64,000 nucleotides of DNA from Phycisphaeraceae bacterium (GTDB lineage: Bacteria > Planctomycetota > Phycisphaerae > Phycisphaerales > Phycisphaeraceae). Positions within the stretch are counted from its first letter, which is position 1; each line of letters begins with the position of its first letter. The notes beneath the pieces were generated by a model. It did no database searches. It had not been told where the DNA came from and saw nothing but the letters and a program-made list of their open reading frames with translations. Location: the NCBI GenBank assembly GCA_963674705.1, contig OY771506.1, positions 3,616,001-3,680,000 on the forward strand, written 5' to 3'. Positions 1 to 64,000 of this stretch are shown here, piece by piece. Both the position numbers and the translations under genes were made by a program.

Positions 1-1
1 G

Positions 2-586
2 CACAGGTATGTTGGCTCGTGGTTCAAGGATCAGAGCATATACGACTGGATGGCGACCCGTATCTATCAGGTTAAGAATCCGAGTATCCGGTCATACGAA
101 AAAGCTATGCAGCTCCGCGACAGCGGGGCGGCTGACTGGCAAGACGACGCGGCGGCAATGATCGGGGTCGACCCCGAATTGGCACTAGTCATCAAATTGG
201 AGCTCGACAAGTCATTAAAGCCCGGCCAGCGCGTTGCTCGGTTCAAACAGCAGACCAAACTTAGCCCAAAGACCTATTACCGTCGACGGATTGAGGCCCA
301 GCGAAATACGCCCGGAGGCCATACCAAGCTCGTACCGCCTAAGTTCAAGCTGCCCAAGCCTAAGAACCTGCCTAAGCTGGTTAATGCTCAGCCGCTTTAT
401 GAGGCCGTGCCCTCGCTGGCAGAACGGGCCGACGGGATATACGACATACTCGGTCAAGTTACTAAAAACGAGGGCGAGCGGGCCAAACTGGTTAAGATGC
501 TCGGAACCCGGTCCAAGAAAGCCAAGGCCAAGAAAGCCGCGAAAGCCAATAAGACTAAGGGCAAGGCAGGCAAGAAGAAAAACTAG
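2..586 (+). CDS. 3' part of a hypothetical protein, possibly mobile-element/phage-type, with an HTH-like segment and Lys-rich tail; 5'-truncated
   Basis: The frame is open from position 2 (HRYVGSWFKDQSIYDWMATR...). It contains RVARFKQQTKLSPKTYYRRR (HTH-like) and a KKAKAKKAAK tail, and is followed by an AT-rich tract. Confidence 0.4.
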   Translation, partial: HRYVGSWFKDQSIYDWMATRIYQVKNPSIRSYEKAMQLRDSGAADWQDDAAAMIGVDPELALVIKLELDKSLKPGQRVARFKQQTKLSPKTYYRRRIEAQRNTPGGHTKLVPPKFKLPKPKNLPKLVNAQPLYEAVPSLAERADGIYDILGQVTKNEGERAKLVKMLGTRSKKAKAKKAAKANKTKGKAGKKKN

Positions 587-671
587 GCGGTAGGCGTATT
601 CAGGAATAGGCGACAATATGACAAAAACCTAACAGAGTTGTCGGGGCATTGGAGCGGAATTGCATTTAAAT

Positions 672-802
672 ACAGTTTATAAACTGTCAAATCTGACAGG
701 AATATGACTGTTAAAGCTCGAAAACACGTATGATTCCTGTCAAATAGTAAAATCTATAATATACTGAAAATAAATAAATTATAGAAATTATAAAACTATA
801 TA
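672..802. repeat. AT-rich tract with nested inverted repeats (origin- or operator-like)
   Basis: Perfect palindrome ACAGTTTATAAACTGT at 672-687; CTGTCA-N4-TGACAG at 684-699; TGACAGGAAT (694-703) inverted to ATTCCTGTCA (733-742); an almost pure A/T run at about 743-802. Confidence 0.6.
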
Positions 803-864
803 CTCAAGCCTCTCCCGGGCATTGGCACTTTCTTTAGCAGTATTCCGGACTTACCCGCTGATTC

Positions 865-1710
865 TTAGCGCTTGATCGAGACCGCTCCGCAGGTGCCGGG
901 TGTCTGTGGCTGCTCGCTCCAGATTGTGACGGATGCATCGGCTACTTCGACCTCCAGCAGATAGGCCGGGCCGATGAATTCGCAGCGTTGGATGGTGGCG
1001 TCGGAATCTCCGCACGGGGTGAAACTCAACTGCTCGGGCCGCACGATTTTGCCTTGGAATGTACTTGCCAAACCGGTCGCTTCAGCCACCGCGGCGTTGG
1101 CCGGCTGCCGGTAGACCTCAGCGGCCGGGCCATGCTGTGCGATCTGTCCATCTACCAGCACGGCGGTCTGATCTGCCAGCCGCAGCGCTTCACCGGCGTG
1201 ATGAGTCGCAATTAATACCCCGGCGTTCGTGTCTTTCAGGGCATCTCGGAGCAAGCCGAACAGGTCCTGGCGAGTGGGGCCGTCCAGATGGGCCATCGGT
1301 TCATCTAATAGCAGCCAGGTTGGCTCGATGACCAGCGCCCGGGCGATTGATAGCCGCTGCCGTTCGCCGCCGGACATTTTCTCCGGCCGACGTTTCCGTA
1401 AGTTGGCCAGGTTCATCTGCTCCAGCACACGCTCACGTTGTGGGCGATCCGCGCCGACGAGTTTGAGATGCTGCTCAACTGTCAGGTGTTCCCACAGCCC
1501 CGGCTGTTGGAAGACCATGCCGAGTTTTCCACCATCGTGTTTTATTTGACCGCTGCTGGGTTCCCACAAGCCTGCCAACAGCCAAAGCAGTGTGGTCTTG
1601 CCGCAGCCGCTTGGGCCCAGCAGTGCGCAGACCTGTCCGGTTTGCACTGACAGATTGACATCTTTCAGTACCGAACCGTAGCACAGGGATTCACAGGCCA
1701 GTTCACTCAC
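865..1710 (-). CDS. ABC importer ATP-binding subunit (FbpC/PotA family)
   Basis: Walker A GPSGCGKT, signature MSGGERQR, Walker B LLLDEP. The GTG start at 1710 overlaps the permease stop (GTGA). Confidence 0.9.
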   Translation of the reverse strand: MSELACESLCYGSVLKDVNLSVQTGQVCALLGPSGCGKTTLLWLLAGLWEPSSGQIKHDGGKLGMVFQQPGLWEHLTVEQHLKLVGADRPQRERVLEQMNLANLRKRRPEKMSGGERQRLSIARALVIEPTWLLLDEPMAHLDGPTRQDLFGLLRDALKDTNAGVLIATHHAGEALRLADQTAVLVDGQIAQHGPAAEVYRQPANAAVAEATGLASTFQGKIVRPEQLSFTPCGDSDATIQRCEFIGPAYLLEVEVADASVTIWSEQPQTPGTCGAVSIKR

Positions 1711-3152
1711 GTTCGCCTCCGGGATATCAGCCAAGCGGTCATGATAATGAAAGGCAGCAGCAGCGTAAGCATCGCAAGTGCCGCGGCGCTGACCTGCTGA
1801 TCGGGTGCGGTATGGATCAACGTATACAAACGGACGCCGACTGTACTGGAACCGGCGGGCGCGAGCATCAGCGACGACTCAAGCTCGGTTGCGATCAGCA
1901 AACCAGAAAGCAGTAAGGCGGTAATCAGGGTGCCACGCCACCGGGGCCAATGGATTCGTAAGAGTCGTGATCCGATCGGCACATCATAGACCTGAGCAGC
2001 AATCACGGGCAGAGTCGGCCGCTGTAAACCCGCGATGTACAACATCAACACTACCAGAGGCACAAACCGCACCGCATATGCCGCGTACAATAAAACATCC
2101 GTATCCCGCACCAGCACGATCGGCCAACGCGTAGACAGATCAATCAATCCAAGTGCAAGCATGGATGGCGGCGCTGCCAGGTTGATGAGTATCCACGGTA
2201 TGACTGAACGTTTGCCTGCCTGTTTACGTTCCAGCCAGAGTAACGCCATGGGCCAGGCGATCAACGTACTGATCAACGATCCAATAGCGACCAGCCATAT
2301 CGTGTGCACCAATTCGGTTCGCATCATGCCGAAGCTTTCGACGTAGGCCGACCACGAGCCCGTCCGCCAGATGACAGCACCGAGCGGCACACCAAGCGCT
2401 ACCAGAAGCACAGCCATGCCAGGCAGTCGTGCTGCGCGTGGTGGGGTATTTTCATCTTGCTGGTGACGCGGGCGAATCAGGCCGGCAAGCAACAGCATGC
2501 CGATCACCGCCGGCGCCAGCATGGGTACTGCAAGAGCGGCCGCGCCGTTTAGATTCTGTAACGCGTTGTATTCGATCAAGACCTGTGTGCCGTAGGTATG
2601 GATCAGAAACAGGGACGGCATGATGTGGTCGGCACTACAGAGGATAAACAATACAACGAAACACGCGGACGCCGGTGTGGTCAGCGACATCACGCCCAGC
2701 CACCACCACGCATTGCGCAATTTGAAAACACGTGCGGCAGGCCCCCAGCCGACGCGGTGTGTTGCGAAGATCAACGCGGCCAGGCCCGTATACCGCAATC
2801 CGACCGCCCCGGCAGCGATCGGCCAATCAAAGACAGTAAGCCAGTCACCTAATGGCCCGGTACGACCAAGCGCGACGATCCATGCCGAACCCATCAGTGA
2901 ACTTGGCAACATCATCGGCACACATGCCACGATCGACCAGCCGACACCTATACGCCCGATGAGTAAACCAGCCAGCACGCCGATGATCGATGCAAGGCCG
3001 GCGAACCAGACCGTATCGAGCAACAGTGACCAGATGCGCGTGTCAAAGCCTTCAGATATGACATTCACCGCCGCCACCAATGCCGTGATCAACGGCAGCA
3101 GCAGGGCGATCGTCAATACCCAACCCGCGATCTGCTTCCATTCACTGGTCAA
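1707..3152 (-). CDS. ABC importer permease (FbpB-like, duplicated membrane domain)
   Basis: 481 aa, hydrophobic throughout, with two similar halves; lies between the binding-protein and ATPase genes. Confidence 0.85.
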   Translation of the reverse strand: MTSEWKQIAGWVLTIALLLPLITALVAAVNVISEGFDTRIWSLLLDTVWFAGLASIIGVLAGLLIGRIGVGWSIVACVPMMLPSSLMGSAWIVALGRTGPLGDWLTVFDWPIAAGAVGLRYTGLAALIFATHRVGWGPAARVFKLRNAWWWLGVMSLTTPASACFVVLFILCSADHIMPSLFLIHTYGTQVLIEYNALQNLNGAAALAVPMLAPAVIGMLLLAGLIRPRHQQDENTPPRAARLPGMAVLLVALGVPLGAVIWRTGSWSAYVESFGMMRTELVHTIWLVAIGSLISTLIAWPMALLWLERKQAGKRSVIPWILINLAAPPSMLALGLIDLSTRWPIVLVRDTDVLLYAAYAVRFVPLVVLMLYIAGLQRPTLPVIAAQVYDVPIGSRLLRIHWPRWRGTLITALLLSGLLIATELESSLMLAPAGSSTVGVRLYTLIHTAPDQQVSAAALAMLTLLLPFIIMTAWLISRRRT

Positions 3153-4188
3153 AGCCTACCCGCTTCAACAGGTCTACCGTTGCCTGACGATCACCCGCGG
3201 CGACTTCCGGATCGAACGGCATCGCATCACGGCTGACCATCTCGTCCCAAGGCGTTTCATAAGTCGCCAGATCCTTACCAAGAGGGATCTGGGCGCTGCG
3301 TACCTCGGCTAACAGTTTTTCAACCTCGGCAGACAGCAGGAAGTCAATCAGTTTTTTGGCCTGCTCAGGATGCTTGCAGCCGGCGATCATCGCGACCGTA
3401 TTCGGTATCAGCACGACACCTTGATCCAAATCGGGCACGACCACGGCGACAGGCTTGCCATCCAGAATAGCGCCGTAGGCATCATCAGTATCAGTCAGGC
3501 CAAAGGCTCGCTCACCGTCAGCGACAAGGTCGCGCACCGGGCCGTTGCCTGCAGTAATGGCGGTGCCATTGGCCTTGATCGCATTGAGCCATTGCTCCAG
3601 CTTCTGGTCGCCCCAACTCTGGCGGAGGATGCTCATATGTGTGAACGTGGTGCCGAAGAAAGGCATCCCGATCGCTGCCTTGTCCCGCCACTTCGGATCG
3701 GCCATGTCCTGCATCGAAGAGGGTAGATCATCCGGCTTGACCAGGTTCGTGTTGTAGATATACACACGCGCCCTTGCAGCAAAACCTGTCCACAGGTATT
3801 CAGGATGTTTGAATTGATCGTCAAACCGTGCCGCTGCCGGGCTTTCGTAAGGTTGCAGTAAGTCGGTTTGTGCCAGGTGCTGTGTTTGCACCAGTTCGTT
3901 GTTCCAGAGTACATCACATTCCGGATCGTCTTTTCGAGCAATGATCTGGTTGATCAGCCCGGTCGTCTTGGCGGCCTCCGCATCGTACTTGGCTTTGACC
4001 TTGATCCCGGTTTGTTCTTCGAACAGCTTGAGTATCGGCTCGGAATATACCCTGTCCAGGGCGGTGAAAACCACCACTTCCTCGGCCGGTGCCTCGCTTT
4101 TACTGCACCCGGAAACACATGCCATGACCGTGCAGCAGAGCACAGCCAATACGCTAATAACGATTCGATTTTGCATAACGCTCCACAA
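3142..4188 (-). CDS. ABC substrate-binding lipoprotein, FbpA/FutA (Fe3+/thiamine) family
   Basis: Lipobox-like VSGC; motifs FEEQTGIKV, WTGFAARARVYIYN and AKKLIDFLLS. The start may be 4176. Confidence 0.85.
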   Translation of the reverse strand: MWSVMQNRIVISVLAVLCCTVMACVSGCSKSEAPAEEVVVFTALDRVYSEPILKLFEEQTGIKVKAKYDAEAAKTTGLINQIIARKDDPECDVLWNNELVQTQHLAQTDLLQPYESPAAARFDDQFKHPEYLWTGFAARARVYIYNTNLVKPDDLPSSMQDMADPKWRDKAAIGMPFFGTTFTHMSILRQSWGDQKLEQWLNAIKANGTAITAGNGPVRDLVADGERAFGLTDTDDAYGAILDGKPVAVVVPDLDQGVVLIPNTVAMIAGCKHPEQAKKLIDFLLSAEVEKLLAEVRSAQIPLGKDLATYETPWDEMVSRDAMPFDPEVAAGDRQATVDLLKRVGFDQ

Positions 4189-5269
4189 TGGTCCTTACAT
4201 CCCGCTCGAAGCGGGTCCCGAAAATAGAAACAACCAGGTCTTCCCAGAACGCGTCCTGGTTGGCTAACAGTGTTGCGGTGCCTTGGCCTTCTTTAGCTAT
4301 AGCGGTGAAGTCGCCCAATACACTATTTCGATCCGTAGCCACGTCGATCACGTTGATTGTGCCGTTATATTTTGAGACAAACAGCCTGGCGGCTTTACCG
4401 ACATCTGAACGACCGCCCGGATGTACGGGTGCATCGCCGATCAACACGATGATATTTTTTGCCCTGTTCCGCCAGCCCATCCGCTTATCGATCGCGACAG
4501 CCAGGGCTTCATGGATCGGTTCGGGTTCATCACCACCACCGCTGGTATGCAATTCATCAATAAAAGTACGAACTTCAACAAAGTCGTTTGTTAGAGTCAG
4601 TACTTTGACGGCATCCAGCCCGTAGTCGTCGCCGTAGTCTTTGAATGCGACGACACCGAAACGGATATTACGCGGTGGTTGTCCATCCTTGGTAAGCACG
4701 CCTGTGATGACACCGATCACATCATGCATGCGTTCCTTGGCCTGCTGCATGATCCCGGCCATACTTTCCGTGGCATCGATCACGAACACGACATCCAGGC
4801 CCCGGCCTTGAATCCCGCCGATCATTTCCTGGAAGCCTGGGCTTGTGCCGTCGATCAGTGGATTGTCGCCTTGTCCGGAGTGCTGGGCAGACATCTCGGT
4901 TCTGAGTTCGGAAAGTAGTGCAAGCGCCGGGTCCGTCGCGGATGGATCGGAAAGCTCAGCAAACGATTCGGGCGTAGGTTGTGCCCCAACGGTGGATGCA
5001 AGGTCCGGCGCGGGTAGTGGGGCGGTTGTTGGGCTGGACGTGGTTTGGCTGGTATTTTGTGCGTTCGGCGCGGAACCGCCGGCGGATTCGGATGCCGGAT
5101 CATCGAGCCGACCTACCGGCTCCAGTTGCACCACCGCTTCGATTACGGGCTCCTGCACCGCAGCCAGAACAAAAAATCCGAGCAGCAACATGATCAGCCC
5201 GTGGACCACGAACGATACGATCCATGAGCCGACCTGCTGACCATGATGTGATTTGGCTGTATCACTCAT
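4154..5269 (-). CDS. Membrane-anchored VWA-domain protein with a TonB/TolA-like N-terminal helix
   Basis: TM segment WIVSFVVHGLIMLLLG, then a Ser/Pro/Ala-rich linker, then a VWA domain (LDVVFVIDATESM, GGGDEPE, IVLIGDAPVH). Confidence 0.85.
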   Translation of the reverse strand: MSDTAKSHHGQQVGSWIVSFVVHGLIMLLLGFFVLAAVQEPVIEAVVQLEPVGRLDDPASESAGGSAPNAQNTSQTTSSPTTAPLPAPDLASTVGAQPTPESFAELSDPSATDPALALLSELRTEMSAQHSGQGDNPLIDGTSPGFQEMIGGIQGRGLDVVFVIDATESMAGIMQQAKERMHDVIGVITGVLTKDGQPPRNIRFGVVAFKDYGDDYGLDAVKVLTLTNDFVEVRTFIDELHTSGGGDEPEPIHEALAVAIDKRMGWRNRAKNIIVLIGDAPVHPGGRSDVGKAARLFVSKYNGTINVIDVATDRNSVLGDFTAIAKEGQGTATLLANQDAFWEDLVVSIFGTRFERDVRTIVERYAKSNRY

Positions 5270-5711
5270 GGCTGGGCCTCTCGGTTCGTGAATTCAATGA
5301 TAACTGCTTCATCGGGCTCGCCAGGACAGCGTCCATCCCCGACGCTACCTGCTGTACCGTCAACGTATCGTCTGCATCAATCACGACAGGCACTTTGGGC
5401 AAGTTGATCTGCTTCAGTAGCGCGGTCAACTGTTCGTAGCTGTTATTTTGTATCGCAGTATCGCCGACACGTAAGACAACCGAGCCGTCATTGCCCGGTG
5501 ACATGCGGACCAGTATCGACGCCGGCATGTCTTCGGCCGCAGCGCCTGTCGATTCAGATACATCACGATAGCCCAGGGGCAGGTCTCGCTCGCCGCCATG
5601 AAACCGCACGCTCAGCACAAAGAACGCCAGCAGGATGAACACGACATCCACCATCGCGGAGATCTGGAACAGCTCATCGGATTCTTCTTCGGCGTGGCGG
5701 TCGAACTTCAT
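5262..5711 (-). CDS. ExbD/TolR family protein
   Basis: ISAMVDVVFILLAFF carries the conserved Asp; PVVIDAD motif. The ATG at 5711 overlaps the upstream stop (ATGA). Confidence 0.88.
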   Translation of the reverse strand: MKFDRHAEEESDELFQISAMVDVVFILLAFFVLSVRFHGGERDLPLGYRDVSESTGAAAEDMPASILVRMSPGNDGSVVLRVGDTAIQNNSYEQLTALLKQINLPKVPVVIDADDTLTVQQVASGMDAVLASPMKQLSLNSRTERPSHE

Positions 5712-6154
5712 CGTCTTCGGCCCTCCGTCGCGCGGATCGTTACGATACCCAGGCCGGCCTCCCGGCAAGCATTCAACGCCTGATCCATCACGCCAAACTG
5801 CTGCCGTCCGTCTGCGCGGACAACCGCGTTGATCGCCTGGCCTGCTTCAGCGGCACGCAGTCGTTCAGTTGTAAGTACGTTCGGCAGGTCGTCAATATTT
5901 ACTGCGCGACCGTTCAACGTCACATCGCCATCAACATTGATATTGATCACCAATTCCGCCGGTTGTAGTTCCGATGTCTGGTTGTTCACCATCTCTGGCA
6001 GCAGGATCTTGTCGTCTGTTCTCGCCTGCATCGACTGCATTACCAGCAGGTAGAAGCAGATCAACAGCAGTACGATATCCACAAGCGGCGCCATGCCGAT
6101 CTGTGGCCGACCTTCATCGGCATCACTGGTTGTAAAGCTCAACGCTTTACTCAC
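5708..6154 (-). CDS. ExbD/TolR family protein
   Basis: MAPLVDIVLLLICFYLL, VVRADG and ACREAG motifs. Confidence 0.9.
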   Translation of the reverse strand: MSKALSFTTSDADEGRPQIGMAPLVDIVLLLICFYLLVMQSMQARTDDKILLPEMVNNQTSELQPAELVININVDGDVTLNGRAVNIDDLPNVLTTERLRAAEAGQAINAVVRADGRQQFGVMDQALNACREAGLGIVTIRATEGRRR

Positions 6155-6885
6155 TTCTGCTGCTCCATCTTCCGTGTTTCCAGCACCACGCTCATGAGCC
6201 TGAGCATCTTCTCGCCTGCCGCGGCAGCTTCATTGCCCAGGCGTGTGATCCGGTTGCGGAAAAAGGCGTAGAAGAACATCAAAGGCACCGCAACGACGAG
6301 TCCCATACATGTCGTCACCAGCGCCTGGCTGATTCCCAATGCTAATTCGTCCGGCCGGGCTGCACCTTGTGCTTCTCCCAGCAGCCTGAACGACGCGATC
6401 ATGCCCGTCACCGTTCCGAGCAATCCCAACATCGGTGCGACCGATGCGATCAATCCGATATACCCGATCCGCTCACGCAGCCGCGTTACTTCCATTACGC
6501 CTTGCTGTTCCAGGCCTTCTCGCACCGCGTCGAGACCGAGTCGACCGTCGGATAAACCCGCAGAGATAATGCGTCCCAGCATGCTGTCGTGTGTTTTGCA
6601 GATGGTTAAGACCTCTTCGAAACGACCCTTGCCGGTTAATTCGTGTACCTGGCTGACCAGATTGGCAGGGATAAGTTGCTGCTCCTTGAGGCGGAGGAAC
6701 GCATCTACGACCAATGCCAGGCCGCATAAGCTAAGCAGAATGATCGCGTAACCGACCGGCCCGCCAGCGCGCACCAGGTCAAGCAGCGACCTTTGTGCCG
6801 GCTCGGAGTCGGCGCCCTGGGCATAGAGCCCGGATGCACAAATCAATACGACCAAAGTCGCCACGATAAGGCCGGCTCGTTTCAT
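6151..6885 (-). CDS. MotA/TolQ/ExbB proton-channel protein
   Basis: APMLGLLGTVTGMIASF and GISQALVTTCMGLVVAVP motifs. Confidence 0.93.
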   Translation of the reverse strand: MKRAGLIVATLVVLICASGLYAQGADSEPAQRSLLDLVRAGGPVGYAIILLSLCGLALVVDAFLRLKEQQLIPANLVSQVHELTGKGRFEEVLTICKTHDSMLGRIISAGLSDGRLGLDAVREGLEQQGVMEVTRLRERIGYIGLIASVAPMLGLLGTVTGMIASFRLLGEAQGAARPDELALGISQALVTTCMGLVVAVPLMFFYAFFRNRITRLGNEAAAAGEKMLRLMSVVLETRKMEQQK

Positions 6886-8822
6886 CCATTCAACTCCTTC
6901 TCAAGTGTATTCAACGCATCACTCAACCAGACTCGGCCGTTCACCGGGTATAGCGCTTTGGAAACTCGCAACACATCGCTCGCCGCATCGTTTTGACCCA
7001 ATGCGATATAGGTTCGGGTCAGTAACAGAGTCGCATGCCACCATGTGTCGCTGCCAACGGTGGAATCGCTGCGGGCTTTTCGTGCTTCGATAAGCGTTTG
7101 TTCATTACGGTTCAGTTTAAAGAGGCAACGCCCGCGTTCAAGCGCTGCTTCAGGTGAGTCAATATCCGCCAGCAGTTCCAAGGCTTCATTAACCTGCTCT
7201 AGCTCACGCAGGATGCCTGCCCGCAGGATAATCGCCCGCGGTTGCTTTAAGGATTCCAATATACGAGACGCGTCTCGTCTGGCATCCACGCGCATCATCA
7301 ATTCCGCTGCTTCAAGGGCGATCGCTTCATCATCCGGCGATTGGTTAATCGCAGCCGATGCAAGAGTCATCACCTGTGATTGCGTATCGTCACCGACGTT
7401 GTCAGCATACCGATCAGCCAAGGCAGATGCGACGAGCAACAGCGATCTTGGTGTATTGCTTTCCGGTGAGGCCAAGACCTGTCCGGTCGCCCGGTCGATC
7501 ATACCTAACGCGATCCATCGCCTGGTACGCAGCAGGTTTGCCGCGTCCTGCGTATTGTCTTGTGTGCTGAGTATGTCCCAATACTTTTCAAGCACCGCCA
7601 AGGAACCGCGAGGCTCCTCTACTTGTTCTGCCCGCATTAATGCTGCCGAGGATTTGAGTTCGGGATCATCCACCTCATCCACAACGGCGGACAGTTCGGA
7701 TACGACCTCATCTTTATCGAGTGTATTTGATAACACACGGATACGTGCAAAACGCAGGTACGGATCGCTATGGATAAGTGTTTGTTGGTCTGCAATCACA
7801 TTTACATCGGCATTCAAGCCGGAAAGATAGAACCAGCGACGCAGCGCATCACGACGCAGGTTTTCATCAGCGTCCGATTGCACGATGCTTAAGTATGTCT
7901 TGATCGCCTCATCTCGATAGATTGCTTGATCGGACGGACCGGACTGCTCAGCGACTGCTTCCAGATTGACGGCATAAGCCAGCCGCGTATCTAACGTGGG
8001 ATCGGCTTCTAACGCCTGACGCCAGAGCGCCAGTGATTGGTCGATTCTACCGGTCTGTTGAAGCAATGATGCGTGCAAAGCAGTGGAACCCGGCGGGGGG
8101 TCTTGTTCCAGTGTTTGTAATGCCGCTTCATATTTTTTCACCGCCGCCTGTTCTCGTGCCCAGATGAGTCTCTCGTCCGGGGTCAGCACACCAAGTGAGT
8201 CAAGCAGTTGTAGCCGGTCGTAAGCTGAAACACTTTTTACAACACCCTCACGCCGGGCAAAATCTGCGGCCTTTTCATTTTCGCCCATCGCGGCAAATGC
8301 TCTTGCACGCAGCCAATCGGCAACATCGCCAAGTCCGCCTGCCTCCGCCAGTGCACGCTTCGGATCAATCAGCAGATATGCTTCGGTCGCCTCCAGCTGC
8401 GACAACCTGCGTATGCCGTTGTCCGATCGACTGGAAAGCAGTGGTTCAAGCGCCGCAAGGGCTTCTTCGGGGTTACCGAGTTGTCGATACACGCGCGATT
8501 CGCCGATATAGCCCAGTTGGCCTGCCGGCAGTTGCAGGTAATCCACCCGCATCGCCCGAAATACATCAAGTGCCTGTTGTGCGTAGTCTTTCTCTGGATC
8601 GAGCAATGCCGCTTTGCGAAGCAGTTCGCCTTTCAGAAAAGCATTAGCACATTGTTCATTCGGCGTTTGTGCATTTTCCAGTTCAGCTATCACCGATGAA
8701 ACGACAGCCTGCACGTAAAGTGGATCGGCGTCACCCTCACGCTGCAACATATCCAGCTCCGCTGCGGGATTCGCAATCACGGAAGCCAGCACCAACACCA
8801 GTGTTTTGAGGCTTAATACCAT
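6882..8822 (-). CDS. Exported TPR-like helical repeat protein
   Basis: N-terminal signal peptide; Ala/Leu-rich helical repeats; overlaps both neighbouring genes. Confidence 0.7.
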   Translation of the reverse strand: MVLSLKTLVLVLASVIANPAAELDMLQREGDADPLYVQAVVSSVIAELENAQTPNEQCANAFLKGELLRKAALLDPEKDYAQQALDVFRAMRVDYLQLPAGQLGYIGESRVYRQLGNPEEALAALEPLLSSRSDNGIRRLSQLEATEAYLLIDPKRALAEAGGLGDVADWLRARAFAAMGENEKAADFARREGVVKSVSAYDRLQLLDSLGVLTPDERLIWAREQAAVKKYEAALQTLEQDPPPGSTALHASLLQQTGRIDQSLALWRQALEADPTLDTRLAYAVNLEAVAEQSGPSDQAIYRDEAIKTYLSIVQSDADENLRRDALRRWFYLSGLNADVNVIADQQTLIHSDPYLRFARIRVLSNTLDKDEVVSELSAVVDEVDDPELKSSAALMRAEQVEEPRGSLAVLEKYWDILSTQDNTQDAANLLRTRRWIALGMIDRATGQVLASPESNTPRSLLLVASALADRYADNVGDDTQSQVMTLASAAINQSPDDEAIALEAAELMMRVDARRDASRILESLKQPRAIILRAGILRELEQVNEALELLADIDSPEAALERGRCLFKLNRNEQTLIEARKARSDSTVGSDTWWHATLLLTRTYIALGQNDAASDVLRVSKALYPVNGRVWLSDALNTLEKELNG

Positions 8823-10903
8823 ATTTCGCCGAACTGAGGGATCAGGTATTCATACATAAACGGATTGCTCATCCGTTTGTAGGGTTCAAATAGCCCGTTC
8901 TTCATTGTGAAGTTGCTATCGATCAGGAATCGCGAGATTTCTGAGGGCTTGTGTTGTTCGAGCAAGCGTCCAATGATTTCAGCCATATACGCCCGTTCGT
9001 ATGGGTTATCGCTATCTTTCAGGACCGGCAAAATCTGCCCCACAACGCCCTCGGTATGGCATAAGGAAAGGGCCAGTATGACTTCCCGGTTAACGAAGTA
9101 ATGCTCGTCGTAATAACGCACAAGTATGGGGATCGCTTCGTCCGTACCAATGACACCCAGCGACAAGACTGCTGCGCGTTTGGACATCAAGTTAGTCGTC
9201 TCGTCACGTGTAGGGGGCTGGGCCATAAACGCCGGAATGTGGCTGATCAGATTGTGGTCACCCAGCATGGCTCTAGCGAGTGAAACGTATCCACCCAGTA
9301 GCTGGCTATTTTGATTCAGTGCATCATGATGATTGACAAGAGTTTTAAGATTAGCGGTTCGTCCGCTGATACCCAAGGCTATTGCGCAGGCCGTGCGAAC
9401 TTCAATTTTTTCTCGCTTGTCCAGCAATCTTTCGGTCAACAGTTCGATCGCGGAAAGATACGCCGGGGTATCAGAAATACCTTGATCAGCCATGTACGGC
9501 CTGGCATAGATCCCAAGCCCAATAGCCGCAAAACCTCGCATCGGAGATTCGAGTTTTTCCTGTGTTTTTAACCGACCATTCTCATCTCGGTCGCTGGCGA
9601 CTGCTAACAGGAGCGGAAGCCCATCTTTCGAGCCAATCTGCCCCAGACTGATCAGGGCAAAGCACTTGGGCGTGATGTTGTATTCGTCCTCACGTTCTTC
9701 AATCAGTAATTGAAGCGTGCGGATTACCTCGGGTTGATTACCCGCTTGCCCCAGGGCAATCACAGCCGAAGTCCGAAGCCGGGCCATATAGATATCTTCG
9801 ACACCCTTAACCATCTTGAGGTTGTCTAAAAAGACCACGGGACGGTCGGCGGGGTTTCTGCCTTTGGGCGCGGGCAGGTCATGGGGCTGAACATCACTGC
9901 GAATTACTTCGGATTTTTCGTCGTAAGGCGTCGGTTCATATGAGAAGAGCCTGCGATGAGCTTGAAGCCATTCGCGGTATTCACTAAGTGTAATCGGCCC
10001 GAGTTTATCATTACGCAGTGCAAGCAGGAACTGCCACACCGGCACTTCTTCTATTGCTGTATCGCCGGAAGCGATCACGGTCAGTACCCTTAAACCGATT
10101 TTTTCAGCTATGCGTCCTAACGACAATCCCGATTCTGATACAAGCCACGGGTTGTGAGATCCGGCGATCCACTTTATCGCCATATCCTCAGTGATCCCGT
10201 TTTTATGCTGTGAAAGCGCCCAATACGCCGCATAAGAAACAGACGATGAGGGATCCTTGCATAGTTCCTGTAATCGAGTGCGCAATTGATCGCTTAATGT
10301 AGGCAGGAACCCGCAAGCGATGATCGCTGATGCTTTCATACGTTCGGATTCTGGTGAGTAAGATCCCAGCAGTTCTTCGCTGCGATCACCACCGATCATA
10401 CCGATCGCCAATAAAGCATGAGATCGGACCTCTCCCATTGAATCGTTTTCTGCTGCTTCGATGAGCGCATCCAGCACTTCATCCGGGGCGGGGCTCCCGA
10501 TTCGTCCCAACGCTATCGCAGCCGATTTTCGAGCTTCAACGTTTGAGTCCTTCAGCAATTCAACAAGTGTTTTGAATGCTTCGCCGCGCAGGTTATTGCG
10601 CTGCTCCTGGCTGATGTCCTGCGTATTGAAACCTTGGTTGGCGGGATATAGATATCGCTCACGATTCGCTTCCCACCAATGGACCCAGGACCAGCGTAGT
10701 TCATATACCGGTGGTGGGTATTTGATAACGGGATCAGGCGTTGGTTCTTGTTTTGGTGGCGGCGGTGGTGGTGGGGGGGGATTCCTTCTGGGAGGCCGGT
10801 ATGGCTCACTATGTGCCAATAGCGGGCCTGCGATCAAAAGGATGGCAAACATCCAGACCAGCAGCGACCTGATCGACCCCGGGATTTGTACTATTGTGTT
10901 CAA
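8813..10903 (-). CDS. Exported HEAT-repeat protein with a poly-Pro linker
   Basis: Repeats such as VEARKSAAIALGRIG, VRSHALLAIGMIG and VRTACAIALGISG; signal-like N-terminus; PPPPPPPPP tract. Start uncertain (10852-10942). Confidence 0.8.
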   Translation of the reverse strand: MNTIVQIPGSIRSLLVWMFAILLIAGPLLAHSEPYRPPRRNPPPPPPPPPKQEPTPDPVIKYPPPVYELRWSWVHWWEANRERYLYPANQGFNTQDISQEQRNNLRGEAFKTLVELLKDSNVEARKSAAIALGRIGSPAPDEVLDALIEAAENDSMGEVRSHALLAIGMIGGDRSEELLGSYSPESERMKASAIIACGFLPTLSDQLRTRLQELCKDPSSSVSYAAYWALSQHKNGITEDMAIKWIAGSHNPWLVSESGLSLGRIAEKIGLRVLTVIASGDTAIEEVPVWQFLLALRNDKLGPITLSEYREWLQAHRRLFSYEPTPYDEKSEVIRSDVQPHDLPAPKGRNPADRPVVFLDNLKMVKGVEDIYMARLRTSAVIALGQAGNQPEVIRTLQLLIEEREDEYNITPKCFALISLGQIGSKDGLPLLLAVASDRDENGRLKTQEKLESPMRGFAAIGLGIYARPYMADQGISDTPAYLSAIELLTERLLDKREKIEVRTACAIALGISGRTANLKTLVNHHDALNQNSQLLGGYVSLARAMLGDHNLISHIPAFMAQPPTRDETTNLMSKRAAVLSLGVIGTDEAIPILVRYYDEHYFVNREVILALSLCHTEGVVGQILPVLKDSDNPYERAYMAEIIGRLLEQHKPSEISRFLIDSNFTMKNGLFEPYKRMSNPFMYEYLIPQFGEIWY

Positions 10904-10923
10904 TGTTGATGTAGTATAAACCG

Positions 10924-12159
10924 ATGGCCGGTCGGCACACAAGCCAAAATCGAAAAAAGTCTCACCCTATTTGGTGGATCACCCAGGGCGTGGTTGTGTT
11001 GTTGCTTGGTTCGATCATGCTCTGGCTGATCATCCCCGAAACCGATCCGGTTCACCAGGCGGCCGACTCGTCAACCGATCAAGCGGCCCTGGACCGGATA
11101 GAAGCCTGCAAGGACGCGCCGCTTGAGTACCTCGTTACGCACACATCCGACACCGACTGGCGTGTCCGGGCGGCTGCGTATGAAGCCCTTTGGGAGATAG
11201 CGCCTTTCAAGGATGTCCCCCTGAGAGATACACCACTGGAAAAACGTGAAGCGTTATTGTTGGAATGGCTGGATCAAAACGCACCGCATCTTGCTACAGA
11301 TCTTTGCGAGTTATACGTATCCCCGCAGCACCTGTGCCTTGGCAAAACATTGGTACAGCGTTGCATGACCTGCCACCTTGGTCCAGAACCTGCACCTGAA
11401 TATGAGCCCTTGCAGTGTGCTCCATGCCACGAGCAAATTCATCAGCAATGGACCGGCACGGCACACGCCAACAGCCTGACCCACCTGCGTTATATCACGA
11501 TCGATCCAACCACCCGCCAGCAGGTTCCGCTTGAATTTGAAGGCCGAATGGGATTGTCCTGTATTGCATGTCATGAGGCCACACAGCTGACCCCCCAGAC
11601 CGATTGTGTTGCGTCTTTCAAGACCCATGCTTGTGGTACGTGCCACAGCCAGGCCCAATCGCAGTGGGAAGTCTGGCGGACATCGGATCGCTACCAGCAC
11701 GCCAACTGGCCACCGGGTTCGCTGGAAAAGCTGGAAGGACCACCGCAGGGATGTACTGACTGCCACATGAAAGAGCACGAGCATCTTTGGGCCGCCCGTC
11801 GCGATCTGGCGTTCCTGCAGTCTGGGATCAAGCTGAATATCAAGCGAATACCTCGGCAACCCACTGTGATCGAACTCTACAACCTGACCGGCCACGCCTT
11901 CCCGACCGAGACGACTCGCCGCTCGCTGCAACTCTTCATCCAGACCGACGACGGCGAAGAACGCTTGCTCGCCGAATTGGCGGATCAGATACCGGGCCAG
12001 GATTTAGCCGATAATATCGAGCCCCCGCTGGCTCCCAGCGAAGTCCGTCAGTATCCGCTCGCGGACGGCGTTGGCATCGTCCGGGCTCGGCTGGTCTTCG
12101 TCCGTAACCGCTTCCAGGAAGGCGCCTACACGATCCAGATCGCGGAAACCGATCGATAG
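10924..12159 (+). CDS. Membrane-anchored multihaem c-type cytochrome (5 CxxCH) with a HEAT-like repeat
   Basis: CMTCH, CAPCH, CIACH, CGTCH, CTDCH; N-terminal TM helix; DWRVRAAAYEALWEI repeat. Confidence 0.85.
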   Translation: MAGRHTSQNRKKSHPIWWITQGVVVLLLGSIMLWLIIPETDPVHQAADSSTDQAALDRIEACKDAPLEYLVTHTSDTDWRVRAAAYEALWEIAPFKDVPLRDTPLEKREALLLEWLDQNAPHLATDLCELYVSPQHLCLGKTLVQRCMTCHLGPEPAPEYEPLQCAPCHEQIHQQWTGTAHANSLTHLRYITIDPTTRQQVPLEFEGRMGLSCIACHEATQLTPQTDCVASFKTHACGTCHSQAQSQWEVWRTSDRYQHANWPPGSLEKLEGPPQGCTDCHMKEHEHLWAARRDLAFLQSGIKLNIKRIPRQPTVIELYNLTGHAFPTETTRRSLQLFIQTDDGEERLLAELADQIPGQDLADNIEPPLAPSEVRQYPLADGVGIVRARLVFVRNRFQEGAYTIQIAETDR

Positions 12160-12211
12160 TCAACATCTGGCCCGATTGGCTGTTCAACACGCCCCCGTTT
12201 ATGCTTTAAGC

Positions 12212-13432
12212 ATGAACGCTGCTGTGTTCCTCGATCGTGATAACACGCTGATCCACAACGACGGCGACCTGGGCGACCCGGAAAAGGTCCGCCTGATCCA
12301 GGGCGTCGCCAGTGCTGTCGCCTCGCTCAGTGGGCTGGGTTACAAGGTTATCGTCGTGACCAACCAGGGCGGTGTTGCCCGAGGCAAGTACTCCGAGCAG
12401 GATGTCGACCTGGTCCATCGGCGGATCAGCGAACTGCTCGAAGCCAGCACCAGCGGGGCGAAGGTCGACCGTTACTACTACTGTCCGTACCACCCCCAGG
12501 GCACCGTCTCGCGGTATCGCAAGGAACACCCGAACCGCAAACCCGCCCCCGGGATGCTGCTGGAAGCGGCGCAGGAGATGGGACTGGACCTGTCGCAGAG
12601 TTGGATGATCGGCGACCAGATCCGTGACATCCAGGCAGGCAAGGCGGCGGGAACCCGGACGGTCCTTCTGCGTCTCGATGCCGACCGACTCAAGCCCTTC
12701 GATCCTCGCGAATATCCTGGGGTCATTGATGAGTCTGTCGATGATGGCCAGGAAAAGGCCTCGCCCGACTTTTATGCACGCAACCTCGTTGAGGCTGTCC
12801 GTATCGTTGCCCAGCAACGTAAGCCGGAGACCAGCGAGACGATTAACCGCGCAGGACGAAGCCAACGAAAGTGGGATGCCGCCGCCGTAGCCAAGCTGCA
12901 GCAGGAAAGGCGAACCGCTCAAACCAGTGCATCGACCGACGCCGAAGATTCTGAGCCTCAAGCAGAATCACAATCGAGTTCTCCTGCAGGTGCACAACAG
13001 GCAACACAAACACAAGCCATACCCAAGCCTTTCCGACCATGGAACGTGCCGCTCGCTGAGTTGGATGATACTCAAGAAGAAACGGCTGCTGAACCCCAGG
13101 TCACGGTGAAGCAGGTTACGCCCGTTGCTAAACCCGAGGCCGCCCCTCAGCCTAAGCCCTCGCCCGCCGCTCCGCCGCCGGTGCAAGAAGACCTTACGCA
13201 AGTCGAAAAGACGCTGCGTCTGATCCTTCAGGAACTGCGAAGCCAACGCGGTATGGGTGAGGAATTTTCCTACGCCAAGATATTTGCCATCGTGCTGCAG
13301 ACGATTGCCGGCGCCTGTCTGCTTGGCGCCTTCTACCTGGGGTCTTCCGACCCCACGACGTTTTCACGTCTGATAGAGTCGGCCATATTTGCCCAACTGG
13401 CGGTTGTCACCGCCTTGCTTTGGGATCGCTAA
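12212..13432 (+). CDS. gmhB: D-glycero-manno-heptose-1,7-bisphosphate phosphatase (HAD-IIIA) with a long C-terminal linker and two TM helices
   Basis: AVFLDRDNTL, VVTNQGG, CPYHP, RKPAPGM and SWMIGD motifs; adjacent to a heptosyltransferase. Confidence 0.8.
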   Translation: MNAAVFLDRDNTLIHNDGDLGDPEKVRLIQGVASAVASLSGLGYKVIVVTNQGGVARGKYSEQDVDLVHRRISELLEASTSGAKVDRYYYCPYHPQGTVSRYRKEHPNRKPAPGMLLEAAQEMGLDLSQSWMIGDQIRDIQAGKAAGTRTVLLRLDADRLKPFDPREYPGVIDESVDDGQEKASPDFYARNLVEAVRIVAQQRKPETSETINRAGRSQRKWDAAAVAKLQQERRTAQTSASTDAEDSEPQAESQSSSPAGAQQATQTQAIPKPFRPWNVPLAELDDTQEETAAEPQVTVKQVTPVAKPEAAPQPKPSPAAPPPVQEDLTQVEKTLRLILQELRSQRGMGEEFSYAKIFAIVLQTIAGACLLGAFYLGSSDPTTFSRLIESAIFAQLAVVTALLWDR

Positions 13433-13456
13433 TCAGCCGTTGCTATACTTGCCCGG

Positions 13457-14545
13457 ATGCACGTAGACGCACATGAATTGAAACCCGGTCGCCTCCTGGT
13501 CGTCATGCCGACCTGGTTGGGGGATTGCGTGATGGCGATGCCCACGCTGCGTGCTCTGCGCGAACTCTATCCCGATGCGCATATCACGGCACTGGTCGGC
13601 AAGAATGTTAAACCGATCATCGATCCCAATCCGTGGGTGAATCGGACGCTGACCGCCAGGGTCCGGCGCGGCGGTAAAACCGAGCAGAAAGAGGGTGGGC
13701 CGTTCCGACTCGCAGCGAAACTCGCCAACGGCAAATTTGATCTGGCGGTCATCCTGCCCAACAGCTTCCGCAGCGCTCTGATCACAGCTTTGGCGAAAAT
13801 CCCGCGGCGGCTTGGATACGACCGGGACGGCAGGGGGGTGCTGCTGACCGACCGCCTCATCGCCCGCCGCACGCTCGAAGGTTACGTCCCCGTCCCAACG
13901 CGAGACTATTACCTGAGCCTGGCCAACTATCTCGGCGCGATGAGCCCCGATCCACAAATGCAGCTTTTTACGCGCAAAGAAGACGATGAATCCGCGGACA
14001 AGCTGTTACGCAAGGGAGGATTCGATCCGCAATCCGGTCAACACCTTGTACTGCTCAATCCCGGCGCCAACTACGGCGACGCCAAGATGTGGTTTCCCGA
14101 ACGTTACGCAGAGGTTGCAGACAAGTGCGTTGAAAAACTCGGTGCCTTCATCGCTGTCAGCGGAGCCCCGAAAGAGCGGCCGATCCTTGACAAAGTTATC
14201 CAATCCGCGAAAAAGCCGATCCTCGATCTCCAGGATGCGGGCATGACGCTCAATCAACTCAAGAGCATCGTCCGACATGCATCGGTAATGATTACGAACG
14301 ACACCGGCCCGCGCCACATCGCCGCCGCGATGAATACCCCCGTCGTTACGATCTTCGGCCCGACCGATCCGGCTTGGACCGTTATCAGCTTCAAACACGA
14401 GCGCCAGGTTATGGAAAAAGTTTTCTGTGGACCGTGCCAGAAGAAGAAGTGCCCCTTAGACCACCGTTGCATGACACGCATCGATGCAGATCGTGTTACC
14501 GGCGAAGTGGTCGATCTGCTCAAGACCGTGGAGGCAGGTGCTTGA
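13457..14545 (+). CDS. waaF: LPS heptosyltransferase II (GT9)
   Basis: PTWLGDCVMAMP, LPNSFRSA, NPGANYG.AK.W and TNDTGPRHIAAA motifs. Confidence 0.88.
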   Translation: MHVDAHELKPGRLLVVMPTWLGDCVMAMPTLRALRELYPDAHITALVGKNVKPIIDPNPWVNRTLTARVRRGGKTEQKEGGPFRLAAKLANGKFDLAVILPNSFRSALITALAKIPRRLGYDRDGRGVLLTDRLIARRTLEGYVPVPTRDYYLSLANYLGAMSPDPQMQLFTRKEDDESADKLLRKGGFDPQSGQHLVLLNPGANYGDAKMWFPERYAEVADKCVEKLGAFIAVSGAPKERPILDKVIQSAKKPILDLQDAGMTLNQLKSIVRHASVMITNDTGPRHIAAAMNTPVVTIFGPTDPAWTVISFKHERQVMEKVFCGPCQKKKCPLDHRCMTRIDADRVTGEVVDLLKTVEAGA

Positions 14546-14547
14546 AC

Positions 14548-15741
14548 ATGGCAAACACCGCAGCCATGAAGATCGCGATCATCATCGAGCGATTCGATCC
14601 GCACGCCGGCGGCCTCGAACGATCCACGGCGCAGATCGCTACCGAACTTACGAAGCGCGGCCACGATGTCACGCTCATCGCAGGCGGATGTCGAGATACA
14701 AACAGCCTGCCCGGCATCACCATTCGTGCGTTCGCCAGACGAAAGGCATCATCTGCCTTACGGCTCTATCGCTTCGTCAAATGGGCGAAAGAACAGATTG
14801 ATACTGGCCAATTCGATACCACGCTTTCGATGACTACGGCCGTGCCCGCGCGTGTGATGCAGCCCCGTGGCGGGACTGTACGGGAAACACTCGAACGTAA
14901 CATCGCCATGCGATCCACACCGGCAGCGCGACTCAACAAGCGACTGGCAGTCTTTTTCAATCCCAAGCAGCGTCTGCTGCAATCGCTCGAAAAAAACGCG
15001 TTTGAAAACCTGCAGCTTTTCAAAGTCGCCGCAGTCAGCCAATACGTGACACGCCAGCTTGAATCGCACTATAAACTTCCGAGTGACCGCGTTGAGTTGA
15101 TCCCCAATGCCGCGGTCATGCCCGAGGTCGATGCGGATACACGTCTAGCCTGGCGTCAACGGATCCGTGAAAGCTTCAAGATCCCCGACTCTGCGACGGT
15201 ATTTCTCTTTGCCGCTATCAATCCCCGGCTCAAAGGCTTCGATCCACTCATGCGGGCGCTGGCGATCCTCAAGGACCGGCGTGTCGATGCACGGGTTCTG
15301 TTGGCTGGCGAGTTCTGGCATCAGCACAATAGAGCGGCCGAGAAACTTCGCGTCAGGGACCGCGTCTGCTTCATCCGCCACACACGCAAGATCGAGGCCC
15401 TCTACGCCGCCGCCGACGTCACCGTCCACCCGACGTTTTACGACCCGGCCAGCAAGGTTGTCATCGAATCCCTGATGATGGGGGTCCCCGCCATCAGCAC
15501 CGCCTACAACGGGGCCAGCGACCTGATCGAGCCCGAGAATTCGCCGGCTCGCGGCCGAGTCATCCCGGACCCCTCCGACGCCCTTGCCCTGGCAAACGCC
15601 ATGCAATCACTGACTGCCCCCCAGGCTCTCCGAGCCTGTCAGGACGCCTGCAAGGGCCTGGAAGCCGGTTTATCCATGAAAGCCCATGTGGATCAACTGG
15701 AAGACCTGCTGCGTCGATCCCTGCCTGTGGAAGACGCATAA
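14548..15741 (+). CDS. GT4 glycosyltransferase (WaaG-like LPS core transferase)
   Basis: RFDPHAGGLER, KGFDPL and YAAADVTVHPTFYDPASKVVIESL motifs. Confidence 0.85.
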   Translation: MANTAAMKIAIIIERFDPHAGGLERSTAQIATELTKRGHDVTLIAGGCRDTNSLPGITIRAFARRKASSALRLYRFVKWAKEQIDTGQFDTTLSMTTAVPARVMQPRGGTVRETLERNIAMRSTPAARLNKRLAVFFNPKQRLLQSLEKNAFENLQLFKVAAVSQYVTRQLESHYKLPSDRVELIPNAAVMPEVDADTRLAWRQRIRESFKIPDSATVFLFAAINPRLKGFDPLMRALAILKDRRVDARVLLAGEFWHQHNRAAEKLRVRDRVCFIRHTRKIEALYAAADVTVHPTFYDPASKVVIESLMMGVPAISTAYNGASDLIEPENSPARGRVIPDPSDALALANAMQSLTAPQALRACQDACKGLEAGLSMKAHVDQLEDLLRRSLPVEDA

Positions 15742-15821
15742 ATGGTTGTTATCGAATAAGATAAGTTGAAGGCAGGGCGGTTGTGGTGGCCATGAAAAGG
15801 CAGCGATAACCTTGACCTAAT

Positions 15822-15851
15822 TTGCATATTTTGATGCTCTAACCCTATACT
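15822..15851 (+). promoter_or_regulatory. Candidate sigma-70 promoter of rpsL
   Basis: TTGCAT-N18-TATACT about 55 bp upstream of the rpsL ATG. Confidence 0.4.
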
Positions 15852-15906
15852 ACGCGGCTCGTAACATACGGATATACCAACCAACCCCTGCCCGGAACGG
15901 ACAGAC

Positions 15907-16278
<372 letters not shown>

Positions 16279-16484
16279 GTTTGAGCCGTTATCCTTCAGC
16301 CATTAGCCGTTAGCTAAAGGCTTGATGTGCAAGCAGGCGGTTGGTTACGAGATAGTCTGATTACTCATTGTTTTCGGAAAGTAATCGCTGAGCCGTGTTG
16401 GCAAAGCGGTGAACGATGAGGGAAAGCTGGTAGCTGAAGCTATCGACTCTCACCCCTCGACGATCCGACGAAAGGAAAAGCCAC

Positions 16485-16961
16485 ATGGCAGGCAGAATCA
16501 CCAAAGCTGAAGAACAACTGAAACCCGATCCTCGCTACGGCGACAAGGTCCTCTCACGTTTCATCAACTGCGTGATGAAGGACGGCAAGAAGTCCGTCGC
16601 ACAGCGCGTTGTCTACGATGCCCTCGACGAGATCGAAAAGCGAACCAAGGGCGACCCCAAGGCGATCGACGTCTTCCACGACGCCATCAACAACGTCAAG
16701 CCGGAAGTCGAAGTCCGCTCCAAGCGTGTCGGCGGCACCAACTACCAGGTGCCCATGCAGGTCAACAAGCGTCGCCAGCAGTCGCTGACCTTCCGCTGGA
16801 TCATCGGCGCCGCCCGTGCCGAATCGGGTAAGCCCATGTACCTGCGTCTTGCCAAGGAACTCATGGACGCCTCCCGTAAGGAAGGCAAGGCCATGAACAC
16901 CCGCGACCAGGTTCACCGTATGGCCGACGCCAACAAGGCCTTTGCTCACTTCGCCTGGTAA
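16485..16961 (+). CDS. rpsG: 30S ribosomal protein S7
   Basis: DGKKSVAQR, EVRSKRVGGTNYQVP and HRMADANKAFAHF. Confidence 0.99.
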   Translation: MAGRITKAEEQLKPDPRYGDKVLSRFINCVMKDGKKSVAQRVVYDALDEIEKRTKGDPKAIDVFHDAINNVKPEVEVRSKRVGGTNYQVPMQVNKRRQQSLTFRWIIGAARAESGKPMYLRLAKELMDASRKEGKAMNTRDQVHRMADANKAFAHFAW

Positions 16962-16990
16962 GCAACAGCCAACAATCCGAATCAACGACG

Positions 16991-17017
16991 ACGCCCCGCC
17001 AATTGGTGGGGCGTTTT
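16991..17017 (+). terminator. Intrinsic terminator after rpsG
   Basis: ACGCCCCGCCAATTGGTGGGGCGT hairpin followed by a short T run. Confidence 0.75.
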
Positions 17018-17226
17018 ACATGAGCACTTTATCCCGAGATAAGCACATGCATTCCCACGGTATCCGATTGTTTACACTTCTGTATGTCAATTGCAATTGA
17101 ATTGACTAGAATAAGTAGTGCGGTATCTGAATGATTGTGAAAGATTTTGTTGCTTTGTCTACGCGCGTTATAAAAACGCTTGGAGACCTACGCTGTTCAT
17201 ACCAATTAATCCCGTGTTTCTAATCG

Positions 17227-18642
17227 ATGAGTGTCAATCCTATGTCGCAGCAACCAAGCGATGCAATAAACCAACAGTGGAACTGGCAGCGTCAGCCGGA
17301 GGCCGATGCTCTGATCCGAGACCTGGTAGATGAATTCCTGTCTCGCAATCCCGAAGCGGCAACGCTCGCTCGTCGGATGCTGGATGAAACCGCTACGCGT
17401 TTCGTCGACTGGGTCGACTTCATCCGCATCCCCACGACTCACAAAGCTGCCGCGCAACTTACCGATACCGGTTACGAACTCAAACCTCTGCCCGGCGCAC
17501 CCACGCGTTACATCCACGATGGGGCCGTGCTCCCTGCCGTGCTGATCGAAGATGGTCCGATGCGTGTGGGTATCAAGGTCGATTGGGTGGCGGACTTTCT
17601 TGCGACATGGAACATCACGCCCGAGACGCCGATCTATGGTGAACCCTTCAGCCAATTACGCATGGCAACCGCGTTCAAAGGCGACGACGCTGAGATGCTC
17701 TGTGTCGAAAGACACGGCTACCGCGGCTTCGATCAACCAAAGTACTCGCCGCAACTGGCCGTAAATGCGCAGCGTGTCCTCGAATCGTTCCGCCGCCGCC
17801 GTCGGAATTTTGCCACGGATGATGAAGGCATCGCTCACACGCTGACATTCGTGAATAACGCGATCGCCCAACTCGCCGAACACACGGATCAAGACGCCGC
17901 ACGCAACTATGCTTGTGACCTTTTTTTTCATGCGGAGCGCGACTTCTGGCAGCGGCGCAACACCGCGGCCCGCTGGCAAAAGGCGCGGCAGGACAGCCTC
18001 GGCATCGGTTGGGCAAATCACGACCACCACACCTTCCGCTGTTCGCGCAAACTCTTCAAGCGAACGATCGAAGTCTTAGAGACGCTGGGTTTCTATTGCC
18101 GTGAACGTTTCTATGCCGGCGGCGAAGCAGGCTGGGGCGCACAGGTGCTCGAACAACCGGTCGCAGGTTTTGTCATCTTCGCCGATGTCGACATGGCCCC
18201 CGAAGAAGTCACGCACGACTTCGACCACCGAACCATCGAATCACCAACCGAACTTGGTACCGTCGGCCTGTGGACCGCGCTGCACGGAGACTCCATTCTC
18301 AAAGCAGGTATGCACCACCTTGAATGCCAGTTCGACCACGAACGCTTGACCGCAGACCTCGAAGCGTCCGGCCACAAGGTCATGGACAAATTCACCAACT
18401 TCGAGTTTCTCTGCCAGGCCTTCACCGCCGGTGAAGTCTGGCAGATTGATAGCGCTCGCATCGACGACCTGCTTAACAGAAGTCTGATTACAAAAGAACA
18501 GGCGCAGCGTTTCCGCGAACAAGGTGCTGTCGGCTCGCACCTGGAGAATCTGGAAAGAAACGATGGCTACAAGGGTTTCAATCAAACCGGCGTCAGTGAC
18601 ATTATTCGCCGCACAGATGCCCGAACCGTCGCAACCACATAA
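17227..18642 (+). CDS. Conserved hypothetical protein; putative VOC-fold Fe(II) dioxygenase (HPPD/DUF1338-like)
   Basis: NHDHHTFR, GMHHLECQF, LCQAFT and HLENLERNDGYKGFN resemble the His/His/Glu pattern of HPPD-type enzymes. Confidence 0.5.
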   Translation: MSVNPMSQQPSDAINQQWNWQRQPEADALIRDLVDEFLSRNPEAATLARRMLDETATRFVDWVDFIRIPTTHKAAAQLTDTGYELKPLPGAPTRYIHDGAVLPAVLIEDGPMRVGIKVDWVADFLATWNITPETPIYGEPFSQLRMATAFKGDDAEMLCVERHGYRGFDQPKYSPQLAVNAQRVLESFRRRRRNFATDDEGIAHTLTFVNNAIAQLAEHTDQDAARNYACDLFFHAERDFWQRRNTAARWQKARQDSLGIGWANHDHHTFRCSRKLFKRTIEVLETLGFYCRERFYAGGEAGWGAQVLEQPVAGFVIFADVDMAPEEVTHDFDHRTIESPTELGTVGLWTALHGDSILKAGMHHLECQFDHERLTADLEASGHKVMDKFTNFEFLCQAFTAGEVWQIDSARIDDLLNRSLITKEQAQRFREQGAVGSHLENLERNDGYKGFNQTGVSDIIRRTDARTVATT

Positions 18643-18674
18643 ACAAAACAGTTGTTTTGCCGCATAACAACAAT

Positions 18675-18699
18675 GCCCCACCAATTGGTGGGGCGTTTT
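18675..18699 (+). terminator. Intrinsic terminator, near-identical to the rpsG terminator
   Basis: GCCCCACCAATTGGTGGGGC (perfect 20-bp palindrome) followed by GTTTT. Confidence 0.75.
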
Positions 18700-18868
18700 G
18701 TTTACCCATATTGACATTCGTGAAGAACGCTTCTTGTTTTCCATAGGGAAAAATGGAAAAGTACTTTAATACACGCACGGAATATTATAGAATTATTGCG
18801 TGCCGTGATTCTCCCCACAGCATGCCGTGTCTCCCAGATTTTTTTTTTTATCCTTGGAGGTTGTGTTC

Positions 18869-20551
18869 ATGCTTCCGACAACACGATGGGTTCTTGCCGG
18901 CTTCTCCCACTGGCGAGCCCTAGTAACCTGCTTGGTATTTCTTACAGCTACGTTCACCAACGCAGCGATCATCAACACCGCACAGCCCTTTATCGGGGTG
19001 ACGCATTACCAGATCATCGAAGCTGAAGATGGCTCCACGCTGAACGCAGGTTTATTCAACCTGCCCCGGCCCGTCGTCATCAACATCATGGAAATCGATC
19101 CGGATGCTGAAGGCGTCAGCTTCCTGATGCAGCCGGATAACGGCATAAAGCCGGGCGAAGTCACACGCACGACCACCAGTGATTTTGTCGACAGCGTTAA
19201 CGCACAGATCGGCATCAACGGCGACTTCTATAGTGATGCCGGCTCTTCAGGCAGTGAAAACTACGCCAACCTTACACACACCAACGCTTCCAATGGCATC
19301 ATTTACTCTGCCAGCTTCGTCAACAACGAGCCTATTTTCAATATCTCTCAAAACAACAATCCAAGAATAGTCACCGCAAATGGTGCTGATTCCTATACAA
19401 ACAATCAGGGAGTCACGCTCTACAACGCGATCGGTGGTAATCAGCGAATCGTCAAAGGCGGCGTCAACACAGCGCCCAATGACAGCTATACCAACGCGCT
19501 GAATCCGCACACCGCGATCGGCATCACCTACGACGGACACGTTTTACTCATGACCGTTGATGGACGTCAGACAAATTACAGCGAAGGCATGCGCACCAGC
19601 GAAATGGCTGACCTGCTGATCAACTACTTCAACACCAGGCAAGCCATCAATATCGATGGTGGCGGCTCGACCACCATGGTCATGGATGACAGCAATGACG
19701 GTCTCGCTAACACGCGCGTCATCAACAGCCCAAGCGATGGCTCATCCACTTACGAGCCCGGTTACGAAAGGCTCGTTGCCAATAACTTCGCGGTATTCGC
19801 AACGCCTAATCCGGACTATGTTCCGTTAGCACAACCCGCCAGACCGGAGCCACCGGGGGCTCAACCATTTATTACCGACCTGGCTGTCTTCGATGACTTC
19901 GAGGCTACCAAAGGCCACTTCACCAACACGCCGAGTTTCTCCGCCAGTTCCCACAATGTAGCTGCCAGTTCAACCGCCGCGCTGGATAGCGAATTCGCTC
20001 AGGACGGACAGATGTCGCTGCGCCTGGATATCGATAATACAAACGAAACGCCTGAAAGCATGCAACTGCGTCTCGTTTCCGGTACGTCGCACCCTCTGAC
20101 AAACCTCTACGACGAAGACAAAGCCATGAGCAGCGAGGGATATGTCGGCCTGTTTCTGAGATTAGAGCCGGGTAATGATCCACTCTATATCAGCATGCTG
20201 CTGGACGATGGCATCGTCACCAATCACCGCCAGGAACGCGCGGTGTTCCAGGAAGTCATCGCGGACGGCAAGTGGCATCTCTATCAATGGGACCTGTCAG
20301 ACAGTTCGCAGTGGCAAAACTACAACGGTGGCAATGATGTGATCGATGGACCCAATGCTTTCATCGATTCGCTTTACTTCAGCTCCGCGCCTGCGACTTC
20401 AGGCGGCAGCAACTGGTCCGGCACTGTCTGGATCGACACGATCGCATACAACCCGGATGGCGATTTAAGCAGCCTGGTTCCGGAGCCATCAAGCATGATG
20501 CTGATGCTAACGGGAATAATCGGTCTTAATATCAGGCGAAAACTTTCATAA
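18869..20551 (+). CDS. Phosphodiester glycosidase (NAGPA-like) protein with a PEP-CTERM tail
   Basis: IGINGDF, PHTAIGIT, TVDGRQ..SEGM and AINIDGGGST motifs; C-terminal VPEPSS + TM + RRK; GGAGG RBS before the ATG at 18869. Confidence 0.85.
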   Translation: MLPTTRWVLAGFSHWRALVTCLVFLTATFTNAAIINTAQPFIGVTHYQIIEAEDGSTLNAGLFNLPRPVVINIMEIDPDAEGVSFLMQPDNGIKPGEVTRTTTSDFVDSVNAQIGINGDFYSDAGSSGSENYANLTHTNASNGIIYSASFVNNEPIFNISQNNNPRIVTANGADSYTNNQGVTLYNAIGGNQRIVKGGVNTAPNDSYTNALNPHTAIGITYDGHVLLMTVDGRQTNYSEGMRTSEMADLLINYFNTRQAINIDGGGSTTMVMDDSNDGLANTRVINSPSDGSSTYEPGYERLVANNFAVFATPNPDYVPLAQPARPEPPGAQPFITDLAVFDDFEATKGHFTNTPSFSASSHNVAASSTAALDSEFAQDGQMSLRLDIDNTNETPESMQLRLVSGTSHPLTNLYDEDKAMSSEGYVGLFLRLEPGNDPLYISMLLDDGIVTNHRQERAVFQEVIADGKWHLYQWDLSDSSQWQNYNGGNDVIDGPNAFIDSLYFSSAPATSGGSNWSGTVWIDTIAYNPDGDLSSLVPEPSSMMLMLTGIIGLNIRRKLS

Positions 20552-20558
20552 ATAATGC

Positions 20559-20587
20559 TTGACCGCAAGCGTGGAAAAGACTAACGT
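20559..20587 (+). promoter_or_regulatory. Candidate sigma-70 promoter for the riboswitch leader
   Basis: TTGACC-N17-TAACGT ending 20 bp upstream of the aptamer. Confidence 0.55.
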
Positions 20588-20607
20588 ACCACGCACAAAA
20601 TCCAGCG

Positions 20608-20722
20608 TCTTATCCAGAGTGGCAGAGGGAATGGGCCCGATGAAGCCACCGCAACCGTCACCGGCAAAGCCGGAAAGATTGGTGCGAACTCCCGCCCGGC
20701 CGTTTGGCTGGGGAAGATAAGA
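20608..20722 (+). ncRNA. SAM-I (S-box) riboswitch aptamer
   Basis: TCTTATCCAGAG...GAGGGAATGGGCCCGATGAAGCC.CCGCAACC...GGTGCGAACTCC...GAAGATAAGA matches the SAM-I consensus; P1 helix TCTTATC/GATAAGA. Confidence 0.95.
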
Positions 20723-20757
20723 GGCGGCCAGGACCTTTACCCAAACGTAAAGCCATG

Positions 20758-20790
20758 CCCCTTCTTGTCTTTGATAAGAAGGGTTTTTTT
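20758..20790 (+). terminator. Riboswitch expression-platform terminator
   Basis: CCCTTCTTGTC-TTT-GATAAGAAGGG + T7. Its 5' arm (TCTTGTC) can alternatively pair with the P1 3' strand GATAAGA as an antiterminator. Confidence 0.88.
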
Positions 20791-20866
20791 ATGCACGCGA
20801 GCCGACGTGTCCTCACGCCGGTGTCACAGGGATACCTTCAAGCGTCCGTATTCAAGGCGAAAAACC

Positions 20867-22138
20867 ATGAGCTACGTAAAATCACTTCAGTGCAAAGAGT
20901 GTCACGCAGAGTACGGCCTGGAGCCGTTAACCGTCTGTGACCACGACTTCGGCCCGTTGGAAGTCGCCTACGATTACGAGGCCATGAAAGGCAAGGTCAC
21001 ACGCGAATCTATCGAAGCCGGGCCGCGCTCGCTTTGGCGTTACAAAGACCTGCTGCCGATCGAAGGTGAACCCAAGGCCGGCTTCAACTCTGGTTTTACA
21101 CCACTGATTAAAGCCGACCGCCTTGCCGCAGAACTCGGTGTCAAAGAAATCTACATCAAGGACGACAGTGCGAATTACCCCTCGTTTTCCTATAAGGATC
21201 GCGTCGTTTCCGTTGCATTGACCAAGGCAATCGAATTCGACTTCGATACCGTCGGCTGTGCATCAACCGGCAACCTTGCTCATAGCGTCGCTGCTCACGC
21301 CGCCGCGGCAGGTCTGCGTGCTTGTGTGATGATCCCGCACGACCTGGAAGAAGGAAAGATTGTCGCTACGCTTTCCTTCGGCCCGCGCATGTTCAAAATC
21401 AAGGGTAACTACGACGACGTCAACCGCCTCTGTTCGCAAATTGCGGATAAATACAACTGGGCGATCGTTAACGTCAACCTGCGCCCGTACTACACCGAAG
21501 GTGCGAAAACACACGGCTTTGAGATCGCAGAACAGCTTGGCTGGAAGCTGCCTAAGCACACCGTCTCGCCCGTCGCCGGCGGAACGATCCTGCCCAAGAT
21601 CTGGAAGGGCTACCAGGAATTCATCAAGCTCGGTTTGGTCGAAGACAACAGTCCGAAGATTTACGCCGCCCAGGCCGACGGCTGCAACCCGATCGTGACC
21701 GCGTTGCGTGAGCAGCAGGAACTGTTCCACCCGCAGAAACCCCACACCATCGCCAAGAGCATCGCGATCGGCAACCCGGCCGACGGGTATTACGTCCTGA
21801 AGATCATCCGTGACTGCGGTGGCTGGGGGGAATCAGCAAGCGATCGAGAAATCCTCGATGCCATCAAACTGCTCGGTCGCACCGAGGGCATCTTCACAGA
21901 ACCGGCCGGCGGTACCACGCTCGCTTGTACGATCAAACTTATTCAATCGGGTCGTATCCCTCGCGATGAATCGATCTGCGTTTGCATCACCGGCAACGGT
22001 CTGAAGACCGTTGAAGTCATGCAAGGCCAGTTCGCCACCAGCCCCGTCATCAACGCGAAGATGAACGAGTTCGATGCGCTGGTCAAGGAACTAGAAGAAA
22101 CACATCCGCATACACCGTCAAAACTTCAAAAGATTTAA
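20867..22138 (+). CDS. Threonine synthase-like fold-type II PLP enzyme; probably a sulfur-carrier-dependent sulfhydrylase
   Basis: SLWRY, GFTPL, NYPSFSYKDR (PLP Lys), ASTGNLA, EGAKT, EPAGG and TGNGLK motifs; N-terminal CxxC; sits under a SAM riboswitch. Confidence 0.85.
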   Translation: MSYVKSLQCKECHAEYGLEPLTVCDHDFGPLEVAYDYEAMKGKVTRESIEAGPRSLWRYKDLLPIEGEPKAGFNSGFTPLIKADRLAAELGVKEIYIKDDSANYPSFSYKDRVVSVALTKAIEFDFDTVGCASTGNLAHSVAAHAAAAGLRACVMIPHDLEEGKIVATLSFGPRMFKIKGNYDDVNRLCSQIADKYNWAIVNVNLRPYYTEGAKTHGFEIAEQLGWKLPKHTVSPVAGGTILPKIWKGYQEFIKLGLVEDNSPKIYAAQADGCNPIVTALREQQELFHPQKPHTIAKSIAIGNPADGYYVLKIIRDCGGWGESASDREILDAIKLLGRTEGIFTEPAGGTTLACTIKLIQSGRIPRDESICVCITGNGLKTVEVMQGQFATSPVINAKMNEFDALVKELEETHPHTPSKLQKI

Positions 22139-22163
22139 GCGACTAGTAGCAACACATTCCGGT

Positions 22164-22288
22164 CCCTTCTCCCCTTGGGAGCCCCCGGATTAAGGCCAGG
22201 ATGAGGACCGGATTGATTATGTGCGAGTTAATCCTAAATGCACGCACAACTGGCCCTCACCCCGGCCCTCTCCCAAGGGGAGAGGGGG
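22164..22288. repeat. REP-like inverted pair (CCCTCACCCCGGCCCTCTCCC...GGGAGAGGG family)
   Basis: CCCTTCTCCCCTTGGGAG...GGCCAGGATGAGG is inverted to CCCTCACCCCGGCCCTCTCCCAAGGGGAGAGGG. Confidence 0.7.
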
Positions 22289-22318
22289 ATAAGCAAAATT
22301 AATCCTGGAGAATTAGCA

Positions 22319-22600
22319 ATGTCTTACACAGTTACCGTTCGAATCCCAACCGCACTTCGACCGCAGGTCGGCGATCAGGAATCTCTGCAAGTCGCCGGCG
22401 AAACCGTCGGTGCTGTCCTCGGCTCTCTCAACAGTGACTACCCTGACTTCGGCAAACGCCTCTACAAGAGCGAAACCGAAATCAACCGCTTCATCAATGT
22501 TTATGTCAACGATGAAGACATCCGATTCCTCGAAAACCTCCAGACCCCGCTAAAGGCCGGCGACGAGGTCTCAATCGTCCCCGCCATCGCGGGAGGCTGA
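22319..22600 (+). CDS. Ubiquitin-like sulfur carrier protein (MoaD/CysO family)
   Basis: VRIPTALR, FINVYVNDEDIRFL; ends IVPAIAGG-stop. Confidence 0.93.
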   Translation: MSYTVTVRIPTALRPQVGDQESLQVAGETVGAVLGSLNSDYPDFGKRLYKSETEINRFINVYVNDEDIRFLENLQTPLKAGDEVSIVPAIAGG

Positions 22601-22731
22601 TGGGGATGGAACGGATATAATCTACGGATTGCGCGGATAATGCTGATCAGAACGGTTGGCTAATTTGATAATCTGCGTCATCTGCGAAATCTATTGTTCA
22701 TTCGGTACCTGTTAATTCCGCGAATTTTAAA

Positions 22732-22986
22732 ATGTCTAAGACCACTAGAAAAACCTGGCTGACCTTCGAAGGCGGCAGGCAAAACGAACCTTGCCTGTGG
22801 AAGATGGCGACCCGTTTCCCGGGTGTGATGTTTGATATCCGACAGGCCAGCGTGCAGAAGGATATCGGTATCATGGCCGTGCTGTTTGAAGGCGATGAGG
22901 ACGAGGTCCAGGCCGCGCTGGATTATCTGGTTGAACAGGGCGTGCGCGTCGATCCGGTTGAGGGAGGCAGCAACGTTGCCCCTTAA
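22732..22986 (+). CDS. Stand-alone NIL-domain protein
   Basis: 84 aa; EPCLWKM, FDIRQASV, G.MAVLFEG and ALDYLVEQGVRVDP follow the NIL pattern. Confidence 0.75.
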   Translation: MSKTTRKTWLTFEGGRQNEPCLWKMATRFPGVMFDIRQASVQKDIGIMAVLFEGDEDEVQAALDYLVEQGVRVDPVEGGSNVAP

Positions 22987-23006
22987 GCTGTATTGGGAGT
23001 ATTAAC

Positions 23007-23441
23007 ATGCCGTTTCAAATACGCCCCTATGAAGAATCGGACATCACCGCTGTCGTCAACCTGTGGGATCAGTGTGACCTGATCGTACCTCAAAACGATC
23101 CGCATAAAGACATCATCGCGAAGACACGTTTTCAGCCGGAGTTGTTCCTCATCGCTCAACTCAACTGGCAACTGATCGGCACGGTCATGGCCGGTTACGA
23201 TGGCCACCGTGGCTGGATCAACTACCTTGCCGTCGACCCCGATTACAGACGCAAAGGTTACGGCCGCCTGCTCGTCGAGGCTGCCGAAAACCGGCTCAAG
23301 GAACTGGGCTGCCAGAAAGTGAACTTACAGATTCGAGGCACGAATAAACAACAACTCGCCTTCTACCGCGCTATCGGATACATCACCGAGGACCGCATCA
23401 GTATGGGTAAACGTATGGAATTGTTGGAAGAACAGGATTAG
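23007..23441 (+). CDS. GNAT acetyltransferase (YpeA-like)
   Basis: VMAGYDGHRGWINYLAVDP, RRKGYGR and GCQKVNLQIR motifs. Confidence 0.88.
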   Translation: MPFQIRPYEESDITAVVNLWDQCDLIVPQNDPHKDIIAKTRFQPELFLIAQLNWQLIGTVMAGYDGHRGWINYLAVDPDYRRKGYGRLLVEAAENRLKELGCQKVNLQIRGTNKQQLAFYRAIGYITEDRISMGKRMELLEEQD

Positions 23442-23543
23442 CTACAAAGGCACGCGAAAAACGCAAATCTGACTCATCTTCAATTTACGTCCATTGGCGT
23501 TTATTTACGGCTGGAAGATTTAAGATTCGATTTGGGAAAGAGA

Positions 23544-24677
23544 ATGACGCAAGAACTGGAACGCTATCACCGCCAGATGCTCCTGCCCGGTTTCGGGGAA
23601 GAGGGCCAACGCAAACTGCTTAAAGCCAAGGTCCTTATCGTCGGCTGCGGCGCGCTCGGTACGGTGATCGTCAACATGCTCGCACGCGCCGGCGTTGGGC
23701 ACCTCGTGATCGTCGACCGCGACTTCATCGAAATCACCAACCTGCAACGCCAGGTCCTCTTTGACGAAAACGATGTCAAGGAGGCGATCCCCAAGGCCGA
23801 AGCCGCCAAACGCAAGATCGCGCAGGTCAATTCGCAGATCAAAGTCGATGCGGTTGTTGACGATGTGAACCACACCAACATCGAACGTCTGGCAACACAA
23901 CTTCCCGGCGTCGGCAAAGTCGACCTCATCATGGACGGCGTCGACAACTTCGAAACGCGCTACCTCGCCAACGATGTCGCCGTCAAGCACGGCATCCCCT
24001 ACGTCTACGGCGGGGCGGTCGGTACGGTCGGTGCGTCTTATGCTGTACTACCGCATACCGAAGCGGCTGACACGCCATGGGAGCAAGCAGGCCTCGCGAC
24101 GCCTTGCCTGCGCTGCATCTTCGAGCAAGCCCCGCCGCCCGGTGTGAATCCGACCTGCGACACCGCCGGCGTCATCGGCCCCGCAGTCTCGATCGTCGCT
24201 AACTATCAGGTCGCTGAGGCGCTCAAGATCCTTACCGGCAACCTCGACAAGGTTTGCCCGACTATGCTCAACCTCGACCTCTGGTCCAACATGATCAAGC
24301 AGTTCAAGGTCGCACGCGCTTACGACGTAGGCGAATGCCTCTGCTGTAAGCAACATAAATACGAATACCTCGACGGCTTGTTCGGAAGTTCAACGACAAC
24401 TCTCTGCGGCCGCAACGCCGTCCAACTCAATATGAAGACAGGCGAGGGCGATTCATCGCCCGGCTCCAACAGTTCAAAACTCGACTTCACCGAAATCGCC
24501 AAACGCCTCGAATCCCACGGCAAAGTCACCGCCAACAAGTTCATGCTCCGTGCCGATATCACCGACAACGGCGAACCCTACGAACTGACTCTCTTCAGCG
24601 ACGGCCGGGCGATTGTAAAAGGCACTAAACACGCGAACGTGGCAAAGAGCATCTACGCCAAATACGTGGGGGCGTAA
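23544..24677 (+). CDS. MoeB/ThiF-family sulfur-carrier adenylyltransferase (no rhodanese domain)
   Basis: ERYHRQ, GCGALG, DRD..E.TNLQRQ, DNFETR, CLRC, PTCDTAGV and TLCGRNAVQ motifs. Confidence 0.92.
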   Translation: MTQELERYHRQMLLPGFGEEGQRKLLKAKVLIVGCGALGTVIVNMLARAGVGHLVIVDRDFIEITNLQRQVLFDENDVKEAIPKAEAAKRKIAQVNSQIKVDAVVDDVNHTNIERLATQLPGVGKVDLIMDGVDNFETRYLANDVAVKHGIPYVYGGAVGTVGASYAVLPHTEAADTPWEQAGLATPCLRCIFEQAPPPGVNPTCDTAGVIGPAVSIVANYQVAEALKILTGNLDKVCPTMLNLDLWSNMIKQFKVARAYDVGECLCCKQHKYEYLDGLFGSSTTTLCGRNAVQLNMKTGEGDSSPGSNSSKLDFTEIAKRLESHGKVTANKFMLRADITDNGEPYELTLFSDGRAIVKGTKHANVAKSIYAKYVGA

Positions 24678-24713
24678 TTTAATCAACCCAGGGGTGGGTC
24701 CAGGAGTAAACCA

Positions 24714-25205
24714 ATGGCAATCAACAGCACCGTGAAACACAACCTGCACTTTGGTGTCGGCTACCTCAAGATGTTGCTTCAAGGTATCGATGCCGACAAT
24801 CTGGCGAAGCAGCCGCAACCCGGTATGAATCATCCGCTCTGGATCGTCGGGCACCTTGCATGGACAAATGAATTCCCCGCGGGTCTGCTAGGCGTGACTT
24901 ACAAAGTCCCCGAAGGTTGGGACAAACTTTTTGGGATGAAGTCCGAGCCTACTGATGATGCCTCGAAGTATCCGGACTTGCAGACACTGCTTGCCGAACT
25001 GGATAAGGGTGTTGAAGCCATCGGCCCCGCGCTGGAAAGCATCACGGAAGAACAACTGGCTGCGCAGATGCCCAACGAAGGCTTTCGTCAAATGATGCCG
25101 ACCGTCGGCGACGGCCTGACCTTCATCCTCAACGGCCACATCACCTTCCATGCCGGCCAACTGTCCGCCTGGCGACGCGCCATAGGTATGCCACCGCTGT
25201 TCTGA
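24714..25205 (+). CDS. DinB/YfiT-superfamily protein
   Basis: NHPLWIVGHL ... HITFHAGQLSAWRR (His triad). Confidence 0.85.
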   Translation: MAINSTVKHNLHFGVGYLKMLLQGIDADNLAKQPQPGMNHPLWIVGHLAWTNEFPAGLLGVTYKVPEGWDKLFGMKSEPTDDASKYPDLQTLLAELDKGVEAIGPALESITEEQLAAQMPNEGFRQMMPTVGDGLTFILNGHITFHAGQLSAWRRAIGMPPLF

Positions 25206-25258
25206 TACCATGGGCTTAAAGTTAGTCGATTTGCACGCTAAAACTGAGGAATTCCGAA

Positions 25259-25747
25259 ATGTCTGAAGTCATCAAAGGCCTGCTCCTTGTTTGGAACAAG
25301 AACAAAGACTACGGCCAGAAACTCGTCGCCGACCTGTCCGAGCAGCAGATGGTCGTCCAGCCCGGCCCCGGTGCGAATCACCCCGCCTGGGTGCTCAGCC
25401 ACCTGAACGCATACCATCCCGCGATCGAGTGCATCATCAAGGGTGAAGCCTTCGAAGACCCGAAAGATCATCCGTTCGGCATGAAAAGCAAACCCGAACC
25501 CGATCGGTCAATCTATGCGTCCAAAGACGAACTGATTGCCAGCTACATCAAGGGGCACGACGCGGTTGAAGTTGCACTCAGTACCGCAACCGATGATGTA
25601 TTCAACAACAAGATCAACCTTGAACGTTGGCTCAAGGTCCTGCCGACAGCGGGTGTCGCGCTACCTTACCTGATGGCGATGCACGAAAATATCCATCTCG
25701 GTCAACTCAGCGCCTGGCGCCGCGTGCAGGGGTTACCGAGCGTATGA
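25259..25747 (+). CDS. DinB/YfiT-superfamily protein (paralog of the upstream gene)
   Basis: NHPAWVLSHL ... HENIHLGQLSAWRR. Confidence 0.85.
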   Translation: MSEVIKGLLLVWNKNKDYGQKLVADLSEQQMVVQPGPGANHPAWVLSHLNAYHPAIECIIKGEAFEDPKDHPFGMKSKPEPDRSIYASKDELIASYIKGHDAVEVALSTATDDVFNNKINLERWLKVLPTAGVALPYLMAMHENIHLGQLSAWRRVQGLPSV

Positions 25748-25755
25748 GGCATTCG

Positions 25756-26943
25756 ATGATCTACTTCGACAACGCATCAACGAGTTTCCCCAAAGCCCCG
25801 GGTGTGAACGAGGCGATGGCCAAGTTCCTCGCCGAAGACGCAGCCAATCCGGGCCGCGCCGGCCACCGCATGGCGATCGCCGCCGACCAGATGGTGGACG
25901 CTGTTAGGCTCAAACTCGCCAGGCTCTTCGAGGCCGACAACCCGCATCGCTTCGTCTTTGCGCTTAACGGAACCGATGCGCTTAACATCGCGATCAAAGG
26001 TGTACTTGCACCCGGCAGTAATGGCAGTGACACACACGTCATCACGACCGATCTCGAGCACAACTCCGTCAGTCGGCCGCTGCAGGCGATGGCCGACCGC
26101 GGCGCGATCGAGCTGACGCGCATCACCTTTGATGATGACGGCTTCGTTGACCCCGAGGACATCCGCAAGGCTATCAAACCCAGCACGCGCTTGATCGTCA
26201 TGACGCACGCATCGAATGTGCTCGGCACGATCCAGGATACCGAGGTAGTGGGGTGGATCGCACGCGAGCACGATGTGCTTTTCTGTCTGGATGCCGCGCA
26301 GACCGCGGGCGTGCTGCCGATCTCGGTTAAGCAGATGAATATCGACCTGCTTGCCATGCCGGGCCACAAGTCTCTGCTTGGTCCGACGGGTACCGGTGCG
26401 CTCTACGTTGGCGAACGTTGTCCGGTAACGTCGGTGGATGTGGCGGATACCTCACGCTTCAATCCCTGGCGGGAAGGCGGCACAGGCGGCGACAGTGCCA
26501 CGCCCACGCAGCCCGCGGAGTTCCCGCACTACCTGGAAGGCGGAACCCCCAACACCGTCGGCATCGTCGGCCTGGGAGCCGGCATCGACTACATCAATCA
26601 GAAAGGCATCAGTTCCATCCTCAAGCACGAACAGGCTATGGTGCAGACCCTGATCGATCGCTTCGATAACGACGATCGCTTCACGGTCTACGGCACGCGC
26701 GATACCACACGACGCGTCGGAACACTCTCGCTGAACATCCAGGGGTACGACGTGCCTGATGTCGGCTCGATTCTGGATGACACTTTCAATATCGCTATCC
26801 GTCCTGGCCTGCACTGTGCGCCTTATACACACCGCAGGCTTGGCACCTTCCCCGATGGCACTGTCCGCCTCAGCCCCGGTGCATTTAACACGGATGATGA
26901 TCTGAACCAACTCATCGATGCGCTCGACCAGATCGCTGGTTGA
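25756..26943 (+). CDS. Cysteine desulfurase family protein (class V PLP, SufS-like group)
   Basis: IYFDNASTS, EHNS, HASNVLG, DAAQTAG, PGHKSLLGPTG and RPGLHCAP (catalytic Cys) motifs. Confidence 0.9.
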   Translation: MIYFDNASTSFPKAPGVNEAMAKFLAEDAANPGRAGHRMAIAADQMVDAVRLKLARLFEADNPHRFVFALNGTDALNIAIKGVLAPGSNGSDTHVITTDLEHNSVSRPLQAMADRGAIELTRITFDDDGFVDPEDIRKAIKPSTRLIVMTHASNVLGTIQDTEVVGWIAREHDVLFCLDAAQTAGVLPISVKQMNIDLLAMPGHKSLLGPTGTGALYVGERCPVTSVDVADTSRFNPWREGGTGGDSATPTQPAEFPHYLEGGTPNTVGIVGLGAGIDYINQKGISSILKHEQAMVQTLIDRFDNDDRFTVYGTRDTTRRVGTLSLNIQGYDVPDVGSILDDTFNIAIRPGLHCAPYTHRRLGTFPDGTVRLSPGAFNTDDDLNQLIDALDQIAG

Positions 26944-26962
26944 TTGGTGAGTGTTTCTTGTA

Positions 26963-26991
26963 CCCAACGCCGGTCCTGAGCGTAGCGAAGG
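26963..26991 (+). repeat. Dispersed 29-bp repeat, copy 1
   Basis: CCCAACGCCGGTCCTGAGCGTAGCGAAGG; a reverse-complement copy with 2 mismatches lies at 36058-36086. Confidence 0.8.
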
Positions 26992-27069
26992 TCCGGGTGG
27001 TTTTCATGTTCAATCTTCGATGTTCAATGTGCAATCTGATTAACGGTTAGAGCGTTCTCGATCCAATCG

Positions 27070-27156
27070 TGGGGGCGCCACACTTTGGCCCGAAGGGTAA
27101 AGTGTGCACTGTCAACGCACACTTTGCTGCTGGGCAGTCAAAGTGCGGCACCCCCA
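27070..27156. repeat. REP-like inverted pair
   Basis: GGGGGCGCCACACTTTG...AAAGTGTG and CACACTTTG...CAAAGTGCGGCACCCCC; a related single copy lies near 50615-50648. Confidence 0.6.
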
Positions 27157-27194
27157 AGCACTACGCTTGGTTATAGAGTGCACTGGCGCCCAAG

Positions 27195-27227
27195 AAAAAA
27201 CCCACGCCCGGTAAAGGGCGTGGGTTT
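27195..27227 (-). terminator. Intrinsic terminator of the porin-like gene (possibly bidirectional)
   Basis: AAAAAA-CCCACGCCC-loop-GGGCGTGGG-TTT. Confidence 0.8.
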
Positions 27228-27256
27228 GAGACTTCTTTACGAAACGGCTTGGCCGA

Positions 27257-28153
27257 TTAGTATTCCATCTTGATCCCGAAGGTGCCGTAGACGCTGTAAT
27301 CGTCGCTGCCGGTACCGAAGGCTTCGCTGATATCCTGGGCGGTGTCGCCGAGGAAGATCACGTGGACGCCGGCGCTGGCGGTCCAGTTGCCGTAGTCGGC
27401 GGGGATCAGGTCAGCCAGCGGGGTGCTGAACACGGCGCCGATGTCAAGGTAGCCGAAGGTATCATCGTCGCCCATGCCGTTTTCATAGTAATCATCGAGG
27501 CTCAGGCCGACCTTCACGGGGATTGTCATATCAACGGTGACGCTGTCGCTGCCGCAGACATCTTTCCAGGCCGGGGCGATGCCGAGTTCAAGGTAGGTAC
27601 CCTTGTTGGTACCGGCATCCGAACCGCCATCGGTTTCAATCGCCAGGGTTGCGTACGGATTCAGCGCGAAGCCGTCCTGGCCCCACAGGCCGGTGTCGTC
27701 GTAGCTGACGGTAGCATCGACTTCTTCCGCGAAGATGTCGCCACCAGAGGGGTTGTACAGAACGATGTAGCGGAGGTCGACCGACACATCACCGGATGTT
27801 GCTGTCACGCCGGCGTAGAAGTCGGATTCGTACCAGGCGTCGCCCGGGGTGCTGTCCTGCACGCTGTTCCACAGACCAACCGAACCGGTCAGGGTGTAGT
27901 CGTCCTTTTCGATCAGGGTGGCGGTCATGTCAACCCAGGGCTGAAGGATCAGGCCTTCATTTTCCTGGCCGATACCGCGGTACCAGTATTCGGTCACCAG
28001 ATCGAAGCCGGTGGACCAGGCGACCTTACCGGTGTTAACCGGGGGGGCGTCCTGTGCCTGAGCGGTGGAGGTACCCATGAGCGTCATCGCGGAAACAGCC
28101 GCGAGCAGCGCAAAGGTGCGAGGTCGTGCAATGGGAGAGAGGGTTGGTGTCAT
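27257..28153 (-). CDS. Outer-membrane beta-barrel, TorF/Gcw_chp-like putative porin
   Basis: Signal peptide (AQA); TEYWYRGIGQE..G.ILQP and YESDFYAG; alternating beta-strand pattern; terminal aromatic residue (MEY). Confidence 0.7.
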   Translation of the reverse strand: MTPTLSPIARPRTFALLAAVSAMTLMGTSTAQAQDAPPVNTGKVAWSTGFDLVTEYWYRGIGQENEGLILQPWVDMTATLIEKDDYTLTGSVGLWNSVQDSTPGDAWYESDFYAGVTATSGDVSVDLRYIVLYNPSGGDIFAEEVDATVSYDDTGLWGQDGFALNPYATLAIETDGGSDAGTNKGTYLELGIAPAWKDVCGSDSVTVDMTIPVKVGLSLDDYYENGMGDDDTFGYLDIGAVFSTPLADLIPADYGNWTASAGVHVIFLGDTAQDISEAFGTGSDDYSVYGTFGIKMEY

Positions 28154-28239
28154 GGCAGATAGTTCCTTCTAACTGTGACTGTTTTTAACGATGCATCATT
28201 ATGCCTACCCGGGTAGGCAATGCGTTGCATATTGTACAC

Positions 28240-28254
28240 GCAACTGACGTGCCA
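28240..28254 (-). promoter_or_regulatory. Sigma-54 (-24/-12) promoter
   Basis: The minus strand reads TGGCACGTCAGTTGC, an exact TGGCAC-N5-TTGC match about 87 bp upstream of the ATG. Confidence 0.8.
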
Positions 28255-28452
28255 TTCACATCAGCCGCAACATCATACCGATTACGGTCACCTCTTGCGT
28301 CGGCAAGTGTTTAGTGCAAACTTTTTATTTTCTTTTAGGGACAGGCCTTACCCAATCCGGTGCCCAAATACTAGGCAAGACGGGGCCCTCCGGAGTGCCT
28401 TTGCTTAAACAGTAATCGGCGCAGATGGGCGGAAAAGGTATACAAATATCCG

Positions 28453-30024
28453 TTATGCCGGTGCAATGCCCCGTTGCAAATCCTGGACACGTTGCGCCTG
28501 CGCCCGGCGGACGTTGTCCAGCGTGATTCGTGCGATCTTGAAGTTCGGATCGTCCTCCGGGCTCAGCCGGCAGTGTTCCTGGATCAGGCTGTAGAGGAAC
28601 TTGAACGCGTCCCGTGGTTGCTGCATCTGATCCAACGCGTCGATCACCGCATCACGTGTCACGTCCGGCTGGAAAAGGTCCATCAACTGAATGGGTTTGT
28701 CGCCTTCATTCTCAGACGTTCGGCAAGCTCGCAGCCGACTCGTGCAGATGTCGTACAACGTTGCGCCTGACCAGGTCAAACGATCCACGACATGCTGCTT
28801 GTCGAGACGCGCTTCTTCAAAGAATGCGGGAGACTCACGATGAACAAGATGCCTCAGTTCGATCGGTAGCAGCAGCTTGATGCCCACTCCCTTCTGCTGC
28901 AGGAATTTGTTGTCCAGCATCGGCCAGATGATCGCTCGCATGCGATCCGCTTTGCCCTGGATCACCGTCGGCTCATCCACACGATCCACCAGCACGACGA
29001 TGCCCGCATAACCAATACCGGTTAAGACTTCGATGAACTGACGTGTTAACTGGTACCGGCTGTCACTGCGATCGCTGTCTTTACTCGTCGGAATCGGCTG
29101 CCCGGCAATCTCGGATCGACCAAGTACCTGAAGCATCACGGACAGGTCCGCTGTATCACGCTTGATCGCGGGCATCTGTGTCACGAAGTCCTTGCAGTAA
29201 TACCGCCATCGGAAGTAGTCGACGATCCCTGCGACTCCCGAAAAGATTCCAAATGCAAGCAAAATACCCGCGATGATCACGTAGAAGTTGACCGGTAATC
29301 TGGCCTGTTCTTGTTCCTGGAGTAAATATGTGTACGCATACGCACCCCCCAGTGCGACAAGACCAAGAATCGCCATACACACACCGATCCACGCCCAGGG
29401 CACGGGCATCTTCCATCCCAATCCTAAGCGTCCGCGCAGCTTCTTCCAGCGGCTGACTACTGCGCCCGCTTTCGGCTGATCGTAAAGCGCTGACAACACC
29501 GCCAGATTCACGCGAGTCGATCGTGGCAGCTTTCGCAGTTTCTTTTTCAACTCACGCCAGTTGTGGGCTGGTTTCGTCCCTTGGATCGGGTCAGCAGACT
29601 GTTCACCGAGCAGCGCGTCATTCAGTTGTGTCACCGCGATCGACAGGATCGCGTCCTGGTGGTCCTCCAGCCGAAGTTCATCCAGCATCGATTCGACATT
29701 GCCGCCGCAGGCCGACAATAGCTGATCCAGCACCGGGTTCAGGTCGTCGTATGGCACGGTCAAGACCAGCTTGTCCGGATGCTCCGCGTTGTGCCTCGCG
29801 ATCTGGTTGGCGAGCATGATCCGGATCGCCGTCTTACCGCTTCCCTTTTCCCCGAACACGATGCTCGTGCCGGGCTGATCAACCTTGCCCATCACCTTGC
29901 CGAACTCAGGATGCGACAGGTCTTTTTCGATCAGACGCTCAAACACCGGGTCCAGCCGGGCCTCCTCGGCGCCGTACGGGTTCTCTGTGATCTGGTAATG
30001 TGCAAGGAATGAGTCGATATTCAT
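28453..30024 (-). CDS. P-loop NTPase with two inserted TM helices (KAP-like architecture)
   Basis: Walker A GEKGSGKT, two central hydrophobic helices, Walker B-like IVVLVDRVDE. Confidence 0.7.
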   Translation of the reverse strand: MNIDSFLAHYQITENPYGAEEARLDPVFERLIEKDLSHPEFGKVMGKVDQPGTSIVFGEKGSGKTAIRIMLANQIARHNAEHPDKLVLTVPYDDLNPVLDQLLSACGGNVESMLDELRLEDHQDAILSIAVTQLNDALLGEQSADPIQGTKPAHNWRELKKKLRKLPRSTRVNLAVLSALYDQPKAGAVVSRWKKLRGRLGLGWKMPVPWAWIGVCMAILGLVALGGAYAYTYLLQEQEQARLPVNFYVIIAGILLAFGIFSGVAGIVDYFRWRYYCKDFVTQMPAIKRDTADLSVMLQVLGRSEIAGQPIPTSKDSDRSDSRYQLTRQFIEVLTGIGYAGIVVLVDRVDEPTVIQGKADRMRAIIWPMLDNKFLQQKGVGIKLLLPIELRHLVHRESPAFFEEARLDKQHVVDRLTWSGATLYDICTSRLRACRTSENEGDKPIQLMDLFQPDVTRDAVIDALDQMQQPRDAFKFLYSLIQEHCRLSPEDDPNFKIARITLDNVRRAQAQRVQDLQRGIAPA

Positions 30025-30162
30025 CCGTGGTTTCCCGTCGACGGATTCAAGGGATGCGGTCCGGGGCCGACCCCTATAGACTATCGGCCAAAGACCGGCC
30101 CCCCAAATCGGGCCATGTGCAAAAGTTCCAACGGATCACGGGTAGACCGTCGTATCCGGCCG

Positions 30163-31743
30163 ATGAAACCAGTTATGACGTTTAATCAGCCCGATCTCAA
30201 TACGTTTAAGCAACTCGCCCAGACCACGCCCACCGAGGGCAGACGCCTGCTCGTGCCCATGTTCCGTCGGCTGTTCAGCGACTCTCTGACGCCCGTGCTG
30301 GCATACCGCCGCCTCGTCCGCCCGGATGATCGGCTCGCCCCCAGCTTCCTGCTCGAGTCCGTCGTCGGCGGAGACCAGATAGGCCGATACAGCTACCTCG
30401 GCGCTCAGCCGATCGCCGAAGTCATCGCCCGTGACCACGATGTCGAATATCGCGATCACCGGGACAGCTACCAAACCAAGAAGTACCGCAGCGACGACCC
30501 GCTTCTGGAGATGGACCGGGTCACCTCCACTTGGCAGCCGGTGAGTGTTCCGGGATTGCCTGAATTTTCCGGCGGCTGGGTCGGCTACGCTGGCTACGAC
30601 ACCGTGCGCTACCTGGAAGGGGAGGTTCTGCCCTCACCGCCCCCGGACGACCGCCACCTGCCCGATCTGCACATGCAACTCTACAACGATGTGGTGGCCT
30701 TCGACAATGCGCAGAAAGCCGTGCTCGTGGTCACACATGTGCTGCTGGATGAATACCCCACAGCCGAAGATGCGTATAACGCGGGCCAGACCCAACTCGA
30801 TAAGATCTGCAAACGCCTGCTCGCGCCCCACGCCGATGAGCACGGCATGGAACTGCCTGCCGGGCACGTCGATCTTTCAACGCCGCCTCGCAAGCTGCCG
30901 ACTAGCTCGCTGGGGGAGGGCGGGTATCAGAAAGCTGTCGAAGCCTGCAAGGAATACATCAAGGCAGGCGACGCCTTCCAGATCGTGCCCAGTCAACGTT
31001 TCAGCCTGAAAACCAAGGTCGATCCGTTCGATATCTATCGTTCGCTTCGCGTGGTGAACCCTTCGCCTTACATGTTCTACATGCAGATCGATGGCGGCAT
31101 GCTCGTCGGCTCCAGCCCCGAAATCCTCTGCAAGGTCGAGGATGGGCTGATCACGAACCGGCCGCTTGCCGGCACACGCCACCGCGGCAAGACCCCCGAA
31201 GAAGACCTCGCACTTGAGCAGGAACTGATCAACGATCCCAAGGACCGCGCCGAACACATCATGCTCGTCGACCTCGGCCGCAACGATGTCGGCCGCGTCG
31301 CTCAGCCCGGCACGATCGAACTGCCCGAGATATTGACCATCGAACGCTACAGCCACGTCATGCACATCTCGTCCATGGTCACCGGACGTCTGCGTGAAGG
31401 CTTGACCGCGTGGGATGCACTGCGTGTGACGTTACCCGTCGGCACGGTCAGCGGGGCCCCCAAGGTCCGGGCGATGCAGATCATCGACGAACTGGAAAAG
31501 ACCCGTCGCGGACCCTACGCCGGTGCGGTCGGTTACGCCGACTTCTGTGGCAACATGGATATGGCCATCGCCTTGCGGACCATGGTCATCATGCCCGCCC
31601 AAGCAGGGCAGTGGCACGTCCATCTGCAGGCCGGCGGTGGCATAGTCGCGGACTCCGATCCGGATGCCGAACACCAGGAAACGGTCAACAAGGCCGCCGC
31701 CCTCGCCAAGGCCGTCGATCTCGCCGAATCGGCCTTTGGGTGA
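30163..31743 (+). CDS. trpE: Anthranilate synthase component I
   Basis: SFLLESV, NPSPYMF, SSPE, RPLAGT, AEHIMLVDLGRND, GTVSGAPK and QAGGGIVADS motifs. Confidence 0.93.
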   Translation: MKPVMTFNQPDLNTFKQLAQTTPTEGRRLLVPMFRRLFSDSLTPVLAYRRLVRPDDRLAPSFLLESVVGGDQIGRYSYLGAQPIAEVIARDHDVEYRDHRDSYQTKKYRSDDPLLEMDRVTSTWQPVSVPGLPEFSGGWVGYAGYDTVRYLEGEVLPSPPPDDRHLPDLHMQLYNDVVAFDNAQKAVLVVTHVLLDEYPTAEDAYNAGQTQLDKICKRLLAPHADEHGMELPAGHVDLSTPPRKLPTSSLGEGGYQKAVEACKEYIKAGDAFQIVPSQRFSLKTKVDPFDIYRSLRVVNPSPYMFYMQIDGGMLVGSSPEILCKVEDGLITNRPLAGTRHRGKTPEEDLALEQELINDPKDRAEHIMLVDLGRNDVGRVAQPGTIELPEILTIERYSHVMHISSMVTGRLREGLTAWDALRVTLPVGTVSGAPKVRAMQIIDELEKTRRGPYAGAVGYADFCGNMDMAIALRTMVIMPAQAGQWHVHLQAGGGIVADSDPDAEHQETVNKAAALAKAVDLAESAFG

Positions 31744-31831
31744 TGTTCAATCTTCAATGTTCGATGTTCAATCTGACAAGTAAGTTACGTCAATACAAAG
31801 ATTGAACATTCCACATCGAACATTGAACATC
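31742..31831. repeat. Heptamer-built inverted repeat (ATGTTCA / TGAACAT units)
   Basis: 33-nt arms at 31742-31774 and 31799-31831 are imperfect reverse complements; the same units occur at 27006-27037 and 36021-36045. Confidence 0.8.
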
Positions 31832-31859
31832 CCGCATCTATCCTGCCGATAATCCCTGC

Positions 31860-32153
31860 ATGCATACTGACGTCGACACGATCCTCAAGCTCGAAGTACC
31901 GCTACTGGTGATGGTCGGCGAATGCCGCATGCCCGTTGAAGATGTCCTGTCTCTGGGCCCCGGCGCTATCCTCGAACTGGAACGACCCGCCGACAGTGAC
32001 CTGATCCTCATGGTCAACAACAAGACCATCGGCGCCGGCCAGGCGGTTAAGGTCGGTGAGAACTTCGGCGTCAAGATCACCAAGATCGACTCCGCCGTTG
32101 AACGCATCAACGCCCTGGGCGGCGACGATGACGCCGCAGGCGAAGCCGCCTGA
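31860..32153 (+). CDS. FliN/FliM C-terminal (SpoA) domain protein
   Basis: VLSLGPGAILEL, LMVNNKTIGAG and VKVGENFGVKIT motifs. Confidence 0.85.
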   Translation: MHTDVDTILKLEVPLLVMVGECRMPVEDVLSLGPGAILELERPADSDLILMVNNKTIGAGQAVKVGENFGVKITKIDSAVERINALGGDDDAAGEAA

Positions 32154-32239
32154 TCCCCCAACTAATCAATATCCGCCCCCTGGCGAGGCTGCTTCAGCAG
32201 TCGTGCTCTCACTTGGATATGAACCCCAGCGTAGTGCGA

Positions 32240-32824
32240 TTAAACCCGCTTCACCTTGATCTGCATCCCGTCCGCGTTCACGACCCTCACACGCTCGCCG
32301 ACTTCAATCAGCCCAGATACAGACAAACACTCCTGCCGCTTGCCATCCAGCAGGCACGTGCCGACCGGTCTAAGTTCGGTCAGTGATTTGCCCTCCGTGC
32401 CGACCGCGATCTGTGATTCGTGCGTGGGAATCTCCCGCACCACTTGGCCGTCTGTTTCTAAATCATCTTCATCATCTTCGCTGCCAAGCATCATCGCCTT
32501 AGCGATCGGCGTGCTGGGCCAGATCCACAATCCCAACGCAAACGCGAACGGCAACGCAAGCACCGAGACCACAATCCCGATGACCCCGTATGTCGTATCG
32601 ATCCAGAACAGGCAAACGATCCCACCGATCAGACAAAGCGCCGCGGCAACACCAAGGATCCCGCCCGTCGGCACGAACAATTCCGCAAAAAACAAAACAA
32701 CCGCCATCCCAAGCAGGATCAACGCCCACAACACGTGGTCGAATCCTATCCCGGACGCACCCCCCGCGCCGCCTGCCTGTGCAAGCATCGCCGAACCCAG
32801 AATCGCGTAACCCAAATGTGCCAT
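32240..32824 (-). CDS. NfeD-like membrane protein (short form)
   Basis: AELFVPTGGILG TM region; C-terminal OB fold GKSLTELRPVGT. Confidence 0.85.
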   Translation of the reverse strand: MAHLGYAILGSAMLAQAGGAGGASGIGFDHVLWALILLGMAVVLFFAELFVPTGGILGVAAALCLIGGIVCLFWIDTTYGVIGIVVSVLALPFAFALGLWIWPSTPIAKAMMLGSEDDEDDLETDGQVVREIPTHESQIAVGTEGKSLTELRPVGTCLLDGKRQECLSVSGLIEVGERVRVVNADGMQIKVKRV

Positions 32825-32876
32825 AACCGTATTATCGTCGAAAATACACTTTCAACCAATAGATCTGACAAAAACG

Positions 32877-33911
<1,035 letters not shown>

Positions 33912-33974
33912 CGTCGTCTCCCAAGTATGTAGCAGTAATAAACAATCCAGTCTGAGCCTACAGTGTCAGGCGCA

Positions 33975-35864
33975 TCAATCTTCTTGGCAAGCCCGCTCGG
34001 ATAACGCGAGCATGCGCTGTCGCAGATCGTCCGTGATCTGCCTTGCATCCCAAGCCGGATCAGGCGTGTAAGGCTCGCCGAAGATCACCACCGATCGGCT
34101 GGGTTTGAAGATGTGTACGAACATGCTGTTACTTAGCGCCGGGCCCGCGATCCAGACCGGCACAATCGTCGCGCCGCTGCGTTTGGCGATCATCCCGATC
34201 CCCGGCTCCATCGGCTGTAGCTGCCGCACCTTCCGCTGCAGCCCGCCCTCCGGGTAGATCCCCACGATCTCGCCTTGCTTTAAGACATCCACCACCTTGC
34301 GGATCTTCCCGATATCCCCGTTATCACGGTCCAGCGCGATCGGCTCGATCGCACGCCAGATCGGCGTCAGAAGCGCATGCTTGTATTGCGTCAGCATCAG
34401 CCAACGCACCATCCGGATCGATCCGCTCTGCATCAGGAGCGGGTCCGCCGCCGAGGTATGATTCGCCGCGAGGATCACAGGCCCTGCATGGGGGATCCTG
34501 TCACGCCCAACGATCCGCACGCGGTGCCACACCAGGCAAAACAGCCGATTCAACCGCCACGCCGCATTCGCGATCCGGTTCGGCATCGGGCCGTGTGACA
34601 GGTAGCGGATCAACCCGACAAGCCCGACCAGCGCCAGGATCACGCCTAACCCATACAACGCGTGCATGATGTTGTTATCCGAATCGGGCAACTGCCAGAT
34701 CATGAAGTAAATCAGCACGCTGAAGATCGTGTTGACCATCGAGTTGATGCCCATCACGCGACCGCGCATATAGTTCGGCGTGATCACCTGCAGCATCGTT
34801 TGCACATTAATAATCACCACACCACCGAACAATCCGATCAGGAATGCCGACGCGTAGGTGATCGGAAGCCACGGCACGCTGACAAACAGCAGCAAACATA
34901 ATCCCACGCAGAACAACCCGCCCAGCGACACAAGTGAGGATTCCTTGCGTGTGTTGATCGCAATAATCGCGGCCGACCCGGCAAGCATCCCAACGCCGAG
35001 CGTCGCATTGATCTGCGTGTACTGACGCATCAGGATGTTTTCTTCTAACGCGTAATGGCTCTTGACCACACCGATAATCGCGCTGGACACCGCCGCGGCC
35101 GATGCCCAGACCAATACGCCCAGCATGATCAGTGTGATCACGCGCATATGCTTGGAAACATACTTGCCCGCCTGCCAGAAACTGCGCGGCTCCGCGTCCG
35201 CCACGATCGGGTCACGTGTCGGCCTCAGGAACGCAAAGAACGTCCCCGACACCAGGTAGAACAACGCCCCCATCATCAAACCCATCCGAACACTCGACGC
35301 TTCATCTACCTTGATGATCCGTCCGCCGACCACGATCCCGATCATCGATGCGATGATGTTGATCACAAGGATCACCGCGTTGCCCGCCTGTAACTGCTTA
35401 AGCGGCACGATCTGCGGGATGATGGCGTTGCGCGTCGGATTAAAGATGGATGCGAACGTCCCGATCGCAAACAGTGCCGCACACACCTTCCAATGGTGAT
35501 CCGCCGGAATATCCGCCGGCCCCGTCGCCTGCGCCACCGCAAAGAACGACAGCAAAAGGATCAACCCACGGAATTCATCACAGCACAGCAGCAGCCACTT
35601 ACGCGGCAGATGATCCGCAAGCCATCCCGCCGGGATGCTGAACAGGATGTAAGGCAGAAAGAAATAAACCTGCGTCGACGCCTGGATCGCCGTGGAGTCA
35701 GATGTCCCCTTGACCATCCCCCCCAGCAGCGCCAGCGCCGCCAGCATGATCATCCGGTCCCCGAATCCGCTCGCCGCCGTGCTCGTCCACATCAGCGTAA
35801 AGCTGAGGTTACGCCAAAGCGGCCCGGGCCGAGAAGCAGCAGTAGTTGTCGGGGTCGTGCTCAT
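33975..35864 (-). CDS. MFS transporter fused to a PlsC-type acyltransferase (LplT/Aas-like)
   Basis: About 12 TM helices with GWLADHLPRK; C-terminal ANHTSAAD (HxxxxD) and YPEG motifs. Confidence 0.85.
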   Translation of the reverse strand: MSTTPTTTAASRPGPLWRNLSFTLMWTSTAASGFGDRMIMLAALALLGGMVKGTSDSTAIQASTQVYFFLPYILFSIPAGWLADHLPRKWLLLCCDEFRGLILLLSFFAVAQATGPADIPADHHWKVCAALFAIGTFASIFNPTRNAIIPQIVPLKQLQAGNAVILVINIIASMIGIVVGGRIIKVDEASSVRMGLMMGALFYLVSGTFFAFLRPTRDPIVADAEPRSFWQAGKYVSKHMRVITLIMLGVLVWASAAAVSSAIIGVVKSHYALEENILMRQYTQINATLGVGMLAGSAAIIAINTRKESSLVSLGGLFCVGLCLLLFVSVPWLPITYASAFLIGLFGGVVIINVQTMLQVITPNYMRGRVMGINSMVNTIFSVLIYFMIWQLPDSDNNIMHALYGLGVILALVGLVGLIRYLSHGPMPNRIANAAWRLNRLFCLVWHRVRIVGRDRIPHAGPVILAANHTSAADPLLMQSGSIRMVRWLMLTQYKHALLTPIWRAIEPIALDRDNGDIGKIRKVVDVLKQGEIVGIYPEGGLQRKVRQLQPMEPGIGMIAKRSGATIVPVWIAGPALSNSMFVHIFKPSRSVVIFGEPYTPDPAWDARQITDDLRQRMLALSERACQED

Positions 35865-35979
35865 GCATCCAGTCCGTTAGCGACACCAGAACGCCGGGTA
35901 GTGTACCGGATGATGGCCATTCGCAAGGGATGGGTGGATATCGCGGCGGATAAAGCGAAATAAGACGATATGATCGCCA

Positions 35980-36123
35980 GCCGTTAGCCGTTAGCCGTTA
36001 GCCGTTAGCCGTTAGCACAGATTGAACATCCAACATCCAACATCCAACCCACCCGCTCCTTCGCTGCGATCAGGACCGGCGTTGGGGATCGAGATATTAA
36101 CGATTAACGATCAGCAATTAGCG
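35980..36123. repeat. Mixed heptamer tandem repeats plus dispersed repeat copy 2
   Basis: (GCCGTTA)x5 at 35980-36014; (AACATCC)x3 at 36025-36045; 29-bp repeat at 36058-36086; ATTAACG-type x4 at 36096-36123. Confidence 0.85.
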
Positions 36124-36136
36124 ATTTACATCGCTA

Positions 36137-36946
36137 CTACCGCTTATCACGCTCAATGAACGCGTATGCGTTGTGATTGTGAATAGACTCATAGTTCGTG
36201 CTGTTCAACTGATACCAGCAGATGCGGTCCTCAGCGTTCAGCGCCAAGGCCAGGTCGCGCACGATGTCTTCGACGAACTTCGGATTATCGAATGCCGCTT
36301 CGGTCACGTACTTCTCATCCGGCCGTTTGAGCACCGCGAAGACCTGCGTGCTCGCTGCTTGCTCGCAGATATCGAATAACTCCTCGATCCACATCATCTT
36401 GCCCGGCACGAAACGGACGTTGACCTCGATCTCGCACCGCTGGTTATGAGCCCCGTATTTGGAGATTTCCTTTGAGCAGGGGCACAGACTCGTGGCCGGG
36501 ACCTTGATGCCCAGTACCAGGTCGTCTTTCGAGTTGCTCGAACAGGCAAGCGACACCTCGATGTCGATCTTGCCGACCTGCCCGCTGACCGGGGCCTTCT
36601 TGTCGATGAAGTAGGGGAAGCTCAGCTCAAGGTGGGCTTCTTCCGCCTCGAGTTTGTCCTTCATGTCGTGGCAGATCGACAGCACCTTGTTGGACTGGAT
36701 CGATTCGTGGTGGCTGTTGAGCACCTCCAAGAACCGGCTCATGTGCGTGCCCTTCTGGTGGTGGGGCAAACCCACATACATGTTCACCTGGGCGACGGTG
36801 CTCTGCGTCCCGCCCGTGGCCGGGCAGTGGAGCGTGATCGGGTAACGGATATCCTTCACGCCGACCTTGTCGATGGCGATATTCCGGGAATCCTGGCTGC
36901 CTTGTACGTCGGGCATGCCTCTGCTAACGGGGTTTTCTACGGGCAT
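36137..36946 (-). CDS. folE2: GTP cyclohydrolase IB
   Basis: IDKVGV, KGTHMSRF, TSLCPCSKEIS.YGAHNQR, NPKFVED and ESIHNHNA motifs. Confidence 0.95.
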   Translation of the reverse strand: MPVENPVSRGMPDVQGSQDSRNIAIDKVGVKDIRYPITLHCPATGGTQSTVAQVNMYVGLPHHQKGTHMSRFLEVLNSHHESIQSNKVLSICHDMKDKLEAEEAHLELSFPYFIDKKAPVSGQVGKIDIEVSLACSSNSKDDLVLGIKVPATSLCPCSKEISKYGAHNQRCEIEVNVRFVPGKMMWIEELFDICEQAASTQVFAVLKRPDEKYVTEAAFDNPKFVEDIVRDLALALNAEDRICWYQLNSTNYESIHNHNAYAFIERDKR

Positions 36947-37139
36947 GATCTATCCTGAGGGAAGGTGTGTAACACCCTTATTTGGCCAATACTAGGCACA
37001 CGATCCCCAACTGGCAATCCGATGCCCCTCACGATCTTAAAAACGCCTTTTTCACCAATCGCCCCCTGACTTCCACAACCCACCAGATACGATACACTTG
37101 GATCAACCAGACCCCGGACCCGGAACCCAGACCCCGACC

Positions 37140-37550
37140 ATGGCCAGCCGAAAACCTCCCAGCCAGCCCAGCGGACTCGTCGGCGTCGTCGTCGACCACG
37201 CGGTCTACCGCAGCTTCAGCCAGTTCGCCCAGACGCAGGCGTGGAATCCCGCGGTCAATATCTACCAGGTCGGCCGCGTCCTGCACGTCTGCGTCGATCT
37301 GGCCGGCGTCGACCGTGACAAGATCAATGTCCGCGTCGAGCAGGGCAGGCTTACCGTCAGCGGCGTCCGACACGCCCCCGAACCCCGTCAGCCCGACGGG
37401 TCGCTGCACATTGAAATGAAAATCCACAGTATGGAAATCGACTACGGCTCGTTCAGCCGCATCGTCCAGATCCCTACACACGTCGATCTGGACGGCGTCA
37501 AAAGCGAATACCGCCAGGGCATCCTCTGGATTACCCTCCCGCTGAATTAG
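37140..37550 (+). CDS. Hsp20/alpha-crystallin small heat-shock protein
   Basis: WNPAVNIY, VDLAGV, MEIDYGSFSR and YRQGILWITLP motifs; precedes lon. Confidence 0.88.
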   Translation: MASRKPPSQPSGLVGVVVDHAVYRSFSQFAQTQAWNPAVNIYQVGRVLHVCVDLAGVDRDKINVRVEQGRLTVSGVRHAPEPRQPDGSLHIEMKIHSMEIDYGSFSRIVQIPTHVDLDGVKSEYRQGILWITLPLN

Positions 37551-37605
37551 CCGCCGCAACGTTACAACGAATCCAAATAATACAAGCGCACACCAGGCGA
37601 AGACC

Positions 37606-40098
37606 TTGAGCAAGAAGACAACGAAAAAGAAGTCCGTAGCAAAACGTTCACGTAAGAAGTCTCCAGCAGTAGGGGATACCGGGGATTCCGGAGGTCCCAA
37701 GCAAATCGGGGCAACTGTTACGCTAGATTCATCGAACCTGATCCCGGATAACAGCCGCGCCGCCATCCCTGAAGTCCTGCCGGTCCTGCCCGTGCGCGGC
37801 AGCGTCATGTTCCCCGGCACGATCGTGCCGCTGGGTGTCGGCCGCCCGTCCAGCAGAAAAATGCTCGATGAGTCGCTGCCCAAGTCTAAGATCATCGCGC
37901 TGTTCAGTCAGAAGGATGAAGAGGTCGAAAACCCGACCATCGACGACCTGCATCACGTCGGCACCGCCGCGATGGTCCTCAAACTAATCCGCCAGACCGA
38001 CGATACCGTTTCCGTCATCGTCCACGGCATCGGGCGCATCACACTCGATGAAGTCGTGCAGTCCAAGCCTTACTTCAAAGCCCGTGTCAGCGGGCCGACC
38101 GAAAAGCCCGGTTCGGGTAAGAAGTTTGAGGCAGAAGTCAGCCAACTGCGCGACCAGGCACACAACCTGATCGAGCTGTCTCCCAACGCTCCCGAGCAGG
38201 CGTTGACGGTCATGATGAATATCGAAGACCCCGGAGCGCTTGCCGACTTCCTCGGCGCGAACCTGGCGCTCGATGTCGAACAGAAGCAGGACCTGCTCGA
38301 AGAATACAACGTCGCCAAGCGCGTCCGCATGGTCCACGTACACCTGTCAAGCCAACTGGAAATCCTCAAGCTCCAGGAAAAGATCCAGCAGGATGTGCAG
38401 TCTTCCATCGGCGACACGCAACGCAGGTTCTACCTCCGCGAGCAGATCAAGGCGATCCAGAAGGAACTCGGCGAAGACGACTCCGGCATCGACCAGACCG
38501 TCGAGAAACTCGCCGAACGTCTGGAAGACGCCGACCCGCCCGAAAAGGTGATGGCCGAAGCGCAGCGCGAACTCGACCGCCTGCGTTCCATCCCGCCTGC
38601 CAGCCCCGAGTATTCGGTCATCATGACCTACCTCGAGCTGATCGCCGACCTGCCATGGGTTAAAGCCAGCGAGGACAACCTCGACCTCGACCGCGCACGA
38701 AAGATCCTCGACCGCGACCACTTCGACCTCGACAAGGTCAAGCGGCGCCTGATCGAGTATCTCGCGGTTCGCAAACTCAATCCGGAAGGGCGGGGGCCCA
38801 TCCTCTGCCTCGTCGGCCCGCCCGGCGTCGGCAAGACAAGCCTCGGCCAGTCCATCGCCGACAGTCTCGGTAGAGAGTTCTCACGCATCAGCCTCGGCGG
38901 TATACGCGATGAAGCGGAAGTGCGCGGCCACCGGCGAACCTACATCGGCGCCATGCCGGGACGCATCATCCAGGAACTGCGCCGCGCAGGTACGAACAAT
39001 CCTGTCATGATGCTCGACGAGGTCGACAAACTCGGTGCAGATGTACGCGGCGATCCATCCAGCGCACTACTGGAAGTACTCGACCCACGACAGAACCACG
39101 CTTTTGTCGATCGGTATCTCGATGTGCCTTTCGACCTGTCGCAGGTCATCTTCATTGCGACCGCGAACTACATCGGCAACGTCCCGCCGGCGCTACGCGA
39201 CCGCATGGAAATCATCGAGATCCCCGGCTACACCGACAACGATAAACTCATCATCGCACGCAAATACCTCGTGCCCCGCCAGCTTGAAGAGAACGGCCTG
39301 ACACGCACGAAGTGCAAATGGCTCGCCTCGGGTATCAAGAAGGTGATCGAAAGCTACACACGTGAAGCAGGTGTTCGCGAACTGGAGCGGCAGATCGGTT
39401 CTGTCTGCCGCGGTGTGGCCGCACAGGTCGCCGGCGCTGACAACGGCCGCAAACGCCGCAAAGCCGCGACCGTCGATGACAAGTTTGTACGCGAGATACT
39501 CGGCGCTGAAAAATACGTGCGCGACCTCGATACACGCACGACCACGCCCGGCGTCGCGCTCGGCCTGGCATATACCCCCGTCGGTGGCGAGGTCCTTTTC
39601 ATCGAAGCCACCCAATACCCCGGCAAGGGCAACGTCACACTCACCGGCCAGATCGGCGACGTCATGAAAGAATCCGCCAGCGCCGCGTTATCGCTATTCA
39701 AGAGTAGAGCCGAATCGCTGGGCTACGATGTGAAGAAACTCGCAGAACACGACCTGCACATACACGTTCCCGCCGGCGCTGTGCCCAAGGACGGTCCGAG
39801 CGCAGGCACAGCGATGTTCACCGCCATCAGTTCGCTATTGCTCAACCGCCCGGTGACCAAGAACCTCGCCATGACGGGCGAGATCACCCTCCGCGGTAAG
39901 GTCCTGCCCATCGGCGGCGTCAAGGAAAAAACCCTCGCCGCCGCACGTGCCGGTGTCAAGACCATCCTCCTGCCAAAACAAAACGAGCCGGACATGGAAG
40001 AGATCGACGCACAGGTTAAGAAAAAATGCAAGTTCCACTTCGTCGAAACCGTCGACGATGTCCTCAAACACGCGCTAACGAAGAAAATGAAGAAGTAA
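37606..40098 (+). CDS. lon: ATP-dependent Lon protease
   Basis: GPPGVGKTS, GHRRTYIGAMPG, LDEVDK, PKDGPSAG and PIGGVKEK motifs. Confidence 0.97.
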   Translation: MSKKTTKKKSVAKRSRKKSPAVGDTGDSGGPKQIGATVTLDSSNLIPDNSRAAIPEVLPVLPVRGSVMFPGTIVPLGVGRPSSRKMLDESLPKSKIIALFSQKDEEVENPTIDDLHHVGTAAMVLKLIRQTDDTVSVIVHGIGRITLDEVVQSKPYFKARVSGPTEKPGSGKKFEAEVSQLRDQAHNLIELSPNAPEQALTVMMNIEDPGALADFLGANLALDVEQKQDLLEEYNVAKRVRMVHVHLSSQLEILKLQEKIQQDVQSSIGDTQRRFYLREQIKAIQKELGEDDSGIDQTVEKLAERLEDADPPEKVMAEAQRELDRLRSIPPASPEYSVIMTYLELIADLPWVKASEDNLDLDRARKILDRDHFDLDKVKRRLIEYLAVRKLNPEGRGPILCLVGPPGVGKTSLGQSIADSLGREFSRISLGGIRDEAEVRGHRRTYIGAMPGRIIQELRRAGTNNPVMMLDEVDKLGADVRGDPSSALLEVLDPRQNHAFVDRYLDVPFDLSQVIFIATANYIGNVPPALRDRMEIIEIPGYTDNDKLIIARKYLVPRQLEENGLTRTKCKWLASGIKKVIESYTREAGVRELERQIGSVCRGVAAQVAGADNGRKRRKAATVDDKFVREILGAEKYVRDLDTRTTTPGVALGLAYTPVGGEVLFIEATQYPGKGNVTLTGQIGDVMKESASAALSLFKSRAESLGYDVKKLAEHDLHIHVPAGAVPKDGPSAGTAMFTAISSLLLNRPVTKNLAMTGEITLRGKVLPIGGVKEKTLAAARAGVKTILLPKQNEPDMEEIDAQVKKKCKFHFVETVDDVLKHALTKKMKK

Positions 40099-40267
40099 CC
40101 ACAGAGATCACAAAGAGAACAAAGAAGATTAGCAGGGATGGACACGGATAAACACAGATGAAGATGTTATGAATTTCAATTTGTATAACCATAAATTCTT
40201 ATCCGTGTTCATCTGTGTCCATCCCTTTTACAACCTCTTCTCCGTGATCTCTGTGTACTCTGTGGTT
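40097..40267. repeat. Nested inverted repeats built from roughly 9-nt units
   Basis: Outer pair AACCACAGAGATCACAAAGAG / CTCCGTGATCTCTGTGTACTCTGTGGTT; inner pair GGGATGGACACGGATAAACACAGAT (40135-40159) / ATCCGTGTTCATCTGTGTCCATCCC (40201-40225). Confidence 0.8.
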
Positions 40268-40286
40268 CATCAAGCAAGGATGTGAA

Positions 40287-40826
40287 ATGAAACTCTACAC
40301 CCGACGCGGCGACAACGGCGAAACCGACCTGCTTACCGGCAACCGCACGCCCAAGGCCGATCCACGCGTCCACGCCATAGGTGAAGTCGACGAAACCAAC
40401 GCCGTCATCGGCCTCGCGCTGTGCGCCTGCGAGCCGGGTGAACTCAACGACATCCTCACCGAAGCTCAGTCCCGCCTGTTCGATCTTGGCGCAGACCTCG
40501 CCTCCGCTAATTCCGGGATTTCTCACCGCATTACGCAGTCGCAGATCGACGTGATCGAAAAACACATCGACAACATCTGCGCAAAACTGCCCGAGATGAA
40601 ACACTTCATCCTCCCCGGCGGCACCGAACTCGCCGCTCGTCTGCACCTCGCCCGCACCACCTGCCGTCGCGCCGAACGCGCCTGCGTCGCCATCAAGGAA
40701 CCCAACCCCAACACGCACGACGCCATCGTCTACTTAAACCGCCTCAGCGATCTGCTCTTCGCCCTCGCAAGACTCGCCAACCAGCAAGCTAACGTCAAAG
40801 ACATCCCATGGACCGGCACGCAATAA
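40287..40826 (+). CDS. ATP:cob(I)alamin adenosyltransferase, PduO type
   Basis: KLYTRRGDNGET, GEVDETN, FILPGG, ARTTCRRAER and YLNRLSDLLF motifs. Confidence 0.93.
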   Translation: MKLYTRRGDNGETDLLTGNRTPKADPRVHAIGEVDETNAVIGLALCACEPGELNDILTEAQSRLFDLGADLASANSGISHRITQSQIDVIEKHIDNICAKLPEMKHFILPGGTELAARLHLARTTCRRAERACVAIKEPNPNTHDAIVYLNRLSDLLFALARLANQQANVKDIPWTGTQ

Positions 40827-40847
40827 CTTGACTCAATACTTGAACCC

Positions 40848-40945
40848 CCCAGGCGAGCACGCTTCACCACGCGGACCTACCCATCTCCAGGCGAGCGTGC
40901 TTCAGCATGCGGCCCACCCACACACCGCAACAAGCCGTGCTTCAC
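40848..40945 (+). repeat. Tandem REP-like units (GGCGAG..GCTTCA.CA)
   Basis: CCAGGCGAGCACGCTTCACCACGCGG and CCAGGCGAGCGTGCTTCAGCATGCGG; related copies near 32178-32205 and 42685-42720. Confidence 0.6.
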
Positions 40946-41577
40946 CAATGTGAAACGTAGTACCAGTTAGTGTCGTACTTGACCAGTTCAGTGCTGTCCG
41001 ACTCACTCAAATCGTAGAACAACTTCGGATCACCATTCTCTGGGACATAGAGGAAGCCTGCATAATTGTCGAGGATACCCCGGAAGGTAAAAAAGAGAAT
41101 GTAAGTATCCCCCTCATGTTTCTCGACAATGACTTCGTTCCCTCCCATGGAGACTGCCGGAGTATCCAGCCCGAGTTTGACAAGGCTGTGTGAACTTGAC
41201 TTATCCGGTTGAAGTGTACCGGTGAGGATATCCTGCACGATCTGTTCTCTTACCGTTCTATGGCTCGAGAAGTTATACATCAGCCATAGCGATGTAAATG
41301 GAATGGTTGTCACCGCAACAATAGCGGTCACACATATCAGTAGTGGGATCACATCTCGCCACTTTGCATTACGTCTGAATACGACGTAAAGAATCGACCA
41401 CACCATCGCAGACAGAAATACAAGCCCCACCAGGGCCTGAAGCAATAAAAGAGGATATAAGCCAATAAGGTCTACTAGAGTCCAACGAAGTGCGGTCAAT
41501 AGCAACACCGCCACGGACGACAGGGTAGCGGTCCACAAAACATCGGGTCTTAATTTACCAGCGTCTTCTTCACTCAT
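40942..41577 (-). CDS. Hypothetical membrane protein (3 TM helices + soluble domain)
   Basis: 211-aa ORF, visibly lower GC than its neighbours; contains FFTFRGILDNYAGF. Confidence 0.7.
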   Translation of the reverse strand: MSEEDAGKLRPDVLWTATLSSVAVLLLTALRWTLVDLIGLYPLLLLQALVGLVFLSAMVWSILYVVFRRNAKWRDVIPLLICVTAIVAVTTIPFTSLWLMYNFSSHRTVREQIVQDILTGTLQPDKSSSHSLVKLGLDTPAVSMGGNEVIVEKHEGDTYILFFTFRGILDNYAGFLYVPENGDPKLFYDLSESDSTELVKYDTNWYYVSHW

Positions 41578-41691
41578 GTTGCCTGCCTGCTTGATCGGCA
41601 GAAAGGCGGTAGAAACTCAAACGTAACACGTTTAAGAAAGAGCCGATGCCTTTGTCATGTTCTGTACAAGCAGGGGATAACACCGAGGGAT

Positions 41692-42531
41692 TTACGAAAG
41701 CAACTCCATCAGCTTCTCCTGAGAATGCGCCAAAATGTTCAGCGACTTGAACAGGGTTTTCTCATAAATCGTCTCGCGATTGAGTTTGGTCATCTCCATC
41801 GCAAAATCCGTGTCCGCGATCTCCGAACGAGCCGCTGCAAGATTCTCGATCGCGATGCTGCTTGCATTTTTCAGTGAATCGATCGAGTTTGATTCAAACG
41901 CCCCGATCTTCCCACGCAGCGTCGAGATATCGTTGATGGCTTTATCCAGGATTTGGGTGGACGATAACGGGATGTCCGCCGCCGCACCCTTGGACGCGGT
42001 GTCATCCAGGTAGTACGTCGTCCCGTCGATATCCGTGGCCCCCAAACTGCTTGAGGATAAATCCGGCAGGTCGAGCGTCTCGCCGCCGGCAGATAGCGTG
42101 ATCGAACCATCGAATAACGCCTGGCCGTTGAACCGGGCGTTGGCGGTGATCCGGTCGATCGACTGGATATTCGCATCGATCTGCTGCTGGATCGCCGCCC
42201 GCTCATCAGCACTCATGGCCCCGGTGTTGGCAAGCTGAGTCTTAAGCCCCTGGTTTTCACGCAGCCGCGCCGACACCTCATCCAATGACGCCTCGGCCGC
42301 GGCGGCAATATAATGATTACGCTGATACGCCCGGCTCTCCGCTTCGAGTTCCGCCAGCGCCGCATCGAGCTGGGTCGAAATGATCAGTCCAGCCGGATCG
42401 TCCGCACCACGATTAATCGACCGCCCGGTCGACAACCGAGCCAACGACTCGTTCAATCGGGCCTGATTAGCCTGGAACCGATGCAGAGTATGCATCATCC
42501 CGCTGTTGATGTTATTGGTAAATCCCGCCAC
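41692..42531 (-). CDS. Flagellin-family protein (short, divergent)
   Basis: RLSTGRSINRGADDPAGL, ARFNGQALFDG, RGKIGAF and AARSEIADTDFAMEM motifs; GTG start at 42531 inferred. Confidence 0.88.
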   Translation of the reverse strand: MAGFTNNINSGMMHTLHRFQANQARLNESLARLSTGRSINRGADDPAGLIISTQLDAALAELEAESRAYQRNHYIAAAAEASLDEVSARLRENQGLKTQLANTGAMSADERAAIQQQIDANIQSIDRITANARFNGQALFDGSITLSAGGETLDLPDLSSSSLGATDIDGTTYYLDDTASKGAAADIPLSSTQILDKAINDISTLRGKIGAFESNSIDSLKNASSIAIENLAAARSEIADTDFAMEMTKLNRETIYEKTLFKSLNILAHSQEKLMELLS

Positions 42532-42739
42532 AAGGCATCCCTTTTTGGAGACACGTTCGTCACGGCAATTGACCGATACATCCGCCCGCCGGGCCAATTC
42601 AGCCCGAGAATATCCCCGCTTTTGATCCCGAAAAACCCCCGACCCGGCATAACCCGACCAGCTTAACAACCAGCCCAAATATCCCCCCAGCGGCAAGGCG
42701 TGCTTCAGCACGCCGGCCCACACTTGCTCAATGCTACAT

Positions 42740-44626
42740 CTACTTCCGCCGCATCACCCAGGGGATTCCAACCAACATCACCAACCCCACCCCCGGCTCC
42801 GGGATCACATCCGCCACCGGTGGCGTACCCGAGTTCCAATTATTAAGCACCGCATCCAGATCATCCAAACCGACGAATCCGTCACCGCTGTAATCGCCGG
42901 CCAAGGCATCACCATAAGCAACATCCTGGTTCCAATGATCCAACACGATATCAAGGTCATCCAGCCCGACGTAGCCATCGCTGTTCAGGTCGCCGGGGAT
43001 GCTGACCGAAGCCAGAAAGATGCCTTCAGTGCCGTCTGTAAATGTAAGGTGAAATACAATCTGGCCGTTATCGTTGAATGCCCTGGGCAATCCAGTATTA
43101 TCTCCGGCATTATTCCGCCGCCCTGTTTCAGGATCGGTTTCTTGGCCCACTAATTCGATTTCACTGACGGTACGCAGGTCTTCGATGAGGGGATCGTCGT
43201 TGACATCAAATAACATGCCGGTCGCTGTGATCAATTGCGGCAGGCCATTCCGGTCAGTTACGAAGAGACCGGTATCTTCACCTATCGTAAAGTCCACTCC
43301 GTCTAAACTTGAAACAAAAGCAACCTGACCCGCCCCGTTCAAATAGAACTGCCTCATGTAATGCAGCGAACCCTCCTCGACACCCGGAATTCTACGGCTG
43401 GTCTGAATAATAGGTATCAACTCGCCGTGGTCTTCGATCCAAATCCCAACATAACTATAATCAACTTGCGGGTCATAGAAGGAGCATTTAAATGCAATCT
43501 GACCAGCCTGGTTGATGACCGGATTGCCGATAATGCGTACCAGTTCTACGTCCCGCACAAGACCAGGCAGAATGTCTCCGGGCTCCGCGACCAAACGTGT
43601 CGAGCCATTTTCGTATTGCCACATCGCCTCATAAGGAGAGGATTGATCGTATTCCGATGTAAATACAACGCTGCCCGTTGAATTGATGGCTACATCTCTG
43701 AAGTAGGCGAATACTCCACCCGCATCTAGGCCGGGTGCGGGATCACCTTGGCGTGCGATCAGTTTCAGTGACGAAGGCTGGCCCGCCCACAAACCAAATG
43801 TGTAGCCTGACAAACTATCCGGATCTGACATCGAAGCACGGATGATTACTTGTCCGGAATCACCAATCTGCACATGACTGAAAACAAGAATGGTTGACCC
43901 ATCTGATGTATCCGGCGCATCCTGGCCTCTTCGTAGTACTGTTTGCAGGGAACTGCCGTCATAGATCGATATGGCCCAATCGTTTGTCGTGTCAATACCC
44001 GTGCCCGACACTTGGTACTGAACTAGTGTTTGACCCGAGTTCGTAAACAGGGGTGCGTAGATTTTCTCAACAACGACATCCGAACCGAATTCGGGTACAA
44101 GATCACCATCGCGAATCACTTTATCCAACCCATCGGCCCCGGTTGTCAAGATCGCTTGATCGTTTGTTCCAACGATACTCGTACCGTAATAAAGTGCCCC
44201 GAACGAAATACTTCCTTGATCATTCAAAACCAGATTGTAGCTGCGCCACCGGGAATCAGCGGGTGAGAAGTTATTGCCACCAGATATACTCAAATAGACA
44301 TCCGATCCTTCACCTGGGACTTCGCTATAGAAGTTGGCGATCATTTCAGGCGACTCAATGTCACCCGCCCACAGGCTGTTCGTCTGGTTCCACGAGGATG
44401 TCGAAATAACATAGGCCACCTCGCCGGCATTATTGATCACCGGCAGACTCACGCCCAAGACCGTCGTGTACGGCCCGATTTCAGGCACTGGATAACCAAC
44501 CATCGAAATCGTCTGATAGCTCACGGCCGCTCCGCATGGTTGCGTTGTGGCAACATTGACCAACAGAACCAGCGAAAGAATGATACAAGTGACGCTATGA
44601 ATCCGGATTCTAAATACCGCTGACAT
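42740..44626 (-). CDS. Secreted NxxGxxAF-repeat protein with a dockerin-like pair and PEP-CTERM
   Basis: Repeats INNAGEVAY, LNDQGSISF, INQAGQIAF, LNGAGQVAF and FNDNGQIVF; GDLNSDGYVGLDDLD-type motif twice; IPEP + TM + RRK. Confidence 0.85.
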   Translation of the reverse strand: MSAVFRIRIHSVTCIILSLVLLVNVATTQPCGAAVSYQTISMVGYPVPEIGPYTTVLGVSLPVINNAGEVAYVISTSSWNQTNSLWAGDIESPEMIANFYSEVPGEGSDVYLSISGGNNFSPADSRWRSYNLVLNDQGSISFGALYYGTSIVGTNDQAILTTGADGLDKVIRDGDLVPEFGSDVVVEKIYAPLFTNSGQTLVQYQVSGTGIDTTNDWAISIYDGSSLQTVLRRGQDAPDTSDGSTILVFSHVQIGDSGQVIIRASMSDPDSLSGYTFGLWAGQPSSLKLIARQGDPAPGLDAGGVFAYFRDVAINSTGSVVFTSEYDQSSPYEAMWQYENGSTRLVAEPGDILPGLVRDVELVRIIGNPVINQAGQIAFKCSFYDPQVDYSYVGIWIEDHGELIPIIQTSRRIPGVEEGSLHYMRQFYLNGAGQVAFVSSLDGVDFTIGEDTGLFVTDRNGLPQLITATGMLFDVNDDPLIEDLRTVSEIELVGQETDPETGRRNNAGDNTGLPRAFNDNGQIVFHLTFTDGTEGIFLASVSIPGDLNSDGYVGLDDLDIVLDHWNQDVAYGDALAGDYSGDGFVGLDDLDAVLNNWNSGTPPVADVIPEPGVGLVMLVGIPWVMRRK

Positions 44627-44720
44627 GTTGGTCCTCCCGGGATGACTGAAGTCCCCGCAGATTCAAAATAGAGAAGTTAGTGTGAGGACTATTTTACCTG
44701 CTGTGACATGAAATGCACGC

Positions 44721-45956
44721 TTAATCCGGCAAAGCCTGTGCTAAATCCAGGTAAACCCCGTCCTTCACCACGTCCCCCTCGTCCGGCCGTTTTCGTAATT
44801 CTTTAATCAATTCCCCCAGCTTCCCATGCACCGGCGCGGTGAACGTCATCGGCTCGTTGGTTTCCGGATGCTTCATCCGCAACATCGCCGCGTGCAATGC
44901 CGGCGTGTCCATGAGCATGTCGTCGCGCTGCGCCGCCTCGGCTTCCATGCGCTGACCTTCTTCTTTCGATCTCGCAAAAGTCAGGTGCGGTCTTGCTGCG
45001 GCGGGGTGGGGCGGGGTATCCAGTTCCGGGTATCCCACCGGCTCGCCGCCGTAGATGATGTCGCCGACCAATGGATGACCGATGTATGACATGTGCACAC
45101 GGATCTGATGCGTACGCCCTGTTTTCAATTCAAGCTCAACGAGCGAATACCCCTTATACCTTTCGCGCACACGATACAGCGTCACCGAATCACGGCTCGT
45201 TGAATCATGACGTACCGCCATCGCTTCGCGGATCGTCGGGTGTTTGCCGATCGGCTCATTGATCACACCGCCCGGCGGCTGCGGGCAGCCGTGCACGACC
45301 GCCAGATACACTTTTAAATTCGTGCGATCTTCAAACTGCTTCGCCAGCTTCCAGTGTTGTTCATCCTGCTTGGCGACGATGATGACGCCGGTCGTGTTCT
45401 TATCTAATCGATGGATCACGCCCGGCCGAGCATCTTCTTTGCCGACCTCGCTCAGCGCCGCACGCTCTTGCTCATTCTGCTGAAAGTGATATGCCAGCGC
45501 ATTGAGCAGCGTCCCGTTCAGGTGGCTGCGCGCCGGGTGCACGATCAATCCCGCCTGCTTGTTTACGACGACAAATCCCGGCTCCTCGTGCAGGATCTCA
45601 AGCGGGATCGGCTCCGGCTCAAGGTTCACCGCCGGCCTTGGCGGGATCAATACTTCAACACAATCGCCTTGCTTCAGCTTCGTGCTGGCCTTTGGCTGCT
45701 TGCCATTGACACTCACCCCGCCAAGCGAGATCAAGCGTTGGATCTGGTGTCGGCTGAACCCCTTGATCCGGTTCTGCAGAAACTTATCCAGCCGATGCTG
45801 CGAGTCTTTGCTCAGCGTATAGCTGACGCGCTCGACAGCGTCGTCCTGGAGTTCTTCCGGCAAATCTTGGGATAGCGGATCATCCGGCGCAGCGGGATCG
45901 ACATTCGGTTCCTGCGGCCCGTCTGGTTCGTTGTGTCCGGCTTTACGTTTGGACAT
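44721..45956 (-). CDS. RluA/RluD-family 23S rRNA pseudouridine synthase with S4 domain
   Basis: RLDKFL, NKQAGLIVHP, HRLDKNTTG, TGRTHQIRVH and ALHA motifs. Confidence 0.93.
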   Translation of the reverse strand: MSKRKAGHNEPDGPQEPNVDPAAPDDPLSQDLPEELQDDAVERVSYTLSKDSQHRLDKFLQNRIKGFSRHQIQRLISLGGVSVNGKQPKASTKLKQGDCVEVLIPPRPAVNLEPEPIPLEILHEEPGFVVVNKQAGLIVHPARSHLNGTLLNALAYHFQQNEQERAALSEVGKEDARPGVIHRLDKNTTGVIIVAKQDEQHWKLAKQFEDRTNLKVYLAVVHGCPQPPGGVINEPIGKHPTIREAMAVRHDSTSRDSVTLYRVRERYKGYSLVELELKTGRTHQIRVHMSYIGHPLVGDIIYGGEPVGYPELDTPPHPAAARPHLTFARSKEEGQRMEAEAAQRDDMLMDTPALHAAMLRMKHPETNEPMTFTAPVHGKLGELIKELRKRPDEGDVVKDGVYLDLAQALPD

Positions 45957-46678
45957 CAGCCTGGGTCGGCCGGGGCAAGTGGATCAAGGCCCGGTAGTTC
46001 AACCGGTGCGGTTTCAGGGACCAGCACATCATCAACAGGCGCCGCCGGCATGCTTGGACTGCTGCTTTTAGCGAACACGATCGGCCGGGCTAACTCACCC
46101 AGCATACCTAGACGCACCTTCGCCTGTGAAGCGATGGCTTGCAGTTTCGCATCGGTAGCGATCTTTTCCGCCTGCTCCCAATACGTCTTGGCCGCGTCGA
46201 AGTCGCCGCGTGTCTCCGCAACATTCGCCAGGCCAAGCGCCGCGTTCGCCTTGTAGACCACCGGGGCGTCGGATTCAAGCACCTGCTTGTACATCGACTC
46301 GGCGGCGTCCAGCGATTCTTCCGGCTTCATCATGCCTGAATCGGCGGTGGCGTTCTCAGCTTCGTATTCGATCGCCTGCTTGTGATAAGCCTCGGCGCCG
46401 TATAGCCGCGCCAGGTAGGGGATCGCCGGGTGGCCCGGGTTGTCCTGGGCCCGTTCGCGGTAGCTCTGCGGCGTCGTCGTTGAAGCCAGGTCCGACCAGG
46501 AGACTTCATGCTTGCTCGCGGAGTAGCTCTGGTAATACCGGTAGCCGAACATCGACGCGACAGCCAGCAGGATAACGATCGAAACGCTGTTGCCGTGCTT
46601 GTTCCAGAACGTCCCGAAGTTCTGTAGAAAATCATACAGATCGTTGTCTTTAAGTTCGTGTCTCTCTTTGGCGTCCAT
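45956..46678 (-). CDS. YfgM-like single-TM TPR protein
   Basis: MDAKERHELKDNDL, one TM helix, then TPR-like AALGLANVAETRGDFDAAKTYW. Confidence 0.7.
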   Translation of the reverse strand: MDAKERHELKDNDLYDFLQNFGTFWNKHGNSVSIVILLAVASMFGYRYYQSYSASKHEVSWSDLASTTTPQSYRERAQDNPGHPAIPYLARLYGAEAYHKQAIEYEAENATADSGMMKPEESLDAAESMYKQVLESDAPVVYKANAALGLANVAETRGDFDAAKTYWEQAEKIATDAKLQAIASQAKVRLGMLGELARPIVFAKSSSPSMPAAPVDDVLVPETAPVELPGLDPLAPADPG

Positions 46679-46731
46679 AACTAAGTAGGTCCGTCGTTCT
46701 TTCTTGGTGTGATTGATAATAGCAGGGGGGA

Positions 46732-47205
46732 TCAACGCGGCGTCATGTAGACTTCGATCGTCGCTTTGCCGTGACGTTCGCTGAGCCGGATGCCCAGCGC
46801 CTCGTTGCCCTTGGTGTAATGCAAGCTTGTCGAGCCGTCCTCGAAGGTCTGCCTCTCGACCTTTTGCCAATCAAACAGCGGTAACTGCTGCTGATAGAAC
46901 AGCACGGTCTCCGCCGCGGCAGCCCGGCCCTGGTAGACATGGGTCACCGTCCGCGACACGCCGTCGAACGAACTGCTGCACTGGCTCTTCACCGCTTTGA
47001 ATCCGATGGGCATCGGCACATCCGGAATCGGGGACGGGCTCTGCGCCACCAGTCCCGGTCCGGTGCGGTGCGGCAGATATTCGCCGTCATCCGACCACGA
47101 CACCACCGGCACCTGGAACGGCACCTTCTCGACAGGATCGGTTCGGCAGCCGGCCAGGAACATCGGCGACAGCACGGCTACGAAAGCTAACACTTTTGTT
47201 GTCAT
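46732..47205 (-). CDS. Hypothetical lipoprotein
   Basis: Lipobox LAGC; IPDVPMPIGF. Start is 47205 or 47211. Confidence 0.7.
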   Translation of the reverse strand: MTTKVLAFVAVLSPMFLAGCRTDPVEKVPFQVPVVSWSDDGEYLPHRTGPGLVAQSPSPIPDVPMPIGFKAVKSQCSSSFDGVSRTVTHVYQGRAAAAETVLFYQQQLPLFDWQKVERQTFEDGSTSLHYTKGNEALGIRLSERHGKATIEVYMTPR

Positions 47206-47369
47206 GTCCATAGGGCTTTTCCGTGGGAGTCCAATACAAAGTGTAAGACCCCACTCGCCCGCGGGCAAACTCACCCCATTTTCACACGACACCCATGTCA
47301 GGGATATCTCTTTCACACGCCGAAAAAAAGCCCCCGATGGCATCGCGGGTCTTCCGTATAACGCAGGAA

Positions 47370-47437
47370 GTAGGTCCGGGCCTGCCCGGACATTGCGGAA
47401 TTGATATTTGATTTTGTCCGGGCAGGCCTGGACCTAC
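47370..47437. repeat. GTAG-family REP doublet (REPIN-like)
   Basis: GTAGGTCCGGGCCTGCCCGGACA ... TGTCCGGGCAGGCCTGGACCTAC; a second doublet lies at 49136-49200. Confidence 0.85.
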
Positions 47438-47495
47438 GAATCTTCACCCGTTTTTCGCGGCAGCTTGCTGCCGCATATGCCAACCCGCATAACCA

Positions 47496-49037
47496 TTAAT
47501 CCCCATCCGGTGCCGTAATCCCCGGCCAATTATCCGTCCGGAACGGCGACGCAGGCAAACCTTCCTTATTCATCAGGTTCGTCCAGCTCGGATTGTCCGC
47601 CCAGCCGTACCTGACCGACACGGGCTTCTTGTACCGGTCCGACACCACGATCAGCTTGTCGCCGTCAATCTCCGCCGTCGCCCAGCGGAAACTCTTGGAT
47701 TCATCCGTAATCACCAGACCGCGCACGGGCCCGCCGTCGCTGGTCGCAAGCCCCGACCCGGCATGATCGAAGTGGATGATGACCTTCTCGCCATCGAATT
47801 CCGCCTCGCGATACATCGGGCCCATCGGCACCACATCCTTGCCGTAGGCCGTCCCCAACGCCCATTGTGCCAGGCGGTTGCCCACCGTCAGCTTGTCCGT
47901 CGGGTGGATGTCCGTGGGGTTGCCCACATCCGTAGTCACCACGAGACCCGTGTTCGGCACGGTTTGAAGTGTCATCAATTGCGCCTCACGCAGTTCCGGC
48001 CAGCTCCATTCACAAGGTGGGAAACGCGGATCAAAGTAATTCGCCAATTGCACGATCCCGAACGGGAAGTCACCCTGGCCCCAACGCGAACGCCAGTCTT
48101 CGATCATCACAGGCAGCAGCTTGCGGTATTGGTACGACCGCCAGACATTCGATTCACCCTGGTACCAGATCGCGCCGCGGATGCCGTAGGGGATCAGCGG
48201 ATTGATCATCCCATCAAATAACCCCGTCGGCTTGTGCCGGTTGTATGCAGAGAAGGGCAGCGCCGGTTCCTTCGGCGGCTCCTTGCCCGCAGCCTTCGCG
48301 GCCGCCGCTTCCTTACGCCACTGCACCATCGCGTCGTCGTACGCCGCCTGTTTCTCCGCCTTCTCACGCAGGATCGATTGCAGTTCCGGTTCAGCCGCCA
48401 GCGCTTCGGTGCTGGTCCATGCCTGTGCGGGTGTTCCGCCGTAAGCCGTGTGGATCAGCCCGATCGGCACGTTCAGTTCATCATTTAGCTTGATGCCGAA
48501 GAAGTAGCCGACCGCGGAGATATCCTTCGCGTTCTCCGGCGAATTGGTCCGCCACTTACCTTCACAATCATCCTCGGGCTTGTCCGCCACGTGACGCTCG
48601 ACCTTGAACAGCCGGACCTTCGGATACTTCACCGTCTCGGTTAACGCCTCTTCCGCGTTATGCGCCTTGTCCAGCCGAAAGTCCATGTTCGACTGGCCCG
48701 TGCACAGCCAGACCTCGCCGACCAGGACATCTTTGAATGTGACCGACGATGCCTTGCCTTCGACCGTCAACTCGAACGGCCCACCGGCGTCCATCGCCTT
48801 CAGGTCGACGCGCCATTTGCCCGCATCGTTGGCCATGGCCTTGGCGGATTTGCCGTCCAGGCTGACCGTCACCGACTCGCCCGGATCGGCCCAGCCCCAG
48901 ACCGGGATCGCGATATCGCGTTGAAGCACCATGTGATCCCCGAAGATCGCGGGCATCCGGACTTCAGCAAGCGTGGTGGTGCAGATAAGTGTCCAAACCG
49001 CGAGCGCGGCCACGATAGAGAGGGTCTGTCGTTTCAT
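47496..49037 (-). CDS. Sialate O-acetylesterase (SASA/SGNH family), exported
   Basis: GDHMVLQR, GEVWLCTGQSNM, IWYQGESN and DIHP motifs; signal peptide. Confidence 0.92.
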   Translation of the reverse strand: MKRQTLSIVAALAVWTLICTTTLAEVRMPAIFGDHMVLQRDIAIPVWGWADPGESVTVSLDGKSAKAMANDAGKWRVDLKAMDAGGPFELTVEGKASSVTFKDVLVGEVWLCTGQSNMDFRLDKAHNAEEALTETVKYPKVRLFKVERHVADKPEDDCEGKWRTNSPENAKDISAVGYFFGIKLNDELNVPIGLIHTAYGGTPAQAWTSTEALAAEPELQSILREKAEKQAAYDDAMVQWRKEAAAAKAAGKEPPKEPALPFSAYNRHKPTGLFDGMINPLIPYGIRGAIWYQGESNVWRSYQYRKLLPVMIEDWRSRWGQGDFPFGIVQLANYFDPRFPPCEWSWPELREAQLMTLQTVPNTGLVVTTDVGNPTDIHPTDKLTVGNRLAQWALGTAYGKDVVPMGPMYREAEFDGEKVIIHFDHAGSGLATSDGGPVRGLVITDESKSFRWATAEIDGDKLIVVSDRYKKPVSVRYGWADNPSWTNLMNKEGLPASPFRTDNWPGITAPDGD

Positions 49038-49135
49038 ACCCAAGACTATAACCTGACACTTCCAACAACCCCATGTCCATTTTGGACATGGTCTTTGCAA
49101 ACATGGATGTACATCCGGTTTGGCATCCCAAAACC

Positions 49136-49200
49136 GTAGGCCCGGCCCCCGGACATGGGTGCATCCCCTGTTATCTGCGTCCGGGCAGGGCCGGACCTAC
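49136..49200. repeat. GTAG-family REP doublet, copy 2
   Basis: GTAGGCCCGGCCCCCGGACA ... GTCCGGGCAGGGCCGGACCTAC. Confidence 0.8.
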
Positions 49201-49277
49201 AAGCGTCCTCAAGGCGGTTTGTTAGCGGCACACTTGGCTGGCGATGAATGGCGGTGTGTGATTCAATGGACATCCGT

Positions 49278-49309
49278 GGTGGGTTGCGCTTCGCTTGACC
49301 GCACCCTAT
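49278..49309 (-). repeat. REP (second GTAG family), left flank of the AT-rich islet
   Basis: GGTGGGTTGCGCTTCGCTTGACCGCACCCTAT, inverted to 50699-50730. Confidence 0.8.
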
Positions 49310-49328
49310 ACCGGAGTGGGGACCTATG

Positions 49329-50303
49329 CTACTTGCTGTCTCCCCCAACCGTTTTCCCGAGCATAGTAACTTCATCTAACAGATAGGTACCCGGTGGCAG
49401 TTTCTTGGCTACATCAAACTCATCATCACTCACCTCGGTATTGATCTGAAGAGCGAAGCTCCCATCTTCTTGTTCCAACACGTCGAATTGATGTTGGTGC
49501 GTAGCGGCCTCATCTTTCACGCCGAAGTAAGAACGGATCCCCTTTACGGCAAACCATTGGCCGCCGATCTCCGCGACCTCGCTAACCTCATATATCACAC
49601 GGGGGTACCCTTTCCCAAGCCAAAGCTCCTGCCGCAAAGGAACAAAACCCCTTTCCGGGTCCAGCCAAAGACTCACAAGTTTCCGATCCTTGAGTTCTTC
49701 ATTGGGATATAGGTCAACCACGTAACACTGCCGGCCGCCAATGGGCTCCATCGCTTCTCGCAGTCGAGCACCTGGCGCACTAAGCCAGGTGGAAGCGCTG
49801 GCATCTAGCAAGCTGTAAATATTTTTAGTATCTCCTCCATGCGGAAGATTAAGAAGATTGAAGTTGAAGAACTCACTGTTATACCGATTGGCGGCTTGCG
49901 GCCTACTCTTCAAAACAATTGCTTGTGAATTATGCACGGTATAATCAACCGAGCGATTCCCATCAAACCCGACTATCCGATGGAATTTCAGGTTGTCGAT
50001 ATCCTGGCGCCATCCATAGTTCATATCTCTGACTATTTTATCGCCCTTAACTATAGTTGTTTCGCGTTGGTGTACGAGCACTTCACCTTCAGGCACAACG
50101 GTTGCATTGTACGTGTACGTAACCGTAAGATTCTCTATCATTGAGCGATTGGCATCAACAATTGCATGTATGTCTGTCAACGAAAGATCGGCTCTAGGAT
50201 CTACTGGCCAAGCCGGCTCTGCATAAAAAAGGTTTGCTGTTAAAGCAATCATGCACGCTATTAGGCAGCTATTCGCTGTTATATTCAACCGGCTCAGCTT
50301 CAT
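49329..50303 (-). CDS. Hypothetical exported protein (possible LolA-like fold), low GC
   Basis: Signal peptide; IGGRQCYVVDL, LWLDPERGFVPLR and EVSDDEFD. Confidence 0.7.
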   Translation of the reverse strand: MKLSRLNITANSCLIACMIALTANLFYAEPAWPVDPRADLSLTDIHAIVDANRSMIENLTVTYTYNATVVPEGEVLVHQRETTIVKGDKIVRDMNYGWRQDIDNLKFHRIVGFDGNRSVDYTVHNSQAIVLKSRPQAANRYNSEFFNFNLLNLPHGGDTKNIYSLLDASASTWLSAPGARLREAMEPIGGRQCYVVDLYPNEELKDRKLVSLWLDPERGFVPLRQELWLGKGYPRVIYEVSEVAEIGGQWFAVKGIRSYFGVKDEAATHQHQFDVLEQEDGSFALQINTEVSDDEFDVAKKLPPGTYLLDEVTMLGKTVGGDSK

Positions 50304-50388
50304 AATATTACCTGTTCAGTAATGAATGCTAGAGAATGTATTATCTGCCGCATGTAAGTCATATTAATGGCTATGGATTTAATTGTTT

Positions 50389-50583
50389 TTAAGCATTGGG
50401 TGCCCGTGTTGGGTAAGAGTGGTTCAGACTTGGCCCGCCTTGTAATTTATAGCAGCTAATACCAGCGGTATATACCTTGTCAATTCCGCCCAGCCAACTA
50501 TAGCATGAGGATATAATAATTATGGGGCACCCGTGATTTGTAATCCTCCCATCCTTATCACATCTAAAAGTAGAGGGTTTCAT
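50389..50583 (-). CDS. Small Cys-containing ORF or gene remnant
   Basis: 64 aa with 4 Cys, AT-rich, beginning at the GC step; poorly spaced RBS. Confidence 0.3.
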   Translation of the reverse strand: MKPSTFRCDKDGRITNHGCPIIIISSCYSWLGGIDKVYTAGISCYKLQGGPSLNHSYPTRAPNA

Positions 50584-50698
50584 GCTCCGTGGGGATTAGG
50601 GGTGGCGAGATGCCGGGTGCCCGTCTTTGACCCGCAGGGCAAAGGCGGTTGACACAGAGCAGAACGCCCGGCCAGCAAGCAACATGGTTTGTCTTTTC

Positions 50699-50730
50699 GT
50701 AGGGTGGCGTTAAGCGAAGCGCAACCCACC
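50699..50730 (+). repeat. REP (second GTAG family), right flank of the AT-rich islet
   Basis: GTAGGGTGGCGTTAAGCGAAGCGCAACCCACC. Confidence 0.8.
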
Positions 50731-51240
50731 GCAGTCAAGTCGTGGCAGACGGATACAGATTCTCCTCGATGATACGGGGCGTGATCAACCGCGTCTTTCA
50801 TCATTCGTGCTTGGTCGTTCATTCGGCATTCACGCTTGCCTCGCTCGGCGCGGGTCTCCTGACCCTGCCGAAACACCCGACCGAAGGTCTCCCAATTCGG
50901 CATTCACGAATGCTCTATTCCGTGCATTCACAGGTATCCGGCTCATATCCCAGCTAGATCCGGAGGCTTCCGCGGAGAGGGAGGCAGTGAAGACGGCTGT
51001 GCCAGGCTCGGCGCAGGGGCGTCTTCTTGGGTGTTCCGGGGGGGCTGGGGATATCACCCATAATTGCATAATATTGAGTCATTTAGACGATTATCAGCAG
51101 GTATGGCAGTGGTTTGCGATCCGGCGCATTTTGTATTTGCGACGCTTTGCTTGACCGTTTGCGACGGCCGTAAATAACGTGCTTGCAGGTGTTTGAGCGG
51201 CCTGTTCCTGTTAAGATAGTCACCCAAAGATGAGTACCCC

Positions 51241-54200
51241 ATGACTCAGCAGTCCAACCAATCAGTACAGGAGCAGCCGCAGGTCCAAGGGGGCTCGGCC
51301 CTGACGCGATTGGGTGAATTGCTCGGACCTCATAAGTACATGCTCGGCCTCGCGGTCCTGATGCTCATCGGGCTGACCGCGGTCAACATCATCATCCCCC
51401 AACTCATCGCGATCGTCTTCGACGAGGTCTTCGAGACCGGCAACTGGATGCTGCTGTTCACCGTGCTCGCCACCATGCTCGGTCTCTACCTCCTGCGCAA
51501 CCTGCTCTACTTCGGCGGCAAGACCATCTCCGTGAGCATCGGTGAGAACCTGTGCTTCGGTTTGCGTAAGCAACTGTTCGAGCGGCTCCAGCACATGAGC
51601 CTGCGTTACTACCAGCACCACAAGCCCGGGCAACTTTCCAGCCGGGTCATGAACGACAGCTACGTCATACAGCAGTTCATCCAGAACGAGTTCCCGACGC
51701 TGATCCAGGCGTTGTTGCTGTTTCTGGGGATCGTGGCGACGACGTACGCGATGAACTGGCAACTCGCCTTGGCGTCGACGATCCTGCTGCCGCTGCACAT
51801 GGCGGCGTTCTACTACATGCGTCGGCCTATCAAGAAGGCGAGCCGGGCCGCGCAGAGCCACCTTGCGGACGCCACCGGCAACCTGATCGAAAAGTTCCTC
51901 GGTATCGAAGTCGTCAAAGGATTCGTCGGCGAGGAAAGAGAGAACGCCGCGTTCGAAGAAGCGATCGACCTGTCTCGCAAGAGCGAGAAGCGTGGCCAGC
52001 AGTTCCATGTGCTACAGAAGGTTTTGGCCGACCTGCTCGTGGGGCTCGGTTTCGCCATGCTGATCGGTTTCGGCGCGTACCAGGTGTTCGGCGTTCCGGC
52101 GAGCAGGGCGCTGGCGCCCGGTGAATTCATCGCGTTCTTCTGGTACGTCCGCATGCTCTACCCGACCGTCATCGAAATGATGAGCGGTTCAGCCAAGCTG
52201 GCCAAAACCAGCGCGAGCATCGACCGCGTGTATGAAGTGCTCGACCTGACGCCCGATGAGATCCTCGAAGAAGCGCAGCGCGTCGAGGCGATCAAAGGCG
52301 GGTTGGAATTCAAGAACGTGTTCTTCAAGTTCGGCGACGGGGCGGATGTGCTCGAGGATATCAGCTTTAAGGTCGAGCCCGGGCAGGTCTGTGCGGTGGT
52401 CGGCCCATCCGGCGCAGGTAAGAGCACGCTGATGAGCCTGGTCCCACGCATGAACGTGCCCACGCAGGGTGAATTGCTGATGGACGGCGAAAACACCGCC
52501 GAGATGCCGCTGCACCACATCCGCACGACGGTCGGCATGGCGTTCCAGGAGGCGTTCCTCTTCAGCAGCTCCATCCTGGAAAACCTGCGATACGCCCGGC
52601 CCGACGCGACACGCGAAGAGGTCGAGAACGTGCTCAAGCGCATCGGCCTGCACAAGTTTGTCGAAGAACTGCCGCAAGGCTATGACACGATGGTTGGTGA
52701 TGAAGGGCTGAGCCTGTCCCGCGGGCAGAAGCAGATGATCACCCTCGCACGCGCCATCCTCAAAGACCCCAAGGTGCTGATCCTCGACGAGGCGACTGCT
52801 TCGATCGACATCGCACAGGAAGCCGCGATCATCCCCGTGATCCTGGACTTCATGAAAGGCAAGACGACGCTGATGGTTACTCACCGCCCCGAACTGCTCA
52901 AGCACGTTGACAAGGTTGTACATCTGGAAGGCGGAAGAGTCGTGTACGACGGTCCACCGGAAGGATTCGATGCCGAAGCATTCACGACGTCCAAGCCCCT
53001 GATCCTGCCAACGGATGAACGTGTCGAAAATCGCGGCCCACAGCACCGGTCTCTGCGTCCGGGTAGTAGTGCGCTCAACCTGTTAGCGATCGGCCTGCTC
53101 AGCGCATTGACCATGTTAGGTGGTACACAACCGATCTATGCCGCCGAGGGCGACGCCGCTGCTGCGCCCGCTGAAACCAAACAAGCTGAGCCCGCACCCG
53201 AAGCGAAAAAAGATGAGCCCAAGCAAGAAGAAGCTAAACCACAGCCCGCTGCCGAAAAACCTGCCGAAAAACCTGCTCCGAAACCCGCCGCCGCACCCGC
53301 GCCAAAGCCGCCCGTTGGCCAGATGATCTCGATGCCCAACACGAGCCGTAACGAGCTGCGCGAACTCATCGACGTCGTCGCGTCTCGCATCCGTGCCGAG
53401 ATGGGTTACGAAACTGCCTCCGGCGAGCAGGTCGCCCTCATCAAACAAACCCCCGATAATCTCAGCTCTCCTGTCACGCTTACAAAACAAGACGGCGACA
53501 ACACCCGGCTCATACAACTCGGCTCCAAGAGCTACCTCAGCCAACCCGGCCAGGTCTGGCTGTTCGGCCAGATGATCACCAGCAACAGCGTCATCGAAAA
53601 CACGGACATCGCCAAAGTCGTTCCCATGATCCAGACAGCCGGCAAAGCTCAGGAAGAACAAGCCAAGAACATTAGTCTGGCTGATCTGAAGTCGGCACGG
53701 ATCGAACTCAGCTACATCGAGGCCGACCGTTGCCTCGGCGTGCTTAAAGGCCTCGGCATCCAGACCATCCAATACAAAAAAACCGGTGACGGCATCGGGC
53801 AGGCGAAACTCATCGAACCTACCGCGCAACTGGATATCAACAATCTCCCCGCCGTCATGCTCATGCCCGGGCCCGACGGCGTCGGACTCGTCGGTGGCTC
53901 ACAGGAGATGAAGTCCAAGACACTCACCGTTGCGCAGAGCCTCAACGACATGACCAGCGCCGCGCCCATGATGAACCTCATGGTCTTCTATAACCCGAGC
54001 CATCCCGAGCAATTCGCACGTGTACACGACCTGGTCCGCCGAACGATCGACGTCGCCTCCGGCCAGATCGTCATCGAGGCCATGGTCCTGGAGATCTCCG
54101 AGTCCGGCCTCAGACAACTCGGAGTTGAGTGGGAACTCGAAACGCCCTTCGGTTCCGATTCATCATTACGCAAAGTCGAATCCGTCCAGTTGGGCCGTCT

Positions 54201-55773
54201 ACCAAGCTTCACCGGCAACCCAGCCCTTGACGCTACTTTCGTAGGCCTGAACAATCACTGGAAAGCACAAATCCAGGCCATGGTCACCTCCGGCCAGGCC
54301 GAAATCCTCTCTCGCCCCAGCGTGCTCACGCTCGACAACCGCCAGGCATCGATCCGTGTCGGCGAGGAAATCCCCATCGCTACCAGCGTCACCGGCACCA
54401 GCGGCGGCGACAAGGTCAGCTTCAGCTTCGAATATATCCCCGTCGGCATCATCCTCAACGTCAGGCCCCGCGTCAGCGCCGACGGCGAAGACGTCAGCAT
54501 GCAGATCGATGCCATCGTCTCCTCGGAAGTCCCCGGCGAAGAACTGGTCCTGCTTGATAACAACGGCGACGAACTCGCCCGCGCGCCGCGCATCGCTTCA
54601 CGCCGCGTCCAGACGCACACACGCATCTCCAACAACACGCCCTTCATCATCGGCGGGCTGGTCAGCAAAGATACGATCAATACCGAAGAGAAAGTCCCGC
54701 TGCTCGGCGACATCCCGATCGTCGGCAACCTCTTCAAGAGCAGCACCAACGACAGGCTCAAACGCGAAGTCATCATCGTCATCACGCCTTACGTCCTGCC
54801 CAAGAACCAGGTCGTCGGCCGCAACACTCCCGAAGACGAAGACGCCTTCGACAGCTTCGATAACGAGCTGTTCCGCGATGCCTACCGCATCCGCGCTGAA
54901 GATGTCTTCGACCTGCGCTTCCTCTTCGAAAACCTGCAGGTCCACAAGATGCTGCGCATGGCCGACCAGATCCTCAACCGCCGGCCCGACTGGGCTTACA
55001 AGTATCCCTTCTCCCAGTTCGCGGATAACCGCATCCCCGGCGAGCGCATCCTTGTCTACCGACAGATCTATGAAGTCATCAAACGCCGAGGCATCGATCA
55101 GAAAACCAACCCCAGCCGGTTGATCTACTTCAAGGATGCGCCCGAGCAGCCCGCAGGTTTCGAGGTCAAGTTCCTCGAGCAATCCCTCGCCAAGATGCTC
55201 GGTGTATCAAAGCCCGCGATACCGATCGGCGATGATTGGCTCTTCGGCAACCTCAAGGATCAGGCCGTCGCCATCACCTTTACCGAGCAACCCTTCGACG
55301 GCGCTATTGACGCGCCCACGCAACCCGTGCCCGATGTCAGCCTTGTTGAATGCCACGACCGCGACGAGTGGGGGGCCTTGCTCTGGGAACTCAACCAACC
55401 CAACAGCCAGGGCCAGCGCCGATTCACTATCCTCCTCAAGGATGGCCGAGACATCGCACGCCTTCGTCGTGCCGTCGTCGTCAAGCAGACCGTCCAGCTC
55501 AACGCCACGCATCAATCGCTGCGTCTGCGCAACTTCACGCAGGGTCGCCTGCTGCTGGTGCCGACAATTAAAGACGATCAGGTATTTTTGATTGACGAAG
55601 ACGTCGCCCAGTACTTCTTCTACACCGAGCACTACTACCCCGCCCTGCAGAGCGAACTGCAACGCGACATGGAAGCACTGCATAATGCCCTGCAAGACCC
55701 GGAATACAGCAGCTACCTGGACGATCCGGATATGGTCAACAAACCCATCCCCTGGCGTCCGACCGGCAGGTAA
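51241..55773 (+). CDS. ABC exporter (TMD+NBD) fused to a GspD/PilQ-type secretin with a long C-terminal extension
   Basis: About 6 TM helices, GPSGAGKS, FQEAFLF, LSRGQKQ, LILDEAT, VTHR; then LLAIGLLSALTMLGGTQPIYA; then an N3-like domain, QIVIEAMVLE, LSRPSVLTLDNRQASIRVGEEIP, KVPLLGDIPIVGNLFK and REVIIVITPYV. One uninterrupted 1510-aa frame. Confidence 0.88.
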   Translation: MTQQSNQSVQEQPQVQGGSALTRLGELLGPHKYMLGLAVLMLIGLTAVNIIIPQLIAIVFDEVFETGNWMLLFTVLATMLGLYLLRNLLYFGGKTISVSIGENLCFGLRKQLFERLQHMSLRYYQHHKPGQLSSRVMNDSYVIQQFIQNEFPTLIQALLLFLGIVATTYAMNWQLALASTILLPLHMAAFYYMRRPIKKASRAAQSHLADATGNLIEKFLGIEVVKGFVGEERENAAFEEAIDLSRKSEKRGQQFHVLQKVLADLLVGLGFAMLIGFGAYQVFGVPASRALAPGEFIAFFWYVRMLYPTVIEMMSGSAKLAKTSASIDRVYEVLDLTPDEILEEAQRVEAIKGGLEFKNVFFKFGDGADVLEDISFKVEPGQVCAVVGPSGAGKSTLMSLVPRMNVPTQGELLMDGENTAEMPLHHIRTTVGMAFQEAFLFSSSILENLRYARPDATREEVENVLKRIGLHKFVEELPQGYDTMVGDEGLSLSRGQKQMITLARAILKDPKVLILDEATASIDIAQEAAIIPVILDFMKGKTTLMVTHRPELLKHVDKVVHLEGGRVVYDGPPEGFDAEAFTTSKPLILPTDERVENRGPQHRSLRPGSSALNLLAIGLLSALTMLGGTQPIYAAEGDAAAAPAETKQAEPAPEAKKDEPKQEEAKPQPAAEKPAEKPAPKPAAAPAPKPPVGQMISMPNTSRNELRELIDVVASRIRAEMGYETASGEQVALIKQTPDNLSSPVTLTKQDGDNTRLIQLGSKSYLSQPGQVWLFGQMITSNSVIENTDIAKVVPMIQTAGKAQEEQAKNISLADLKSARIELSYIEADRCLGVLKGLGIQTIQYKKTGDGIGQAKLIEPTAQLDINNLPAVMLMPGPDGVGLVGGSQEMKSKTLTVAQSLNDMTSAAPMMNLMVFYNPSHPEQFARVHDLVRRTIDVASGQIVIEAMVLEISESGLRQLGVEWELETPFGSDSSLRKVESVQLGRLPSFTGNPALDATFVGLNNHWKAQIQAMVTSGQAEILSRPSVLTLDNRQASIRVGEEIPIATSVTGTSGGDKVSFSFEYIPVGIILNVRPRVSADGEDVSMQIDAIVSSEVPGEELVLLDNNGDELARAPRIASRRVQTHTRISNNTPFIIGGLVSKDTINTEEKVPLLGDIPIVGNLFKSSTNDRLKREVIIVITPYVLPKNQVVGRNTPEDEDAFDSFDNELFRDAYRIRAEDVFDLRFLFENLQVHKMLRMADQILNRRPDWAYKYPFSQFADNRIPGERILVYRQIYEVIKRRGIDQKTNPSRLIYFKDAPEQPAGFEVKFLEQSLAKMLGVSKPAIPIGDDWLFGNLKDQAVAITFTEQPFDGAIDAPTQPVPDVSLVECHDRDEWGALLWELNQPNSQGQRRFTILLKDGRDIARLRRAVVVKQTVQLNATHQSLRLRNFTQGRLLLVPTIKDDQVFLIDEDVAQYFFYTEHYYPALQSELQRDMEALHNALQDPEYSSYLDDPDMVNKPIPWRPTGR

Positions 55774-55995
55774 ATCGCGGCAAGCATGTTTAGAATAAAA
55801 ACTATCCTTGTCCGATGAGTGCTGTTTTACAGGATAATTCTGTCTACTCATGGGTTGATTAAACCCGCAATCATCCTATATTACCCGCGTGTACACCATC
55901 CGATTGCAGGGGTAGGGCGGACCAACTCCATGATCGATGCGTGAGAGATCTGACATCCGCTAATCAACTATCGCGAACACTTGAAAGGAATCCCA

Positions 55996-56904
55996 ATGTT
56001 TCACGTCACACGTTTAGGATTGCTCGCGGCTGCCTGCGTTGCAGTCCCCGTACTTTCCCAATCGTCCGCTTCTGCGCAGCACGCCAACTTCGTGCTCTTC
56101 GGCGATCCGAATCCCGCCGCCGCGAATGTCCCCGATTCGCAGAAGCACGTCCACCCCATCACCACCCCGTATTACAACGAAGACTCCTTCGTCACCTCCG
56201 ACGTCCGTGCCTGGTTTGTCTACCACGACTTCCCCAAGTCCAGCGTCATCAACGGCGGTAACGCAAAGGTCTACGCCGCTCAGGTCCGCCTCGCCCTGAC
56301 CGATCAACTCCAGTTCGTCGCCTACAAAGACGGCTACATCGATTGGGACTCCGGCCTCATCAAGGACGACGGCTGGAACGACATCGCCGCCGGCATCAAG
56401 TGGAACTTCATCCAGGACTGGGAAAACCAGTTCCACATGGCTGCCGGTATCGGCTACGAAATCCCCACCGGCGGCTCCGATGTCCTCCAGGACGACGACG
56501 AGTGGCGCTTCTGGGTCTCCGCCAACAAGGGCTTTGAAGAGCTGCACCTCGGCGGCACACTCAACTACATCGTCTCCGATCAACCCAACCAACGCCTCGG
56601 TAACTCCGATCAACTCATCTGGAACGTCCACCTCGACTACTACGTCAGTGAGTTCTTCAGCCCGGTCGTCGAACTCAACGGCTTCCACGTCCTCGACGAC
56701 GGCGGCGTCGTGGTCCCGTTCTCCGGACTCGACGTGGTTAACCTCGGCGGTAACGAAAACGAAGACGTCGTCACCCTCGGCCTGGGCACGGAACTGCGGC
56801 CCAACGATCTGATGTCGATCCGCGTTGCTTATGAAACACCGCTGACCGACAACGACGACCTCTACGGCTACCGCTGGACGTTCTCCCTCGTTTGGCCGTT
56901 CTGA
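55996..56904 (+). CDS. Outer-membrane beta-barrel protein (putative channel)
   Basis: AAAGGAA RBS; signal peptide ending ASA; GWNDIAAGIKWNF and SPVVELNG; ends FSLVWPF. Confidence 0.75.
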   Translation: MFHVTRLGLLAAACVAVPVLSQSSASAQHANFVLFGDPNPAAANVPDSQKHVHPITTPYYNEDSFVTSDVRAWFVYHDFPKSSVINGGNAKVYAAQVRLALTDQLQFVAYKDGYIDWDSGLIKDDGWNDIAAGIKWNFIQDWENQFHMAAGIGYEIPTGGSDVLQDDDEWRFWVSANKGFEELHLGGTLNYIVSDQPNQRLGNSDQLIWNVHLDYYVSEFFSPVVELNGFHVLDDGGVVVPFSGLDVVNLGGNENEDVVTLGLGTELRPNDLMSIRVAYETPLTDNDDLYGYRWTFSLVWPF

Positions 56905-56956
56905 TGATTCAAAAACAAACATCCCGGGCGGGAACGGTTTGTTGTTAATAACTCAC

Positions 56957-56988
56957 CAGCCGCCCCGCGCACCCACGCGGGGCGGCTG
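56957..56988 (+). terminator. GC-rich hairpin after the barrel gene
   Basis: CAGCCGCCCCGCG-loop-CGCGGGGCGGCTG; weak U tail. Confidence 0.55.
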
Positions 56989-57107
56989 TCTTAGGTGACA
57001 GTGGTCTGATAAAAAGATAGACTCCCCATTGCTTTATTGCCGACTTATGTCTCAGGTCGGGCGGACATGCTCAGGGCGGATGGACCAAGTTCAGGAGAGA
57101 TGCGCCG

Positions 57108-59498
57108 GTGACAGCCTCACAGACATTGGATGCAACCCCGGATTCACCGGGCAAGCTCGAAAAATTTACCTATGACGACAAGATCGTGAGGGCATTCCTC
57201 CTTGCGACCATTGTCTGGGCCCTGGTCGCGTTCCTCGTCGGCATCATCGCCGCGATCGAACTGGCCTTCCCCGAAGCCAGCATGGGCATCCCGTACATCA
57301 CGTTCGGACGCCTCCGACCGCTGCACACCAACGCCGCCATATTCGCCTTCGCCGGCAACACCATCTTCGCGGGTATCTACTACTCCACCCAGCGCCTCTG
57401 TAAAGCGCGGATGGCCAGCGACCTGCTCAGTTGGCTTCACTTCTGGGGCTGGCAACTCATCATCGTCTCCGCTGCGCTCACGCTGCCGCTGGGTATCACC
57501 CAGAGCAAGGAATACGCCGAGCTCGAATGGCCCATCGACATCGCCATCGCTGTCGTCTGGCTCGTTTTCTTCGGCGGCAACTTCTTCTGGACGCTCGCCA
57601 AACGCCGCGAACGACACCTCTACGTCGCACTGTGGTTCTACATCGCTACGATCGTCACCGTCACGATCCTGCACGTATTCAATAACCTCTGGTTCCCGCT
57701 GGTTGCCACCGGCAAGCCCGGCACGTTCTTCGGCTACCTCAAGAGCTACCCCGTCTACGCAGGCGTCCAGGACGCGTTCATGCAGTGGTGGTACGGCCAC
57801 AACGCCGTTGCCTTCTTCCTCACCACCCCGTTCCTCGGCCTCATGTACTACTTCATGCCCAAGGCCGCCGACCGCCCCGTCTTCAGCTACAAGCTCTCCA
57901 TCCTGCACTTCTGGTCACTGGTCTTCATCTACATCTGGGCCGGCCCGCACCACCTGCACTACACCGCGCTTCCTGAATGGGCCTCCACCCTCGGCATGAT
58001 CTTCAGCCTCATGCTATGGATGCCAAGCTGGGGCGGCATGATCAACGGCCTGCTTACCCTCCGCGGCGCCTGGCACAAGGTCGCCACCGATCCGATCCTC
58101 AAGTTCTTCGTCGTCGCCGTCACGTTCTACGGCATGAGCACCTTCGAAGGGCCCATGCTCTCCATCAAGAGCGTCAACGCACTATCGCACTACACCGACT
58201 GGACCATCGCACACGTCCACGCCGGCGCACTGGGCTGGAACGGGTTCATGGCCTTCGGCATGATGTACTTCCTGCTGCCGCGACTCTTCCAGACCAAACT
58301 CTTCAGCAAGCAACTCGCCGAGCTGCACTTCTGGCTCGCGACCGTTGGCATCCTGCTCTACATCATCCCGATCTACGTCGCCGGCATCACGCAGGGCCTC
58401 ATGTGGCGCGGCATGACCGACCAGGGCCAACTGCTTTACCCCGACTTCGTCGAGACCGTCACGCACATCGTCCCGATGTACTACCTGCGAATCCTCGGCG
58501 GCCTCTGCTACTTCGGCGGCGCCGCCATCGGTTTCTACAACTACATCATGACCTGGAAGGCTCGCCCCGAGAAGTACGAAGAGCCCGTCCACCAGGCCCC
58601 GGCGCTCAGCGCCACCTACGACGACGGCCCGCCGCCTCATTCTCGTCTCAAGGGTGTCACCGACCTCGGGCACAAGATCGACATCTTCATGCAGATGAAG
58701 TGGCACCGCCGATGGGAACGGCTCATGGTTACCTTCACCATTTGGGTCATCATCTCCGTCTCCGTCGCCTCGCTGTTTGAAATCATCCCCACGTTCCTGA
58801 TCCGCTCGAACGTGCCGACGATCGCAACCGTCACGCCTTACACGCCGTTGGAACTCGCCGGCCGGGATATCTACGTCTCCGAGGGCTGCTACAACTGCCA
58901 CTCGCAGATGATCCGACCGATGTTCCACGAAACCAAGCGCTACGGCGAATACTCCAAGCCCGGCGAATCCGTCTACGACCACCCGTTCCAGTGGGGCTCA
59001 CGCCGCATCGGTCCGGACCTGGCGCGTGAAGGCGGCAAGCAGTCGCCTTACTGGCACGTCATCCACTTCCGCAATCCACGTCTGCTCGTTGAGCAGTCCA
59101 TCATGCCCGAGTACTCCTGGCTCGAGAAGAAGGACGTCGACATCAAATCGATCCCACTCCGCGTCAAGGCCAACCGCATGATCGGCGCGGACTACGACGA
59201 CGAGGATGTGCAAAACGCGATCGAGCACGCCATGGCTCAAGCCGAACTCATCGCCGGCAAGATCAAGGAAGGTGCCGGCGGCGATACGACCATCGAAGGG
59301 CTTGTCATCAACAAAGACGGTAAGCAGCAGATCAAGGAAGTCGTCGCCGTGATCGCCTACCTGGAGCGGCTCGGTGTCGATTTGTTTAAGACGCCGGATG
59401 AACCCGCCACCGAAGAAGCGGAAACCGAAACCGCAGATCAGGATCAGGATGTGTCCCAGCCCGTCGGTGAACCCACCGCGATGAGGGCCGACGGATGA
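57108..59498 (+). CDS. ccoN: cbb3-type cytochrome c oxidase, fused subunits I/II (CcoN-CcoO)
   Basis: FGRLRPLHTNA, QWWYGHNAV, WAGPHHLHYT and HVHAGALGW; then EGCYNCHSQMIRP and WGSRRIGPDLAR. Confidence 0.97.
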   Translation: MTASQTLDATPDSPGKLEKFTYDDKIVRAFLLATIVWALVAFLVGIIAAIELAFPEASMGIPYITFGRLRPLHTNAAIFAFAGNTIFAGIYYSTQRLCKARMASDLLSWLHFWGWQLIIVSAALTLPLGITQSKEYAELEWPIDIAIAVVWLVFFGGNFFWTLAKRRERHLYVALWFYIATIVTVTILHVFNNLWFPLVATGKPGTFFGYLKSYPVYAGVQDAFMQWWYGHNAVAFFLTTPFLGLMYYFMPKAADRPVFSYKLSILHFWSLVFIYIWAGPHHLHYTALPEWASTLGMIFSLMLWMPSWGGMINGLLTLRGAWHKVATDPILKFFVVAVTFYGMSTFEGPMLSIKSVNALSHYTDWTIAHVHAGALGWNGFMAFGMMYFLLPRLFQTKLFSKQLAELHFWLATVGILLYIIPIYVAGITQGLMWRGMTDQGQLLYPDFVETVTHIVPMYYLRILGGLCYFGGAAIGFYNYIMTWKARPEKYEEPVHQAPALSATYDDGPPPHSRLKGVTDLGHKIDIFMQMKWHRRWERLMVTFTIWVIISVSVASLFEIIPTFLIRSNVPTIATVTPYTPLELAGRDIYVSEGCYNCHSQMIRPMFHETKRYGEYSKPGESVYDHPFQWGSRRIGPDLAREGGKQSPYWHVIHFRNPRLLVEQSIMPEYSWLEKKDVDIKSIPLRVKANRMIGADYDDEDVQNAIEHAMAQAELIAGKIKEGAGGDTTIEGLVINKDGKQQIKEVVAVIAYLERLGVDLFKTPDEPATEEAETETADQDQDVSQPVGEPTAMRADG

Positions 59499-59722
59499 TC
59501 AAGGATGTCCTGCAAAGCGGAAACTACGGCCTGTTCACGCAGATCGCGCTGGTGCTGTTCTTCCTCGCCTTCGTGGTCCTGCTCGTCATCAACTTCCTGC
59601 GCCCGCGAAGCCAGACCGACAAGATCGCTCGCCTGCCGCTTGAAGACGACGACAACATCACACCCATCACCCCAAGGACCGCCGAACCGATCGGCAACGG
59701 GCAGGGAGACCATAATCAATGA
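59495..59722 (+). CDS. ccoQ: cbb3 oxidase subunit CcoQ-like
   Basis: Small single-TM ORF with ARLPLED, between ccoNO and ccoP. Confidence 0.8.
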   Translation: MIKDVLQSGNYGLFTQIALVLFFLAFVVLLVINFLRPRSQTDKIARLPLEDDDNITPITPRTAEPIGNGQGDHNQ

Positions 59723-60342
59723 GTGATGCCCCAACCACACCTGAAGTCTATGAAGACCCGTTGACCGATCACGAGTACGACGGCATACGTGAGTTCGACA
59801 ACCCCACGCCGGGTTGGTGGAACTGGCTGTTCATCGCTTCGATCATCTTCGCGATCTTCTACTTTGTCGCCCACCACATCGGCACCGCCGGTATCAGCGT
59901 CGAACAGGCTTATGAAAACCAGAAGAGCGAGGTCAGCAAGCGCATGCTCGCGCTGCTCGGTGACCTGCCGGTGAATGAAGAAACGATCATCGCCAACCAG
60001 AAAAACCAGGACCTTCTAGCGGTCGGCGCGGGTATCTTCCAGACGAATTGCGTTTCTTGCCATGGCAAGGAAGCCCAGGGTTTAGTCGGGCCGAATCTGA
60101 CCGATGACAAATACAAGAACGTGAAAACCATCGGCGATATCGGCGAGGTCTTGGTTAACGGTGCGAACAACGGCGCCATGCCTGCGTGGGGGAACAGGTT
60201 ACCCTCCACCGAAATCGTCGCTGTGTCGGTGTATGTCGCTTCACTGCGCGGCCAGAACCTGCAGGGTGTCTCAATCCAAGGTGAAGAACAAATCGCTCCG
60301 TGGCCCGCTCCGCCCGCGCAGCCGGTGGAAAACGCCGAATAA
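59719..60342 (+). CDS. ccoP: cbb3 oxidase subunit III (short, single haem)
   Basis: DHEYDGIREFDNPTPGWW, CVSCH, GPNLTD and MPAW motifs. Confidence 0.92.
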   Translation: MSDAPTTPEVYEDPLTDHEYDGIREFDNPTPGWWNWLFIASIIFAIFYFVAHHIGTAGISVEQAYENQKSEVSKRMLALLGDLPVNEETIIANQKNQDLLAVGAGIFQTNCVSCHGKEAQGLVGPNLTDDKYKNVKTIGDIGEVLVNGANNGAMPAWGNRLPSTEIVAVSVYVASLRGQNLQGVSIQGEEQIAPWPAPPAQPVENAE

Positions 60343-60387
60343 CCCGGCCTAGAATCGGGCCCGAAACCACGAACATGGAACGCAACG

Positions 60388-61821
60388 GTGAGTAACCTGA
60401 TCGAGCCCGAAGAACGCGTCCTCTCGACGCTGGAGAAAGACGGTTCAAGACGTTGGCTGTACCCGAGGTTGTCGCAAGGCAACTTCCTGCTCAAGCGACG
60501 CATCGTTGCCTACGCGCTGATCCTGATCTTCACGCTCATCCCGTATATCAAGCTCAACGGCAAACCGCTGATCCTGCTCGATGTCATCAACCGTGAATTC
60601 ACGATCCTCGGTTACACCTTCCTGCCGACCGACACGATCCTGCTTGCCTTGTTCATCGTCGCGGTGATCGTCGGTATCTTCCTGATGACCGCGCTGTTCG
60701 GCCGCGTCTGGTGCGGCTGGGCCTGCCCCCAGACCGTCTACATGGAATTCGTCTATCGCCCGATCGAACGCTTATTTGAAGGCACGAAAGGCAAGGGCGG
60801 TAAACCTCGCGGACAGGTCGAAGGCTGGCGCAAAATCGCCAAGTTCGTCGTCTACTTCTTTGTCTCCACCTTCCTCGCGCATACCTTCATCGCTTACTTC
60901 GTCGGCGTCGACAATCTGATCAAGTGGATGACCGGTTCGCCTTTTAATCACCCCGTCGCGTTCCTCGTCATGGCGGCTGTCACCGCGCTGATGATGTTCG
61001 ACTTCGGCTACTTCCGTGAACAAACCTGCATCATCGCCTGCCCCTACGGACGCTTACAGTCCGTCATGCTCGACCGCCAATCACTGATCGTCACCTACGA
61101 CAAGAACCGCGGCGAACCTAGAGGCAAAGTACGCAAAGGCGAAGCGGACGACAAAGGTGATTGTGTTGACTGTCACTTGTGTGTCGACACCTGTCCGACC
61201 GGCATCGACATCCGTGACGGCCTGCAACTGGAATGCATCGGCTGCGCCCAGTGTATCGACGCCTGCGCCCCCGTCATGGCAAAGCTCGGCCGCGATCCCG
61301 GCCTCATCCGCTACAGCACGCAAGCAACCATGGAAGGGCAGAAGCAACGCTTCATCCGCCCACGCGTCATCTTCTACCCCGCGATCATGCTGATCGTCAT
61401 CACCTTGTTCAGCGTGTTGTTCTTCAACAAGGGAACAGCAGATGTATTGATGCTGCGCAACTTCGGCAATCCATACACCGTGTTGGAAGATGGACAGATC
61501 GCAAACTCGATGCGCTTGAAGATAACAAACCGTACTGGTGATACTGCAAGCTACACCATTGCGCCGGCCGACGAACGCATTACGCGTATCGACCTTGCAG
61601 AGAACCCTGTGCAAGTTGAGTCCGGCGAATCGGTTACCGAAGGCGTACTGGTTGTCGTACCACGTTCCGTGTTCACCGTCGGCGCGATCGATGTGAACCT
61701 GCGTGTAACGGATGGCAACGACTACGATGAGATGATCCACTGCCGCTTGTTGGGCCCTGTAGGTTCAGCGTCGGCAACAGTTTCGGTTGAGACTGAGGAA
61801 GAAGCGGAGATGCAGCCGTGA
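60388..61821 (+). CDS. ccoG: cbb3 accessory 4Fe-4S protein CcoG/FixG
   Basis: GRVWCGWACPQT, CPYGRLQS, CVDCHLCVDTCPTGIDIR and CIGCAQCIDAC motifs. Confidence 0.95.
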   Translation: MSNLIEPEERVLSTLEKDGSRRWLYPRLSQGNFLLKRRIVAYALILIFTLIPYIKLNGKPLILLDVINREFTILGYTFLPTDTILLALFIVAVIVGIFLMTALFGRVWCGWACPQTVYMEFVYRPIERLFEGTKGKGGKPRGQVEGWRKIAKFVVYFFVSTFLAHTFIAYFVGVDNLIKWMTGSPFNHPVAFLVMAAVTALMMFDFGYFREQTCIIACPYGRLQSVMLDRQSLIVTYDKNRGEPRGKVRKGEADDKGDCVDCHLCVDTCPTGIDIRDGLQLECIGCAQCIDACAPVMAKLGRDPGLIRYSTQATMEGQKQRFIRPRVIFYPAIMLIVITLFSVLFFNKGTADVLMLRNFGNPYTVLEDGQIANSMRLKITNRTGDTASYTIAPADERITRIDLAENPVQVESGESVTEGVLVVVPRSVFTVGAIDVNLRVTDGNDYDEMIHCRLLGPVGSASATVSVETEEEAEMQP

Positions 61822-62363
61822 GTGAGCAAGGCGCGACAGATCCGAAGCCGCAACAGCCCGGCAAACCGCCTAAGTACTGGATCTGGCCGGCGATTATCGT
61901 CGGTCTGCTGGCGGTTCATACGCTTGCCATGCTGATCGTCATCATGATCGCGACGAACAACCCGTCCGAAGCGGTTGTCAGCGACTATCACGCCAAGGCG
62001 GTCGCCTGGGATGAGCATCAAGCGCAAGTCCGTGCCAGTGAAGCACTTGGCTGGACTGTTGCGGTCGAAGCCTCCCCACAGCCGGACCTGTTGAACCAGC
62101 GGACTGTGCGAATCAGTCTCAAAGATGCAGATGCAAATTCGTTGACCGATGCCAAAGTGCATCTCAAAGCGTATCATCATGCACGGGCTGCGGACATCAA
62201 GGAAGCGGATGTCGAAGAACGCGCGCCCGGTGAGTACATCGTGATGATCGACATGCGGCGTAACGGCATGTGGGCGTTCGAGATAGAAGCGCACAAAGAT
62301 GAAGACACCTTCATCACGCGCATCGATCAACAGGTCGGCCCGACCAAGTACGGCACGCCATGA
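61818..62363 (+). CDS. ccoH: FixH/CcoH-family protein
   Basis: N-terminal TM (WPAIIVGLL), DYHAKAVAW and GEY..G.W; operon position. Confidence 0.8.
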   Translation: MSEQGATDPKPQQPGKPPKYWIWPAIIVGLLAVHTLAMLIVIMIATNNPSEAVVSDYHAKAVAWDEHQAQVRASEALGWTVAVEASPQPDLLNQRTVRISLKDADANSLTDAKVHLKAYHHARAADIKEADVEERAPGEYIVMIDMRRNGMWAFEIEAHKDEDTFITRIDQQVGPTKYGTP

Positions 62364-63166
62364 CCCTTTCCATCTTCGCCATCCTGATCGCCAGCCTCGT
62401 CGGCAGCCTGCATTGTGTAGGCATGTGCGGCGCGTTCGTCGCCTTCGCGGTCGGCACGGATGATAAGCCCGGTTGGCGCAATAAGTTCCTGTTATCCGCT
62501 GCGTACAACGGCGGACGCCTGGTCACCTACAGCATCCTCGGCGCGATCGCCGGCACACTCGGCCACGTCCTGGACCTCGGCGGGAAGTACGTCGGCATCC
62601 AGCAAGCCGCCGCGATCATGGCGGGCGTCGTCATGATCGTGTTCGGAATCGTTGCCTTACTTAAAGTTAAAGGCGTTCGGCTTCCCAAAACGCCGCTGCC
62701 GAAGTTCCTGGTAAAGATTGTTGCGCTAGGACAAGGCCTGGCCATGGCGATGCGACCGCTGCCCCGGGCGCTGACCATCGGCTTGCTGACGACGCTTCTA
62801 CCTTGTGGCTGGCTCTATGCTTACGCGTTTGTGGCGGCGGGCACGGGCAGCCCGGTGTACGGCGCGTTGACCATGGCGATCTTCTGGCTGGGCACGTTGC
62901 CTTATCTTGTCGCCGTGGGTGTCGGGGTGCAGAGTCTGGCCGGTGTGTTAGGCAGGCATCTGCCGGCGGCGACCGCCATATTGATTGTGCTGGTAGGGAT
63001 TTACACCGTCTTCTATCGGCTGGATCTATCCAACGCGGTCTACGCCCAGACCGACCAGGTGGATTATGAATCGCTGACGCCTGAAGAAGCCGCCGAATTA
63101 AATCAGCGGATGATCAGTGAATTGCCACCCTGTTGTGTCACCGATGACGAATCCAAACAAGACTGA
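62360..63166 (+). CDS. DsbD_2/TauE-like membrane protein of cco operons
   Basis: GSLHCVGMCG, YNGGRLVTY, LLPCGWLY and FWLGTLP motifs. Confidence 0.88.
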   Translation: MTLSIFAILIASLVGSLHCVGMCGAFVAFAVGTDDKPGWRNKFLLSAAYNGGRLVTYSILGAIAGTLGHVLDLGGKYVGIQQAAAIMAGVVMIVFGIVALLKVKGVRLPKTPLPKFLVKIVALGQGLAMAMRPLPRALTIGLLTTLLPCGWLYAYAFVAAGTGSPVYGALTMAIFWLGTLPYLVAVGVGVQSLAGVLGRHLPAATAILIVLVGIYTVFYRLDLSNAVYAQTDQVDYESLTPEEAAELNQRMISELPPCCVTDDESKQD

Positions 63167-63218
63167 TCCCCGGGAAGCTTCGCAACCGCCGCTTGACGCT
63201 GCGCCGGATAGTACGCTT

Positions 63219-64000
63219 GTGTCAAACGACGCGCAAGATATCCACCACTCAACGGGCGCACAGTCCTGTCGTGTTTATACCCCGTGCGCACACTGCGGGC
63301 TGCCGGTTCCCAAGGGTCGGATCGATCCCGAGGCCGAGGATGGATTGCAATTCTGTTGCGGCGGGTGCGAAGCGGTCTACGCGGTCATCAACAAGCTCGG
63401 ATTAAGTTCTTACTACAAGCTGCGGCAGAAGCAGGAGGTCGAACAACAACCTGCCAAGACGACCGGCGCGGGTTACCAGGCGTTTGATCATCCGGAATTC
63501 ATCGAGCGCTGCTGCGAAGATCGCGCGGATGGATCAAGGACAACGAGTTTCTATCTTGAAGGTGTGCACTGCGCTGCGTGTTTGTGGTTGGTTGAGAAGT
63601 TGCCGACGGTTGTGCCGGGCGTGATCGAGTCGCGGCTGAACATGGGTAAGTCGCTTGTGCGATTGACGTGGGACCCGAAGCAGGTCGAGTTATCGAAGAT
63701 CGCTGCGGCGCTTGATTCACTGGGTTATCCGCCGCATCCGGCGCGCGATGTGCAGGCGGATGCGGTGGTGACGCGCGAGAATCGGCGTGAGCTGATACGC
63801 ATCGCCGTGGCAGGGTCAGCGATGGGCAACGCGATGATCCTGGCGATCTGCCTTTATCAAGGCTACTTCACGGGGATCGAAGATCAGTATGCAACACTAT
63901 TCCGTTGGGTTGGGATGGGTTTAGCGCTCGTTGCATTAGTATGGCCCGGCGCGGTTTTCTTCCGGGGCGCGTGGTCTGCGATACGCACGCGCACCGCACA
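63219..64000 (+). CDS. ccoI: Cu-translocating P1B ATPase CcoI/FixI, 3'-truncated by the window end
   Basis: The frame from GTG 63219 (absent from the ORF track) gives CAHCGLPVP, FCCGGCEAVY and the HMA motif GVHCAACVWLVE, then TM helices. Confidence 0.88.
   Translation, partial: MSNDAQDIHHSTGAQSCRVYTPCAHCGLPVPKGRIDPEAEDGLQFCCGGCEAVYAVINKLGLSSYYKLRQKQEVEQQPAKTTGAGYQAFDHPEFIERCCEDRADGSRTTSFYLEGVHCAACLWLVEKLPTVVPGVIESRLNMGKSLVRLTWDPKQVELSKIAAALDSLGYPPHPARDVQADAVVTRENRRELIRIAVAGSAMGNAMILAICLYQGYFTGIEDQYATLFRWVGMGLALVALVWPGAVFFRGAWSAIRTRTA

Follow-up and report, generated by a model that had tools for sequence, protein, structure and literature searches.

Results

Architecture of the fused open reading frame

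In the window, which is the whole 64 kb stretch of DNA that was analysed, one open reading frame spanned 51241..55773 on the plus strand, as do all of its features given below. It encoded 1510 aa in the order ABC exporter, internal signal-peptide-like segment, secretin and C-terminal domain, with no internal stop. An earlier note on this DNA had claimed a fusion of an ABC exporter to a secretin and had proposed a domain scan. ABC_membrane (aa 36-303), ABC_tran (371-520) and Secretin (1013-1186) were all over the Pfam cut-off in this one ORF. A contig of run X1 covered the stretch with no differences, and it may be the source of the DNA itself. A contig of another study (X4) covered the ORF with 341 differences over 5.2 kb, and its sole listed indel fell upstream of the ORF. 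The frame was likewise open in a second genome that was 98% identical (L001). The stop or frameshift at the junction that the note had named as refuting was found in none of these sequences. The fusion was real, and an assembly chimera or frameshift was ruled out by the X4 and X1 contigs, L001 and the conserved fused relatives. Scanning for promoters and terminators yielded no operon boundary that could be used. No RNA data set was listed as containing this DNA, a result that carries no information on expression.

The transmembrane domain (PF00664, E 3.6e-38) was located at 51346..52149 (aa 36-303) and the nucleotide-binding domain (NBD) at 52351..52959 (aa 371-573). The NBD carried Walker A GPSGAGKS at 52402-52425, exactly where it had been placed before, a signature variant LSRGQ at 52714-52728, Walker B with the catalytic Glu (DE) at 52786-52791 and the switch His at 52882. 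The fused PF00664 TMD and PF00005 NBD, with Walker A/B and the switch His, identified this half as type IV (MsbA-like). It resembled MsbA, Sav1866 and TM287-288 as a TMD+NBD half transporter with these motifs, and TM288 was its best bacterial solved relative (E 5.8e-89). However, it belonged to a separate clade with an LSRG[Q/E] signature and was under the cut-off of the MsbA model TIGR02203 (344 vs 602 bits on the ORF). Further exporter genes exist in the window's genome. An unpaired TM287-type heterodimer partner was sought among five other full exporters examined there, and none was found. The only half seen with a DD Walker B had its own adjacent partner, and a sixth exporter match was a partial one of 528 aa.

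Of the 40 cognate ABCs that were scored, 39 kept the Walker B Glu. Canonical LSGGQ was present in none of the 40; instead, they carried LSRG[Q/E], FSRGE, LSHGQ or FSYGE, variants that retain the Ser and the second Gly. In FastTree trees, the cognate ABCs formed a single clade (support 0.97). Their distances tracked the secretin tree (r 0.92, 40 loci), a co-divergence that linked genes of any kind would show and that is no evidence of interaction.

A signal-peptide-like helix between the two halves

The NBD was followed by an unconserved cytoplasmic spacer with a basic n-region-like end (52960..53070, 14% column identity). Next came the internal signal-peptide-like segment at 53071..53142 (aa 611-634), a hydrophobic helix followed by I-Y-A and then A-E. 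A Pro/Ala/Lys/Glu-rich spacer at 53143..53316 (13% column identity) was predicted from the sequence to be the N-terminus of the mature secretin. The Pro/Ala/Lys-rich linker of the earlier note was present, and it contained this helix, which had gone unnamed. A signal peptidase I site was predicted after Ala634; the internal signal and cleavage calls come from hand-written heuristics. A Peptidase_S26 gene was present in the genome.

The helix was kept in 117 of 119 fused proteins when the best 12-residue hydropathy was required to be at least 1.8. At a stricter value of at least 2.2, it was kept in 82% of fused linkers, compared with 1.5% of 602 control windows. Column identity was 13-20% in the linker and 50-58% in the TMD, NBD, secretin core and C-terminal domain. 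Since the signal-like helix was kept while the surrounding sequence was unconserved, the sequences suggest that the chain is likely a cleaved polyprotein rather than a tether. A lipobox-like G/A/S-Cys stood at the helix end in 24 of 118 linkers. In 52 of 90 scored non-lipobox linkers, small-x-Ala ended immediately ahead of the first acidic residue (21.1 expected from shuffled linkers); the other 38 lacked this strict pattern. The same positional test on an uncleaved ABC helix gave 4 of 70. A looser pattern was nearly uninformative (86 of 101 linkers vs 62 in shuffles). The lipobox and SPase I labels on the tree tips came from a regex and were noisy, and the counts given here do not draw on them. 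Split secretins began with the same kinds of signal, Ala-type in L003, L005, L006 and L008 and lipobox in L043 and L044. In addition, one protein (P0242) was an independent fusion of the same build, in which a cNMP domain was followed by an internal signal-like helix and then by a secretin.

Secretin half and C-terminal domain

The secretin half began with a family-specific N-terminal domain at 53317..53697 (aa 693-819) that had no Pfam match. An N3-like periplasmic domain followed at 53698..54075 (aa 820-945). The earlier note had put it at about 53700-54060, and the match to the GspD model TIGR02517 begins at aa 820 (53698), in agreement. Atlas matches pointed toward Secretin_N at 0.79-0.83, which is a lead only. 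The secretin core was located at 54076..54810 (aa 946-1190; PF00263, E 5e-46, 156.8 bits vs a cut-off of 27.5). It aligned with solved GspD chains up to its end (E 3e-29). A hairpin in the core, which we take to be the second gate-like hairpin, carried an insertion of about 8-9 residues. TIGR02517 matched aa 820-1190 at 188 bits against a cut-off of 351, over model positions 238-594 only.

The core was the last part named before. It was present, and beyond it lay an unnamed, conserved C-terminal alpha/beta domain of 316 aa (54823..55770, aa 1195-1510) in place of the S-domain. Its AlphaFold2 model had a pLDDT of 94 and a pTM of 0.91. Pfam gave no match to this domain, the best Atlas match was 0.79, and Foldseek gave no matches at E<=0.001. 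The best VIA hit among 48,161 chains had Z 4.4, rmsd 4.7 and 85 aligned residues; this absence of a solved match does not prove a new fold. The domain is likely periplasmic. The region was followed by SPOR in one relative and by CBM9 in two others.

Relatives and partners of the secretin

Full-length homologues across the junction had been called for, and they were found. Among the best 120 of 1268 matches, 112 (query included) had all three Pfam domains and 8 were secretin-only, so that 111 of the 119 other proteins shared the fused architecture. The fusion, a conserved gene of Phycisphaerae, was kept in >100 clusters, down to about 40% identity. Named isolates with it were Poriferisphaera corsica (P0074), Poriferisphaera sp. 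WC338 (P0061) and strain AB-hyl4 (P0020).

We compared 110 secretin loci, which are kin and not independent. A cognate ABC was present in 44 of them (24 fused, 17 directly upstream, 2 directly downstream and 1 frameshifted). ABC and secretin were stably coupled, with split relatives in either order. Fused and split forms alternated on the tree, and gene order was reversed in one clade. The earlier note had also named as refuting the case of unlinked halves with the secretin in a T2SS/T4P operon; instead, split relatives kept the genes adjacent. Three genomes that were 92-99% complete (G130, G159 and G362) had a secretin, but no cognate ABC was found in them, their best matches being about 30% identical vs 41% for a cognate. 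The G159 secretin adjoined MscS, and those of G130 and G362 had neither an ABC nor an MscS partner.

An MscS gene was directly adjacent on the same strand in 40 of the 66 ABC-less loci, and a cognate ABC and MscS occurred together in none of the 110. The 59 loci with both flanks of at least 1.5 kb comprised 34 with ABC, 19 with adjacent MscS, 1 with MscS near and 5 with neither. The MscS partners formed two subfamilies, 20-22% identical, across three secretin clades, and mostly had a C-terminal cNMP domain. The family N-terminal domain was absent from the MscS-upstream clade (25 of 25). An "ABC-energised" route, as in the earlier note, is not required across the whole family, since the secretin's partner in 40 of the 110 loci is a passive channel of the MscS type. 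Binding-protein/K+-channel fusions were observed near plain-MscS loci (5 loci).

No substrate gene recurred across the ABC clades. A subtilase was upstream in 6 related loci and the cbb3 oxidase operon downstream in 8, whereas a few loci had FG-GAP or PEP-CTERM genes nearby; kin synteny or large gene families could explain each.

Among 47 window proteins scanned with Pfam, no GspE/PilB, GspF, pilin, MFP or TolC was found, as the earlier note had reported for the 64 kb. An MFP, a small ABC ATPase and a TolC-like gene lay 3.5-8.6 kb past the window's right end (G000 3683514-3688615). Pilus or T2SS genes were not recurrent neighbours across the 110 loci. GspF gave no match, and a prepilin gene was found only once, 3 kb away in L080. 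MFP-like matches occurred in 3 loci, of which the sole ABC locus was L005, where the MFP was followed by its own small ABC ATPase. A TolC-like match occurred in 1 locus, and 6 TolC-like genes elsewhere in the window's genome could act in trans.

Discussion

Based on the above results, we consider it an even chance that the ABC-secretin chain is cut by signal peptidase and that the freed secretin gives soluble cargo, brought to the periplasm by the ABC, a pilus-free way across the outer membrane. One frame encodes the TMD, NBD, hydrophobic helix, secretin and C-terminal domain in that order. From topology, the NBD would be cytoplasmic after six TM helices, and the next helix would run inside-to-out and work as a Sec signal within the chain, passing the secretin half into the periplasm. 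Motifs suggest that SPase I cuts after Ala634 and leaves a stub on the ABC, and that Lgt/SPase II yields a lipoprotein secretin in the lipobox clade. By homology, the secretin would multimerise in the outer membrane, the C-terminal domain probably serves assembly or anchoring, and the ABC half is probably a homodimer. Gene context suggests a single transport route made up of the two halves, whose link would be the periplasm and not a rigid tunnel. The fusion would secure co-expression at a fixed ratio and would be dispensable. Because the same secretin pairs with MscS-type channels, a folded exoprotein is a less likely cargo than a small hydrophilic solute, peptide or glycan. The cleavage, transport direction and cargo of this route are what we infer.

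The secretins here likely act as outlets for inner-membrane transporters and not for pili or type II secretion. They may represent a new secretin class off filament machines, a modular gated outlet for ABC or MscS with an ABC-lineage polyprotein split by SPase I, or by lipoprotein processing at an internal lipobox in one clade; we put this slightly below even. The same tentative standing, just under an even chance, applies to partners that are an ATP-driven exporter in one lineage and cyclic-nucleotide-gated or plain MscS in others.

The arrangement resembles type I secretion and tripartite ABC-MFP-TolC systems in joining an exporter-fold ABC with an outer-membrane channel. T1SS is defined as ABC+MFP+OMF, with the ABC and MFP genes always co-localised, according to bioRxiv 10.1101/031039. 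In contrast, the channel here is a secretin and not TolC, no MFP is adjacent, and T1SS ABC models were far under cut-off on this ABC. With GspD/PulD, PilQ, RcpA, SctC and phage pIV it shares the secretin core and N3-like domain, whereas it has a family-specific N-domain, the unmatched 316-aa C-terminal domain and no platform, ATPase or pilin operon. The available part of PMC6668835 describes secretin co-options for T3SS, Tad and filamentous phages, and not ABC or MscS partners. An ABC exporter-secretin system was not described in the literature searched, which took in few subscription journals; neither a link of bCNG/MscS to a secretin nor a paper on bacterial polyproteins was found there.

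A signal-peptidase site behind an upstream domain is known from Bradyrhizobium FbcH, a cytochrome b/c1 polyprotein cut away from its N-terminus, and from RsiV. The cleavage of RsiV, an anti-sigma factor, by signal peptidase was reconstituted in vitro (PMC4183432). However, the released product in the present case would form a multimer in the outer membrane, and an internal lipobox is found in one clade. The MscS-family partners in 40 loci resemble bCNG (MscS-cNMP) and MscCG. In PMC13591265, MscCG is said to excrete glutamate, MscS-like channels are mostly described as efflux routes, overexpressed bCNG channels gave E. coli no osmotic-shock protection, and the physiological role of bCNG is called unknown.

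The secretin might instead serve a filament machine, of type II or type IV, whose genes lie elsewhere, with the linked ABC or MscS as a co-regulated helper. For only 5 secretins, the genome encodes 18 ATPases of the T2SSE family over cut-off and 44 ORFs with a prepilin motif, so trans partners are plentiful. The nearest solved relatives are GspD, a T2SSE-family ATPase lies 0.7-1.2 kb upstream in two sister loci (L030 and L053), and 5 of 59 well-flanked loci have neither partner. However, the GspD model stays under cut-off and matches from aa 820 only, even the family N-domain is missing throughout the MscS-upstream clade, no GspF match occurs in the 110 loci, and a filament secretin would not be expected to pair repeatedly with unrelated inner-membrane transporters. 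We therefore regard this explanation as unlikely, and the helper roles, for example lipid or glycan export for assembly or relief of leaky-secretin envelope stress, as unlikely to the same degree. It is quite unlikely that the route runs inward, with a solute, peptide or oligosaccharide entering through the secretin and then being imported by the exporter-fold ABC. YbtPQ, IrtAB and Rv1819c are exporter-fold ABCs that import, and the CBM9 domains in two relatives and the binding-protein fusions near plain-MscS loci fit such uptake. Nevertheless, no binding protein recurred in ABC loci, and the efflux role mostly described for MscS-like channels argues against it.

An uncut chain, whose extra helix would anchor it permanently and keep the ring of secretins tethered to ABCs as one trans-envelope machine, is compatible with the topology and with the persistence of the fusion in >100 clusters, and the long cytoplasmic part could impede signal peptidase. 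We consider it very unlikely, since the fused copies retain cleavage-type motifs for two different peptidases, several fissions and one order reversal have occurred, and a 12-15-mer secretin (15 chains in solved GspD entries) would drag 6-7 ABC dimers. Moreover, a lipobox Cys becomes the lipoprotein N-terminus only after cleavage. In its strict form, with a single polypeptide across both membranes, the one-gene system of the earlier note is disfavoured likewise by the near-universal signal-like segment with its cleavage-type motif, the fused/split alternation and the reversed order. Translation of the secretin from its own internal start, the in-frame fusion being a lost stop codon of little consequence, is highly improbable. 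Met, GTG or TTG shortly precedes the helix in L002, L029 and L030, and split P0131 shares one 90% cluster with fused P0265, although P0131 may be a contig fragment. The L032 row of the start-codon scan was misplaced on its sequence and was disregarded. Against such a start, the spacer before the helix has no in-frame ATG, GTG or TTG in the window, L001 or L034, Met stands ahead of the helix no more often than chance would give (38 of 118 linkers vs ~45%), and >100 lineages keep the frame open through a spacer that varies in length.

Large piston or needle machines are the known setting of secretins, which are their gates in the outer membrane, and TolC with an adaptor is the known counterpart of ABC exporters. 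If true, a module of two parts, ABC/secretin or MscS/secretin, would be a way of transport that fits neither scheme. Named isolates carry the fusion, which makes the question open to testing now. The module would be the simplest secretin system for gating studies without a filament, and it would hint at a first physiological setting in which bCNG channels work. It would also add a conserved bacterial polyprotein, internal lipobox included, with a sharp proteomic prediction, alongside a confidently folded 316-aa domain without a clear solved match.

An ABC exporter and a secretin share one frame

The gene at window positions 51241-55773 (+) was a single stop-free frame of 1510 aa. Pfam placed ABC_membrane at aa 36-303, ABC_tran at aa 371-520 and Secretin at aa 1013-1186 of the protein, and MsbA-like and GspD NCBIfam models matched it, each below its own cut-off. 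The contig of sequencing run X1, possibly the source DNA, showed 0 differences over window 50800-56200. The contig of run X4, from a separate study, showed 341 substitutions over 50970-56198, and the sole listed indel lay upstream of the fusion gene. Both contigs spanned the gene. The frame was likewise open in a second genome (L001, Phycisphaeraceae bacterium, 98% identical), and together with the X4 contig this ruled out an assembly error as its origin. All three domains were found in 112 of the 120 best matches listed (of 1268; query included), with identity down to about 40%. These results confirmed the ABC exporter-secretin fusion claimed in an earlier note, both across the junction and in full-length homologues. 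The organisms named among the listed three-domain matches were Phycisphaeraceae, Phycisphaerales or Planctomycetota, with Poriferisphaera corsica as a carrier in culture, and database names for the family were merely ABC transporter or GspD. The distribution was patchy, with the C-terminal domain present in 17/301 genomes of the class and 9/401 of the phylum (own genome counted).

Other features of the window were recorded. A 307-aa protein with a signal peptide, a C-terminal Phe and no Pfam match was encoded at 55981-56904 (+). It looks like an outer-membrane beta-barrel, and its gene had the secretin on one side and the cbb3 operon on the other in 8 related loci as well. This cbb3-type oxidase operon (57108-64000) held fused ccoN-ccoO, ccoP, ccoG, ccoH and a DsbD-like gene. 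A LolA-like protein (49329-50303 (-); weak Pfam match, E 4e-4) was divergent from the fusion gene and had no tblastn match in loci L001-L010. The 51-bp dispersed, REP-like repeat at 50842-50892 had 36 genome matches and was also found in many other run contigs. A lone flagellin-like gene lay at 41692-42723 (-); the scanned proteins of the window included nothing else flagellar. HEAT and TPR proteins, ExbB, two ExbD, a vWA protein, a solute-binding protein and an ABC ATPase were clustered at 865-10942 (-).

A signal-peptide-like segment in the linker

Column identity in a 70-sequence alignment was 53% for the TMD, 55% for the NBD, 58% for the secretin core and 50% for the C-terminal domain, and 13-20% for the linker. 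The NBD was followed by a basic stretch, a hydrophobic helix (aa 611-629), I-Y-A and then A-E. The helix was retained, with a best 12-residue hydropathy of at least 1.8 in 117/119 fused proteins; values of at least 2.2 were reached by 82% of fused linkers vs 1.5% of 602 control windows. After one near-duplicate was removed, a lipobox-like Cys closed the helix in 24 of 118 linkers. Four of the remaining 94 were unscored, being without a downstream acidic residue. Of the 90 linkers with a score, 52 had small-x-Ala ending right ahead of the first acidic residue, compared with 21.1 expected by shuffling, and the same test on the uncleaved ABC helix, used as a control, gave 4/70. A looser cleavage pattern was weak (86/101 linkers vs 62 after shuffling). 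The signal and cleavage scores were our own heuristics.

Sites for two different peptidases were kept amid drifting sequence, which points to selection for cleavage. The expected topology agrees with this: with six TM helices the NBD would lie inside, and a seventh would then lead the secretin outward. Judged from the sequence, the segment probably acts as an internal signal cut by signal peptidase. It is very unlikely, given the kept sites, that the chain stays whole as an uncut tether. Separate translation of the secretin from an internal start is highly improbable, since no in-frame ATG, GTG or TTG was present at the linker in the window, L001 or L034, and a Met ahead of the helix (38/118 linkers vs about 45% by chance) was not above expectation. 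Peptidase_S26 was encoded in the window's genome. RsiV, a membrane anti-sigma factor, is cut by signal peptidase (PMC4183432).

C-terminal domain and further fusions

The C-terminal domain (residues 1195-1510) matched 293 clusters at 50% identity, and a secretin domain was present in 47/47 long matches scanned. Its AlphaFold2 model was a confident alpha/beta fold (pLDDT 94, pTM 0.91) with no clear match among solved structures. It was followed by SPOR in P0164 and by CBM9 in P0166. SPOR binds peptidoglycan, and this suggested a periplasmic position, in the place of the S-domain of GspD; the domain may have a role in assembly or anchoring. In P0242 (named Acidobacteriota), a cNMP domain was fused N-terminally to this secretin via another internal signal-like helix. 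P0180 was listed with these three as a further fusion.

Split relatives and the ABC half

We classified 110 loci carrying the secretin family (10, 16 and 4 from separate searches and the best 80 of at least 405). The ABC gene was fused in 24, directly upstream in 17, directly downstream in 2 and frameshifted in 1. The inspected split secretins mostly opened with the same signal type as their fused kin. Split clades were nested within fused ones several times, the window's nearest kin among them, which indicated that the covalent link is dispensable. The cognate ABCs grouped in one clade (support 0.97) that left out the genome's other exporters. Over 40 loci, the distances in their tree correlated with those among the secretins (r 0.92). 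This correlation shows stable linkage and says nothing of contact. In three genomes the secretin was present and no cognate ABC could be detected, which counts against joint export by the pair.

In the cognate NBDs, Walker A was kept, the Walker B Glu was present in 39/40 and the switch His was mostly kept; a variant ABC signature was found in 40/40. The best bacterial solved relative of the ABC half was TM288. The window's genome showed no TM287-like half that lacked a partner of its own, which makes a homodimer more likely. In one clade (L056, L057, L060, L061, L063, L081), a subtilase with a P-domain lay directly upstream of the split pair and is a candidate cargo, or synteny only.

MscS as an alternative partner

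Among the 66 ABC-less loci, 40 had an adjoining same-strand MscS-family gene (such as L078:6299-9962, L080:7479-11962, L039:1307-7676 and 37 more), 1 had MscS nearby and 25 had neither, 20 of these with a short flank. ABC and MscS occurred together in 0/110 loci. When at least 1.5 kb was available on each side (59 loci), 34 had ABC, 19 adjacent MscS, 1 MscS near and 5 neither; the loci are kin, and these counts are not independent events. The MscS-linked secretins formed three clades, interleaved with the ABC-linked ones, and the family N-domain was missing in 25/25 secretins with MscS upstream. One MscS-type carrier was named Anaerohalosphaeraceae (P0142, at L039). Judged by gene arrangement, the inner-membrane partner of the secretin is interchangeable.

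The majority of the MscS partners carried a C-terminal cNMP domain (bCNG-like). The second group, plain MscS of 357-406 aa, shared 20-22% identity with the first and was often encoded near a fusion that joins an NMT1_3/TAXI-type binding domain to an ion-channel segment and RCK (L039:1307-3634, L083:3098-6268, L103:3652-5907). The channel segment had a Pfam match in L083, and the fusion is a possible ligand-gated K+ channel by its domains. In part of the MscS-upstream clade (10 loci, including L078:9943-11931, L098:6570-8351 and L113:9949-11388), the secretin gene was immediately followed by one for a membrane-anchored Sel1/TPR protein, possibly an assembly factor. According to a review (PMC13591265), bCNG overexpression gave E. 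coli no protection from osmotic shock, and MscCG excretes glutamate.

Proposed export route and its alternatives

The gene would make a polyprotein, of which FbcH is another example, and its cleavage would yield an ABC in the inner membrane and a secretin in the outer one. Both halves together would move soluble cargo outward without a pilus, adaptor or TolC. A functional partnership of the ABC and the secretin is probable, and the chances are about even that they jointly export soluble cargo in this way from a cleaved polyprotein. Small hydrophilic cargo was favoured over folded protein because ABC exporters and MscS-like channels both release solutes into the periplasm. That the route runs as import is quite unlikely.

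The secretin might also serve a filament machine in trans, which is unlikely. The window's genome encoded 18 T2SSE-family ATPases, 44 prepilin-motif ORFs and 6 TolC-like genes. It also had 4 secretins besides this one, three of which adjoined an ATPase gene, so that partners in trans are possible, against the joint export reading. With the genome's own proteins as queries against the 110 loci (1.28 Mb), GspF had no match. Two sister loci had a T2SSE-family ATPase and three loci had MFP-like genes; a prepilin motif and a TolC-like gene were found in one locus each. An MFP/ABC-ATPase/TolC cluster lay just outside the window and had its own ATPase. Another unusual secretin, in a 1145-aa frame (G000:C1:5203948-5207385, in the window's genome), had no T2SSE-family ATPase gene listed nearby.

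The proposed joint export was likened to a tripartite exporter, but here the secretin replaces TolC and the adaptor is absent. The fusion system did not pass those membership tests for T1SS and T2SS that gave a clear outcome. The ABC and MFP genes of a T1SS always lie together according to 10.1101/031039, and the secretin co-options described in PMC6668835 are T3SS, Tad and filamentous phages. No description of a secretin paired with ABC or MscS was found in the literature searched, most subscription journals lying outside it. The function proposed for the gene is read from comparative genomics. The one-gene trans-envelope export route of the earlier note held in that the linkage is real and conserved; it gave way in that the chain is probably cleaved. 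The ABC-secretin gene is probably one variant of a broader module that pairs this secretin with an inner-membrane transporter.
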